Source: Podarcis muralis
Taxonomy: Eukaryota
Reading direction: 5' to 3'
NCBI RefSeq assembly: GCF_964188315.1
Contig: NC_135667.1
Location: forward strand, 9,734,001-9,798,000
DNA: 64,000 nt
Shown: positions 1 to 64,000 of the stretch, piece after piece
Position numbering within the stretch: position 1 is the first letter of the stretch
Layout of the letters: the number at the start of each line of letters is the position of its first letter
The notes under the pieces: model-generated
What the model was told of the DNA's origin: nothing
Databases searched by the model: none
The model's input: the letters and a program-made list of their open reading frames with translations, nothing else
Made by a program: the position numbers and the translations under genes

Positions 1-186
1 GGTTATATATGTTGCCCAAGGACCCTTTTAGAAGATGGCAAAAATGTATCTTTGGATCTCTGTACATCAGTGGTGGGTAACTTTGGTAGGACCACACGTT
101 CGCTACCCTTGCTCTGTCTATAGGCACCACCCCTCTCCTTTGCCTGCTTAAGTGACGGTCTGCAATGCTTAAAAATGGGCCCATTT
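1..186 (+). repeat. End of a local duplicated block; direct copy at 13315-13502
   Basis: ggttatatatgttgcccaaggacccttttagaagatggc...aaaaatggg(c/t)ccatttt is near-identical at 1 and at 13315; similarity stops at about 186/13502. Confidence 0.9.
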
Positions 187-475
187 TCACAATAGGGTAT
201 TCCAACCAGAAGGCCCAGTTTTCACAAGAACGGAGGTCGCATGAGGGTTGCTAGTAAAACCTTTGCTGAGCTGCAATTCCCAGCACCCTTAGTAAACTGC
301 AGGTCCCAGAAATCTTTGGGGAAAGCCATGGTTTTTAAAGTGGTATAAGAGTGCATTAAATGTATGGTATAGGTGTGGCTAGGGACTTGTAACCACCCTG
401 GCAGAATATATGAACAGGGGCACAGGCTTCCTGCCTCAGACAGTTGTTGTGCTGACAAAGCTGCATAGCATTTCC
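187..475 (-). repeat. Paralogous OR 3' flank, inverted copy of about 32390-32680
   Basis: The reverse complement aligns with 32390-32680. Spurious ORFs 222..458(-) and 32380..32565(+) share LSEAGSLCPCSYILPGWLQ. Confidence 0.85.
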
Positions 476-812
476 TTATATTTGCTGCCCCCTAGTGGCA
501 CTTAAAGGGTTATTTAATAATTTAAACATAATTTCCACAAAAAGCTTAAGTTTTCTTAAAACAACCATACTGGGAGTAAGAGTGATTACCAGTATCCAGT
601 TATGTAGAACAGAGTTCTCTGTTGCTTGAAATTCAAGAGGCACACATGATATGCCAAGTTCATTGACTTTTGGAAACCAGTGATTATTTTAAAAGAAATT
701 GGTTTATTTGGGCTTCGGATATACCACAAAATGTTTCATGAGCCTATTTTAGTCAGTTCACGTTTCCCCTTCCTCCCGTTGTTTCAAACTCCAAGAACTT
801 AAAAACATGTTT

Positions 813-850
813 TCAGTCAAAAGCATATTTCAAAGCATCTTTCACCTGCT
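813..850 (-). pseudogene. Last codons of an OR pseudogene (QVKDALKYAFD*), separated from the rest by the L2 insertion
   Basis: Matches the QVQDALKNAF end of OR 8687-9649. Downstream flank at about 690-840 is homologous to 8600-8760. Confidence 0.8.
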
Positions 851-1055
851 CATCGGCTGGGTGAGGACTGCAGGGCCTGCTCCATTCCAGGGCCTTTCCC
901 AACTGGCCCAGGGGGCGTGGCCCAGGCCCTCTCTCCCAGCTATAAAGGGACTCCTGCTGCGGTGAGGCCTCGGACCATCGGCTGGGTGAGGACTGCAGGG
1001 CCTGCTCCCTTCCAGGGCCTTTTCCAACTGGCCCAGGGAGCGTGGCCCAGGCCCT
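851..1055 (+). repeat. Tandem 125-bp monomers at the L2 5' end (1.6 units)
   Basis: catcggctgggtgaggactgcagggcctgctcc... starts at 851 and again at 976. Confidence 0.9.
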
Positions 1056-1415
1056 TATTTGGAACAAACTTTTTGGGAAGGGTGGGAAGTGTTCTGCCAT
1101 TGCTTCCCTGTTCCAGGTGGTTAATGTGCTTTAAAATGTCCTCAAGCAGTCGGTGGCAATTTAAATTTTTAATTTCTTTTTTTCCTTTTTTCCTTTGTTG
1201 GGGGTGAGTGGGATGGATATTTGGTTGGGGATTAATTTTAGTATAATTGTTCAGTTCCTTTTTTGTTGTTGTTGTTGTTTTATTGGTTCTGTATAGTTTG
1301 TGTTTTGTTTTTAAGGGGCGGGATCAGGGCTGCCTGGGAGTGGGGCCCCAGCCAACACGATGGCTGGGACAGGTTCCACGGGGGGGAAGCACTGGGACAT
1401 CCGATCTCGGTGATC

Positions 1416-2378
1416 ATGGGCAGGAGGCGGAGTTACGCTAAGACCAGACCATGTCATTACCAAGGAGGCAGGTTTAGTCATTGTTTGAAGACTATCCCTG
1501 CCTCCGGGTCTGGCCTTGACCGGATGGATACTGGAATCAACAGGGGAAACCTACATGACCTGAAGGTGTTGCTGTGTAATGCCAGGTCAATGATGAATAA
1601 AACCACTGCCATCCACGACCTGATTGTGGATGGAGGATTTGACCTGGCATGTGTGACAGAGACCTGGTTGGAGGAAGCAGATGGGCCTGTCCTTGCCGCT
1701 GCTTGCCCACCAGGTTTCTCTTACGCACAACAACCCAGGTCATGTGGGCGGGAGGTTGCAGTGATTTTTAGGAAGTCACTAGCTTGCACCAGGCGTCCTA
1801 CTGGGAAGATCCAGTTTTCTGAGTGCATGTTCTGGAAGTTGGGCAATAGGGGCAGTACAGGATTCCTTTTGGTATACCGACCTCCCCGCTGCACCAAGGA
1901 TTCCCTGTCTGAGCTGCTTCAGGTCGTGGCGGATTTTCTCCTGGAGACACCTAGTTTGGTTGTCCTAGGGGATTTTAACATCCATGCCGACACGACCTTA
2001 CAAGGGGCTGCTCGGGACTTCGTGGAAAGCATGGCCTCCATGGGGCTGTCCCTGAATAAGTTTGGCCCAACTCATAGTCATGGACATGCCTTAGACCTGG
2101 TGTTCACCTCTAGTGATGTGGGTGATCTGACACTAAGTAAAAGTGAAACAAAAGAAGTGCCATGGTCAGATCACTTCCTGGTGCAACTGGACTTCTCCGC
2201 GACCCTTCCCCTCTGCAGGGAGGTGGGACCAATTCAGATGGTCCGCCCCCGCCACTTAATGGATCCAAATGGTTTCCAGAGAGTGGTAGGGGATGCTTTA
2301 TCCCATGTTGATGGCCTTTCAGCTGAGTCCCTGGTGGCCCACTGGAATGCGGAGTTAACCAGGGCTATCGACTGTCTG
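1416..2378 (+). CDS. L2 ORF2 N-terminal apurinic-type endonuclease domain (cut by BovB)
   Basis: Motifs LCNARSM, CVTETW, LVYRPP, GDFNIH, GHALDLVF, WSDHFLV. First in-frame ATG is at 1416. Confidence 0.9.
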
Positions 2379-5300
2379 CCCCTTCATGGATCACTGCCTT
2401 GTCGTGGCGAAGGGGCTTGAATAACTCAGAGAAGCTATGAACTATGCCGAGCAGGGCACCCAAGATGAACAGGTCATAGTGGAGAGTTTTGACCAAATGT
2501 GATCCACCTGGAGGAGGAACCGGCAAGCCACTCCAGTATCCCTGCCAAGAAAACTCCATGGACAAAGACAACAGGCATATAAAAGTTATGATGCTGGAAG
2601 ATGAGCCCCTCAGGTCGGAAGGCACCCAACATGCTACTGGGGAAGAGCGGAGGACAAGTACAAGTAGATCCAGAGCTGATGAAGCGGCTGGGCCAAAGCC
2701 GAAAGGACGCTCAGTTGCAGATATGCATGGAAGTGAAAGGAAAGTCCAATGCTGTAAAGAAAAATATTGCATAGGAACCTGGAATGTAAGAACCATGAAT
2801 CTGGGTAAGTTGGATGTGGTCAAAAATGAGATGGCAAGAATAAATATTGACATCCTGGGAATCAGTGAACTGAAATGGACGGGAATGGGCGAATTCAGTT
2901 CGGATGACTATCATATCTACTACTGTGGGCAAGAAACCCATAAAAGAAATGGAGTGGCCCTCATAGTCAACAAAAGAGTGGCGAAAGCTGTACTGGGATG
3001 CAATCTCAAAAATGATAGAATGATCTGGATACGAATCCAAGGCAGACCTTTTAACATCACAGTAATCCAAGTTTATGCACCAACCACTGGTGCTGAAGAA
3101 ACTGAAATTGACCAATTCTATGAAGACTTACAAGACCTTATAGAAGTGACACCAAAGAAGGATGTTCTTCTCATTATAGGGGATGCTAAAGTAGGGAATC
3201 AAGAGATAAAAGGAACAACTGGCAAGTTTGGCCTTGGAGATCAAAACGAAGCAGGGCAAAGGCTAATAGAGTTCTGTCAAGAAAACAAGCTGGTCATCAC
3301 AAACACGCTTTTCCAACAACATAAGAGACGACTCTACACATGGACATCACCAGATGGGCAACATCGAAATCAAATTGATTATATTCTCTGCAGCCAAAGA
3401 TGGAGAAGCTCTATAAGGTCAGCAAAAACAAGACCTGGAGCTGACTGTGGCTCAGATCATCAGCTTCTTATAGCAAAATTCAAGCTTAAACTGAAGAAAG
3501 TAGGAAAAACCACTGGGCCGGTAAGATACAATCTAAACCAAATCCCTTATGAATACACAGTGGAAGTGAGGAACAGGTTTAAGGATTTAGATTTGCTGGA
3601 CAGAGTGCCTGAAGAACTATGGGTGGAGGCTCGCAACATTATACAGGAGGCAGCAACTAAAACCATCCCAATGAAAAAGAAATGCAAGAAAGCAAAGTGG
3701 CTGTCCAACGAGGCCTTACAAATAGCGGGGGAGAGAAGGCAAGCAAAATGCGAGGGAGATAGTGAAAGATACAGGAAATTGAATGCAGATTTCCAAAGAA
3801 TAGCAAGGAGAGACAAGAAGGCCTTCTTAAACGAGCAATGCAAAGAAATAGAGGAAAACAACAGAATGGGAAGAACCAGAGATCTGTTCAAGAAAATTGG
3901 AAATATGAAAGGAACATTTCGTAAAAAGATTACCATAATAAAGGACAAAAGTGGTAAGGACCTAACAGAAGCAGAAGACATCAAGAAGAGGTGGCAAGAA
4001 TACACACAGGAATTATACCAGAAAGATATGGATGTCTCATACACCCCAGGTAGTGTGATTGCTGACTTTGAGCCAGACATCCTGGAGAGTGCAGTCAAAT
4101 GGGCCTTAGAAAGCACTGCAGATAACAAGGCCAGTGGAAGTGATGGTATTCCAGCTGAACTATTTAAAATTTTAAAAGATGATGCTGTTAAGGTGCTACA
4201 CTCAATATGCCAGCAAGTTTGGAAAACTCAGCAGTGGCCAGAGGATTGGAGAAGATCAGTCTACATCCGAATCCCAAAGAAGGGCAGTGCCAAAGAATGC
4301 TCCAACTACCGCACAATTGCGCTCATTTCACACGCTAGCAAGGTTGTGCTTAAAATTCTACAAGGAAGGCTCAAGCAGTATGTGGACCGAGAACTCCCAG
4401 AAGTGCAAGCTGGATTTAGAAGAGGCAGAGGAACCAGAGACCAAATTGCAAACATGCGCTGGATTATGGAGAAAGCTAGAGAGTTCCAGAAAGACATCTA
4501 CTTCTGCTTCATTGACTATGCAAAAGCCTTTGACTGTGTCGACCACAGCAAACTATGGCAAGTTCTTAAAGAAATGGGAGTGCCTGATCACCTCATCGGT
4601 CTCCTGAGAAATCTCTATGTGGGACAAGAAGCTACAGTTAGAACTGGATATGGAACAACTGATTGGTTCAAATTGGGAAAGGAGTACGACAAGGCTGTAT
4701 AATGTCTCCCTGCTTATTTAACTTATATGCAGAATTCATCATGCGAAAGGCTGGGCTGGATGAATCCGAAGCCGGAATTAAGATTGCCAGAAGAAATATC
4801 AACAACCTCAGATATGCAGATGACACAACCTTGATGGCAGAAAGTGAGGAGGAATTAAAGAACCTTTTATTGAGGGTGAAAGAGGAGAGCGCAAAATATG
4901 GTCTGAAGCTCAACATCAAAAAAACGAAGATCATGGCCACTGGTCCCATCACCTCCTGGCAAATAGAAGGGGAAGAAATGGAGGCAGTAAGAGATTTTAC
5001 TTTCTTGGGCTCCATGATCACTGCAGATGGTGACAGCAGTCACGAAATTAAAAGATGCCTGCTTCTTGGGAGAAAAGCAATGACAAACCTAGACAGCATC
5101 TTAAAAAGTAGAGACAAAGGTCCGTATAGTTAAAGCTATGGTTTTCCCAGTAGTGATGTATGGAAGTGAGAGCTGGACTATAAAGAAGGCTGATCGCCGA
5201 AGAATTGATGCTTTTGAATTATGGTGCTGGAGGAGACTCTTGAGAGTCCCATGGACTGCAAGAAGATCAAACGTATCCATTCTTAAGGAAATCAGCCCTG

Positions 5301-5578
5301 AGTGCTCACTGGAAGGACAGATCGTGAAGCTGAGGCTCCAATACTTTGGCCACCTCATGAGAAGAGAAGACTCCCTGGAAAAGACCCTGATGTTGGGGAA
5401 GATGGAGGGCACAAGGAGAAGGGTACGACAGAGGATGAGATGGTTGGATGGTGTTCTTGAAGCTACCAGCATGAGTTTGATCAAACTGCGGGAGGCGGTG
5501 GGGGACAGAAGTGCCTGGAGTGCTCTGGTCCATGGGGTCACGAAGAGTCGGACACGACTAAACAACTAAACAACAACA
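2379..5578 (+). mobile_element. Near full-length BovB (RTE clade) LINE
   Basis: BovB-like 5' region and 3' end (gtccatggggtcacgaagagtcggacacgactaaac) with an (AAC)n tail. 12-bp TSD atcgactgtctg at 2367-2378 and 5579-5590. Confidence 0.97.
2489..5569 (+). pseudogene. BovB endonuclease-RT ORF with two frameshifts (pieces 2489-4702, 4663-5133, 5138-5569)
   Basis: Motifs IGTWNVRTM, GISELKW, NQIDYIL, GSDHQLL, NYRTIALISH, QAGFRRGRGT, CFIDYAKAFD, GVRQGC, LRYADD, FELWCWRR. Frameshifts near 4670 and 5115. Confidence 0.93.
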
Positions 5579-5590
5579 ATCGACTGTCTG

Positions 5591-7523
5591 GCTCCGAAGT
5601 GCCCTCTCCGATTGCATGGAGCCCGGACAGCCCCATGGTTTTCTTCGGAGCTGAGGGCGATGAAACAATCGCTGAGACGGCTAGAGCATCGGTGGCAAAA
5701 AACTCACTCCGAATCTGACCGGACACAGGATAGAGCTCAACGTCGAGCCTACCAAGTGGCGATAGCGACGGCGAAGAAGACTTTCTTCACCGCCTCTATT
5801 GCATCTGCAGAAAATAGTAGCAGGAGACTCTTTCAGGTGGTTCACAATTTAACGGAACCACCTTTACCACCGGGGCCTTGTAAAGACCCCAAGATCTCCT
5901 GCAACGATTTTGCAAAGTTTTTTGCAGATAAAATCACTCATATTCGGAAGGAGCTAGACACCACCGTGGGAACAGGGCTGGGGCGGGAGAGTGCTAGACC
6001 TCTGTCTGGTCAAGTTGCATGGAATCAATTTCAATCCGTTACCCCCCGAGGATGTGGACAGGCTGCTTGGACGCGTGAAACCAACCACCTGTCTCCTTGA
6101 TCCTTGCCCATCCTGGCTAATAAAAGCAAGCCGGGAAGGGCTGGGCGATGGTCTCTGCGGGGTGGTGAATGCTTCCCTCTGTGAGGGAACATTCCCAGAT
6201 CCGCTGAAAGAGGTGGTCATTAAACTGCTTCTTAAAAAACCATCTTTAGACCCGGCCAGTATGGCCAACTATCGCCCAGTCTCAAATCTTCCATTCTTGG
6301 GCAAGGTGATTGAGCGTGTGGTTGCTGAACAACTCCAGGCACGCCTGGAGGATGCGGATCATTTGGATCCCTTCCAATTGGGATTCAGGCCTCATCATGG
6401 GACTGAAACTGCCTTGGTCGCGCTGGTTGATGATGTCCGGCGAGCTAGGGACAAAGGTGAGAGTTGTTTCCTAGTTCTGCTGGATCTCTCAGCAGCCTTT
6501 CATACAATCGACCATAACATCCTTCTGGACCGTCTAGAGGGGCTGGGAGCTGGGGGCACTGTTATACAGTGGTTTCGCTCCTTCCTCCTGGGCCGTGTTC
6601 AGAAAGTGGTGGTGGTGGATGAGTGTTCAGACTCCTGGGCCCTCACTTGTGGGGTGCCTCAGGGTTCCGTCCTCTCCCACATGCTTTTTAACATCTATAT
6701 GAAGCCGCTGGGAGAGATCATCAGGGGGTTTGGACTGGGTGTCCATCAATATGCAGATGATACCCAGCTCTACCTCTCTTTTAAATCAGAACCAGTGAAG
6801 GCGGTGAAGGTCCTGTGTGAGTGCCTGGAGACGGTTGGAGGATGGATGGCGGCTAATGGATTGAGGTTGAATCCTGACAAGACAGAAGTACTGTTTTTGG
6901 GGGACAGGGGGCGGGCTGGTGTGGAGGACTCCCTGGTCCTGAATAGGGTAACTGTGCCCCTGAAGGACTAGGTGCGCAGCCTGGGAGTCATTTTGGACTC
7001 ACAGCTGTCCATGGAGGCGCAGGTCAATTCTGTATCCAGGGCATCTGTCTACCAACTCCACCTGGTACGCAGGCTGAGACCCTACCTGCCCGCAGACTGT
7101 CTCGCCAGAGTGGTGCATGCTCTGGTCTCCCGCTTGGACTACTGCAATGCGCTCGACGTGGGGCTACCTTTGAAGGTGACTCGGAAACTACAACTAATCC
7201 AGAATGCGGCAGCTAGACTGGTGACTGGGGGCAGCCGCCGAGACCACATAACACCGGTCTTGAAAGACCCACATTGGCTCCCAGTACGTTTCCAAGCACA
7301 ATTCAAAGTGCTGGTGTTGACCTTTAAAGCCCTAAACGGCCTCGGCCCAGTATACCTGAAGGAGCGTCTCCACCCCCATCGTTCTGAGGTCCAGCACCGA
7401 GGGTCTTCTGGCGGTTCCCTCATTGCGAGAAGCAAAGCTACAGGGAACCAGGCAGAGGGCCTTCTTGGTAGTGGCGCCTGCCCTGTGGAACGCCCTCCCA
7501 TCAGATGTCAAAGCGATAAATAA
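5591..7523 (+). pseudogene. L2 ORF2 reverse transcriptase region (frameshift at 6042-6047, TAG at 6969-6971)
   Basis: Motifs NYRPVSNLPFLGK, GFRPHHGTETAL, LDLSAAF, GVPQGSVL, YADDTQLY, LNPDKTE, SRLDYCN, QNAAARL, HWLPV. It resumes in frame with the 1416 ORF once BovB and one TSD copy are removed. Confidence 0.93.
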
Positions 7524-7680
7524 CTACCTGACATTCAGAAGACATCTTAAGGCAGCCCTGTTCAGGGAAGTTTTTAATCTGTGATATTTTAGTGTATTTT
7601 TGGTTTCTATAGAAGCCGCCCAGAGTGGCTGGGGAAACCCAGCCAGATGGGCGGGGTACAAATAATAAATTATTATTATT

Positions 7681-7815
7681 ACTTGTTCCACAAAGCTGTA
7701 CACAGAAGTGGTCATAAGAGGACAACCACATTGTTGAGAATGGCCACAGCCTTATTGAATGGCTGTACTGCTCTGGTTTCATGTACATAGAGATGCAGCT
7801 TCCATCGGCGCAAAG
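7681..7815 (-). pseudogene. TM6-TM7 fragment of the same OR pseudogene (GSCISMYMKPEQ...KAVAILNNVV.PLMTTSVYSFVEQ)
   Basis: Frameshifted match to YGSCISMYIIPE...NKVVAILNNVVCPLMTPFVYSLRNR of OR 8687-9649. It abuts the L2 tail. Confidence 0.8.
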
Positions 7816-7944
7816 TGTTGTGGTGAATGCTTCCTACCATGAATGGCCACATATGTTCCAGGTTGGCTTTCTCTAGATTTCCAGCCCTGGATGCAGATTT
7901 GGCCTAAAAGGCCTCAAACCAGGTTTTACTATATATAAATAATA

Positions 7945-8400
7945 TGAATAATTTTTTATTTGTATCCCCCCCCCCCGGCCAAAGCTGGGCTCAGAGCAGC
8001 TAACAAGAAGTAAAAATAGTACAGTGTACATAAAATCACAGTCAATTAATTAAAATACATTCTTAAATGAGTTCAGAATCAAATTAATGGCAACCATTGG
8101 GTTAGAGTTCTATGCAGATTACAGAAGGAGAGAGGGAGTTAGACTGTGCCTTGGCCAAAGGCCTGGCGGTACAGCTCCGTCTTGCAGGCCCTGCAGAAAG
8201 ATGTCAAGTCTCTTGTGAGAGAGCATTCCACCAGATATGGGCCACGGCCGTAAAAGCCCTGGCTCTGGTCAAGGCCAGCCTAACCTCCCTGTGGCCCGGG
8301 ATCTCCAAGATGTTTTTATTTGATGACTGAAAGGTCCTCTGTGGGACATACCAGGAGAGGTGGTCCCGTAGGTACGAGAGTCCTTGTCAGCCAAAGTTCA
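7945..8400 (-). mobile_element. 5'-truncated L2 3' fragment of a different subfamily
   Basis: Reverse strand reads ...gcagggcctgcaagacggagctgtaccgccaggcctttgg... (L2 ORF2 end, KTEL.RQAFG) followed by an L2-type 3' UTR and tail. Confidence 0.6.
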
Positions 8401-8686
8401 TCAAAACTCTGGCACCTCTCAGGTGGGCACCATTGCCAATATAAGAGAGCAAGGGAGAGGTTCATGGTGAGTTCTGGCATCTCTTTTTATAGAAAAATAA
8501 TACTGCCTAAAACTATGATTCTATAATTTTCTGACTATGAAATAAGAATCTGGTTATAATTCAGAGGTTTTCCACACCAATGAAGGCCTTTGTTTTAACG
8601 AGAAAACTATTTATTTGGGCTTCTGAAACTCCATAAGAAGTATCATGGGTCTATTTTAACCAGTTCATAACTCCCCCTTCCTTCTA

Positions 8687-9649
8687 TCATTTCAAACTGC
8701 ATGCGTTTCTCTGCATTTTATTAAATACATGCTTGCAGGCAAAAGCATTTTTCAAAGCATCTTGGACCTGCCTGTTCCTCAGGCTGTATACAAAGGGGGT
8801 CATTAGAGGACAAACCACATTGTTAAGAATGGCCACAACTTTGTTGAAGTTTTGCCCACCATCTCGCTCAGGTATGATGTACATAGAGATGCAGCTTCCA
8901 TAGGCAACAGTGACAATGGTGACGTGGGAAGCACAGGTGGAAAAGGCCTTCTGCCTCCCTGAAGCACTTGGGATGTGGAGAACAGTTGAGATTATATTGA
9001 CATAGGACACAACAGTGATAGCGAAAGTCCCCAGTACTGTAAACACCGAAATAATAAAGTCGGAGAGCTCCAAGAAATGTGTGTCACCACAGAGAAGATG
9101 GAGTAATGGTTGGCTGTCGCAGAAGAAATGGTCAATGATGTTTGAACCACAAAAAGGAAATTGAATGAATAGCAAAGTTTGAGCCAAAATCACAGCAAGC
9201 GACCCAATCCAAGAGAACAGCACCAAAAGTGTGCAGAACTTCTCGTTCATGATGGTGGTGTACCTTAGGGGGTTGCAGATGGCCATATATCGGTCAAAGG
9301 ACATCACAGTCAGCAGGAAGAAATCTGTGGTGCCCAGGAAGAAATAGAAAAAGAATTGACTTATACATCCAGCATACGAGATTGTTTTCCTGCCAGATGC
9401 AAGGTTGAACAACGCCTTTGGGATGGCAGCAGTGGTGTATCCAATCTCCAAGATGGCATAATTCCGTAGGAAGAAATACATGGGTGTCCTGAGGCGGAAA
9501 TCCAGGAGAGTGATGGTGATAATCATCATGTTTCCCGTTACAGCCATCAGGTACATGATTAAGAAAAGGACAAAGAAAAATATCTCTAGTTTGGCGTTCT
9601 CAGTGAATCCCAGCAGTAAAAACTCATTGATCTTTGTTTGGTTCTCCAT
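8687..9649 (-). CDS. Olfactory receptor, family-6-like, 320 aa (MENQTKINEF...)
   Basis: Motifs LRTPMYFFL, MSFDRYMAICNPLRY, DHFFCD, KAFSTCASH, PFVYSLRN and sequon NQT. The ATG follows a ttttgccagcag acceptor. Confidence 0.95.
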   Translation of the reverse strand: MENQTKINEFLLLGFTENAKLEIFFFVLFLIMYLMAVTGNMMIITITLLDFRLRTPMYFFLRNYAILEIGYTTAAIPKALFNLASGRKTISYAGCISQFFFYFFLGTTDFFLLTVMSFDRYMAICNPLRYTTIMNEKFCTLLVLFSWIGSLAVILAQTLLFIQFPFCGSNIIDHFFCDSQPLLHLLCGDTHFLELSDFIISVFTVLGTFAITVVSYVNIISTVLHIPSASGRQKAFSTCASHVTIVTVAYGSCISMYIIPERDGGQNFNKVVAILNNVVCPLMTPFVYSLRNRQVQDALKNAFACKHVFNKMQRNACSLK

Positions 9650-9809
9650 AAAGTCTTGACTTTCATGAGTTATCTGCTGGCAAAAGATGAGCATAGATAA
9701 GAATCATCATCCTCCTCATCATCATTATGAAGTTAAGCCAAGCCTGCCTGGATCAGACCAGGGAAGCATATAGTTCAGCCTCCTGTTTCATACATTGACT
9801 CAGAATCGG

Positions 9810-9950
9810 AGTCATAGAATCATGGTTGAAAGGGACCACAAGGGTCATTTAGTCAAAACACCTGCAATGCAAAAATCTTTTTGCCCAGTGTGGGACTTGA
9901 ACCCAAGACCCTAAGATTAAGAGTCTCATGCTCTTCCAGCTGAGCTAAAT
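9810..9950 (-). mobile_element. tRNA-Lys(CTT)-headed SINE with a CR1-like 3' tail
   Basis: tagctcagctggaagagcatgagactcttaatcttagggtcttgggttcaagtcccacactgggc, followed by gacccttgtggtccctttcaaccatgattctatga. Confidence 0.8.
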
Positions 9951-10874
9951 AATCTGTGGAAATTCACACAACTGGATTCAACTGACCATACCTGCAAAGA
10001 TAGAGGGAAAATGTCCATTTACAAGTGCCATTTTTATCCAAAGCACACATGCAAAGAGTCAAGCACACATGCAAACACTGAACTGATCCCTTGCAAAGTC
10101 CTTGTCTGACAACATATCTGAAAAGAAATTAATTGGGACCACCGATATTTATTGGTAATTGACATTCACACAAATGGTTAGTACTTCCACTTAATGAAGA
10201 CTTAATAACAGTGTTTGTGGGATAGTGTGCGAGGAAGACAGTTACTGAATTTGCACATCACCAGGGTTGGTCCTAACTTATGCTGAGTGAGGCAGTTACG
10301 TACCTTATGGAACAGAAGATGAACTGTATTACTGCAATGTTGAGGACAGAGTTGTGGACACCACAAGCCCTGCCATATAATCCTTCAGCTAAAGTTTGGT
10401 AGAGGACTTCACTGTGTCACCAGTGTTGACGTAAGAGTCAGCTGCCACAGTATAGGCAGTTTCTGTAGCTGGAGGGAAGGTGATATCATGCCCTTTGCCT
10501 CAGGCTCTGTAATACCTCATCACACCATGTCCATTGTATTGTGACTGCCTCTGCCCTGAAAGAGAGTCTGACTTCACTGTGACAATGGTTGGATTACCAA
10601 AATCACAATATGAGCCAATGGGATTGTGGCAGGAAATTGCCACATCAGCTTTGCTAACCATCACGGAGCTCAGATCAGAAAATTAACATGTACGGCATTT
10701 GTGGCTTGAAGTCAGAGTACATAGAACCTTCTTGCCCAAAATGGCTGTGAGAGAGCTCTAAGATTTCAAAAGGTGTGTAATTGGAGTCCAGCCACAGTGC
10801 CTAAAGGAACACAGGTGGAAGGGAGGGAATACTATGAATATAATGGCAAAAGTGGTCAAATTCTGCTATAAATA

Positions 10875-10880
10875 ATAGTA

Positions 10881-10915
<35 letters not shown>

Positions 10916-11065
10916 ATGATGATGATGATGATGATGATGATAAATATATTTATACAACACCCATCTGGCTGCGTTTCCCCAGTCACTCTGGGCCACTTAC
11001 AGCATATATAAAAATTGTAAAACATCAGACATTTCCTGATTCAGGGCTGCTTTCAGCTGCCTTCC
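10875..11065 (-). mobile_element. Short L2 3' end with an expanded (ATC)n(CTA)n microsatellite tail
   Basis: Reverse complement of the same L2 terminus seen at 7600-7660. (tag)n(gat)n lies at about 10878-10940. Confidence 0.75.
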
Positions 11066-11769
11066 TTCAAAAGAGTATTTCCCCTTCAATCTGAGGGTGT
11101 TTTTTTTTGGGGGGGGGGGTGGGAGGAGTATTATAGATGAACTGTATGTAATTGAAATATGAACAAGCAGATCTATTGATTTTGGCTTAGATCTCATTCA
11201 CATGCCTTAATTCTGTTTCTACATCTATTTGATCCTTTAAAAATAATAGTCCTGCCAAACAGATAAACACAGATATATAGATATGCTCTCACACACTGAT
11301 AAATCCCTTTTTATGCAGTTAAATGTGTGTATTCCTGATATTTATACAGGGCTGGACACATACCTGTTCATGAGATCAGTTGTCCCCCAGAAATGGCAGG
11401 ATTTATGAGTGACTTTTTAGGGTAGGTAAAGGCATGTTGGGTGGGTGGCAGGTTTATCATTCCATTCCAAATTGCTAAGGATTTCTGCCATAATTTTTTT
11501 TTCTTTGGGGGGGCGGGGGTTGTAAAAGAAATAAGTTGAAAGGGGAGAGAGGAAATTTTTAGCCACCACTCTGCTTTCTGGGTGCTGCTGCACTCAGGTC
11601 CTACATACAGCTTTCCTGTAGGCATATAACAGGTTGTAGGTTGCCTTGATATTGCCAGTTGGAAGATGGGATCTATATTTTTGTACCAAAGGAAAGGGCC
11701 CTCAACCTACTACAAACATTGCTGTCACTAATTCACCACCCTACAGCCTCCCTAATTTGTCAGCCACTT

Positions 11770-12260
11770 TGTAAAAAAGAACCACACGTGTTCAGATTTC
11801 CTCCTCTTCAGATAGTCTTTGAAGGCTTCATTGACCTTCTCATTCCTTAGACTATAAATAAAAGGGTTCAGAAATGGTGTAAACACTCCAGTAAGGACTG
11901 CAATTCCCTTCTGGACATCAGAAGATCATCCCTGGCTGGGCAAGGAGTACATGAATATTGCACTGCCATAAAAGATGGACGTGGTTCTGCTGTGAGAAGC
12001 GCAGGTTGGAAATGTCTTTTGCCGACCTTTTATGGAGTACATGTGCAAGATGGTGGCAATGATGTAGACATCAGAGACACCAGCGACAGACAAGGAGGTG
12101 ACTAACACCAGTCCAGACAGAATGCCCTCCAGAGCCAGAAGGAGCTGCACCTGTTTTCAAGGAAGTTTTATCATTGGACCATAGTCACAGAAAAAATGGT
12201 CTATGACATTATCGCCACAGAAGGACAACCGAGTCAGCAAAAGCGTGGGAGCAAAGTTGT
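11770..12260 (-). pseudogene. 5'-truncated OR pseudogene (36569/41294 subfamily)
   Basis: SFCGDNVIDHFFCDYGPMIKLP*...GRQKTFPTCASH...IFMYSLPSQG*SSDVQKG...PFLNPFIYSLRNEKV, with in-frame stops. Confidence 0.9.
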
Positions 12261-13059
12261 TAAGGAAAGCGTCAACATTTTTCACATTACATTGTTGTTA
12301 AATGTGTGTTGTTGAAGGCTTTCAAAAATTCTTAATAACAGTAATAACACATCAACGGGGGGGGGGGTTGTTTTTCAAAAATTTCAGTTCATGAAATTTT
12401 GGAATGCTGTTCTCCAGCCAAGTAGTGGGTGAAGATGTGCATATACTAGGATAAAAAGTCCATAAAAATGCACACATTGGTTACAATAACATGTCAAAGT
12501 TCATTATATTATGATAAATCGCTTTAAAAAAACATGTAGATTAGGAAAAAATGTGCACATTAGGAGAATTTTTTTCATGAAGACTTGCTGATTTGCCAAA
12601 ATTTTGTAGTAGTTAACTTTAATCATATAGCTTGGCACTGATACTACCCTAGATATTTCTCTCTCTCTCTCAAAAAAGGAATAATTGACATGTTTGCCCA
12701 TAATGAAAATAAGAAAACTCTGAATACCTTTATAAAGCAAAGCAGTATAATATGCTATAATATGCCTCACCTTGGTATGATGCAGCTTTCAGCACCAGAT
12801 CTATAATAAAGAGTTCCTGTGTCACTTAAACCTTATCATGGCTGGGTGTCTTCCATCATCCTCTCCATAGAATACTAGTGTGATAAGCTTTATTTAAAGG
12901 TCTCTTGGGAGGAGGACGTTCATTCTTAAGTGGAACAAAGCTGTTTTAATTTGCACAGATTAGCCTTCTCCAAGCCATGCTCTCCACATGTTTGGACCAC
13001 AGCTCCCAGCAGCCACTGCCAGATTCAGAGGGTCCCAAATTCAATCTCCAGGTTAGGAG

Positions 13060-13170
13060 CTGATGATTATTCCAGTCTTTCCCAGGCCTATCTGAAGTTG
13101 GTAGCAATTGAACCCAGGACTTTCTGTGTGCAAATCAGATGCTTTACCACTCAGCCCACGCTGCCCCCCC
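13060..13170 (-). mobile_element. Degraded tRNA-derived SINE
   Basis: Reverse strand gagtggtaaagcatctgatttgcacacagaaagtcctgggttcaat has Pol III A/B-box-like motifs. Confidence 0.5.
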
Positions 13171-14226
13171 AGTGGAATGTGTTGCATCCATAACTAAGGA
13201 CATGAGACAATTGGCCAAGTACAGGAAGTCCCCAATTGTTATTTATACATATAAAAACATACACACTGGACCTGTCAGCATGTTGAGCAAAGCAAGAAAA
13301 CAACTAGAAAGAGTGGTTATATATGTTGCCCAAGGACCCTTTTAGAAGATGGCAAAAATGTATCTTTGGATCTCTGTACATCAGTGGTGGTTAACTTTGG
13401 TAGGACCACAGGTTAGCTACCCTTGCTCTGTCTATAGGCATCACCCCTCTCCTTTGCCTGTTTAAGTGACGGTCTGCAGTGATTAAAAATGGGTCCATTT
13501 TCTACACACCTTCCTCCCAAAGAAATGCTTTGCAGACATTTAATTTATTTAAATGAGCTGTACACTCCCTTACAGTGGAGTTTACAGTTTTATGGTGAGT
13601 GTTTCAGTCTCCTGAAATAGCTGTTTGCCAGTTCTTCATGCTTGCAGTGGCCTGACCGCCATCAATGGATGCTAACTTTTCCTTGTAGCCCATCTCTCCT
13701 CTCATTCCTTGAATGCTTTCCAAAAGTACTTTATAAATATCTAAATGTGCACTCACCCAGATATGGCTAGCTGGTATCACTGAGAGCAATAGTAGGGAAC
13801 TGAGGGTGCCGACAAGTGGTGTTTAATTTTAATTTTACTTTTCTCCGGAATACTGAAAAGGTTGTCATAAAAGTGATTTTGTCAAAGTGGAAAGTGTTTG
13901 TTCATTTCTAAAGAGAGCTGCTTTTTTCAGAAATGAATACAAATGACAACAGTTTTGCAAAGGAGTGCTGATTTAAAAGGTATATTATTTTACATTGATG
14001 TTTAAGTTAGGGGACTTAGATTGTTAAAAAAACCAACCATCCCAGTATTCATAGACTATCTAAAAGTACTGCAGGAAACTTTGCTATATAATAAACTTTA
14101 AACTTTATTATATAGTTTCCTAAGCTCCAAGTCTACTCATTAACTTCTTAATAATAATAGTAGTAGTAGTATCTATGCTGAAATACCTCTATGAATCTAG
14201 GTGTGCTTCTTATTCATTTTCTGGGT

Positions 14227-14250
14227 GGTAATTAATTCTCTAGGGAATGA
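14227..14250 (+). promoter_or_regulatory. Lhx2-type homeodomain + O/E(EBF) composite site, copy 1
   Basis: ggTAATTAaTTCTCTAGGGAAtga: TAATTA, one spacer base, then TTCCCNNGGGAA with one mismatch. Confidence 0.6.
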
Positions 14251-14823
14251 ATTTAAGGAACAAATTTATTAAACTGTGACAGAATAATTTCTGACCTCCA
14301 GCAACCTTAGCTGATTCGAGCAGATCAGAGTCCCTTACAGCCACCCAGATTTTACTGGTTGGCATAACTGAGGGCAATTGTGAGGAACTGAGAGTGTGGG
14401 CAAGTGGTGGGAATTTAAACAAAAAAAAATATTTTTTATTTTTTGAGCACAGAAAAAGTTGCCATAAGAGTGATTTTGAGAGCTGGAAGTGGTTGTGAAA
14501 TGCCATGAGAAGTTTCACCTCAACTCTAAACATGACATTCTACCTGTCAGAAGGAGGACCTTTTTCAAAAGCATGTTGATTTTAAATATACAGTATGTCT
14601 TTTTACACTGATGTTAAATTACACTTTTACACAGGACTTTTAAAAATCTAGTTTTCATAGGCCTTTTCATAGAGCATTGCTAGAAACTTGGCAGATAATT
14701 AATTTCAAAACTTTTTTAAGCAGCTGATTAGTTCCCAAGCTCCAGTCTACTTATTAACTTCTTAAAAATTAAACCATCTAAGTTGAGATGCCTCCAAGGA
14801 TCAAAACTTGCCTCTCACTTTAG

Positions 14824-14847
14824 GGTAATTAATTCTCTAGGGAATGA
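14824..14847 (+). promoter_or_regulatory. Lhx2-type homeodomain + O/E(EBF) composite site, copy 2
   Basis: Identical 24-mer 597 bp downstream of copy 1, in otherwise diverged sequence. Confidence 0.6.
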
Positions 14848-16074
14848 TTGCTAGGAACAAACTTCTTAAACTTTTTTTTAAAATAATAATGATGATGATG
14901 ACCTCTAGTAACCTTGGTTGATACTAGGAAATCAGAAAACAACTGAATGAATACCAGATCCCCTTCTCATAGACCAGCATGTAGACAGTGGTGAAGTGGT
15001 CAGTTCTAAAGTCCAGGAACCTATCAGGACAGCCCCGTCCCCCAACACGGGAGTCCACAAAAGTGGGCAGGTGTGGACTATATACATCAGTGGTAGCCAA
15101 AACGGTGCCCTCCACATGAAGTTGGACTGTTGATACTGCTGTCCCTGACCAATAGCTATACATGCTGAGGCTGATGGGATTTGTAGTCCAACAACTTCTG
15201 AGGGGCATCTTATTGGTAATCTATTATCTGCATACAGGCACATACACATGAGGCAAAGGACACAGAATATATTATCCAATGTATGAGGGTCAGAAAGACT
15301 GTAATTCAATGCACGGTTTCCTGGAAAGGAGTGGTTCGTCCAATGGGGCAGATTGCAACAGTGAGATCACTGCCACATACCAGGAGGGAGGGCAGGTGAT
15401 GATGGTGGGGCTGTGGGGCCCCACCACCAGGGTCAATACAGCTCTCCTGCCATTGCACACATGCAGCCTTGACCTGACTGCCACCTTGCTCTTCCTCTTC
15501 TGGTAGATGACAGAAAGGCTATGCTCAGCTCCACCTTACCAGGTCAGATGTTTGAGGAGTTAGCTCCATAGGAATAAGCAGTGCTTACTTCTGACAGCTG
15601 TGGTTCAATGGTTCTGAAATGAAGGGAAAGAGAGGCAAGCAACTAGGCCTTGGCCCAGCCATGCCACAGAGGCCCGTACTGTGTGCTTCCATTGGTTCCG
15701 GGCTCTGATATGACTCCTAGAAACATGACCCAATAAAGCAGTTGACCCAATAAAGCAGGAAGCTGTTTATTGGACAGTAAACTAGTGTGATTTCCTCTTC
15801 CTTCAGACTTATAAAGTATGTAATGGACTTTTCATTTTTCTTTGACATTTTGGACTAGGATCTGGGACATGAGTGCTCAAATCCTTTCTCAGTCTCGAGG
15901 CTCACTGGATGAAATTGAGCCATTCAAAATGTATCAGCTTTACCTACCTCAGAGAATGGTTGTATGGATAAAATAGAGAAGGCAGAACTATATATGGCAT
16001 CTTGGTTGGAGGACAAGTGGGATAGCCATTAAAGCTAAAATAAAATAAACCAAATGACATTCACAGGGATTCTG

Positions 16075-16830
16075 CCAATGCCTTCGGAATTGTGCCATCT
16101 TGGAAATTGGACACACCACTGCTGCCATCCCAAAAGTGTTGTTCAACTTTCCAACTGGCAGGGAAACAATCTTATCTGCTCGATGTGTAAGTCAATTGTT
16201 TTTCTGTTTCGTCTGGGAACCACAGATTTCTTCCTGCTAATTGTGATGTCCTTTGACCAATATGTGGCCATCTGCAATCCCCTAAGGTACACCACCAACA
16301 TGAACGAGATGTTCTGCACACTTTTGGTGCTGTTCTCTTGGATTGGGTCGCTTGCTGTGATTTTGGCCCCAACTATGCTATTCGTTCAATTTCCTTTTTG
16401 TGACTCAAACATCATTGACCATTTCTTCTGCGACAGCAAACCATTACTCCATCTTCTCTGTGGTGACACACCTTTTCTGGAGCTCTCCGCCTTTCAGTGT
16501 TTACACTACTGGGGACTTTACCTATCACTGTTGTGTCCTATGTGAATATAATATCAACTGTTCTCCACATCCCAGCTGCTGCAGGAAGGCAGAAGGCCTT
16601 TTCCACCTGTGCTTCCCACATCACTGTTGTCACTGTCACCTATGGAAACTGCATGTCTATGTACATCATACCAGATCAGGGTGATAGGCATAATTTCAAC
16701 AAAGTAGTGTAATTTCTTAACTATGTGTTGTGTCCTCTTATGACGCCCTTTGTGTACAGCCTGAGGAACAGACAAGTTAAAGATGCTTTGACAGGTGCTT
16801 TTTGACTGCAGACATTTATTTAATAAAGGA
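16075..16830 (+). pseudogene. 5'-truncated, frameshifted OR pseudogene (8687/31237 subfamily)
   Basis: LGTTDFFLLIVMSFDQYVAICNPLRY...DHFFCDSKPLLHLLCGDT, frameshift, TLLGTLPITVVSYV...KAFSTCASH...NFNKVV*. Confidence 0.92.
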
Positions 16831-17536
16831 CAAATAAACTGGTGTAGTTCAAAAGAAAGAGAGGAGGGATAAGTGTGAACCAACTCAAATAGGCCTGTGA
16901 TACTTCTTGTGGCATGTCAAAAGCTGTAACAAAAAGTGTTTTAAAAGGAAAAAGGGGAAAAAGAAAACCTTCCTTTGTTCGCAAAACCTCTCTTTATACC
17001 TTTTAGGCCAAACAATCCAAATCCTTGTTCAATTCAGGAAGTCCAGAGCAAGAGCATCTGAACCAACTCATGATGGGTGGCTTTCACAACACCTGTTTCC
17101 TTACCAAATTTGCAAATGAGAAGAGCTATGTTCAAAACCATCAGCTTTGGGGTTGGTGGCAGGGAACAAGCACATCATTTGGCATTGGCAGGTGTGGGAA
17201 ATGTTACTTTCCTCGATCTCAAATTATGGAATTGCATGAAAAACCATCTCAACTACAGGATGCTGGCAAAGCCTAATTCAAAGTAGAGCTTCTGCTATAT
17301 AAGATCATATATAATACCTCTTCCAGAACAGTATGCAGTATATGGATATGTTTGTCTGTTTAATGAAATTAAATTAAATAATACATTTATTTAACAGAAT
17401 AAAAGAACAATAATAGTAATGATCAGTGGGTTTTTTGTTCCTAAAAATGTTTAGGGGTACTCTTGCTTTGACTCAAGAAAATCACCATTTTATAGTTCAA
17501 ATTGGGAAAAATAAATACAGCAAATGGACAAAAGTA

Positions 17537-17767
17537 CAGTGGTACCTCAGGTTAAGTACTTAATTTGTTCTGGAGACCTGTTCTTAACCTGAAACTGCTC
17601 TTAACCTGAAGCACCACTTTAGCTAATGGGGCCTCCTGCTGCCGCTGCACAATTTCTGTTCTCATCCTGAAGCATAGTCTTTAACCCGAGGTAATATTTC
17701 TGGGTTAGCGGAGTCTGTAACCTGAAGCATATGTAACCTGAAGCATATGTAACCCGAGGTACCACTG
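17537..17767 (+). mobile_element. Tc1/mariner-pogo-type MITE
   Basis: TIRs cagtggtacctc.ggtta...taacccgaggtaccactg, flanked by TA on both sides. Confidence 0.9.
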
Positions 17768-17973
17768 TACAAAGATTCACAAAATGATTAGGGTTATGCA
17801 CAACCTTGCGTCCCCCCAGAAAAAAGAACTGGCAATGATGATGTTTCAAGATGGAGTGTAACACTAATTTTTCTAGGCAGAGCTTCTGCAAAGATGGATA
17901 CTTCTGAAGAATAATACAATGCCCATTTCCTTTCACAGTCTCTTTTCAGATGATCTCTTTTCACATTTCCTTT

Positions 17974-18927
17974 TCAGATGGTCCCTGGTCCCTTAGCAAT
18001 GGTTTTGAGTTGCCCAAACAAATTTTTCAAGGCCTCCTGAACCTGTTTGTTTCTCAAGCTGTAGATGAAAGGGTTGAGCAAAGGGGACACAACAGTATTG
18101 AGGACGGCCACCATTTTGCCAAACTCCACTTTGCTGCTCTGTGTTGGTTTGATATAAAGGAAGATGCAGCTCCCGTAGGTGATGGACACCACAATGAAGT
18201 GAGAGGCACAAGTGGAAAAGGCCTTCTGTCTCCCTGTGGCAGTGGGGAAATGTAAAATGGTTTGGATTATCTTGACGTATGACATTACTGTAATTGTCAA
18301 GCTTCCCAACACAGAAAGCACAGCAGTGATGAACCCAAAGAATTGCAAAAGTGATGTGTCCCCACAAACGAGTTTGATCAATGGTGTATTGTCACAGAAG
18401 AAGTGGTCAAGGACGTTGGACTTGCATATTGGAAACTGTAGGAAAAGCACCCATGGACCAATGATGAGGAGAAAACTGCCAACCCAACAAAACACAACCA
18501 GCGTGATGCATAAGTAATGGTTCATGATGGCTGGATAACGCAAGGGATTGCAGATGGCTACATATCGATCGTAGGACATAACAGCTAAGAGGAAGAACTC
18601 GGTAGTTCCCAGTTGGAAATATAAGAAGGACTGTATCATGCAACCAATGTAAGTGATGTTTTTATTGCCGGTTGAAAGATGGACCAAGGTTTGGGGAATT
18701 ATTGCTGTGGTGAAGCCAATTTCCAAGAAAGAGAAATTCTGGAGGAAGAAATACATAGGAGTGTGTAGCCGGTGATCTATTTGAGCAACCATGATAATCA
18801 CAGCATTGCCTAGGATGGCCAGAAGGTAGGAAAAGAGAAGGGTGGTGAATAACAGGAGCTGCAGTTTCCGGATGTCGGTGAAGCCCAGAAGGATAAACTC
18901 ACTGACTGTTGTTTGGTTGTACTTCAT
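17974..18927 (-). CDS. Olfactory receptor, family-6-like, 317 aa (MKYNQTTVSEF...)
   Basis: Motifs LHTPMYFFL, MSYDRYVAICNPLRY, DHFFCD, KAFSTCASH, YGSCIFLYIKP, PLLNPFIYSLRN. The ATG follows a pyrimidine tract and the acceptor tctccag. Confidence 0.96.
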   Translation of the reverse strand: MKYNQTTVSEFILLGFTDIRKLQLLLFTTLLFSYLLAILGNAVIIMVAQIDHRLHTPMYFFLQNFSFLEIGFTTAIIPQTLVHLSTGNKNITYIGCMIQSFLYFQLGTTEFFLLAVMSYDRYVAICNPLRYPAIMNHYLCITLVVFCWVGSFLLIIGPWVLFLQFPICKSNVLDHFFCDNTPLIKLVCGDTSLLQFFGFITAVLSVLGSLTITVMSYVKIIQTILHFPTATGRQKAFSTCASHFIVVSITYGSCIFLYIKPTQSSKVEFGKMVAVLNTVVSPLLNPFIYSLRNKQVQEALKNLFGQLKTIAKGPGTI

Positions 18928-19287
18928 GCCTTCTTTAGAACTGGAGATGGGGTGGGAGAAGAAAGTGATGGACAGAAATACATAACATTGAAATAAATAA
19001 ATAATGTTGTGAACCACCCTGTGATCTTTGGATGAATGGCGTGATAAATATAAGCAAAGACATAGATGAATAAATGTTCACAGTCATTTTAGTCACTACA
19101 GAGCTGTCGACAATTGCATGTGCAACCCCCGAGTTAAAATATGCCAATCGAAATTACTTAATGGTGTTGATGTTGAGGATTGAGTTCAATCAAGATAACC
19201 ATTATCTCTACTGCTGGGCTATGGCCCCTACAAAACATGAGGAAAACACACAAAGTAGGAAAATTGATGCCGACCTTTACTATATTT

Positions 19288-19336
19288 AGACAGACAGACG
19301 GACGGACGGACGGACAAACAGACAGACAGACAGACA

Positions 19337-19370
<34 letters not shown>
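19288..19370. repeat. Compound microsatellite (GACR)n(CA)n
   Basis: Direct reading of the sequence. Confidence 0.95.
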
Positions 19371-19374
<4 letters not shown>

Positions 19375-20970
19375 GCTAGAAGAGTAAAGCATAAGAAAGG
19401 AAGAGGAGAAATGGAGAAATCTAAGCCTGTGTGTGCTTTTTATCTTGGTGGATAGGTATAAAATTCTAAGCTACTGAAAATCTTTTCTCCGCATCCTCGC
19501 AGTAACTCTAAAGTGTGCCACCTTTGGAAAAGAACCAGCATGGTGCAGTGTTTAGTGTGTTGGACTAGGGCCTGGGACGCTTGAGTTCAAATCCTGACAC
19601 AGTCATGATCCTTGGCCTAATCAACTTCTCAGGTTTGTTGTGATGAAGAATGGGAACGAGAGAACCATGTGCCCCATTTTAAGCTCTTTGCAGGAACTAT
19701 GAAGTCAGACTGTCAGGTTCCAAATGGCATTCCCACTATCATGGAAAACTGCAGAAACATTACAATGTGCATTGCATATCCAGGTAATCCAGGTAATCAG
19801 ATAGGGGGTCCATTTTAAATTAAGATGGCTGGTGGACCTAAGGTCTTCCAGAGGTTGATGGACTCCAGCTCCCAGCAGTCAAGGCCAGCATGGCCAATGG
19901 TCAAGGAGTGTGGGAGCTGAAGTCCAAAAGGATCTGCAGAGCCACAGCCTCCCCATTCCTGACAAAGGATCTGAGCCGCCTCTTCTTCCTAAAGCTTACC
20001 TTGGAAATTATTTCATGCCTTCAATATTGTGGCTGTGCCAACTGCATTGTAACGGACCATGGACAACATTTGTGAATGATTAGCCCCCTAATATCTCCTT
20101 TCTTTTTTATATTTGAAAGCTGTATAGAAATATGGACGTACGGAGATCTAGTTTTGTCAGATTTGTGGCTCATTATAGGTTCCCACAACATTATAGGTTC
20201 CCAGAAGATCTATGTATTCTGAGTAACAGATGACTAATTTAATCCTCTCTTGTTTTGATTCTACGGACTCAGTACTTGAAATGGGGGAGTGAAAAGAAGA
20301 GGCCATGTTGCGTCTAGGGCCGGGCATGGTGAGCTTAAACCCAGGAGGGCAAGGTTCATATCCCCAGAGAACTCAGAAACTTTCCTTGGGCAAGGTACTC
20401 TCTCTCAGCTTAACATCCTTCACTGTTGTGAAGATAAAATGGGGGCAGGACCCATTCATGGAATGGTGAGATAAGAATGTAAGAATTAAATAGCAATGCT
20501 ATAAAATTCATAACTGAGATCTAAGTGATATACTTTTAATAAAAAAATCAGGGTCAACATTGTTAATATTTTTAAAATATTAAAATGCTTGCATCATAAT
20601 GTGGTGGTGATGATGATTCAGCTCACAACTATGGAGGGAATGGAAGGTTTTTAACCATTTCCCTCCCAGCTATTTACCCAAATCTCTCTCCAGCCCCTTT
20701 CTTTGACTCAGATGGGAGCTTTCTTCTAAATGCCAATAGAGGCTGGCGGGTAGGGGAGAGGATTTTCATAGAATCATAGAATCATGGAATGGACCCTGAG
20801 TCATTGTGACCAAAGCCAGAAGGGAAAGGTTAGCACCCCACACCCCTGTATCCTACAGTCTCCAACCTGATGTCTCCCTGACCTGTGGCTACTATTTCTT
20901 TTTTAAATGATTCCTGTAAACCTAGAGAGATACATTTAACTTCACATTTTGGATGACCTGTGTTGGTTTC

Positions 20971-21298
20971 TGAAATATACTCAGAGTCCTGTAGTGATTC
21001 CATGCTCTTTATTGCAGCTTGTAAAACAGTGATTGAATTGCCCCCCAAACCTCAGGCTTTTATATACATTATTTACACAATGAGTCCCATCTGATTGGCT
21101 GATTCTGCTTCCCTCCTGGAGCCTAGTTGGTCTTTTTCTGCAGACCAATCAGTTGTTGCATTCTAGGATCCTATCAGCCTAATAGGCTGGTTAACTTCCA
21201 CCTGGAGCCTGATTGGTCTTTTCCTGCAAGCCAATCAGTTGTTGCATTCTAGGATCCTATTTGCCTATTGTTCTAGGATCCAAGCTTAGTACATAACA
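20971..21298 (-). mobile_element. Solo LTR
   Basis: Reverse strand TGTTATGTACT...AGTATATTTCA, 5-bp TSD gtttc at 20966-20970 and 21299-21303, several CCAAT boxes, TATA and AATAAA. Same family as 45711-45996. Confidence 0.9.
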
Positions 21299-21579
21299 GT
21301 TTCTAAATAGCCCTTGAGAGACACCTATTGTCTGTAGCTAAGGTCTGAAAGTGAGTGTTGTGGGGGTGGACATAAATGAAAGCAGAGGAGGATGCTTTTG
21401 TGGCAGTTGAAGAGTGGAGATGTCAATGCGTTGGTGATGCCCTTTTTGCAAGATAGGTCATTCCATTACCCCTTCCATCACATTTCCACCATCATCACCC
21501 TCGACAGTGAGTTAGTAGCATTCCATGGCTACGGAGCATGCTCACTGTACTTTTGGCTCTCTGGGCAATGAAAGTGAGA

Positions 21580-21745
21580 TGAGAAGGACTTTACCTGAGA
21601 CTTGGGTTCCCCTGACATTAGGTATGCAGCTGGGAGCTTTTAGGACTCGGTAATAACCATTCCCAGGTAACTTCATATAAACTCTGTCTCAATGACAGCA
21701 CATTCTGTAGAAAGAATGAAGACACGACACTAAGTCATGGTAAGA
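21580..21745 (+). promoter_or_regulatory. Putative promoter and first exon of the OR at 22792, ending ATG|gtaaga
   Basis: O/E-like ttcccctg, catataaa at about 21674, ATG at 21737-21739, canonical donor at 21740. Paralogous to 26140-26303. Confidence 0.6.
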
Positions 21746-22325
21746 TTTGGGGGCCAATGAACCAACACTTTATTTCTTTATTATCTTGATTTGGCTGCTA
21801 GCTACATAAGAAAATTCAGAGGATGTAATAAATTTTGTCTGTGACTTTCTAATTCTTTGGAGTCTTACAGTGCTGGAGTAGAAGAAGATACAGTTTTTTG
21901 CCAATTTTCCCTTCCATCGGCACCACTTTCCATACTGCTCTGACCCCACCCCAGCAACACCTTCTGAGTAAGATTTTAGGGTGCATATGGGTCTGCAATG
22001 TGGAAAGGGTATATGCCCCCTTCTCCAATCTACTGACTCAATGCTCTCCTGAAAAGAAGAGGGTTCAGTGGGAGCCACTGGATAAAACCAAATAATGTTG
22101 GCTGTTTATTTAGATTATTCACTATACACATACATTGGGTTTTAAGAATAATGGGGATTCTTTAAAGAGGTATGTGAATTAAGTTAATAGAAGAACAATT
22201 GGTTCATCTTCCTCCTCACATCAGACAGTTCTAAACTGAATCATTCAAACATGCCTATTATACTACTGTTACACTCATTTGTTTCATGTTCATGCATGGG
22301 GTGGTGATTTTTTCCAGTACAGATA

Positions 22326-22484
22326 CAGTATTTTTCCATGTATAAGATGACCCCTGTTTTTGGGGACTCCAAACTGAGAAAACACCCCACAGTTCTACCC
22401 ATGTATAAGACGAGCCCCAATTTTAAACTTTTTTTTTTTTTTTGGTAAAAAAAAAAACCTAGTCTTATACACAGAAAAATACAG
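22326..22484 (+). mobile_element. Tc1/mariner-type MITE, second family
   Basis: TIRs cagtatttttccatgtataaga...tcttatacacagaaaaatacag, TA flanks. Confidence 0.8.
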
Positions 22485-22791
22485 TAATCGAATTTCTATC
22501 ACCCACTTGTTAGGCATTGATCTGAGAAAAAGCCAACCTAGGACAATCTTATGAAACCTCTCATTGTTAGGAAGAGAGGAATAATAAGAATAAGAATAAT
22601 GTTCTGAATTTATGAAAAGGGAAGTATCGCAAAATTAAGAAATAACTGGAATACAAGAGAAGACTTTTTAGGGTGGAGATAATGGTTATTTGTATATTTG
22701 AAATCTCAGAAGAGGGGGAAAGTGGCAACCTTGAATCACACAAACTCCAACGTGTGTAATTTGCATGTGTCTTCACTTGCCAATTTTGCAG

Positions 22792-23745
22792 CTGAAACTG
22801 TGGTTGAGGAATCAGAGCAGCGTGGACCAGGTGTCTGAGTTCATCTTAATTGGCTTCCATCTTCCTAGGCCATTGGAGGTATTTTTTTCTATGGTGTTGC
22901 TTCTTGTTTTCCTGTTAACGCTAGCTGGGAATTTCACCATCATCACACTGGTATGTCTGGACCAGCGCCTCCAAACCCCCATGTACTTTTTCCTTTGCAA
23001 CCTCTCCCTCCTGGAGGTCCTCTTTGTCTTGTCAATCACCCCCAAGATGCTGGTGAACCTCCTTTCCATGAACAAAGCCATCTCTTTCTTGGGCTGTGTG
23101 TCTCAGTGCTATTTCTACTTCTTTCTTGGAACCACGGAAACCATCCTTATTGCTGTGATGGCCTTTGATCGCTACGCTGCCATCTGCAAACCTCTTCGCT
23201 ATACCATCATCATGAATGGTTGGGTCTGCATCAATTTGGTCTTGGGTTGCTGGATTGGTGGTTTCCTCTCTACACTTGGCCCCATCATTTTGCTCTTCAA
23301 CCTATCCTTCTGTGGCTCTAACACTATAGACCATTTCTTCTGTGACTATGCCCCAATGATAAAGCTTTCTTGCAATGATGTACATTTCCAATTGGCTCTG
23401 GAGAATGTCTTGTCCTCAGTGGTGCTCCTGAGCTCTTTGTTTGTCACTGTCGTCTCTTACATCTATGTCATTGTCACCATCTTGCGCATGCACTCTGCCA
23501 AAGGTCGACAAAAGACATTTTCCACCTGTGCTGCTCATATCACTGTTGCCTCCATCTTTTTTGGCAGTGCAATTTTCATGTACTCTTTACCTAGCCAAGG
23601 ATTTTCTCGGCAGGTACAGAAGGTAGTTGCAGTTTTTACTGCCATTGTAACACCATTACTAAACCCTTTTATTTATAGTCTAAGGAATGAGAAGGTCAAG
23701 GAGGCCTTCAAAGACTGTCTGAGGAAGTGGGCATTCTCACAATGA
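22792..23745 (+). CDS. Olfactory receptor main coding exon; start ATG probably on the upstream exon (21737-21739)
   Basis: Motifs LQTPMYFFLCNLS, MAFDRYAAICKPLRY, DHFFCD, KTFSTCAAH, PLLNPFIYSLRN. Phase-0 acceptor ttttgcag at 22791. No ATG before TM1. Confidence 0.9.
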   Translation: MKLWLRNQSSVDQVSEFILIGFHLPRPLEVFFSMVLLLVFLLTLAGNFTIITLVCLDQRLQTPMYFFLCNLSLLEVLFVLSITPKMLVNLLSMNKAISFLGCVSQCYFYFFLGTTETILIAVMAFDRYAAICKPLRYTIIMNGWVCINLVLGCWIGGFLSTLGPIILLFNLSFCGSNTIDHFFCDYAPMIKLSCNDVHFQLALENVLSSVVLLSSLFVTVVSYIYVIVTILRMHSAKGRQKTFSTCAAHITVASIFFGSAIFMYSLPSQGFSRQVQKVVAVFTAIVTPLLNPFIYSLRNEKVKEAFKDCLRKWAFSQ

Positions 23746-23930
23746 GTGGAAATCATTTGAGACTGTTCTCCTATCTTTTCAGAGGGAAGTCAAAATGGCA
23801 TCACCATTTATCAATCCCTAAATAAAATGGTGAAAGGAGGAGGCCCTTCCAGACCTTTTACAGTACAGAACTAGTTGCTTTTAGGCACTGTTTGTAGCAA
23901 ATGTTCGTCCTGAAACACTGGAAATGATCA

Positions 23931-24108
23931 CCGTGTTTTTCTGTGTATAAGACTAGGTTGGTTGTTGTTTTTTTACCAAAAAATTAGGTTTAAAATTGGG
24001 GCTCGTCTTATACACACGTATTGCTGAGGGGTGCTTTCTTAATTTGGAGTCCCCCCAAATAGGGGGGCGTCTTATACATGGGGGCGTCTTATACACAGAA
24101 AAATACAG
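23931..24108 (-). mobile_element. Tc1/mariner-type MITE, inverted partner of 22326-22484
   Basis: Internal motifs (ggggctcgtcttatac, tttggagtcccc) are the reverse complements of those in 22326-22484; same TIRs. Confidence 0.8.
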
Positions 24109-24201
24109 TAACTGTTGGGATCCATGACGGCCATTGTCTGCATTAATAAAGCCATGGCAATTGTCATTAATCTTGGATTGTTTTGTAGATAGAACAGGAT
24201 A

Positions 24202-24550
24202 AAAGTAAAGGGACCCCTGACCATTAGGTCCAGTTGTGACCGACTCTGGGGTTGCGGTGCTCATCTCGCTTTATTGGCCAAGGGAGCCGGCGTACAGCTT
24301 CTGGGTCATGTAGCCAGCATGACTAAGCTGCTTCTGGCGAACCAGAGCAGCGCACGGAACGCCGTTTACCTTCCTGCCGGAGCGGTACCTATTTATCTAC
24401 TTACACTTTGACTTGCTTTCGAACTGCTAGGTTGGCAGGAGCAGGGACCAAGCAACTGGAGCTCACCCCGTCACAGGGATTCGAACCGCTGACCTTCTGA
24501 TCGGCAAGTCCTAGGCTCTGTGATTTAACCCACATTGCCACCCGCGTCCC
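24202..24550 (-). mobile_element. Sauria SINE, full length
   Basis: gggacgcgggtggc head, Sauria body and tttac tail. 13-bp TSD atagaacaggata at 24189-24201 and 24551-24563. Confidence 0.93.
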
Positions 24551-25189
24551 ATAGAACAGGATATGGGAAGAAATTTAATGAATAGGAAAATAGGGTGGGG
24601 GAGGGTTTTTATTGGTTTGTGCTTTTTACTTCTTGCTTTTATTATGTATCTTGTGCTTTCATATTGCATTCTTATGCTGTGATCTGCCCTGAGACCTGCA
24701 GATGAAGGGTGGTACACAAATTTAATTGCTAAATAAAAATAGTCAACGACTTAATAAAGAAAGACTTTGAAAAATGATTTATGTAAACATATGATATTAT
24801 GAGGAAGGCTGATCTGAAGACCCAAATGATCTTGATTGGTTCAGGTTGGTGACATTGGGATGCAGCTATTAAGATTGCCTTGATCCTTTGAGTGGTGGGT
24901 AGAAATCACATGTGTAATCTGGAAGTGTATAAGAAACATTGATTTGGATGTCGTTCTTTGCAGCCTGTTTATTTTTGAGGGTGTCCCTATGCACATTTGT
25001 ATTTCAACAAAGGACTATATTTTCACTTGGAACCTTCATCTTTTCTTTTGGGATTTCTGGGAGGGATACCACCAGTCTAGGAACCTCTTTTAAATTTATC
25101 CAAAATAAAAATATAGGAACTTGTCTTATACTGAGACAGGCCATTGGTCCAACCAGCTCGGTATAGGCTATATTGACAGATATATAATC

Positions 25190-25415
25190 TGAACCATTTA
25201 TTCCATGGCAATAAACCACTGATCAAGTTCCTTTGTGATGACATGTGGCTTTTGGGATTTCTTGGGTTCATTATTATCATGCTTTCTTTGCATGGCAGCT
25301 TGAGCATTACCGTAGTGCCCTGCACCAATATAATCTGAAATGTCTTGCATATACCTTCTGCCACTGGAAGACAGAGTGCCTATTCCACTGTAATTTCCAT
25401 TGTGACCACAGCCAG
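25190..25415 (+). pseudogene. Highly degraded OR fragment (ECL2-TM6)
   Basis: NKPLIKFLCDDMWLLGFLGFIIIMLSLHGSLSITVVPCTNII*NVLHIPSATGRQSAYST resembles PLIKLVCGDTSLLQFFGFI...PTATGRQKAFST of OR 17974. Confidence 0.75.
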
Positions 25416-25444
25416 GAAGGAAAGGGTTTGAAGTATCTCTTATG

Positions 25445-25733
25445 TACTCACCCTGGGCCAGCAGGGGGATACTGATGATAGTTATGCAAATGAAGGATCG
25501 AAAGTGACGTTCAGTGATTGGATGGATACTGTAGATAGTTATGCAAATGAAGGATCAAAAGTGACGTTCAGTGATTGGATAGTTTTAGAAAGTTGTTACA
25601 GTAACGTGGTACTGGAGCTCTATATAAGCAGGCTGACTGAGCCCTTCAGTTCAGTTCTGTCCTGACCTGTGAATAAACAAGAGCTGTTTGACGAATCGCT
25701 GTGTCGTCTGATATGTTCACCCACAACTTAACA
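25445..25733 (+). mobile_element. LTR-like element with a duplicated octamer/CCAAT block
   Basis: Two copies of gatagttATGCAAATgaaggatc.aaagtgacgttcagtgattggat, then tatataag and aataaa, ending ...ttaaca. The 5' boundary and TSD were not resolved. Confidence 0.6.
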
Positions 25734-26139
25734 ATATCACTGTGTCCTACACTCCAAAATTTGATGTTCTCCACCTCTTCTGTGGCTGCTGTTTCTGTTT
25801 AAAACAATTCCTGTAAGACTAAAGGTGTGTGTGCATTTTACTTCACATGTACTGTAGTCTCACCACTGATTATTAGAAACTGGCTTTTGAGAGACACCTA
25901 CTGTCTGTAGCTAAAGTCTGATGGTGTGGGTCATCAGATGATGGTGGACATAAGTATATGCAGGGTGCAAATAGTCCCATGAAGTGTGGAAATGTCATGC
26001 CCTTTCTCAAGATGCACCATTCCACTGCCGCCGCCATGCAAACTGGTTTTCCTTCAACACTCACAACAGTTGGCAGCATTCTGTGGCCACTGAGGATGTG
26101 CATTGTATTTTTGGTCATCTGGGTAATGACAGTGAGATC

Positions 26140-26303
26140 AGAAGGTCTTGGTATGAGACTTGGGTTCCCCTGGCATTAGGTATGAAGCTGAACCTTCTAG
26201 GCACTCAGTAATGATCATCCCCAAGTGCCTTCATATAAGCTTCATCTTACTGATAATTCATACTGTGTAAAGGAGAAAGACACTATACCAAGCCATGGCA
26301 AGA
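26140..26303 (+). promoter_or_regulatory. Putative promoter and first exon of the OR at 28440, ending ATG|gcaaga (GC donor)
   Basis: Paralogue of 21580-21745. catataag at about 26232, ATG at 26295-26297. Confidence 0.5.
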
Positions 26304-27475
26304 ACCAAAAGAACCAATTGCATTTCATTACCTTGATATGGCCAATAAATGTTAACACTGACTGCAGGAAGAGAAGGCAGAGGCTGTAATGAATTGCGTT
26401 CATCAACCTACAGAAGGCTTTTTGAATCACTGGAGTATCTACACCTGACAAATATTTCAGGGATCCACATGTGGATGACAAGTGGAATTGAAAATATCTG
26501 TCCCTTTGTCCAGTCTGCTGTTTGAATGCTCTTCCAGATAAAATGGGGTTCTGTGAGTATAAACAAAGGAGATTGGTACAACCCAGCATGTTGTATGTTC
26601 AATTTGTTGTAGAGTATTCAATACACATGGACATTTGATATGAAGACTAATAGGGATTCTTTAAAGGGGGATATTCAATTAAAATTAAAAGAAGAACAAT
26701 CCCTCCACATACACATCAGGCGGTTCTAAATTTAATCATTCATGTATACCTCTTATATTCCTGTTACACATAGTGTGATGGTTCAATGCAATTAAACAAT
26801 GTCTCCACCACCAGGGGTGCCAACTTGAAGAAAATATTGAGGGGGGTGGTAGGTCAGCCCCACCCCACATAACTGATCACATGACATGGTCACACACACC
26901 ATTTGAATGGCAATGTCCATCAACTTGGGGGGGGGTGCCCCCTCAATTATTTTATTGGGTGGGGCTCCTATGTCTGTGTCATGGGCCAGGAGTCAGCTTC
27001 ACCTGCTGAGCAGCAGCCTGAAGGAGCAGAAGGTGAAGTGACTCCACCTGCTGCTGATCAGCCTTCTTGCTCCTAAAGAGAACCAGCTGGCTCCAGCTTT
27101 CTTAAGTAGGGTTTCCAGCCTCAATCACGTGCTGGACACAACTTTTGTCATTCCTGAACAGACCTTGCTGCTTCTTGCAGCCTTGGACCCCCGGCTTTCT
27201 TGACCTCCTGGATCGTCTGGCTACATGAACTGAGATACTCCTGACCTTAGGACTTGATTGGACCTTGTATATGGACTCTGCCTCCAGGCACATACCCCTT
27301 TGAGACTTGGCTGGTTGGCTGACTTCTCCCTCCATTGAGCTCTGGCATGGCTGGCAGCACAGGACTACAACAGTCCACCACTGATTTCTTAGGCAGTCTT
27401 CAGAGAAAGAGCTGAACTGGGACAATCTGCCTGGAATCTTTCAGTGCAAAAAGAGTGGGACCAACAAAAAACGTT

Positions 27476-28264
27476 TTATGAGAAATCCATTTCCGACCTG
27501 GGAGGAGAGGGGGTTGCGGGCAGAAATCCCTCCCACATCTCACACGTGGGGGCTGGCCCTTGCCCCCGCGTGGTTAGGGAATCCCCGGGCGTGTCGGCGA
27601 CCCGGCCCGCCAATTAGCGGGCTGGGGAGGCGTGGCCTAGCCTATTTAAGACTAGGCACGCCCGGGGACCGCCCTCTTTGCCCCTTTCCAGCTGAGCGGT
27701 TTTCCCATCCCACCCTCCCTTTAGGTTTAGCTAGCTTTGACCTTGCTATGGACTTCGGTTGGTTGCCGCAAGGGGCCTGGTAGGAATTTTTCCAAGTTGG
27801 CACACTTCGAGCCTTTTGGTTTTTTCGCCTACCTCGTAGCAAACGTCACAACTTATTCGGTATTGGCGGTTAGGCATTGGCAGGGGTCAATTGTTATGCA
27901 AATGAAGGGGGGAAGGAAGCGCCATCACCTTCCCCAAAAGAAAGGGTAGTCCGGTAGAGGACTCCAGGGGGCGTGGCCTTGTCCGAAACCTAGGGAGGTA
28001 AGGGCCTCCAGCACGCCCCAGAGCGGTGACACCCGTGGGATCCTAGTTGGCATACTTCAACAGGACTCCCACGGCTTGTGGACAACCCTTCCCGGTCCCC
28101 ATGCCGGGTAGTTGATAGGAGCCAATGCCTAAGGCCAATACCTTCCAATTCTGTAATCAATAAAGTTGTGGCCTTTTTATGCCCATTAACCTTAAATACT
28201 GTGTCCAGTGTCTTCATTTCACATGGGGGAGGGGACTTGCCACGCAAGTGAAGTATTCTCATAA
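27476..28264 (+). mobile_element. CpG-rich LTR-like terminal repeat (ERV/Gypsy solo LTR or DIRS/Ngaro-type repeat)
   Basis: 9-bp inverted ends ttatgagaa/ttctcataa, GC boxes, ctatttaag, an octamer, and aataaagttgtggcc near the 3' end. No TSD found. Confidence 0.6.
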
Positions 28265-28439
28265 TTGAAAAAATAATAATCACTGGCTTGCAGAAGATGA
28301 CTTTATATGAATGTTTAAGGTGAAGATGAGAGGTGTTTGTATCCTTTTAACCTCAGGAAAGAGGGGAGGTGGCCTGCCTTGAATGCTACAAACTCTACCA
28401 TTTTTAATTTGTCTGTGTGCCCACTTGACCATTTTGTAG

Positions 28440-29393
28440 CTCAATCTGGAGCCAAGAAATCATAGCAAACCAGAGCAGGTGACAGAGTTCATCTTGATTG
28501 GCTTCCAACTTCCTAGGTGCTTGGAGCTCTTCATTTTTGTGGTGCTTCTTCTCAGTTTCCTGCTAACGTTAGCTGGGAATATCTCCATCATCACACTGGT
28601 ATGTCTGGACCAGCGTATCCAAACCCCCATGTACTTTTTCCTCTGTAACCTCTCACTCATGGAGGTCTTCTTTGTCATATCTATCATCCCCAAGATGCTG
28701 GTGAACATGGTTTCTCTGAACAAAGCCATCTCTTTCTTGGGCTCTGTGGCCCAGTGCTATTTCTACTTCTCCTTTGCTACCAGTGAAACCATCCTTATTG
28801 CCGTGATGGCCTTTGATCGCTATGTTGCCATCTGCAGACCATTTCGCTATGCCATCATCATGAATGGATGGGTCTGCACCTATTTGGTCCTGGGTTGCTG
28901 GATGGGTGGCTTCCTTTCTATCCTTGCCCCAATCATTTTGCTCTCTTACCTTTCCTACTGTGGCTCTAATATTATAGACCATTTCTTCTGTGACTATGCC
29001 CCAATGATAAAACTTTCCTGCAATGACGTGTATGCTCTCCTGGCTGTGGAGACTGCCCTGTCCTCAGTGGTGCTCCTTGGCTCTTTAACGGTCACTGTTG
29101 TCTCTTATGTCTACATCATCGCAACCATCTTATGCATGCATTCCACCAAAGGTCGGCAAAAGACATTTTCCACCTGTGCATCTCACATCACTGTTGCCTC
29201 CATCTTTTATGGCAGTTCAATCTTTATGTACTCTTTGCCCAATCAGGGACGTTCTCAGGCTGTCCAGATGGCACTTGCTGTCCTTACCTCAGTGGTGACA
29301 CCATTACTAAACCCATTTATTTATACTCTAAGGAATCAGAAGGTCAAAGAGGCCTTAAAAGACTGTTTAAGGAGGTGGAATGAGTGGAAATAA
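28440..29393 (+). CDS. Olfactory receptor main coding exon; start ATG probably on the upstream exon (26295-26297)
   Basis: Motifs IQTPMYFFLCNLS, MAFDRYVAIC, DHFFCD, KTFSTCASH, PLLNPFIYTLRN. Phase-0 acceptor ttttgtag at 28439 gives LNLEPRNHSKPEQVTEF. No ATG before TM1. Confidence 0.88.
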   Translation, partial: LNLEPRNHSKPEQVTEFILIGFQLPRCLELFIFVVLLLSFLLTLAGNISIITLVCLDQRIQTPMYFFLCNLSLMEVFFVISIIPKMLVNMVSLNKAISFLGSVAQCYFYFSFATSETILIAVMAFDRYVAICRPFRYAIIMNGWVCTYLVLGCWMGGFLSILAPIILLSYLSYCGSNIIDHFFCDYAPMIKLSCNDVYALLAVETALSSVVLLGSLTVTVVSYVYIIATILCMHSTKGRQKTFSTCASHITVASIFYGSSIFMYSLPNQGRSQAVQMALAVLTSVVTPLLNPFIYTLRNQKVKEALKDCLRRWNEWK

Positions 29394-29720
29394 TTTGAGG
29401 CTCTTCTCCCCTCTGTGGCAGGGGGCAACTGCAGGGTCAATATAAAACAAGCGAAGTGAATGATGTAGAAAATGAATGGGATGATGCAATATATATATAT
29501 ATCTTTGTAAAGCCTTATGGCATTGAAGTTCTTGATATTTGCCATTAGCAGAGAGAGAGCTATGATGAGATATGATCAGTGGCTTAAATCAGTTTGAAAA
29601 ATAATATTTATAACTAAATATTATTTAGTAATAGAGAAAATCTGTGAATGACATTTTGTTAGTTTTATGAGTCATTGAATGAATACCCCATCATTCCTTC
29701 AAGGAGCTCATTGTGGTGTA

Positions 29721-29830
29721 CAGTGGTACCTTGGGTTACAAACACGTTGAGTAACAAACACTTCTGGTTACCCGGAAGTAGTATCTCCCTCCGTTCAGAG
29801 GGAATCCGCCATTACCGCTGGCGCCGCCTC
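29721..29830 (+). mobile_element. Truncated Tc1/mariner-type MITE end at the duplication breakpoint
   Basis: ta|cagtggtaccttgggttac TIR; sequence switches at about 29830 to the inverted copy of 11487 and below. Confidence 0.7.
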
Positions 29831-30410
29831 CGGAAGCCGAAATCCTTAGCAATTTGGAATGGAATGGTAAACCTGCCATCCACCCAACATGCCTTTACCT
29901 ACCCTAAAAATTCACTCATAAACCCTGCCTTTTCTGGGGCACAACTGATCTCATGAACAGGTATGTGTCTAGCCCTGTATAAATATCAGGAATACACACA
30001 TTTAACTGCATAATAAGGGCTTCATCAGTGTGTGAGAGCATATCTATAGATCTGTGTTTATCAGTTTGGCAGGGCTATTATTTTTAAAGGATCAAATTGT
30101 GGAATTGCAAGGCAGTTCCACACAAATAGATGTGGAAACAGAATTAAGGCATGTGAATGACATGTGAGCCAAAATCAATAGATCTCCTTGTTCCTATTTC
30201 AATTACATATAGTACATCTATAATAATCCCCCTCCCCCGCAAAAAACACACCCTCAGATTGAAGGGAAAAGGCTTGAGGGGTGAATGACAGCTATGTTCT
30301 TTTGAAGGAAGACAGCTGAAGGCAGCCCTGTATCAGGAAATTTTTAATGTCTGATGTTTTACAATTTTTATATATGCTGTAAGTGACCCAGAGTGGCTGG
30401 GAAAACCCAG

Positions 30411-30541
30411 NNNNNNNNNNNNNNNNNNNNNNNNNNNNNNNNNNNNNNNNNNNNNNNNNNNNNNNNNNNNNNNNNNNNNNNNNNNNNNNNNNNNNNNNNN
30501 NNNNNNNNNNNNNNNNNNNNNNNNNNNNNNNNNNNNNNNNN
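30411..30541. other. Assembly gap (131 N)
   Basis: N run at the position homologous to the microsatellite tail at 10857-10968. Confidence 1.
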
Positions 30542-31236
30542 ACCACTTTTGCTATTATATTCATGGTATTCCTTCCCTTTCCGCCTGTGGTCCTTTAGGA
30601 ACTGTGGCTGGACTCCAGTTACACACTTTTTGAAATCTTAGAGCTCTCTCACAGCCATTTTGGGCAGGAAGGCTTCTATGTACTCTGACTTCAAGCCACA
30701 GACGCCGTACATGGTAATTTTCTGGCCTGAGCTCTGTGATGGTTAGCAAAGCTGTTGTAGCAATTTCCTGCCACAATCCCATTGGCTCAGCTTGTGATTT
30801 TGGTAATCTAACCATTGTCACAGTGAAGTCAGACTCTCTTTCAGGGCAGAGGCAGTCACAATACAATGGACATGGTGAGATGAGGTATTACGGAGCCTGA
30901 GGCAAAGGGCATGATGTCACCTTCCCTCCAGCTACAGAAACCACCTATACTTAATCTTAGGGTCTTGGGCAAAAAGTTTCTTGCATTTCATGTCTTTTGA
31001 TTAGATGACCCTTGTGGTCCTTTTCAACTTCATGATTCTATGACTCCGATTCTGAGTCAATGTATGAAACAGGAGGCTGAACTATATGCTTCCCTGGTCT
31101 GATCCAGGCAGGCTTGGCTTAACTTCATAATCAACCAAACAAAGATCAATGAGTTTCTACTGAATGAGGATGAGGATGATGATACTTATCTATACTCATC
31201 TTTTGCCAGCAGATAACTCATGAAAGTCAAGACTTT

Positions 31237-32199
31237 ATGGGGAACAAAACAAAGATCAATGAGTTTTTACTGCTGGGATTCACTGAGAATGGCAAACTAG
31301 AGATATTTTTCTTTGTACTTTTCTTAATCATGTACCTGATGGCTGTAACGGGAAACATGATCATTATCACCATCACTCTCATGGATTTCCGCCTCAGAAC
31401 ACCCATGTATTTCTTCCTACGGAATTATGCCATCTTGGAGATTGGATACACCACTGCTGCCATCCCAAAGGCGTTGTTCAACCTTGCATCTGGCAGGAAA
31501 ACAATCTCGTATGCTGGATGTATAAGTCAATTCTTTTTCTATTTCTTCCTGGGCACCACAGATTTCTTTCTGCTGACTGTGATGTCCTTTGACCGATGTA
31601 TGGCCATCTGCAACCCCCTAAGGTACACCACCATCATGAATGAGAAGTTCTGCACACTTTTGGTGCTGTTCTCTTGGATTGGGTCGCTTGCTGGGACATT
31701 GGCCCAAACCCTGCTATCAGTTCAATTTCCTGTTTGTGGCTCCAACATCATTGACCATTTCTTCTGCGACAGCAAACCATTAACCCATCTTCTCTGTGGT
31801 GATACACATTTCCTAGAGCTCTCCAGCTTTATTCTTTCGGTGTTTACGCTACTGGGGACTTTAGCTATCACCGTTGTGTCCTATGTGAATATAATCTCAA
31901 CTGTTCTCCACATCCCAACTGCTGCAGGGAGGCAGAAGGCCTTTTCCACCTGTGCTTCCCACATCACCATTGTCACTGTTGCCTATGGAAGCTGCATCTC
32001 TATGTACATCATACCAGATCAGGGTGATGGGCAAAACTTCAACAAAGTAGTGTCTGTTCTTAACAATGTGGTTTGTCCTCTAATGACCCCCTTTGTATAC
32101 AGCCTGAGGAACAGGCAGGTCCAAGATGCTTTGAAAAATGCTTTTGCCTGCAAGCATGTATTTAATAAAATTCAGACAAACTCATGCAGTTTGAAATGA
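31237..32199 (+). CDS. Olfactory receptor, family-6-like, 320 aa; recent paralogue of 8687-9649 (DRY changed to DRC)
   Basis: All OR motifs present. 29 amino-acid differences from the 8687-9649 product by manual alignment. Confidence 0.94.
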   Translation: MGNKTKINEFLLLGFTENGKLEIFFFVLFLIMYLMAVTGNMIIITITLMDFRLRTPMYFFLRNYAILEIGYTTAAIPKALFNLASGRKTISYAGCISQFFFYFFLGTTDFFLLTVMSFDRCMAICNPLRYTTIMNEKFCTLLVLFSWIGSLAGTLAQTLLSVQFPVCGSNIIDHFFCDSKPLTHLLCGDTHFLELSSFILSVFTLLGTLAITVVSYVNIISTVLHIPTAAGRQKAFSTCASHITIVTVAYGSCISMYIIPDQGDGQNFNKVVSVLNNVVCPLMTPFVYSLRNRQVQDALKNAFACKHVFNKIQTNSCSLK

Positions 32200-32832
32200 T
32201 GGAAGGAAGGGGAGTTATGAACTGGTTAAAGTAGACCCATGAAACCCAAAAATAGTTTTCTCATTAAAACAAAAGCCTTCATTGGTGTGAAAAACCTCTG
32301 AATTACCACCAGATCCTTATTTCATAGTCCGAAGATCGTAGAATCATACAGGTATCTTGTCATCAGCCAGCCATCTCATTTGTACAGCCCTACATATGCA
32401 GTTTGGTCAGCAAAACGACTCTCTGAGGCAGGAAGCCTGTGCCCCTGTTCATATATTCTGCCAGGGTGGTTACAGTTCTCTGGTCACACCTATACCATAC
32501 ATTTAAAGCACTTTTATACCACTTTAAAAATAATGGATTTCCCCAAAGTTTTCTGGGAACTGTAGTTTACTGAGGGTGCTGGGAACTGCAGCTCTGCAAG
32601 ATTTGACTAGCAACCCTCATGCGACCTCCATTCTCGTGAAAACTGGGGCTTCTGGTTGGAATACCCTGTTGTGAGAAGTCCGATTTGTGAGAGAAACAGA
32701 TCACATAAAACGTGCTGTTGTGTGCTTTTAATGCACAAACATTTTTGCCACCGTCTACACAACATGGTTGGCATCAGAATCCCCCACCCCCATTTAATCT
32801 GGATTTATCCTTTCAGGGGGAATTCTAATAAA

Positions 32833-32870
<38 letters not shown>

Positions 32871-33680
32871 TATCTGAACAACTCCTTTTGCAATACTAAG
32901 AGTTGTCTTCACTGTTAGTCCTACTCAGAATAGACCCATTGAAATTAATATAGCTACCAATTTAGGCCAATTAATTTCAGTGGGTAGAACTTAGTTGGCT
33001 ACAGTCCTAAATTCAAATCCAGAAGTTCCCAAAAGAGGCTCCCATCAGGTATCCTGGTGAAAAAATAGTAAAAATGGCTGATCTGTTGCTAAATATGGTT
33101 GCTTGTTACAATCTGCTTCATTGGGTCAACGGTGGACAAACTTGATGAGCCTTTCTCCCTCTAATAGTTTTCTCATGAAATCTGCCAGTGATAGCTACTG
33201 TGTGAAAAATCAGCTTGGGACGGGGAAAAGGCACTGGGATGATGTAAGAAAACCACTCTGATGTCATACCCTCCAAATTCTGGAGATCTGATACCAGGAT
33301 GTGTATCTTCTGGGATGTACACCCAGGCGAGTCATGTGACCCATGCCTCACTGTACCCTGATAAAAGTGCTTTTCCGGGGTGAGACGGCGAGAGTTCGCA
33401 GCACGCCAAGTGGCTGTTGTGATCATGCACGAAGAAAAAAGTATGTCCCATTTTTTTTTCTGGGACACACAACAAGTATGTCATGTTTTGAAAGTAAATC
33501 TTAGTGTGGAAAACCAGCTCCACAACCAAAATCTGATGAGGCCTAATTCAACCTGAACCTTGTGCTAGAAACAACTTTGAGAGCAGCTATCTGTATTGAG
33601 TGCCTCAGCTTGTGCAGTCCTAACTTTGAACATAGGATGGAGCTGTGCCATTATGAAGATTGGGGGCAATCTCCTGATAT

Positions 33681-33718
<38 letters not shown>

Positions 33719-34536
33719 TATATATGTATAATTTTATAGCAGGAAAAAAAACCTGTTACTGCATTTACAGTAGCAGAAAAGTTAGCAAAATCCTTTTGAT
33801 CATCTCCCTTGGCAGAAGTTTCAGACTGTAGAGCACTTTAATTAATTCAATAAGTTTTGTAGGCCACTGGGGTTATCTTGCACAAATGTGAACAAAATTA
33901 ATCTATAGGCATGGGACTTAATCAGGCAACAAAGTTTTGAAGAGTTAGTAGCAAACTTTTTGTTCTCTTGGTACATTAGGGGAAGCAGATAATGAGGTTG
34001 GTTTGGAAGGGGAAATCAATTAGCATTTGTTTTGCTAACTGCACACTAATCAGAGAAAGAGGCAGAAAAGTTTTGTGTTTGTTTGTTTGTTTTTAATTGA
34101 AAAGCAACAGACTTAGATTGTCCATCAAGAGTCAAATGGTAAAGTGGAACATCAAACTAATTCATTTGTGATAAAAAGAATATACCCCCCCCAACACACA
34201 CACAAAACCCAATGATTTAACATTCACATAGGTGAAATCTTATTCTATTTATTTTATTGTAAACATTATTGCATTTTATATCCCACATTTCCTCCAAGGA
34301 GCTCATTATTCTCCCCCTCCCCCTTTTATCCTCACAAGAATCCTGCAAGGCGGGTTCGAGGAAAAGAGAGTGACTGATCCAAAGTCACCCAGTGATTTGG
34401 TCTTCCGGGTCCCAGTCTGGCCCTCTGACCACTGCGCCACCCATTGGCCACTAGCCCATGACTACTAGCCAATGATAGCACTCACCATAATGACTGTATG
34501 CCATTTCCAGGACCAGAAGCATCATGCTTCTGAATA

Positions 34537-34720
34537 CAGTTGTACCTCTAATAATGAACGTAATTCGCTCCGGAGGTCTGTTCTTAACCTGAAACTGTTC
34601 TTAACTAGAGGTGTGCTTTCACTAATGGGGCCTCTTGCTGACGCTGCGCCGCCAGCACACGATTTCCATTCTCATCCTGGGACAAAGTTCTCAACTCGAG
34701 GTAACTCTTCCAGGTTATTT
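34537..34720 (+). mobile_element. Partial Tc1/mariner-type MITE (17537 family)
   Basis: ta|cagttgtacctc...gttcttaacctgaaactgttcttaac...ctaatggggcctc...ttctcatcctg. Confidence 0.7.
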
Positions 34721-35199
34721 AAGGTAGTGCCATTTTTCGCCAACATTTCTCTGTTGAAAATAGGGACATCCCATTCCAGAAAGATAATTTTACTATTTAT
34801 ACCCCACACATCTTACTGGGTTGCCCCAGCCACTCTAGGCAGCTTCCAACATATATAAAAATATAATAAAACATTAAACATTTTTTTTCAAAAAAACCTA
34901 CCTATACCAGATTGCTTTAAGATGGCCTAGGGGTCGGCTAACTCCCTACCCTCCAACATTTCTCTAACGAAAATAGGGACATCCTAAGGAAAAGTGGGAC
35001 ATTCCGGGATCAAATCAGGAACCAGGATGGCTTCTCCAAATCAGGGATGTCCCTGGAAAATAGGGACACTTGGAGGGTCTGTGATGTTTGGACGGTTTGA
35101 ACTGAGCAGGACCTATTGGGAATTGTAATCCAAACATAACAAGAGCACAGATTGTAGAAGGCTAATTCAAGCATTGTGACCATCCTCCAAAGGCATGTT

Positions 35200-35261
35200 T
35201 AAATAAAGCTTGCTCAACTGGTATTATGTCAACAGAATGAAGACAATCAGCTGTGGTAAGA
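35200..35261 (+). promoter_or_regulatory. Putative first exon of the OR at 36569, ending GTG|gtaaga
   Basis: Homologous to 40430-40502 (ttaaataaa...ctggtatt...|gtaagatt), with ATG changed to GTG at 35253-35255. Confidence 0.5.
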
Positions 35262-36568
35262 TTATAGGATTTAGAAATCTACATGAAACATAATTTCACC
35301 ATGGCTATGCCAGGCATATTACAGAATATTATACTGATTTGCTTTCTTTATAAATGTATTTATAGATTTTTTTATTATGGGCTGAACATGACTATCTTTT
35401 GTGTGACAGACATCTAGTGCAGTATAAATGCATTATTTTGTGTTTTGTGCATTCTGTTTTCTTCCTACCTTTGTCCGAAAATAGATATACTATACTTCTA
35501 CATAATTAAATCATTAAATAGGCAATAAAGTTAGAATAAAACCCAAAATAATAATCTACAAAGTAGTTGGAAATGGAACCACAAATCTATTACTGTTAAT
35601 ATTATGTATCTATCTATCAAAGTCTTTATTTGATTATACATATGAGGCTGGGTGTATTTCTTCAGGAAGGGATATACCATGAAATCGTATAAAGTCTTCT
35701 TAGAAGTTTGTCTCCTAGAGTTCAACAAGGTTTAATCCTAGGAAAATGGGAATAGGATTGCAGCCTTAATGCTCTATGTACAAATGCTGAATTTTTGTAT
35801 TTGGTTGGATATAAGGATGAGTGGTTGTGTGAATTTTGGTTTCTCTCTGTTCCTCACTTTTCACATTCTGAAGTTTGGTTTTCCACATTTTCAAATCGGA
35901 TTGTTGTTGTTGTTGTTGTTTAAGTCATCCTGAAAAATTGTCAGTATCTCATTGCAAATTTCTCCTATTCCCCCCCCCCCCATCCCTAGTTGGAAGATTG
36001 AGGATGCTGTGGTTTGTTTGTTTGTTTAAAAAGAGAAGAAGGTATAAATGAGAAATAAGGCTCTTTGTGATCAACAACTTTATCTTGTAAATGATATTAT
36101 AAAGAAGCAATAGAAATAAAACAAACACATAATTAGAGGTAAGGTAAAGCAGCTATCTTTCTTTTAATAAGGTCCAGTGAAGTTCTGACCGTCTTGAACA
36201 ACACATGTTTACATGCAATGTACAGTGAAGAATGCTGGTCATTTTCCAAGTGCAGAGTACTGCAAAATCAATGACAATTTTACAGAATCATGATCTGGAG
36301 GAAAACCTACTTTGAGCTTTCTGTTCTAAACTTCTACTGCTGGCAAGAAAACAAAACATTCTGTATTTTTTTATGAGCAACAGAACAAAAGTAACAAAGA
36401 ATTAGTTGTGGTGTCAACAGAAAACATCTTGATAATTCTTGTCAGCGAGGAAGCTCCTGTTAGTGCCCAGAACAGTAGAAGAGCGGAAAAAGAGTCTGCC
36501 TTGAATCACACAAACTCTAAAGCATACATGTTTCAACTGCTTGATTGTTCTATACTTCCACATTGGCC

Positions 36569-37516
36569 ATGGGATTGAAGAACCAGAGCAGCATGGAGCA
36601 GGTGACTGAGTTCATCTTAACTAGCTTCCAACTTCCTAGGCACTTGGAGCTCATCCTTTTTGTGGTGCTTCTTGTTGTTTTCCTGATAACAATATCTGGG
36701 AATATCGCCATCATCACACTGGTATGTCTGGATCAGCGCCTTCAAACCCCCATGTACTTTTTCCTCTGCAACCTCTCACTCATGGAGGTCTTCTTTGTCA
36801 TGTCTATTATCCCCAAGATGCTGGTGGACATGGTTTCTCTGAACAAAGCCATCTCTTTCTTGGCCTGTGTGGCCCAGTGCTATTTCTACTTCTTCTTTGG
36901 GGCCAGTGAAACCATCCTTCTTGCTGTGATGGCCTTTGATCGCTATGTTGCCATCTGCAAGCCACTGCGCTATGCCATCATCATGAATGGATGCGTCTGC
37001 ATTGATTTGGTCCTGGGCTGCTGGATCGGTGGCTTCCTTGCTCCTGTTGCCCCAATCATTTTACTCTACCCACTATCCTTCTGTGGCTCTAATATTATAG
37101 ACCATTTCTTCTGTGACTACACCCCAGTTGTAAAGCTTTCTTGCAGTGATGTGCAGGCCCTCCTGGCTCTGGAGAATGTCTTCTGCTCAGTTATTCTCCT
37201 GGGCTCTTTGTTTGTCACTCTTCTCTCTTACATCTACATCATTGGCACCATCTTGCGCATGCATTCCACCAAAAGTCGACAAAAGACATTTTCCACCTGT
37301 GCATCTCACATCACTGTAGCCTCCATTTTTTATGGCAGCTCAATTATCATGTATGCTTTACCCAGCCAGGGATACTCCCAAGATGTCCAGATGGGCCTTG
37401 CTGTCCTTACTGGGGTAGTTACTCCTTTACTGAATCCTTTTATTTATAGTCTAAGGAATGAGAAGGTCAAAGAGGCCTTCAAAGACTGTCTGAAGAAGAG
37501 AAAATTCACACTCTGA
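36569..37516 (+). CDS. Olfactory receptor, family-6-like, 315 aa (MGLKNQSSMEQ...)
   Basis: Motifs LQTPMYFFLCNLS, MAFDRYVAICKPLRY, DHFFCD, KTFSTCASH, PLLNPFIYSLRN. First ATG is at 36569. Confidence 0.96.
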   Translation: MGLKNQSSMEQVTEFILTSFQLPRHLELILFVVLLVVFLITISGNIAIITLVCLDQRLQTPMYFFLCNLSLMEVFFVMSIIPKMLVDMVSLNKAISFLACVAQCYFYFFFGASETILLAVMAFDRYVAICKPLRYAIIMNGCVCIDLVLGCWIGGFLAPVAPIILLYPLSFCGSNIIDHFFCDYTPVVKLSCSDVQALLALENVFCSVILLGSLFVTLLSYIYIIGTILRMHSTKSRQKTFSTCASHITVASIFYGSSIIMYALPSQGYSQDVQMGLAVLTGVVTPLLNPFIYSLRNEKVKEAFKDCLKKRKFTL

Positions 37517-38466
37517 GAATGAAGCAACTTGTTGATCCATCCTGCTCTTCCTTTGTTGAACTGTCATTGGTTTGATTTGTTCTTCTACACATTGCCTGGA
37601 GAATGAGGGCAAGTTGTAGGGAGATGTGGTCAGTGCTTTTTTCTTTAAAAAAATGTTTAGGGGTACTCTCATTTTCCTACTCATATTGAAATACTGCCCC
37701 TCAACGAGGCCAAACTTAGATTCACAAAATGTTTAGCGGTATGCGTACCACTGCATACTCCCAGAAAAAAAGCACTGGATGGGTTAAATCCCACCTTACC
37801 TCCAAGGAGCACAAGGTGCTGTGCATGGTTCTCCGCACTACCCATTCCACCCTCACAACAACTATGTGAGGTAGGTTAAAGAAACAGAAATACAAAATTG
37901 GGTCATATGACAAGAAGGTTATTAAAAAAACAAACCAAAAATTGCACCTTTTCTCTCACACACATGCCCAGAAAATGGAGAACATTGTGCATGTGGGGTA
38001 GTAGTCACCTTTTTCCTTTAGAACACGGATGGGGAATCTCTGACATATGGGCCAAATATGGTGTTCCAGGTGCCCCCATTGGGATCTTCAAACCATTTCA
38101 GGGAAAGCTGCACCCATCCACCATACACATGATGTGATATTTGCATAAGTTATGGGGCAGATAAGGGTGCGGTTTCAAAGGAACTATTACGAGATAAAAG
38201 CAGGCTCCTGATTATTCCTTTGCTCAAGGAAGGTTTGCTTTCCAATGTCCAGCAGCTGATCAGATGTTGACACACACCTTGCTCAAGGAAGGTGAAGTAG
38301 TCCCCATTCAGTGAAAATCACTTCTTCCTCCCAGTGATGTTCCTTGAAGTTGTCCCATGCTGGGGACTTAGGCACATTGGCAGAACTACCAATCGTGTGA
38401 CTTCATAATGATGCCACGTGATTGCCAAGTGAGGTGTCCACCCAACAGTCAATCGTTGCCATATAG

Positions 38467-38715
38467 CAGGCATGTCCAACAGATAGATCATGATCTACCG
38501 GTAGATCATTGGATGTCTGTGGTAGATTACTGGTAGATCACTGGCTCCCCCCAAAGAAGCTGAACAACTGTGGCTCCCCTAAAAAAGCTCAGCATTTTAC
38601 CTCCTCCCTGAAAAAGCTCAATAACTTTGACCTGAACCCTAAAAAAGGGGGTAGATCACTGTCAGTTTTTAACTCTGTGAGTAGATCGCAGTCTCTTGGG
38701 AGTTGGCCACCTGTG
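38467..38715. mobile_element. hAT-type MITE
   Basis: caggcatgtccaac...gttggccacctgtg termini, internal gtagatc repeats, degraded 8-bp TSD. Confidence 0.55.
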
Positions 38716-39303
38716 CTCTACAGGGTGGAGCCGAATGTTCCACTGCCTTCCCTCTAATGTCACTAAGTCTGGGATCCTGGGAAGGATGAAAACTCCTGGC
38801 CAGAATTCCAACACACTTGCTGCTGCTGTGCCCGACTCCACTTGCAACCTTGGGGTGGAGGAGAGAAAGAAGAAGATAAGCTAATGTATTGTAATCATTA
38901 TTATTTATTTATTATACCGCCCTTCATCTGTGGATCACAGGGCAGTTTGCAGTACAGACATCCCTTCCACATACACACGATCAATTAGTAATCAACTGTG
39001 TATACACGCAGTGCTGGGAAATAATCAAATAATTCAATTCAAACCAGGAAATGTTGGGAGAGAGCTGGAGAGTGCTTGTGGCTCATGGATAGGCCATCCC
39101 CGGAGCTCAGAGAGGAAGCCCCTTAGAGACCAGAAGTGTAGTGGGGCTTTGTTTAGGGTGCTCAGCCTCCCTGCCTAACAGACGGTGTGTGGGGCAGCGC
39201 AGCAGCAGCAGTCACTTTTCCACACGTCCTCCAGCCTCCTGCCCACCTCAGAGCTTCAATTCTAGTTGTGGATATTTTTGGACACAGTATTCTTGGTCCA
39301 ATG

Positions 39304-39669
39304 GGGACGCGGGTGGCGCTGTGGGTAAAAGCCTCAGCACCTAGGGCTTGCCGATCGAAAGGTCGGCAGTTCGAATCCCCGCGGCGGGGTGCGCTCCCGT
39401 TGCTCGGTCCCAGCACCTGCCAACCTAGCAGTTCGAAAGCACCCCCGGGTGCAAGTAGATAAATAGGGACCGCTTACTGGCGGGAAGGTAAACGGCGTTT
39501 CCGTGTGCTGCGCTGGCTCGCCAGATGCAGCTTGTCACGCTGGCCACGTGACCCGGAAGTGTCTGCGGACAGCGCTGGCTCCCGGCCTATAGAGTGAGAT
39601 GAGCGCACAACCCTAGAGTCTGGCAAGACTGGCCCGTACGGGCAGGGGTACCTTTACCTTTACCTTTAC
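39304..39669 (+). mobile_element. Sauria SINE, full length, different subfamily from 24202
   Basis: gggacgcgggtggcgctgtgg head and (ACCTTT)n tail. 10-bp TSD tattcttggt at 39288-39297 and 39670-39679. Confidence 0.94.
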
Positions 39670-40419
39670 TATTCTTGGTATGGGTTGAAGAGAGAGTGGC
39701 AGAGAGGGAGTTTAAAGGGTGTTTAAAAGGTGTTCCCCACCTTATGTGATTTCACTTAAGCATGAGGGGGCCCGGAATGTAACCCCAAGATAAGTGGGGA
39801 GTCACCTGCATAAAAACACAACAATGCATAACATAATTACAAATGAAACCCTCCCCCAAACCACATACACAGTTTCAAAGGCCATAGATTATTTAATTAG
39901 CCAAAGGTACACAGAGGATGAATGGTTTTTTCCTGGCACCTAAATATATGAAAGGAAAGCACCAGGCGAGCCTCCCTGGGGAGAGCATTCCACAAACAGT
40001 AAGAACAAAAGTGCTTACTGTTGCTAAAGGTGAGCCCCACTTTAAATGAACTGTTGGGAAATAACTCCTCCCTCTGGAAAATAATTGATGAAATAGTATT
40101 ATAAGATGTTTCTCCTTTTGAATGCAACCTGTCAATATCATGCCAGCACACATGTTTCAGAGTAGGAGAATATAGTAGCTGAATCATAGATTGTCTGCTT
40201 TGCCCGAATAAGGTCCCAGGTTTGACCTCCACCATGTCCAGGCAGAGAAATTGCTGGAGAAATTGCCAACCCAACCCAAATATAGGATTGAACATGGGAC
40301 TGTTTGAAGCTGGCAGGGGCTGCTGGGAATTGTAATCCAAACACAATGATAGAACAAGGATGAAGAAGACTGATTCATGCAGCAGAAACCTGGTCTGTTC
40401 CATCTCAGTATAATTGTCA

Positions 40420-40502
40420 TCTTCCCAAGGTACCTTTAAATAAATTGTGCCTTGCTGGTATTCTATAGAGAGGATTAGGAAAGGCACCCAGCCATGGTAA
40501 GA
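40420..40502 (+). promoter_or_regulatory. Putative promoter and first exon of the OR at 41294, ending ATG|gtaaga
   Basis: taattg and ttcccaagg upstream, tttaaataaa, ATG at 40494-40496, donor at 40497. Confidence 0.5.
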
Positions 40503-41293
40503 TTCATGGACTTGGAAAACTTACATCATTTCTGTTTGAGACTTTCAGCTGATAACTGCACCATACTTAGGCAACACTCTACAAATTTACCCTACACAGG
40601 AACACTTATCTATTATTTAACTTATGGATCAACATGGGCAAATTTGCTTTTTGTGTAATGTTTACTTTTCTCTTTGTTTCCTTTTTTGTTGGTTTTAATG
40701 TCTCTGTTCTTTTGTTTATATATTGTAAGTCTCTTAAAATTACTTTAGTAAAACAGTGACCAGTAAATTTAATGAAGCAAATAACAGACACACTATTATC
40801 TATGCTATACTACACAATCCAATCATTACATAGCAAAAAGTTGGCATTTTAATTGTTTCAGCGCTTGATCTGAAAATGCATATGAGCCTCTCCTCTCCAG
40901 GAAGGTATTTAAAGGGCAAATTTTTGATGTCTAGGAGCCAATAAAACTGCTTGGAGGTTTTAATGCAACCAAGCAGTACATAAATGTTGCAAAATAAATT
41001 GGGGTTTTTTAAGTACAGTAAGAAGTCAGTCCCACAGAATTCAATGGAAATTTGAACACTAATAATGTATGAGGAAATGTTGATTTCATTATTATTATTA
41101 TTTGTATTCCTTAAGAAGATTGGGATGCTCTGGTTTTAAGTGTAAGCCTTTTGGCAACTGTAAGGGAGGGGGATCCTGTTAGTGCCCAGATTACTGGAAG
41201 AGATGAAGAACAGTTTTCCTTAAATCATACAAACCCTAAAGTGTATATGTGTGTGTTTCATCTGCTTGATCATCCCACAATTCCACTTTGGCC

Positions 41294-42241
41294 ATGGGAA
41301 TGAGGAATCACAGCAGCATGGAACAGGTGACCGAGTTCATCTTAATTGGCTTCCAACTTCCTAGGCAATGGGAGCTCTTCCTTTTTGTGGTGCTGCTTCT
41401 TGTTTTCCTGTTAACGGTAGCTGGGAATATCACCATCATCACACTGGTATGCTTGGACCAGCGCCTCCAAACCCCCATGTACTTTTTCCTCTGCAACCTC
41501 TCACTCATTGAGGTCTTCTTCGTCACATCTATCATCCCCAAGATGCTGGTGAACATGGTTTCTCTGAACAAAGCCATCTCTTACTCGGGCTGTGTGACCC
41601 AATGCTATTTCTACTTCTCCTTTGGCGGCAGTGAAGCCATCCTTATTGCCGTGATGGCCTTTGATCGCTATGTCGCCATCTGCAAACCTCTTCGCTATAC
41701 CATCATCATGAATGGATGGGTCTGCACCGATCTGGTCTTGGGCTGCTGGGTTTGTGGTTCCGTCACTACACTTGTCCCCATCATCCTGCTCTTGGACCTA
41801 TCCTTCTGTGGCTCTAACACCATTGACCATTTCTTCTGTGACTATGCCCCAATGATAAAGCTTTCTTGTAATGATGTACATTTCAACCTGGCTCTGGAGA
41901 ATGTCGTGTCCTCGGTGGTGCTCCTGGGCTCTTTGTTTGCCACTCTTCTCTCTTACGTCTACATCATTGCCACCATCTTGCGCATGCAGTCCACCACAGG
42001 TCGACTAAAGACATTTTCCACCTGTGCATCTCACATCACTGTTGCTTCCATCTTTTATCTCTGTTCAATCTTCATGTACTCTTTACCCAGCCAGGGATAC
42101 TCCCAGGATGTCCAGATGGGCATTGCTGTCCTTACAGCAGCTGTTACACCTTTACTGAACCCTTTTATTTATAGTCTAAGGAATGAGAAGGTCAAGGAGG
42201 TATTCAAAGACTTTCTGAAGAAGAGGAGATTCACACTGTGA
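41294..42241 (+). CDS. Olfactory receptor, family-6-like, 315 aa (MGMRNHSSMEQ...)
   Basis: All OR motifs present; close paralogue of 36569 and 48645. Confidence 0.96.
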   Translation: MGMRNHSSMEQVTEFILIGFQLPRQWELFLFVVLLLVFLLTVAGNITIITLVCLDQRLQTPMYFFLCNLSLIEVFFVTSIIPKMLVNMVSLNKAISYSGCVTQCYFYFSFGGSEAILIAVMAFDRYVAICKPLRYTIIMNGWVCTDLVLGCWVCGSVTTLVPIILLLDLSFCGSNTIDHFFCDYAPMIKLSCNDVHFNLALENVVSSVVLLGSLFATLLSYVYIIATILRMQSTTGRLKTFSTCASHITVASIFYLCSIFMYSLPSQGYSQDVQMGIAVLTAAVTPLLNPFIYSLRNEKVKEVFKDFLKKRRFTL

Positions 42242-42984
42242 GAATGAAGCAACTCTTTGATACACCCTGCTCTTTCGTCATAGCATCCTGCTGATTCAGT
42301 TTGTACTGGTTGATTGGAATGCGAACAAGGGTGTTGAACTGCTGGTTGTGTTGTTTCTTCTGCATTGATGTAGTTTGATAGGAAGAAGTGACCCCTTTAT
42401 TTCAACTTCAATAAAGGTAATTAAACAATTGCACCATCAAATCACTGCAAGAATGTTGGAAGTGCAATTCAGTCACCACATGTAAAATGACCGTATATAA
42501 AAAACTGGGTAACTGGGGTTTGACCTTCACTCTGTGTGTTCCAGTCTATGTTTTCTGGCAATTAGAGCTGCTGGAATAAAGGGTGAAAAGTAGGATTAAA
42601 TATCCTGTGGATCCCTTGCTAGTATTCTTGGGGATGCAGTCTCAAATTTAATTCTCCCCCTCTTCCTGAATAAGTCCCAATCCAGGGAAAGTATATATTG
42701 ACACTGCTACTGGCATCTTCATGAGTTTTCCCACTGCCTGAAACTATTGGAATGCTCTATCCTTCTCATACTTCTGTAGAAACTGAGCTCCATCTGATAC
42801 AGACAGACAGCTGTCATAACTGTGTGTATGATTGTTATCTGCATGCCTTGGGAGTTTAAGTTATTGTGACTTATATTGTAATTTGATATTCTTTGAGAAA
42901 TTTATTGGGATTGATTATGGCATAGGGTTTTTAGGGGATAGTGTAGAGAGTTTTCATTAGAACTGAGCTGAAATATCAAATAAT

Positions 42985-43385
42985 TGTCACTGTGAGAAAG
43001 TTCTTCCTGATGCTTAGCCAAAATCTCCTTTCTTGTAACTTGAATGCATTGATTCAGGTCCTACTCTCTGGAGCAGGAGAAAACAAGCTTGCTCTATATT
43101 CCCCAAGTGGTAGCCCTTTAGATATTTGAAGACGCAAAGGCAAATCTAGGGGAACAAAACTGGTTTGGTTGCACTGGCCACGGAACTTCTGGGGCACTGC
43201 AACAATTTGAGACACGAAAGTCTACAAGTAGGAGAAGGCTAGCATATTTCTTCTCAGTCTCTTCTTTCCCAGAGTAAACATACCCAACTCCCTCATCTGT
43301 TCCTCATAAGGCTTGGTTACAAGACCCTTGCTAATCTTGGTTGCCCTCCTCTGTGCATGCTCCGCCTTGTCAACATCCTTAAATT
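42985..43385 (-). mobile_element. Degraded CR1 3' RT fragment
   Basis: Reverse-complement similarity to the CR1 at 50378-50935 (aagaacttcctgacagt, cttatgaggaa, gagggcaaccaagat), with an insert of about 100 bp. Confidence 0.7.
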
Positions 43386-45253
43386 ATTCTTTATCACAAA
43401 CTTTTTCCTAGAGACACATTTTTGTACACATTATGTGGCTCAAGGACAGCTGAGTTTCAGTATGCATACTATTTCAGAAAGTGTGACTTAGGTAGGTTTG
43501 TGTTTAAATGCAAGCTGAATTAAATCTTTCCCACCATCCCTGCAATGAGTCCAGATCCACTTTGTCTCTAGGTTTAATAAGCAGAAGGAATATACCATCT
43601 GTGTTTCATACGTCATCTTGGAGATGGTTACCACAATCCCTTGGACATTAATTTCACAATAAGGGAAGCAAAGAAATAGGGGCATATTTTGATTTGTGTT
43701 GTATGTCATGCAGTGTCTTTAACAGAGGTGCATATATGATACTATTTACATGATACTCCCACTTGCACATTCAGTGTGAAATCATATCTATCGTCCACAC
43801 ACATTAAAGCTTTGTTTTCAGTGTTTGTGGAATGGGTCCTATTCATATACAGCTGTATGCATTAGAACTCTGAGGCAAAATTTAGTTACTCAAAGAGATA
43901 TCTGTCTTTAAGTTTCTTTTCATTAATGCTGAATGTGTGGCTAATAGAAATGAGGGGAGAACCTACCTATTTCTGGCTTCCAAAAGAAAATAGGTGAACC
44001 AAAAAACCACCATTTCCCCAAAAGTATGCTTCTCAAATTTTGCAATGCCGTCATTCCACCAAGTAATATGTACAAAAATGTACGTACTAGAGTGAAGTGT
44101 GCATATAAATGTGTATATTAGTGACAGTTGCTTTGCAACAATGTTTGTATTTGAGAAATGTGCAATAAAATGATGCTAATGAATTTTAAGTAGAATTTTT
44201 TAAAAATGAAAACCGATATGGAAATGTAGAGAACTGAATTTATGATTATGGGAAATTGAGAGAAACTAAAGCTGACAGGTAAGAAAAATTAACAATTCAC
44301 AAATATTATGTATCAGGGGCTATCTTCCATGCTCGCTTCATTCAGCAACCCCCCTGTTCTGTTGGAGAATTTTAAGTTCAGCTGATGGATGTTGTACATA
44401 TATGGGTGTTTGCTTGTTAATAAAATATCTCTTCTAAATTCATACATTGAACCTGGAGCTTCAAAGATCACACATGTTACTAGGATTGAATACTGTGTAC
44501 AACCTGCCTTCATTTTTTCTCTCCTTCCCTGCCCTGACTTCATGCAAATTCAGGATTGTGATGTGTGACTAGAAAACCTCCAGTGGAGGCTACGTGATGA
44601 TAACCTTACATTTTTATGCATATAGGAAGACATACACTCCATTTTTGTTCTGGAACAGTTGACAGGTATGCATACTTTCTTTCCCTTTAATTTTCCTTTC
44701 CCCTTCTAATTCTTACAAAGCAGATAAATGATGCCAACTATCACTTCATTATCTAAGTTTATCATGGTCCCTTGAGGCCTCCTCCAAAGCAAACACTTCT
44801 AGCTGTGAATATGTCAAGGGGAGACAATTGGTGGAATCTAGTCCCCAACACACACGTAAGGCAAACTTTAAATTGAAGAATATTACCTATTCAAATAGCA
44901 AAGGCACATGTTGAGCCAGGCCCAGAAATGGGGTTCACCACCTACCCTAACACCAGCCAGCTCTCTTTGTAAGCCTTCCTGCCTCTGAAGCAATGTGAAG
45001 AAACAACAAAACAAATATATTGAGTTCTATCCAATATTAAACATACTTAGAGTGAACCCGTTGAAGGGAAGGGGAGCCTCATCCTGAAGTACCACATTTG
45101 TGGCCCACTAAGCCTCTCTATCTGGTATCCCAACTCTCCTCAGGTCACACCCTTCATTTGCTCTGCTTCACACCCACACATGTTATTCCACATCTGGAAT
45201 GTGTCCTTGAACTCTGCTTCTTGCTTGTCTGTACTTGCTTGTCTTCGGACTGA

Positions 45254-45345
45254 GCTGGGATAGCTCAGTCAGTACAGCATGAGACTCTTAATCCCAAGGT
45301 TATGGGTTCAAGCCTCATGTTGGGCAAATGATTCCTGCATTACAG
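45254..45345 (+). mobile_element. tRNA-Lys(CTT)-headed SINE fragment
   Basis: tagctcagtcagtacagcatgagactcttaatcccaaggttatgggttcaagcctcatgttgggcaaatgattcctgcatt; same family as 9810-9950. Confidence 0.75.
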
Positions 45346-45710
45346 AGGATCCTCGTGGTCTCTTCTGTTGCAGAAATTTATGTATAGGTTTGGGGGCGGG
45401 GTTGCCCCTCCAGCAGACATGCACATGCAGCCCACTACCAAATCAGCACAATCACTTTTGTGACTTTTGCAATTTGTCCCCACAAAACACTTCATCACAG
45501 TTTCTTCCTATCTATTCAAAGGGCCTCTGCTGCACAATACCAAATGTAACAATTCACTGATAATTGTATCTATGTACTGGGAAAACTTCAGAAATACATA
45601 TAGACATATGAGCTCAGCTACTCAGCAGCCCCTCTGCCTGAGTGATAATTCCTGGCATCCTGATACCTGAGTGCCAAAAAGGTTGCCATTCCAGAAATAA
45701 CAAACCCAGA

Positions 45711-45996
45711 TGTTATGTACTGAGTTGAATAGGATCCAAAATGCAGCAGTCTGATTGGTCCTAGAACAATGCAGCAGTATGATTGGTCCACAGGAGCCAC
45801 CCAATCCAGCTCCAGGTGGAAGTGAATCCACAACCTGATTGGCCTACAGGAGAATCCCAGAATTAGCCAATCACGTGCAGCCCATTGTGTAAATAATGTA
45901 TATAAAGCAGATATTTTGGGGAAACATTCATTCCTCCTCACCAGGATGAGCTGAATAAAGAGCATGAAATCCACTCTCAACTCCGAGTATATTTCA
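45711..45996 (+). mobile_element. Solo LTR
   Basis: TGTTATGTACT...TATATTTCA, 5-bp TSD ccaga at 45706-45710 and 45997-46001, CCAAT boxes, tatataaa, aataaa. Confidence 0.92.
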
Positions 45997-46900
45997 CCAG
46001 ATGAAGACAAAAGGGTGTGATTAACTTGGCTGGGAAACACTTGATGGGTGTTTGGTGGAGGGCAAGGGGAACCATGGGGCAGGGGGCAGGATGCTCAGAT
46101 TACTGCCACCAGACCTCCCCTTTCATGATGTATTAGTGATGTAGTTTGGGGGGGTTGTAACATGGGGATTAGCAGCTAATAAAAGTTTGGGTGCTCTTTT
46201 GTTTGAGGCTTCCATCTTGTTTCACCTTGTGGCAGGTGGGAGTCTTCAATAAAGACCAAGCTTACTGGCTGCTGTTTTGCTCTGGTATTCCTGGCTGGTG
46301 TCCTTGTTTTTTGTCCAAGGGAGCCCTCAGATTTCTCCATTAACACTTCCAACTCTACAATTCTGTGTTTCCATGCAGATACTGGTCTGTGCAAAATTAG
46401 CCACCTTCCTCCTCCCAGTGGGCATCAGTGACTCTCCTGGTGAGAAGTCAAGCAAGCGCAGCTGCCCCACCCTGCCACCCATTATTCCAAAGGAAATGAT
46501 CTGGCATTACTGTTGCAATGCTTTGAGTCCACAGTAGGGTGACCTAACAAGAGAGAGGGGTAAGATATCCCATTGGTGGCTCAGTACAGCCAATGCAGTA
46601 GTGTCCTAGCGTATTTGTTGGGGCAGCAATAAGATTGAAGGAGCCCCAGGTTCATGGTAGCCCCACAGGTGCAGATGACCCAGCAGGGTCACCACTAACC
46701 TGGAGCACTCTTGACCTTACAGACATTGCCTCTCCCTGTTCCACTGCTGTCCTGACCAGCACAATGCAGCCAATGACAGGAGGTTATTTACCTCTGTACC
46801 CACCCAACCAGGAAACACGTTTCCTACTTAGTAACAGCAATGCGCATTAAAATAACAGCATCAGAAAACGGGGCGGGTCCTCAAGGGTAATTTAGCTGTA

Positions 46901-47530
46901 CTGTGGTACCTTGGTTCTCAAACACCTTGGTACGCAAACGCCTTGATTCCCAAATGCCGAAAACCCGAAAGTAAGTGTTCCGGTTTTTCAACGTTTTTCA
47001 GAAGTCGAATGTCCAATGCGGTTGTCAGCTATTGTTTCCGGGGCACCTGCACCAAATAGAAGCCACACCTTGGCTTTCAAACCTTTTCAGAAGTCAAATG
47101 GACTTCCAGAACGGATTAAGTTTGAGAACCAAGGTACCACTGTATTGGCGCTTTTGTTTTTGCTATTTATTTTGCATTTTTGTTTTTGAGGCTACTGATT
47201 GATTATTGTGTGACTGCAGAAATGGATGAAAGCCCCCCATCCAAACAATGACTATCATCAGTGCAGGTAAGAATTTAATTATTTTTTATCATTTACAATA
47301 TTGTCTTATTTATTTTATAGTACAGTACATTGGTTATTGCTTTCATTTTATGTCCTGTTAGATTGTAAAATTCATGTAAAATTGCTGTTTTAGGGGTTGT
47401 TTTTAAAGTCTGGAATGGATTAAGCCATTTTGCATTACTTTCAATGGGAAAGCGTGCCTTGGTTTTGGAATGCTTTGGTTTTGGAATGGACTTCCGGAAC
47501 GGATTAAGTTTAAGAACCAAGGTACCACTG
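46901..47530. mobile_element. Tc1/mariner-pogo-type MITE with an internal extra TIR
   Basis: ta|ctgtggtaccttggttctcaaac start; gagaaccaaggtaccactg|ta at 47142 and aagaaccaaggtaccactg|ta at 47530. Confidence 0.8.
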
Positions 47531-47629
47531 TAGGTCAAACCTTCTCATGCAGGGAATCTGCTCCTACTAGCCCAAGAGAAAACATTCTGAAGTGTGCTTG
47601 ATTCACCTTGAATCCCCAAGAGTGAAATT

Positions 47630-48550
47630 TTATGCATGTCTACTCAGAGGAAAGCCACAGAGTTCAATGGGACTTGCTCCCTGGTATGATACAACCGTAT
47701 ATATGTTTAACTGGGAGTAAGTCCTATTGAATTCAGAAGGAGCTCCCTTTGTGTAGATATGCATAGCTAATGCATTGATAGTATCAAAAATAGGAGTGGC
47801 CCTACAGATGTTCAACTCCCAGCATCCCTGGTGATTGACCTTGCTGCCCTGGGCTATTGGGATTTGGGAGTTCTGCAGCATCTGGATGGCCAAAGGTTAA
47901 CCCCCTGGTTCTAAAGCATCAAACATTTACTTTTCAGCTCTTAATTGTTTGTAACTATTATTCCTTTGGGAACCTCTCCATGAAATGTAGAAAATGAAGA
48001 CTTCTGGGAATTTGAGTTTACAAGCCCCTAAGAAGGCATCTATCTCATCAGGTAGATGATAGATACCCATGACAAAGAGTGCTAAGAACAGCTTCTTAGT
48101 GTTCTTACTGTTATTAGTGGGAGTTTTGTTTTGTTTTTTTAAGTATACAGTTGCTAGGAGATTCCAGTGTTCCTTGTTGGATGGGAAGAAATTTGAATGC
48201 TCTGCTTTTTATCATATATTAAAATAGCTTTTTATTTATTTCTTCACAGGCTGAAGAGAGGAAACACGACAGGTAAGTTCAGCAGACAATAGATTGTAGG
48301 CAATAATGGATTGTAGACTATATTAGTTGAAATTAATGAGCATGATTGGGGTCCTTTATTTTTCAACAGGTCTACCGTGAGTAAAAATTAGTTGGATACA
48401 ACATACAGTGGAGAAATAAAGAGTGGCCATAGACATAAAGACCAGTGAAGAATGTGGAGAGAGAAAAGTTTTGCTCCCTCTCTCATAAGATTAAAGCTTG
48501 GGGACATCCACTGAAGCCGGACATTGGAAAACCCAGGAGAGACAAAACAC
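47630..48550 (+). promoter_or_regulatory. OR 5' module (HD + O/E promoter, 23-nt and 7-nt candidate micro-exons), copy 1
   Basis: TAATTG at 47942, ATTCCTTTGGGAA at 47960. cacag|48250-48272|gtaagt and caacag|48370-48376|gtgagt. Aligns to 53515-54975. Confidence 0.6.
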
Positions 48551-48644
48551 ATAGCACATAGCACATAGCACATCCTTGACTGATGGATTGCATGTGTGTG
48601 AATGTGTTTCTTCTGCTTGATCATTCCACAACTCCACATTCACC

Positions 48645-49589
48645 ATGGGACTGAGGAATCAGAGCAGCATGGAGCAAGTGGCCGAGTTCATCTTAACTAG
48701 TTTTCAACTTCCTAGACACCTGGAGCTTATCGTTTTTGTGGTGCTTCTTGTTGTTTTCCTGATAACAGTAGCTGGGAATATCACCATCATCACACTGGTA
48801 TGTTTGGACCAGCATCTCCAAACCCCCATGTACTTTTTCCTCTGCAACCTCTCGCTCATGGAAGTCTTCTTTGTCACATCTATTATCCCCAAGATGCTGG
48901 TGGACATGGTTTCCCTGAGCAAGGCCATCTCTTTTTTGGGCTGTGTGGCTCAATGCTACTTCTACTTTGTCTTTGGCACGTGTGAAACCATCCTTCTTGC
49001 TGTGATGGCCTTTGATCGCTATGTTGCCATCTGCAGACCACTTCACTATGCCATCATCATGAATGGATGGGTCTGCACCTATATGGTCCTTGGCTGCTGG
49101 CTTGCTGGATTCCTTTCTCCTGTTGCCCCATTCATTTATTTCTATCCACTATCCTTCTGTGGCTCTAATATTATAGACCATTTCTTCTGTGATTATGTTT
49201 CAATGCTAAAGCTTTCTTGTAATGATGTACATTTCAATCTAACTTTGGCTTCAGTCCTGTCCTCAGTGGTGCTCCTCAGTTCTTTGTTTGTCACTCTTCT
49301 CTCTTACATCTACATCATCGTCACCATCTTGCGCATGCACTCCACCAAAGGTCGGCAAAAGACATTTTCCACCTGTGCATCTCACATCACTGTTGCCTCC
49401 ATTTTTTATGGCAGCTCAATTTTCATGTACTCTTTACCCAGCCAGGGACGCTCTCGGGATGTCCAGAAAGCAGTTGCTGTCCTTACTGGAATGGTTACCC
49501 CATTGCTGAACCCTTTTATTTATAGTCTAAGGAATGAGAAGGTCAAGGAGGCCTTCAAAGACTGTTTGAAGAAGAGGAAAGCTCTTTGA
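48645..49589 (+). CDS. Olfactory receptor, family-6-like, 314 aa (MGLRNQSSMEQ...)
   Basis: All OR motifs present; close paralogue of 36569 and 41294. Confidence 0.96.
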   Translation: MGLRNQSSMEQVAEFILTSFQLPRHLELIVFVVLLVVFLITVAGNITIITLVCLDQHLQTPMYFFLCNLSLMEVFFVTSIIPKMLVDMVSLSKAISFLGCVAQCYFYFVFGTCETILLAVMAFDRYVAICRPLHYAIIMNGWVCTYMVLGCWLAGFLSPVAPFIYFYPLSFCGSNIIDHFFCDYVSMLKLSCNDVHFNLTLASVLSSVVLLSSLFVTLLSYIYIIVTILRMHSTKGRQKTFSTCASHITVASIFYGSSIFMYSLPSQGRSRDVQKAVAVLTGMVTPLLNPFIYSLRNEKVKEAFKDCLKKRKAL

Positions 49590-49833
49590 TGTACCCTTTC
49601 CTTTCTTCATTGCACCATCATGATTCAGTTTGTACAGGTTGATTAGTATGTGAGCAAGTATGTGATGGACTGCTGGTTGTGGTGTTCCTTCTGAGCTGAA
49701 GGTCTTTTTGGGGGGGGGGTTGCAAGTCCTGTCTTTCAGCTACTATATCACCAGCAAATGATTGCATGAACATTGAAAATGCAAGGTATCACCACGTGTA
49801 AAATGGTTATAAATAGAAAACTGGGTAACTGGG

Positions 49834-50091
49834 AGCCAGTGTGGTGTAGTGGTTAAGAGTGGTAGTCTCGTAATCTGATGAACCGGGTTCGCGTCTCCGC
49901 TCCTCCACATGCAGCTGCTGGGTGACCTTGGGCCAGTCACACTTCTTTGAAGTCTCTCAGCCCCACTCTCCTCACTGAGTGTTTGTTGTGGGGGAGGAAG
50001 GGAAAGGAGATTGTTACCTGCTTTGAGACTCCTTAGGGTAGTGATAAAGCAGGATATCAAATCCAAACTCCTCCTCCTCCTCTTCTTTTTC
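49834..50091 (+). mobile_element. tRNA-headed CORE/MIR-like squamate SINE
   Basis: agccagtgtggtgtagtggtt head, gggtgaccttgggccagtcac core, (CTC)n tail. 8-bp TSD taactggg at 49826-49833 and 50092-50099; empty site in the paralogous flank near 42510. Confidence 0.85.
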
Positions 50092-50179
50092 TAACTGGGT
50101 ATGACAGACAGACCCCGGGTTAGCCTCCTATTGACCCAGAAACCAATCAAGACTGTGTCTATTATTGTAAAATCAGGAG

Positions 50180-51007
50180 AGAGTGGTCTCTTGGTTGACC
50201 CAGTGGTGTAGCGTGGGGCGTGCAGGGGGGGGCGGCCGCACCGGGCGCAACATCTGGGGTTAGGGCAAATCCACGGGTTAGGGGGCGCAAATCCATGGGT
50301 TAGGGGGCGCAAATTACTTGCCTTGCCCCGGGTGCTGACAACCCACGCTACGCCACTGGGTTGACCACAAACTTGACATGAGCCAACAGTGTGACGCGGC
50401 AGCTAAAAAAGCCAATGCAATTCTGGGCTGCATCAATAGGAGTATAGCATCTAGATCAAGGGAAGTAATAGTGCCACTGTATTCTGCTCTGGTCAGACCT
50501 CACCTGGAGTACTGTGTCCAGTTCTGGGCACCACAGTTCAAGAAGGACACTGACAAACTGGAACGTGTCCAGAGGAGGGCAACCAAAATGGTCAAAGGCC
50601 TGGAAACGATGCCTTATGAGGAATGGCTAAGGGAGCTGGACATGTTTAGCCTGGAGAAGAGGAGGTTAAGGGGTGATATGATAGCCATGTTCAAATATAT
50701 AAAAGGATGTCACATAGAGGAGGGAGAAAGGCTGTTTTCTGCTGCTCCAGAGAAGCGGACACGGAGCAATGGATCCAAACTACAAGAAAGAAGATTCCAC
50801 CTAAACATTAGAAAGAACTTCCTGACAGTAAGAGCTGTTCGACAGTGGAATTTGCTGCCAAGGAGTGTGGTGGAGTCTCCGTCTTTGGAGGTCTTTAAGC
50901 AGAGGCTTGACAACCATATGTCAGGAGTGCTCTGATGGTGTTTCCTGCTTGGCAGGGGGTTGGACTCGATGGCCCTTGTGGTCTCTTCCAACTCTATGAT
51001 TCTATGA
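50180..51007 (+). mobile_element. 5'-truncated CR1 LINE (RT C-terminus, ORF 50378-50935)
   Basis: [19 protein letters not shown]...[11 protein letters not shown]...RRLRGDMI and a (TTCTATGA)n tail. Confidence 0.95.
50201..50358. mobile_element. hAT-type MITE inserted in the CR1
   Basis: TIRs cagtggtgtagcgtggg/cccacgctacgccactg. Perfect 8-bp TSD ggttgacc at 50193-50200 and 50359-50366. Internal repeats of about 22 bp. Confidence 0.92.
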
Positions 51008-51360
51008 GAGGAGTGAGTTAGAACACAACGGTTTAAATATCAAATAGGGCTTTTCTGACAGTGAATGTTTGTTAGGGCTTAGAGAGTACCTAGACAGGGC
51101 GTAGTTCAGAGCCTGCTTAGGACTGAATTAGAAGTTAGCTAGGCAGGGCAAGCCAGATCATTTTCGTGAGGGAAGATCTTAGAAGGGACTGGGAGTGTTT
51201 TATTGGTTGATATTGGCACCCATCTGTCTCAAGAGACAATGCAGTGGGACCAGACCACTAGCCACTCTAGAAGGCATTGTTGTATTCAGGGAGAGGTTCA
51301 AAGTGAGAATTTCAATAAAGTTCTGTAAAGAGTGAGTGAAACAATGAGCTGTGCCTTATT

Positions 51361-51962
51361 TTGTTGTTGTTTAGTCGTTTAGTCGTGTCTGACTCTTCGC
51401 GACCCCATGGACCAGAGCACGTCAGGCACTCCTGTCTTCCACTGCCTCCCGCAGTTTGGTCAGACTCATGTTTGTAGCTTCGAGAACACTGTCCAACCAT
51501 CTCGTCCTCTGTCATCCCCTTCTCCTTGTGCCCTCAATCTTTCCCAACATCAGGGTATTTTCCAGGGAGTCTTCTCTTCTCATGAGGTGGCCAAAGTATT
51601 GGAGCCTCAGCTTCCAGTGAGCACTCAGGGCTGATTTCCTTAAGAATGGATACGTTTGATCTTCTTGCAGTCCATGGGACTCTCAAGAGTCTCCTCCAGC
51701 ACCATAATTCAAAAGCATCAATTCTTCGGCAATCAGCCTTCTCTATGATCCAGTTCTCACTTCCATACATCACTACTGGGAAAACCATGGCTTTAACTAT
51801 ACGGACTTTTGTTGGCAAGGTGATGTCTCTGCTTTTTATGATGCTGTCTAGGTTTGCCATAGCCTTTCTCCCAAAGAGCAGGCGACTTTTAATTTCGTGA
51901 CTGCTGTCACCATCTGCAGTGATCATGGAGCCCAAGAAAGTAAAATCTCTCATTGCCTCCAC
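51361..51962 (-). mobile_element. 5'-truncated BovB
   Basis: Same 3' end and (AAC)n tail as 2379-5578; FTFLGSMITADGD...FELWCWRR. 9-bp TSD tgccttatt at 51352-51360 and 51963-51971. Confidence 0.95.
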
Positions 51963-52686
51963 TGCCTTATTAGAGAACCCATTAAGCTGTATCTCTCATC
52001 AAGATTATGTAAATAAAATTCTAGTTTTGTTCCAAAAGTGCCTCATCCTTACTTTGATCCTCTGGGACGGGGATAAGTATAAATAAGTGATTTCATAAAA
52101 TCAGTTACCTCTAAAGTAGGTTAAAGTAACAGAAGTATAAAATTGGGTCAGGTGACAAGAAGGCTGGGGGGGGGCACACACAGATCATGTCATCCACACA
52201 TACCCAATAAAGGAAGTAGATTTTCCTCCCAATTATTTCCCATCATTTTGAGTGGAGGGTAGTAAATCTTCCTTCATCATCACCACCAAAATGCCTTAGA
52301 ATAGCAATAGATCTGGGTACTGTGAGGAGTGAAAAATAATGGCCAGGCTCCCATCACACTTGCTGCTGCCCCACACCACACCACTTCCAAGCTTGGTGGT
52401 GGTTGTTAGGAGAGAGAGAAGAAGCTGTGGTAATGGTGAGCCCCACCCTCAGCAAACTGTTCAAGAGCCCCTTCCTGGATAAATTTTGGTGAAATGGTTC
52501 CCCCTCAATTTCTCTGTTCACAAAAATGAAGCATGCTCATTTCCTGCTGGGATTAGTAAATAGAGCAGAACAGAGCTTTCCTTGACTATCAGCCAAGGAA
52601 ATGAAACTGAAACAACTTTACCTCGGATTTCAATATGACGATCATTTGTCAGGCTTGATGGAATTGATGATTAAAGAATGAGTAAG

Positions 52687-52876
52687 TAGGGTTGGCATAT
52701 GCCCATAATTCCCTGGACATATCCAGGACGTATGGCAAGTCATGTCGGCAGTGTTGTTTTTGCCGATTTATCGAAAAATAGCTCCAAATAGCTAAAAAGT
52801 AGCTCCAACTACTTCGGGGGGGGGGAGGAATCTCAATAACTTTTCTGCCTGGATTTTTTGAAAAATGGCAACCCTA
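52687..52876. mobile_element. MITE with tagggttg(g/c)cat TIRs (hAT-like)
   Basis: tagggttggcatat...atggcaacccta; TSD not recognisable. Confidence 0.55.
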
Positions 52877-53514
52877 GATGATAATAGCCCCCATGGGAAT
52901 CTCATGTAGCACCGCCGAGAGAAGGAAGATGGGGAACCTCAAGCCCAAGAGCAAAATGTGTAACTCTCTAGCCTTGCTATCTCTTCCATGTAACTCTCCC
53001 AAAGCCACAAGTCTCATTTACTCCCCAAAGTATCATTTCCATGGCTGTTTCACCTCCTATTCCAATGCAAACACTTTCGTATTGCTGTTCCAATTCTTTG
53101 AATCCTTACTCATGTGACCTTAGAAAAGAGAGAAGTAAGGATCACCATCAGCTCATGAGAGCTGAGACAGCAGTGTCCTAGTGGTGGTAGCACTGCGTTT
53201 GTTGGGACAGAAGTGGGATTGAAGGAGCTACAGGTTTTTGGTAGCCCCATAGGTGTAGGTGCATTGCTGCCTGACCAGCTGAGTGCCACAGATGGGTCAA
53301 AGTTAATGCCTCTGCACACACAAATCTTGAGTGACCACTGAGACACACTGTCTCCTACCTAGTATCAGAGAGCTGGAAGGGACCTCAAAGGTCATGTAGT
53401 AGCAGTAGCACAAACTTTCTGCTATTACAGAAGATCTGCTGCTTCTCACCCCAAAAAAACCCCACAATTCTGAACTGTGCTCGAACCATCTTGAATCCAC
53501 AACGGTGAAATTCT

Positions 53515-54975
53515 ATGCATGTCTTCTCAGAAGAAAGCTACATTAAGTTCAGTGGGACTTGCTCTTCAGCCCTGTACGTGTTTACTTGGGAGAAAGTCCT
53601 ACTGAATTCAGTGGGAGTGTCCTCTGAGTAGACATGCACTGTCAGTTGAAAATAGAAAAGAATAGAAAATAGAATAGAATAGTATTGAAAATAGAAGTTG
53701 TAAACCATATACAGTGGTATCTCGGGTTACATACGCTTCAGGTTACAGACGCCACTAACCCAGAAATATTGCTTCAGGTTAAGAACTTTGCTTCAGGATG
53801 AGAACAGAAATTGTGCTCCGGCGGCACGGCAGCAGCAGGAGGCCCCATTAGCTAAAGTGGTGCTTCAGGTTAAGAACAGTTTCAGGTTAAGTACGGACCT
53901 CCGAAACGAATTAAGTACTTAACCCGAGGTACCACTGTAGTGCGAATCTTCAACTCCCAATATCCCTTGATGTTGATTATGCTGATGGGCCGGCAAGATT
54001 TGGGAATTCTTCAGCATCTAGATGGTGACAAATTAACCACCCTGGTCTAGAGCATCTAACATTTTGCCTACTAATTCTTAATTGTTTGCAACCATTATTC
54101 CTTTGGGAATCTCTCCATGAAATACAGAAAATGAAGACTTATGGGAATTTGAGTTAGAAACCACCAATGAAGGCACCTCATCACATAGATATCCTACAGA
54201 TACCAGGGACAAAGAATGGTGAGAATGAATGCCTTCTCTTGCTATTATTCCATGCCCCCCACCTCCTGCTTTTTACTTTTACTAAAAGCAGCACACAAAC
54301 ATCATCAAAACTCACATAGACGTGCTCTGAAATCTGCATTGTTGCTCCTAAGGCTGCATCAAAGAGCACAACTTTTCTATTTTGGCATTTGCTTTGATTT
54401 CTGTTATTTGATTTTGTGTTTTGCTTTTTAGAATACAATTGCCAGGAGCTTACAATGTTCATTATGTGATGGGATGAGATTTATGTGCTCTGCTTTTTTA
54501 TTTAACACATTTTAAAATGGCTTTTTCTTCATATCTTTACAGGCAGAAGAGAGGAAACACAACTGGTAAGTTCAGTACTTAGTGGACTGTATCCGATATT
54601 AATTAGACTGGCCTCATTGAGATTAATGAGCACGACTAAGCAAGGTCCTTTAATTTCAACAGGTCGAAAGTGAGTAAAATTTGTTAGGCTACAGCTTAAT
54701 GTTTCCCTCCTGTAGCCTCTGAACTGTCACACTGCAGACTAATACAGAACTATTTATGTATTTATTTTTCATGGTATTTCTATGCCATCCCACAACTAAG
54801 GTTATCTGGGCAGTGTACATAAAAAATAAAGTATGTAGGTCGATCAATCCACAGATAAAATACTAAAGCTGGAAACTCAAAATCCTTTTTAAAAAATGAA
54901 CCCTACATACATTTATATCCCTCTCTCATAAAAGTAGGACTTGGGGACATCTAATAGAGAAGACAAAACAAAGTC
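53515..54975 (+). promoter_or_regulatory. OR 5' module, copy 2 (HD + O/E, ATG|gtgaga exon, 23-nt and 7-nt candidate micro-exons)
   Basis: TAATTG at 54079, ATTCCTTTGGGAAT at 54097-54110, ATG at 54216-54218 then gtgaga. tttacag|54543-54565|gtaagt and caacag|54663-54669|gtgagt. Confidence 0.6.
53712..53937 (-). mobile_element. Tc1/mariner-pogo-type MITE (17537 family)
   Basis: Same TIRs and body reversed, TA flanks; absent from module copy 1. Confidence 0.9.
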
Positions 54976-55130
54976 CTTGTTCATTTTCCCCCACCCACTC
55001 TTCTCTCTATACTTCTGTATCGAAGTATCACCTGTGCTTGAGATATTTATCTCCTGAGTACATTGAGTTCAGTGCATTTACTTAACGAGTACACATTGAA
55101 ATCAGTTTATGTTTTTTAGGTACCTCCCAG

Positions 55131-56111
55131 ATGTACAAAAACAACCAAACCACAAGCAAAGTCAACGAATTCATCTTGCTGGGCTTCTCGGTAGACTGGC
55201 AGGTGGATATCGTTTTCTTTGTGGTGCTCCTTTTGGTCTACATGTTGACCATCACTGGCAACGTGGTCATCATTACTGCAACATGGGTTGACCGCCGACT
55301 CCACAGCCCCATGTATTTCTTTCTCTGTAACCTGTCCTTCCTGGATGCCATGGTGGCCACAGCCATTGCTCCCAAGATGATGAAGGACTTTTTATCAAAG
55401 AAGAAGGCCATATCCGTATCTGGCTGTATCGCTCAGTGTTATTTCTACTTCTTTCTTGGCACCACTGAATTCATCCTCTTGGCTGTCATGTCCTTGGACA
55501 GGTATGTTGCTATCTGCAACCCACTCCGATATTCCATCATAATGAATATACGCTTGACAATCCAGCTAATGCTTCTCTCCTGGTTTGGGGGCTTCTTTTC
55601 AGTCCTTTCTCCAATCATCATTATTTCTCAGCTACCTTTTTGTGGTCCTAACATAATTGACCACTTCTTCTGTGACATTGAGCCATTGATAAGACTTTCC
55701 TGTGCTGACACTGCCCTCCTGGAGATGATTGAGTTCTCCCTTTCGACCATTGTGCTCTTGAGCTCTCTGATGCTGACAGTGGTATCCTACCTGTATATCA
55801 TCACCACCATCCTCCGCATCCAATCTACAACAGGTAGGAAAAAGGCGTTCTCCACTTGTGCTTCCCATATCACGGTGGCCTCCGTCTTCTATGGAAGTGC
55901 TATCTTTATGTACATCGTGCCCAACAAAGGCTTTTCCTTTGGCCTCAAGAAAGCTGTGACCCTCCAGACCTGTATTGTCACCCACTTGCTCAATCCATTC
56001 ATCTATACCCTGAGGAATCAGCAGGTCAAGGAGGTGCTGAAAGACACCGTGTCCAGACTCCCATGCACCACAAAGAAGCTGAAGACAAGCTTACCAAGGA
56101 AGGAAGGGTAA
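55131..56111 (+). CDS. Olfactory receptor, family-6-like, 326 aa (MYKNNQTTSKVNEF...)
   Basis: Motifs LHSPMYFFLCNLS, MSLDRYVAICNPLRY, DHFFCD, KAFSTCASH, LLNPFIYTLRN. Confidence 0.96.
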   Translation: MYKNNQTTSKVNEFILLGFSVDWQVDIVFFVVLLLVYMLTITGNVVIITATWVDRRLHSPMYFFLCNLSFLDAMVATAIAPKMMKDFLSKKKAISVSGCIAQCYFYFFLGTTEFILLAVMSLDRYVAICNPLRYSIIMNIRLTIQLMLLSWFGGFFSVLSPIIIISQLPFCGPNIIDHFFCDIEPLIRLSCADTALLEMIEFSLSTIVLLSSLMLTVVSYLYIITTILRIQSTTGRKKAFSTCASHITVASVFYGSAIFMYIVPNKGFSFGLKKAVTLQTCIVTHLLNPFIYTLRNQQVKEVLKDTVSRLPCTTKKLKTSLPRKEG

Positions 56112-56115
56112 TCAT

Positions 56116-56802
56116 CAGTGCTGGATACAGCTTAGCCCCCCCCCCCCAATTCACTATTAATATACTTCTTCTTACCAGGGAGAAGAGTCGGTGGAAGAAG
56201 ATTGGAAGAAATTTAAAGACTATCTACAGAAATGTTGTAAAATTAATGAATGTTAGAATGATGTTGGATAAGAAGTTAAGTGGTTTTTAGCTATAATGCT
56301 ATAAGGAATATGAAAAAAATGGATTATTAACAGGTAAAAATTTAATGTTACAATATTTTAAGATTAAAGACTAGGATAAACAAAGAGGGAAAGGATTTGC
56401 TGAACCAACAAATTGAATTGGAATACAAAAAAGGGAGGTGTGAGGAGGTCCGGGAAACAAGCAAATGAAAGATAAGTAATGGAAAGATGGAATTGTTTTT
56501 AACTATTTTTATTTTGTATTTTTCTTTTTTCTTTTTTCATTTTGTAATACTTTGAAAATCTTAATAAATATCTTTAAAAAAATATTAATATACTTCTTCT
56601 TAATTGTATTTCAGTTCAAAAATTACTTTGATAAAATACATATTTTGTTATGTGCAAATGGGCTTTAGATACCTATTAGGTCCATAAATTACAATTCAAC
56701 ACAAAAAACAACAATTTGTTGTTGACAAAGGACAGCTGGACATATAAAGGGCCCCGTTACCTTCAGTAGCTTAGGGCCTCATCAAACCTAATTCCAGCCC
56801 TG
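56116..56802 (-). mobile_element. hAT-type MITE (59122 family) interrupted by an L1 fragment
   Basis: Reverse complement of 59122-59430; degraded 8-bp TSD gtaatcat/ataaccat. Confidence 0.8.
56175..56582 (+). mobile_element. L1-type LINE 3' fragment
   Basis: ORF end EEDWKKFKDYLQKCCKINEC*, T-rich 3' UTR, AATAAA at 56563, poly(A). 20-bp TSD tattaatatacttcttctta at 56155-56174 and 56583-56602. Confidence 0.85.
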
Positions 56803-56994
56803 ATAACCATCGCCATTCAGTGGAGGATGAAAGAGAACACACAGACATTGGAGACAGCATCCTCCTTCTGCCCAATAGCCTATTAGAAACCATGTGTCCT
56901 TCTTTCCTTCTTTTTCCCTGTTGCATTCCTGAGTTTGAAAAACATATTGAAACTTTCCTTACATCCAGGAAACATAGGAACTTTTAAAACATTC

Positions 56995-57905
56995 CCGTTT
57001 CCAGGAGCTTGTCCTACTCTCGAGTAGGACACTGGCAGAGACACATGCTCGACTGGCATGTTCCCTCCCTCCTGGTCAATCATTCGGGAGCTTCAAAAGC
57101 TTTCTTCTGCCTGAACATCACAGCCACTGATGCCAACAGACACCGGCACGCTTAGGGATCCGCAGATTCTTCACAGCTCCTGTAACAGACCTCAGCAACT
57201 CAGCATTTTGGTGTCATAAAAAATATATATTAATGAATGCTAGAAGAATGTTGGAATGAAGTGATATGGCTTTAGTAGAAATGTTATAAGGAATTAAATA
57301 TAAATAGATTAATAGAGTATTAAAGGAAAAATAAGGTTAAAATGTGTTAAGATAATTATAGGATAGAAAACAGGGGACGATGGAAAGGAATTGCTGAAAT
57401 AATTAATAGATGTGGAATACAAAAAAGGAGGTGTGAGGAGGTCGAGGAAATATGTGAAAGAAAGAAAGATAAGATATTGGGGGAAAATTTTTTTTCTTAT
57501 TTTTCTTTTTTGTTTTGATGTGTTTTTTAAACTGTTTTTCTTTTGTCTTGTTAGTTTAATGTTTTAGTGTTTTTTGTATTGTAATGTATTGTTTTTTCTG
57601 TGCTTTTTCTTTTTTGTTTAAATTGTTGTAAAAGTAATAAACATTATTAAAAAAAGCAACTCAGCATTTTGGCTAATCTACTTTAAGTGCATATAAACAC
57701 ACACGGAGCACTGCAACATGGCTCCTTCTCTCTCTAGCATCAGACAGCAAAGGGGGGGGGGACAAAGGACAATAGTCCCACTTCACAGAACGCAGTAACA
57801 CAAACTTCCTGTCTCCGTCACTTCCCACTCTGTGGAGTCAAAACATACATCGTCATGCGATAGACAAAAATCCCATGACTGCAATCATGGAGCAGGAATT
57901 CTAAC
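56995..57905. repeat. Segment of about 450 bp (plus L1 insert) duplicated directly at about 61715-62160
   Basis: ggagcttgtcctac...gagcaggaattctaaca is shared by both copies. Confidence 0.9.
57212..57655 (+). mobile_element. L1-type LINE 3' fragment
   Basis: Related to 56175-56582 (ggaatacaaaaaaggaggtgtgaggaggtc); AATAAA and poly(A). 17-bp TSD gcaactcagcattttgg; empty site in the 61.9-kb copy. Confidence 0.87.
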
Positions 57906-58245
57906 ACCCAGATGTTTTGAGAATTCTATTCCAAACATTCAATTTACAAATGGTAGTTTTAGTTTTTTGAAGCCTACTGCATAATAAGTCAATGTGTAAT
58001 AGAAGGAAGAGCCACTTCATCAGCTTTCCTGAGAAATGTTCTCCATCTCCCTCAACCATCACTTGGCAGCAGACATTCCATAAGGCTACAACAGATGGAG
58101 GGGGCAGGGTCACTCCATTGACTCAGCCAAGAAACATTCAACTTTTGGCCCCTCCTCTTTTCCAACTATTTCCATTCCAGCTGATTGTTATAAGGACTTT
58201 GTATCTAAGAACTAGTGGTTGATTGCCCTTTCCCCATTCTCCCTC

Positions 58246-58285
<40 letters not shown>

Positions 58286-58708
58286 GTAACTTTTAAATTG
58301 TAAGTTTGAGGGCAATGACTATCTTATTTGGCTGAATCGTGGGTTTAATTTTTTTCAAAGAAAGAAACAATAAATATGGCAAGTCATTTCTATTACTATC
58401 TAATTGAATTCATTTTGCATGTTATAAAAGCCGTTCTAAAATATTTATGTGTTATTCTGTTGCCTATATTGAAGATTGCAGGATTAGGGAGTGGGGTGGA
58501 ATAAAATCATAGTTGAGAAGTGTCATGAGGGGAAAAAATCACTTCCGAAGGTCCGTTTTCCAGGTGGGGAATTTACCAAAAATAAAAAGACACACACAAT
58601 TTCAAAGGAAAAACCCCAGAAAACTAGAGCATCTTTAATACCACTGCAATAGGACCAATATTACAGGAAAGAAAGGTAGATTCATGGTACAAACATACAG
58701 GGTTTATA

Positions 58709-58945
58709 CAATGGTACCTCAGGTTACAGACGTTTCAAATTACAGACGCTTCAGGTTACAGACTCCACTAACCCAGAAATAGTACTTCGGGTTAAGAACT
58801 TTGCTTCAGGATGAGAACAAAAACGGTGGCGGCATGGCGGCAGCGGGAGGCCCCATTAGCTAAAGTGGTACCTCAGGTTAAGAACAGTTTCAGGTTAAGA
58901 ACGGACCTCCAGAACAAATTAAGTTCTTAACCAGAGCTACCACTG
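58709..58945 (-). mobile_element. Tc1/mariner-pogo-type MITE (17537 family)
   Basis: Same body and TIRs, TA flanks. Confidence 0.88.
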
Positions 58946-59121
58946 TATATATGTTTTCTGCTGCCAGGGAAGTTCCCTGGCTTTATTTACATATTAATAT
59001 CTAAAACAAACAACTCCCACTACTTTACAAAGAAACACATCTAGGAACATTTGTAAGATTAAATACCAAAGGGATCTGTGATGAGCATTTGAATTTCCTA
59101 GCTGATTGATTCAGCTTCTTG

Positions 59122-59430
59122 CAGGGCCAGATTTAGGTTTGATGAGGCCCTAAGCTACTAAAGGTAATGGGGCCCTTTATATGTCCAGCTGTCCTTTGTC
59201 AACAACAAATTGTCACTGTTTTTTGTGATGAATAGTATATGGTAATTTATGAACCTAATATGTATCTAAAGCCATTTGAACTTAACAAAATATGTATTTT
59301 ATCAAAGTAATTGTTGAACTGAAATACAATTAAGAAGTATATTAATAGTGATTTATTTGTTTTTGGCGGGCCGAAAGAGAGTGGGGCCCTAAGCTATAGC
59401 TCGTTTAGTTTATACATAAATCTGGCACTG
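59122..59430 (+). mobile_element. hAT-type MITE
   Basis: TIRs cagggccagattt/aaatctggcactg; degraded 8-bp TSD gcttcttg/ccttcctg. Confidence 0.8.
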
Positions 59431-59940
59431 CCTTCCTGTCAACTTAACATAACCCTTCCTGCCAATAAGATTCAACATATATCCTGGCATCCTTAAACTG
59501 GGAGATATTAGGCGATCTGACAGGTTTAACATAATCACTTTTAGCTGTACTGCTGTGCTGAAGTTTTACATGGGTTTCCCTTGTCATCCTGCAAGGCATT
59601 TAAATAAAGTTCTAAGCTTCTTGTGCCTTCATGTGTGTGTGTTTGACTTTTTTTTTAATATAGCTGCTACCTTTGTTTCCCTGGGGTGAGTTGCAAATGG
59701 GGAGTCTGGCTAGGGAAGCTCATTCTGACGCAACAGGGGAAAGTGGCTCTGAGAGAAGTCTTTCATGCTTTTCACCAAGCGGGAAGGAATGTCCATCTTT
59801 AAAAAGTCTTAATGCAAAGCTATTTGTTTCTTTGTTTCTGGTCCCAGGTGTTAAAATTAGTCTCTTGAGCCTTAACCTTTAAGCTGGCTGTAAAACGTAT
59901 TTTCATATCAGAAGTTATGTTTGCCTGATGCTCTCCCCAA

Positions 59941-60894
59941 TCATACTGGGTTCTTGTGAAATGTGATACACTGTCTAAATCCAGCTCTCAGGGCATCCTG
60001 GACCTGTCTGTTCCTCAGGCAGTAAATGAATGGATTCAGGAGAGGAGACACGACAGTGTTCAGAAGGGCCACCCCTTTGCTGAAGTCTAATTCACTGGTG
60101 CCTTTTGGTTTTATGTACATGAAAATGCAACTACCGTAACTGATGGAGATCACCATGATGTGAGAAGCACAAGTAGAGAAAGACTTTTTCCTCCCTATTG
60201 TAGATGGGATGCGCATGATGGTGGAAATAATATTGATATAGGATGCAATGTTTATAGTCAAGGTCCCAAGGAGAGAAAGAGCAGCGGTGAGGAGAACCAT
60301 GAGTTCCAGAAGACTTGTATCTGTGCATGCCAGTTTAATCAGAGGCCCAATGTCACAGAAAAAATGGTCCATGGCATTTGGACCACAAAAGGGCATTTGA
60401 AATAATGTAATTGCTGGAGCCATGATAAGCAAAAATCCCCCAGCCCAAGAGCAGAGCACCATCAATGAGCAGGTTTGGCCATTCATTATGGTTGAGTAGT
60501 GAAGAGGGTTACGGATAGCCACATATCTGTCAATGGACATGACCGCCAGCAGAGCAAACTCTGTGGTTCCCACAACCAGGTATAGATACATCTGCATGAA
60601 ACAACCAGGCAGAGAGATAGTTCGTTGGCCATTGACCAGGTTGGCCAAAGTTTTGGGGAGGACGGTGCTAGTGAGCCCAATCTCCAAGACTGCAAAGTGT
60701 CGCAGAAAGAAGTACATTGGGGTGTTGAGACTGTGATTCACGAGTGTAACTGTAATAATCACTATGTTCCATATAATTGTCAAAAGATACATGCCCAGCA
60801 GGAGGCTAAAAAGCAATATTTCAACTTGTCGGTTATCTGTTAAACCCCAAAGTATGAATCCACTGACCATGGTGCTGTTCCTCATTGTTAACAT
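59941..60894 (-). CDS. Olfactory receptor, family-6-like, 317 aa (MLTMRNSTMVSGF...), possibly impaired
   Basis: Motifs LNTPMYFFL, MSIDRYVAI, DHFFCD, KSFSTCASH, YGSCIFMYIKP, PLLNPFIY. The conserved GN is WN and AICNP is AIRNP. Confidence 0.92.
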   Translation of the reverse strand: MLTMRNSTMVSGFILWGLTDNRQVEILLFSLLLGMYLLTIIWNIVIITVTLVNHSLNTPMYFFLRHFAVLEIGLTSTVLPKTLANLVNGQRTISLPGCFMQMYLYLVVGTTEFALLAVMSIDRYVAIRNPLHYSTIMNGQTCSLMVLCSWAGGFLLIMAPAITLFQMPFCGPNAMDHFFCDIGPLIKLACTDTSLLELMVLLTAALSLLGTLTINIASYINIISTIMRIPSTIGRKKSFSTCASHIMVISISYGSCIFMYIKPKGTSELDFSKGVALLNTVVSPLLNPFIYCLRNRQVQDALRAGFRQCITFHKNPV

Positions 60895-61128
60895 GTTCCT
60901 AGAAGTAAACAGAAGAGGTATCCAGAGTCAATATTCAGTGTTTATAAACCACTGTAAATATGGGTTTCTATTCAACTTTATTCTTTTATTTGTTTTCTTT
61001 CACCATTAAGTTTCAGCAGTACCATTGCTAGGAGATATGATAGGTGATTTGCTGGAACTGACCCAGGGCAATCTCTTGCCCATCCTTGCTTAACCTCTAG
61101 AACCTTGTAACCACAATTGCGCTCTCTC

Positions 61129-61160
<32 letters not shown>

Positions 61161-61714
61161 CTGACCTCAGCTTCTCATGTTCTTTGTCCAGAAAATCCAA
61201 ATCAGTACATCTCCCTGATGTTATTGAGGTTGTCCATGATCTGTCCTGTCTTGTCTATTTTGGTAGCAAGAGACACATTTTGTAGGCGCAGTAATGCTAC
61301 TTTTACACAAGGGCTGCAAATATTTTTATGCACCATGCCCTTCATGATCATATGTACCATGTGCTTTATATACTTCTAAATATAAAATGGGCCTTTATGG
61401 AAAATTCAATAAAAAATATTTTCAGCCATATTTTTTTGTTAGGTTACTAGTGCAATTTTTTAAATAGCTGTGTTCTATTTTCTGATCCTTTCTTTATTAG
61501 TACTTCTGTATGTGTGTCACTAGGTCTTGTGGACACAATGAGCACCATCTAGAACATTGTACACAGTCAGTACACAGTAAAGTGCAATATTAAAAACATC
61601 AGTGTAGTACAGACTTTAAAAGAACAACAACCTGGAGGACAAATGGTTTTATTGGCTAGCAACCTGCCTGAAATTCAGCAGGGTTAATCCCCTCTCCAGG
61701 GACCATCATGTCTC

Positions 61715-62160
61715 TGTCAGGAGCTTGTCCTACACTCATGTAGGACCCTGGCAGAGACACATGACTGAATGGCATATTCTCTCCCTCCTGGTCGATCATT
61801 TGGGAGCTTCAAAAGCTTTCTTCAGCCCAAACATCACAGCGACCAATGCCAACAGACATCGGCACACTTAGGGATCAGCAGAGTCTTCGCAGCTTGAGTA
61901 GCAGACCTCAGCAACTCAGCATTTTGGCTAATCTACTTTATTTACATATAAACACACACTGAGCACTGCAACATGGCTCCCTCTCTCTCTAGCATCAGAC
62001 AGCAAAGAGAGAAAAACAAAGGACAATAGTCCCACTTCATGGAACACAGTAACACAAACATCCTGTCACCGTCACTTCCCACTCTGTGGAGTCAAAACAT
62101 AAACCGTCATGTGAAAGACAAAAATCCCATGACTGCAATCATGGAGCAGGAATTCTAACA
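61715..62160. repeat. Second copy of the 56995-57905 segment (no L1)
   Basis: Direct alignment as above. Confidence 0.9.
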
Positions 62161-63279
62161 TCCTCCAGATTTCATGCACTGATGTGAACAAACACAAAAG
62201 GTATTTCAGTCAGGGGCTTTCAGGCAAGGGTCTCTCTCAGCCCTGTGAGGTGGGCTGGGAGGTAGAGGGGGAGATTTGGGAAGTGAGCTTAAAAGGAACT
62301 CTGATGGGCAGGTCAAAGGGATAATGAAATGCCTGGGCTAGGTAGGTTGGGGAAAAGATCAGGAAACAAATTGGGTTTGGCTGGAAATAAATTTAATAGG
62401 GATTAGGTCCAGATATTCTGAACCAAGCCAGGTATAACTGAGGGGAGTTGGACAATAATTGTTTCTAAACGTCTAGCCTATTTCATTATTATTTTTACCT
62501 GAGGGCTCCCATTTTAACAGATGGCTCATGAACCTTCAGATTTTGAGGGAACCAGCGTGTTTTCATGTTTGAAGAGGCAGATCAATACCTAGGATAGGAA
62601 GCTTCAAATTTCTACTCAGCCTTGAAGCCCATTGGGTGGCCTTAGGCCAATCAACCTAACCTACCTCACAGGCAGTACTATTTTGCTAGAAAAAGAGGTG
62701 CTGGACCTCACCATGAATGCCTCCCTTGTCCTCTTAGAATGGCAATGGCACCCACCTGAGAGGTGATGGAACCAAGTTCCTGCGAGTTCAGGCTGAAAAA
62801 AGCCCTACTCACCGGGTTCTTGTGAGGATAAAATGAGAGTGGAGAAGCACCATGTGTGTCATCTTGAGCTACTTGCAGGAGAGATGGGCTATAATTATAA
62901 TGATTACTTATTTAATTAAACATTTTGCCTCATGTTTTCAGCCTTGGTAATCTCAGACCAAGCCATGTATAATCATTGCGAATGGACTTCCCATCAAAGG
63001 ACAAGTTGATTCAACTTCCTGATTGAGCTGCCTTTGCTAAGGGCAGAAATTGGTCTAAGCCAAGGGTTGGGAACCTCAGTTTTAAGGGGCAAATGCAGAC
63101 CTCCAGGCCCCTCTATCAAGTCCTCAACACTCTCACCATCCTCACATCCATTCCCTTGGTCACATCCCGCACTGCCCCTGCTTCACAATCACCCACGAGT
63201 AACTTTGACTGCCTGGGATGCAAGTTTGAGCTCTGATAATGCATCTTCCTTGCTTGGATGGAAGATGGACAGAAGTGTG

Positions 63280-63295
63280 TGTGTGTGTATGTGTG

Positions 63296-63360
<65 letters not shown>
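63280..63360. repeat. (GT)n/(GA)n microsatellite; other simple repeats at about 32835, 33682, 58250 and 61125
   Basis: Direct reading of the sequence. Confidence 0.95.
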
Positions 63361-63361
<1 letters not shown>

Positions 63362-64000
63362 AGCCTACTATGCAAAGGTATAAATTATTTTAATTGTTCT
63401 ACCAACTTTTGTGTCTGGTCTCACCAGCTATAGGTATGTGACCTCAGAAAGTTGCTCAAAATGTATTGTGGCCCTCATACTTAAATAAGGCTGATGGCTC
63501 CTCTGGTCCAGCATCCTATTCTCACAGTGACCACTCAGATACCTCTGGAAAATCCGCAAACTGGATCCAAGCACAAGAGCATTCTCCCCCTCATGTGGTT
63601 CTCAGCCACTGGCTTTCAGAAGTCTTACTACCTCCAGCCATGTACCTTTAAGCCAGGACTGAGAAAGTACCTTGAGTTTAAAGAAACATATGCAATTTCA
63701 GACTTCTCCATTTGGACTAGTGCTTTCCACATTGAAGAAAAGTATATATGAATCTGAGCACAGTGCTGGATTAGAGGACACACAATTTCACAATATATTT
63801 TCACCACACCAAACACATCAATATGTGTATTTCGCATGCATAGTGTATCATTGTCACTACATTGTATCCAATCAAGTTGTCCCAATGGTGGAAGTACTTC
63901 TGCCTGCACAACAGGACTTCCTCTCTCTGCACCTGTCCAAATCAGATCCAGAGGGTTTGGGGAGCCCACAGAACAGATCTAGGAAAGCAGGAGGGTGCAC

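What the first reader, a model, noticed from the sequence alone, without database searches (positions are those of the whole stretch)
21737..22830. OR gene whose start codon sits alone at the end of an upstream exon
Seen: the OR exon at 22792 is fully open and keeps its N-terminal sequon (NQS). Both ATGs that its paralogues use (MGLRNQSSM) are absent: it reads ctg tgg ttg agg aat cag agc agc GTG. A pyrimidine-rich acceptor (ttttgcag, 22791) lies in phase 0. About 1 kb upstream, a TATA-like catataaa is followed by ...aagtcATG|gtaaga (21737-21745). Splicing gives M-LKLWLRNQSSVDQVSEF, a complete receptor. Known: OR coding regions are normally single-exon, and split-coding ORs have been described only for a minority of mouse/human genes. 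Inference: this is a functional split-CDS OR that ORF-based pipelines would call truncated or a pseudogene.
Basis: partly seen in the sequence, partly recalled or inferred. Interest (0 to 1): 0.78.

Follow-up and report, generated by a model that had tools for sequence, protein, structure and literature searches.

The report
Lizard smell receptor with split start
A working wall-lizard smell-receptor gene most likely takes its start codon from the last three letters of a tiny upstream exon, a layout shared with a worm lizard; this kind of gene is already known from mouse and human, and here it is supported by comparison between species only, not by RNA.

Summary

It gives an intact 326-aa single-exon ORF, which the public annotation uses. 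The claim that pipelines would call this gene truncated is therefore wrong.

The split-start reading is nevertheless the better-supported one:
- The gene is under purifying selection (dN/dS 0.18-0.32).
- Exon 1's ATG|GT is conserved in four lacertids and in the amphisbaenian Rhineura, which has the same acceptor, the same loss of the canonical ATG, and no in-exon ATG upstream of the sequon.
- A gecko and two snakes keep the same acceptor, but their exon 1 does not end in ATG and they retain an in-exon ATG.
- The acceptor follows a 67-nt AG-free, pyrimidine-rich run.

Against it: Podarcis raffonei has AG->AA at the acceptor, and four RNA runs gave no reads on the gene, which says nothing either way.

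This is a new member of a known kind (split-CDS ORs, Barnes 2020). The scan has noted similar split-start ORs at other loci of this genome.

The parts
21434..21673 (+). Promoter-like conserved block upstream of exon 1 (TAAT and TCCC-AGG motifs just before the TATA-like box)
   Evidence: Homologous at 73% to 25994-26303 upstream of the 28-kb paralogue. Profile hits upstream of four other ORs in the window and in Rhineura, gecko and snake loci. The motif reading rests only on resemblance to OR promoters (PMC3247239).
21674..21681 (+). TATA-like box catataaa, 56 nt before the ATG
   Evidence: Read. An aligned TATA-like element is present in all copies across squamates. The transcription start is not mapped.
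21737..21739 (+). Proposed start codon: the last three bases of exon 1 (G at -3)
   Evidence: Invariant in 4 lacertid orthologues, Rhineura and par28. Replaced by TTG/ACG/GTG/TAG in gecko and snakes, which keep an in-exon ATG.
21740..22791 (+). Proposed intron, 1052 nt, GT...AG; holds a SINE-like repeat with a T/A run at about 22320-22480
   Evidence: Donor gtaaga 21740-21745 and acceptor AG 22790-22791. P. raffonei carries an extra ~190-bp insertion here, so the stretch tolerates indels.
22765..22767 (+). In-frame ATG 27 nt upstream of the acceptor; start of the public 326-aa model (T at -3, T at +4)
   Evidence: Conserved in 4 of 4 lacertids. Absent in Rhineura and par28.
22770..22791 (+). 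Pyrimidine tract and acceptor ...tcttcacttgccaattttgcag
   Evidence: 15 of 20 pyrimidines and a 67-nt AG-free run. A homologous YAG is present in Rhineura, par28, gecko and snakes, always in phase 0. It reads AA in P. raffonei.
22792..23745 (+). Exon 2 coding part: 317 codons plus stop TGA at 23743-23745; OR6M1-like receptor
   Evidence: dN/dS is 0.18-0.32 among four lacertids.
22810..22818 (+). N-terminal glycosylation sequon N-Q-S
   Evidence: An NxS sequon is kept in frame in all orthologues, Rhineura and par28.
22822..22824 (+). GTG at the place of the paralogues' second ATG
   Evidence: It is ATG in Zootoca and P. muralis, GTG in L. agilis and GTA in P. raffonei.

Best explanation
The locus is a functional class-II (OR6M1-like) olfactory receptor gene with two exons. 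A TATA-containing promoter drives a very short first exon whose last three bases are ATG (21737-21739). A 1052-nt GT-AG intron is removed. The ATG then joins in phase 0 to CTG at 22792 and gives M-LKLWLRNQSS..., a 318-residue receptor that keeps its N-terminal glycosylation site.

The acceptor is the ancestral 5'-intron acceptor of this OR clade in squamates. In the common ancestor of lacertids and amphisbaenians, the end of exon 1 became ATG and the canonical in-exon ATG was lost, so initiation moved to exon 1. The ATG at 22765 used by the public 326-aa model lies in the last 27 nt of the intron. It would be used only in transcripts that do not splice at 22791.

Shown here: the sequence features, their conservation, and selection on the coding body. 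Inferred: use of the junction and of the exon-1 ATG in vivo.
For: - Purifying selection on the target, with omega 0.18-0.32 among four lacertids, means it needs a start codon. Downstream of 22792 the first in-frame ATG falls inside TM1.
- Exon 1's CATG|GTAAG is invariant in the window species, P. raffonei, L. agilis, Zootoca and Rhineura. The leader before it varies and carries a 1-bp indel.
- Rhineura has tattttgcag|CTG AAC CTG GGG CCG AGA AAT CAG AGC. That is the same acceptor, the same lost ATG, the sequon in frame, and no ATG in the open frame upstream of the acceptor.
- The Rhineura and target branches both have omega well below 1 (0.13-0.19 and 0.25-0.34) across dS 0.56.
- Gecko and two snakes have the same phase-0 pyrimidine-rich YAG 12 nt before their in-exon ATG, and their exon 1 ends TTG/ACG/GTG/TAG rather than ATG.
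- The AG-free run before the acceptor is 36-76 nt in all ten sequences, against a background median of 8 nt.
- The exon-1 ATG has G at -3. ATG 22765 has T at -3 and T at +4.
- Paralogue par28 has the same layout, and the TAG of its acceptor is an in-frame stop.
- Split-start ORs are established in mammals (PMC7055050).
Against: - There is no RNA evidence. Three bulk and one single-cell RNA run of the species gave zero reads on either exon. Tissue is unknown, so the result is uninformative.
- P. raffonei reads ttttgcaA at the acceptor while the ORF, exon-1 ATG and donor are intact. The change is synonymous in the ATG-22765 frame.
- The in-exon ATG 22765 and the open frame behind it are conserved in all four lacertids, and public models use it.
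- Exon 1's ATG is also kept upstream of par41, which has its own in-exon ATG, so its retention alone does not prove start-codon use.
- par28, the paralogue that could only work by the split start, is deleted in L. agilis, fragmentary in Zootoca, and carries a Cys->Ser change at a conserved Cys in the window.
Confidence: 0.6

Rival explanations
1. Single-exon coding region, as in the public annotation. Translation starts at ATG 22765 and gives the 326-aa protein MCLHLPILQLKLWLRNQSS.... Exon 1 is a non-coding leader spliced to an acceptor upstream of 22765, or the mRNA starts close to the coding exon. The AG at 22791 is not used in this lineage.
For: - The ATG and open frame are conserved in 4 of 4 lacertids.
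- 326 aa is a normal OR length, and it is the existing NCBI-type model for this genome, P. raffonei and L. agilis.
- P. raffonei has lost the AG by a change that is synonymous in this frame.
- Of 3 substitutions in the 9 extra codons, 2 are synonymous.
Against: - This ATG is absent in Rhineura and par28, so it cannot be the start that kept the lineage functional after the canonical ATG was lost.
- Its initiation context is poor (T at -3, T at +4).
- It lies inside a 67-nt AG-free, pyrimidine-rich run that ends in a deeply conserved acceptor.
- If exon 1 is spliced to the nearest upstream AG (ctcag, 22709), I worked out by hand from the sequence (the script check I planned was not run) that its ATG would be out of frame and open a uORF of roughly 45 codons running across 22765.
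- It puts 23 residues before the SEF motif, against 12-14 in most relatives.
- With about 19 open codons, an in-frame ATG by chance is not rare.
Confidence: 0.2
2. Both starts are used, as in the second class of Barnes et al.: a split isoform (M-LKLW...) and a single-exon isoform (MCLHLPILQ-LKLW...). They would arise from alternative splicing or alternative transcription starts and differ only in 8 N-terminal residues.
For: - Both sets of signals are intact and conserved in the window species, L. agilis and Zootoca.
- Barnes et al. describe mouse and human ORs with exactly such isoform pairs (PMC7055050).
- It would explain how P. raffonei could tolerate loss of the AG.
Against: There are no transcript data. 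No separate promoter or acceptor for the unspliced form was identified.
Confidence: 0.15
3. The receptor lacks a proper start in this species and is an intact-looking, recently disabled gene, or it initiates at a non-AUG codon.
For: The canonical ATGs are gone. The sister-layout gene par28 is decaying in other lacertids.
Against: dN/dS is 0.18-0.32 over the whole lacertid radiation, and the 317 codons are open in four species. Two usable AUGs exist.
Confidence: 0.05

Closest known systems
Split-CDS olfactory receptor genes of mouse and human (Barnes et al. 2020, BMC Genomics 21:196; PMC7055050)
   Same: - The initiation codon is supplied by the exon upstream of the main coding exon.
- The intron lies in the extracellular N-terminal region.
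- The intron is of kilobase scale (1052 nt here; 550 nt to 22.6 kb in mouse).
- The Met and the splice junction are conserved in orthologues.
- In mammals some such loci were previously called pseudogenes or had alternative single-exon isoforms.
   Different: - This is a squamate gene, not a mammalian one.
- Exon 1 contributes only the ATG.
- There is no RNA-seq support here, which Barnes et al. required.
- An in-frame ATG lies upstream of the acceptor inside the intron, rather than downstream of it, so automatic annotation yields an intact single-exon model with a probably wrong N-terminus.
Ordinary vertebrate OR gene with non-coding 5' exon(s) and a single coding exon
   Same: A short TATA/O-E/homeodomain-type promoter exon, one 5' intron, and an acceptor a few bases upstream of the receptor's N-terminus. 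This is the state seen here in gecko and snakes.
   Different: In the target, par28 and Rhineura the in-exon ATG just after the acceptor is gone and exon 1 ends in ATG in phase 0.
Multi-exon OR genes of cichlid fish (Azzouzi et al. 2014, cited in PMC10869828)
   Same: OR coding sequence interrupted by an intron outside mammals.
   Different: I did not read that paper. The families are different and independently derived. I made no comparison of intron positions.

Membership tests
Vertebrate olfactory receptor (class A GPCR, Pfam 7tm_4) | Significant match to the OR profile over seven transmembrane segments | tested here: met
   PF13853 7tm_4 E=4.1e-44 over residues 47-319; PF00001 E=2.8e-36. 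The nearest named relatives are 'olfactory receptor 6M1-like'.
Vertebrate olfactory receptor (class A GPCR, Pfam 7tm_4) | Intact ORF with OR hallmark motifs (PMYFFL, MAFDRY, KTFSTC, NPFIYSLRN) and an N-terminal NxS/T sequon | tested here: met
   All are read in the translation. The sequon NQS is at 22810-22818.
Vertebrate olfactory receptor (class A GPCR, Pfam 7tm_4) | Purifying selection (functional gene rather than pseudogene) | tested here: met
   NG86 dN/dS is 0.18-0.32 between four lacertid orthologues. The target branch is 0.25-0.34.
Split-CDS OR gene (criteria of Barnes et al. 2020) | Full-length ORF obtained when the ATG of the upstream exon is joined in frame to the main exon | tested here: met
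   ATG 21737-21739 followed by GT. AG at 22790-22791 is followed by an open frame in phase 0 to 23745. This was read from the sequence. The joined protein was not sent to any tool.
Split-CDS OR gene (criteria of Barnes et al. 2020) | Initiating methionine conserved in orthologues | tested here: met
   The exon-1 ATG is present in P. raffonei, L. agilis, Zootoca and Rhineura.
Split-CDS OR gene (criteria of Barnes et al. 2020) | Splice junction conserved in orthologues or closest paralogues | tested here: inconclusive
   The GT donor is kept in 5 of 5. The acceptor AG is kept in the window species, L. agilis, Zootoca, Rhineura and par28, but reads AA in P. raffonei.
Split-CDS OR gene (criteria of Barnes et al. 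2020) | [quoted passage not shown] | tested here: met
   In the window species, P. raffonei and L. agilis codon 20 is GTG/GTA, and the next Met lies in TM1. Zootoca, P. muralis and Rhineura do have ATG at that codon (a 300-307 aa product without the sequon).
Split-CDS OR gene (criteria of Barnes et al. 2020) | RNA-seq reads across the junction in olfactory tissue | not testable with these tools
   The only RNA runs offered for the species gave no reads on the gene. Tissue is not stated.

The most novel reading that the evidence does not exclude
An OR lineage moved its start codon into the 5' exon in the common ancestor of lacertids and amphisbaenians and has kept that split start under purifying selection ever since. 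The in-exon ATG that public annotation uses in lacertids would be an intronic decoy. On the coding tree, the neighbouring paralogues with a normal in-exon ATG (36.5, 41.3 and 48.6 kb) may even be reversions that regained an in-exon start and lost the acceptor, leaving a relic ATG at the end of exon 1. This would be a dated, stepwise example in a reptile of how split-CDS ORs arise and revert.
Probability: 0.5. Interest if true: 0.5.

Novelty: new member of a known kind. Interest (0 to 1): 0.4.

Why it matters
If the split start is real, the public protein models for this receptor are wrong at the N-terminus in at least six squamates. Three carry nine spurious residues, and three or more are cut back to a second Met and so lose the glycosylation site. 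That matters for receptor expression studies and for counts of intact versus pseudogenised ORs.

It also extends conserved split-CDS ORs from mammals and fish to reptiles. The intermediate states are visible in living species: a phase-0 acceptor next to the start, then an ATG arising at the end of exon 1, then loss of the in-exon ATG.

It does not change the general picture of OR genes, because the phenomenon is already described.

Tried and rejected
- RNA evidence: one run search found no RNA holder. Reads of three bulk and one single-cell RNA run laid on 19100-23900 gave zero coverage of either exon, with only partial matches to a dispersed repeat at 20.9-21.35 kb. I treat this as uninformative, not negative.
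- par28 as a clean control for an obligate split start: rejected as decisive. Its coding exon is deleted in L. agilis and fragmentary in Zootoca. Its recent omega of 0.30 rests on 15 changes (P=0.04), four of which hit invariant residues.
- Inferring exon boundaries from NCBI's choice of the second Met in Zootoca: rejected. NCBI also picks the second Met in Candoia and Protobothrops although an upstream in-exon ATG exists.
- P. muralis DNA: not on record.
- Branch-point motif search: my regular-expression scan was not reliable, and no claim is made.
- O/E-site reading of the promoter block: only two-mismatch matches by eye, kept as a weak inference.
- MAFFT versus by-eye placement of the 6-nt indel at the exon-2 start: not resolved, and immaterial to the conclusion.
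- Coding-sequence tree: it does not make target, par28 and Rhineura a clade. Either the in-exon ATG was regained in par36/41/48, or gene conversion has homogenised the coding bodies. I could not separate the two.

Full report
**Observation**

- catataaa at 21674-21681
- aagtcATG|gtaaga, with the ATG at 21737-21739
- ttttgcag ending at 22791
- the frame ctg aaa ctg tgg ttg agg aat cag agc agc GTG from 22792, open to the stop at 23743-23745

The product is a clear olfactory receptor (Pfam 7tm_4 E=4e-44). It sits in a cluster of ten OR ORFs and is named OR6M1-like in relatives. The three neighbouring paralogues at 36.5, 41.3 and 48.6 kb start MGLKNQSSM, MGMRNHSSM and MGLRNQSSM. Both of those ATGs are missing in the target.

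It gives a 326-aa ORF, MCLHLPILQ-LKLWLRNQSS.... That ORF already exists as a called protein on this 59.6-Mb chromosome. NCBI also models the orthologues of P. raffonei and Lacerta agilis this way. P. muralis and Zootoca are modelled from a second Met at 307 aa. The claim that pipelines would call the gene truncated or dead is therefore wrong. The real question is which of two available AUGs is used.

**The gene is functional**

Pairwise dN/dS between the window species, P. raffonei, L. agilis and Zootoca is 0.18-0.32 over 314 codons. In the window species, P. raffonei and L. agilis, codon 20 is GTG or GTA and the next Met lies in TM1. The start must therefore lie upstream of the sequon.

**Exon 1 is a real, old unit**

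The 310 bp ending exactly at gtaaga are homologous to a block 2.2 kb upstream of the paralogue at 28.4 kb ("par28", 73% identity). A profile of the block also finds copies upstream of the 41.3-kb and 36.5-kb genes, and on the minus strand at 12.8 kb.

Each copy has a TATA-like box about 55-60 nt before a GTAAG-type donor, preceded by TAAT and TCCC-AGG-like motifs. O/E sites, homeodomain sites and TATA boxes are the elements enriched at OR transcription starts (PMC3247239). This promoter reading rests on resemblance only.

**Conservation of the junction**

- CATG|GTAAG at the end of exon 1 is invariant in all four lacertid orthologues. The leader before it varies and has a 1-bp indel.
- The acceptor AG is kept in the window species, L. 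agilis and Zootoca. P. raffonei reads ttttgcaA, a change that is synonymous (Gln) in the ATG-22765 frame.
- ATG 22765 is kept in all four lacertids.

Within lacertids, then, the evidence is ambiguous, and one species counts against an obligatory split.

**Deeper comparison**

The amphisbaenian Rhineura floridana has a gene 81% identical in protein, annotated from MEQVTEF at 300 aa (P0012). Its DNA reads tattttgcag|CTG AAC CTG GGG CCG AGA AAT CAG AGC AGT ATG. That is the same acceptor, the same absence of the canonical ATG, and the sequon kept in frame. The 35 open codons upstream of the acceptor contain no ATG. About 1.3 kb upstream lies the exon-1 block (E=3e-43), ending CCAAATGATG|GTAAGG.

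The Rhineura and target branches have omega 0.13-0.19 and 0.25-0.34 across dS 0.56. Both genes have therefore stayed functional for a long time with this layout.

A gecko (Eublepharis) and two snakes (Candoia, Protobothrops) carry the same pyrimidine-rich YAG in phase 0, 12 nt before an in-exon ATG. Their exon-1 blocks end TTG, ACG, GTG or TAG before GTAAG.

The pattern is consistent. Every gene that lacks the in-exon ATG after the acceptor has ATG at the end of exon 1. The outgroups that keep the in-exon ATG do not.

The acceptor looks like a true 3' splice site. In all ten sequences it follows a 36-76 nt AG-free run and 14-15 of 20 pyrimidines. The window background has a median AG-free run of 8 nt, with 2% of runs at 60 nt or more. 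The target's run is 67 nt.

The exon-1 ATG has G at -3. ATG 22765 has T at -3 and T at +4.

**Most likely mechanism**

Transcription starts shortly after the TATA-like box. The short exon 1 ends in AUG. The 1052-nt intron is removed, and the AUG joins CUG at 22792 in phase 0. Translation gives M-LKLWLRNQSS..., 318 residues. There are 15 residues before the SEF motif, close to the 12-14 of relatives, against 23 for the 326-aa model. On this reading ATG 22765 lies in the pyrimidine tract of the intron.

The features, their conservation and the selection are shown. Use of the junction is inferred. I put this at about 0.6, the purely single-exon reading at 0.2, use of both at 0.15, and no proper start at 0.05.

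**Caveats**

- No RNA evidence. The run search found no RNA holder, and four RNA runs of the species gave no reads on the gene. Tissue is unknown.
- The P. raffonei AG->AA is unexplained. It could be a recent loss, a polymorphism, an assembly error or a switch to the other ATG.
- Exon 1's ATG is also retained upstream of the 41.3-kb gene, which has its own ATG. It is GTG upstream of the 36.5-kb gene.
- par28 has the same layout with a GC donor, and the TAG of its acceptor is an in-frame stop. It is intact only in Podarcis, and the window's copy has lost a conserved Cys.
- The protein tree places the lacertid paralogues as target,(par28,(par41,(par36,par48))), with Rhineura outside. Either the last three regained an in-exon ATG and lost the acceptor, or gene conversion has blurred the coding history.
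- MAFFT and my own reading differ on where a 6-nt indel lies at the start of exon 2. This does not affect the conclusion.

**Comparison with what is known**

Barnes et al. 2020 (PMC7055050) describe 13 human and 41 mouse ORs with the start codon in an upstream exon. These include loci with both a split and a single-exon isoform. They required RNA-seq support plus conservation of the Met and the junction. The present gene meets the comparative criteria apart from the P. raffonei acceptor, and the RNA criterion could not be tested.

None of the 125 related public proteins retrieved starts with the M-L(K/N)L... model. The only split model among them (P. raffonei par28, P0005) uses the same acceptor but a different, probably ab initio, upstream exon.

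Earlier notes of this scan report other split-start ORs elsewhere in this genome. I used them as leads only.

Exon 2 was searched by reference.

**Verdict**

This is a real and correctly located observation, with one important omission. The split-start interpretation is the best supported but lacks transcript proof. It is a new member of a known kind, of moderate interest.

Noticed in passing
window 26118-26303 and 28432-29393: Paralogue par28 has the same two-exon layout, with a GC donor (GCCATG|GCAAGA) and acceptor ttttgtag whose TAG is an in-frame stop. The 317 codons are open. The window's copy has Ser for the conserved TM3 Cys and PFRY for PLRY. Its coding exon is deleted in L. agilis and fragmentary in Zootoca. 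This is the separate finding s1-152836.
   Followed up: partly
L001:10001-10033 (P. raffonei); homologue at window 26483-26642: NCBI's P. raffonei model of par28 (328 aa, MGFCEYKQRRL|LNLEP...) uses the same acceptor but a different upstream exon with a weak donor (TTG|GTACAA). That exon lies 180-340 nt downstream of the conserved ATG-ending exon. It looks like an ab initio fill-in.
   Followed up: partly
window 12805-12916, minus strand: A further copy of the promoter/exon-1 block lies upstream of the OR at 8687-9694 (-). It ends CCATG|ATAAGG, so the donor GT is replaced by AT.
   Followed up: no
window 35170-35283 and 40332-40504: These are the exon-1 blocks of the 36.5-kb and 41.3-kb paralogues. 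The first ends CTGTG|GTAAGA (no ATG). The second ends CCATG|GTAAGA (an upstream ATG in a good context, although the gene has its own in-exon ATG). No pyrimidine-rich phase-0 AG precedes their coding exons.
   Followed up: partly
L005:9944-10003, L007:4959-5003, L008:4959-5003, L006:5971-6003: Public models of Zootoca, Candoia, Protobothrops and Rhineura start at the second Met (MEQV...). This cuts off the stretch where relatives carry their N-terminal glycosylation sequon, although in-frame upstream ATGs or the split start are available.
   Followed up: partly
window 20871-21353: This is the only stretch of 19100-23900 with RNA reads. All are partial matches, with many mismatches and loose ends, which is the behaviour of a dispersed transcribed repeat rather than of this locus.
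   Followed up: no
window 22320-22480 and about 23950-24260 (-); L001:5290-5480: A SINE-like element with a long T/A run lies in the proposed intron, and a similar copy lies just downstream of the gene. P. raffonei has an extra ~190-bp GC-rich insertion at the same intronic site.
   Followed up: no
window 1263-6971: Three long + strand ORFs (385, 737 and 326 aa) read like endonuclease and reverse-transcriptase parts of non-LTR retrotransposons. I ran no family scan on them.
   Followed up: no
window 30411-30541: A run of 131 N (gap or masked). I left it alone.
   Followed up: no
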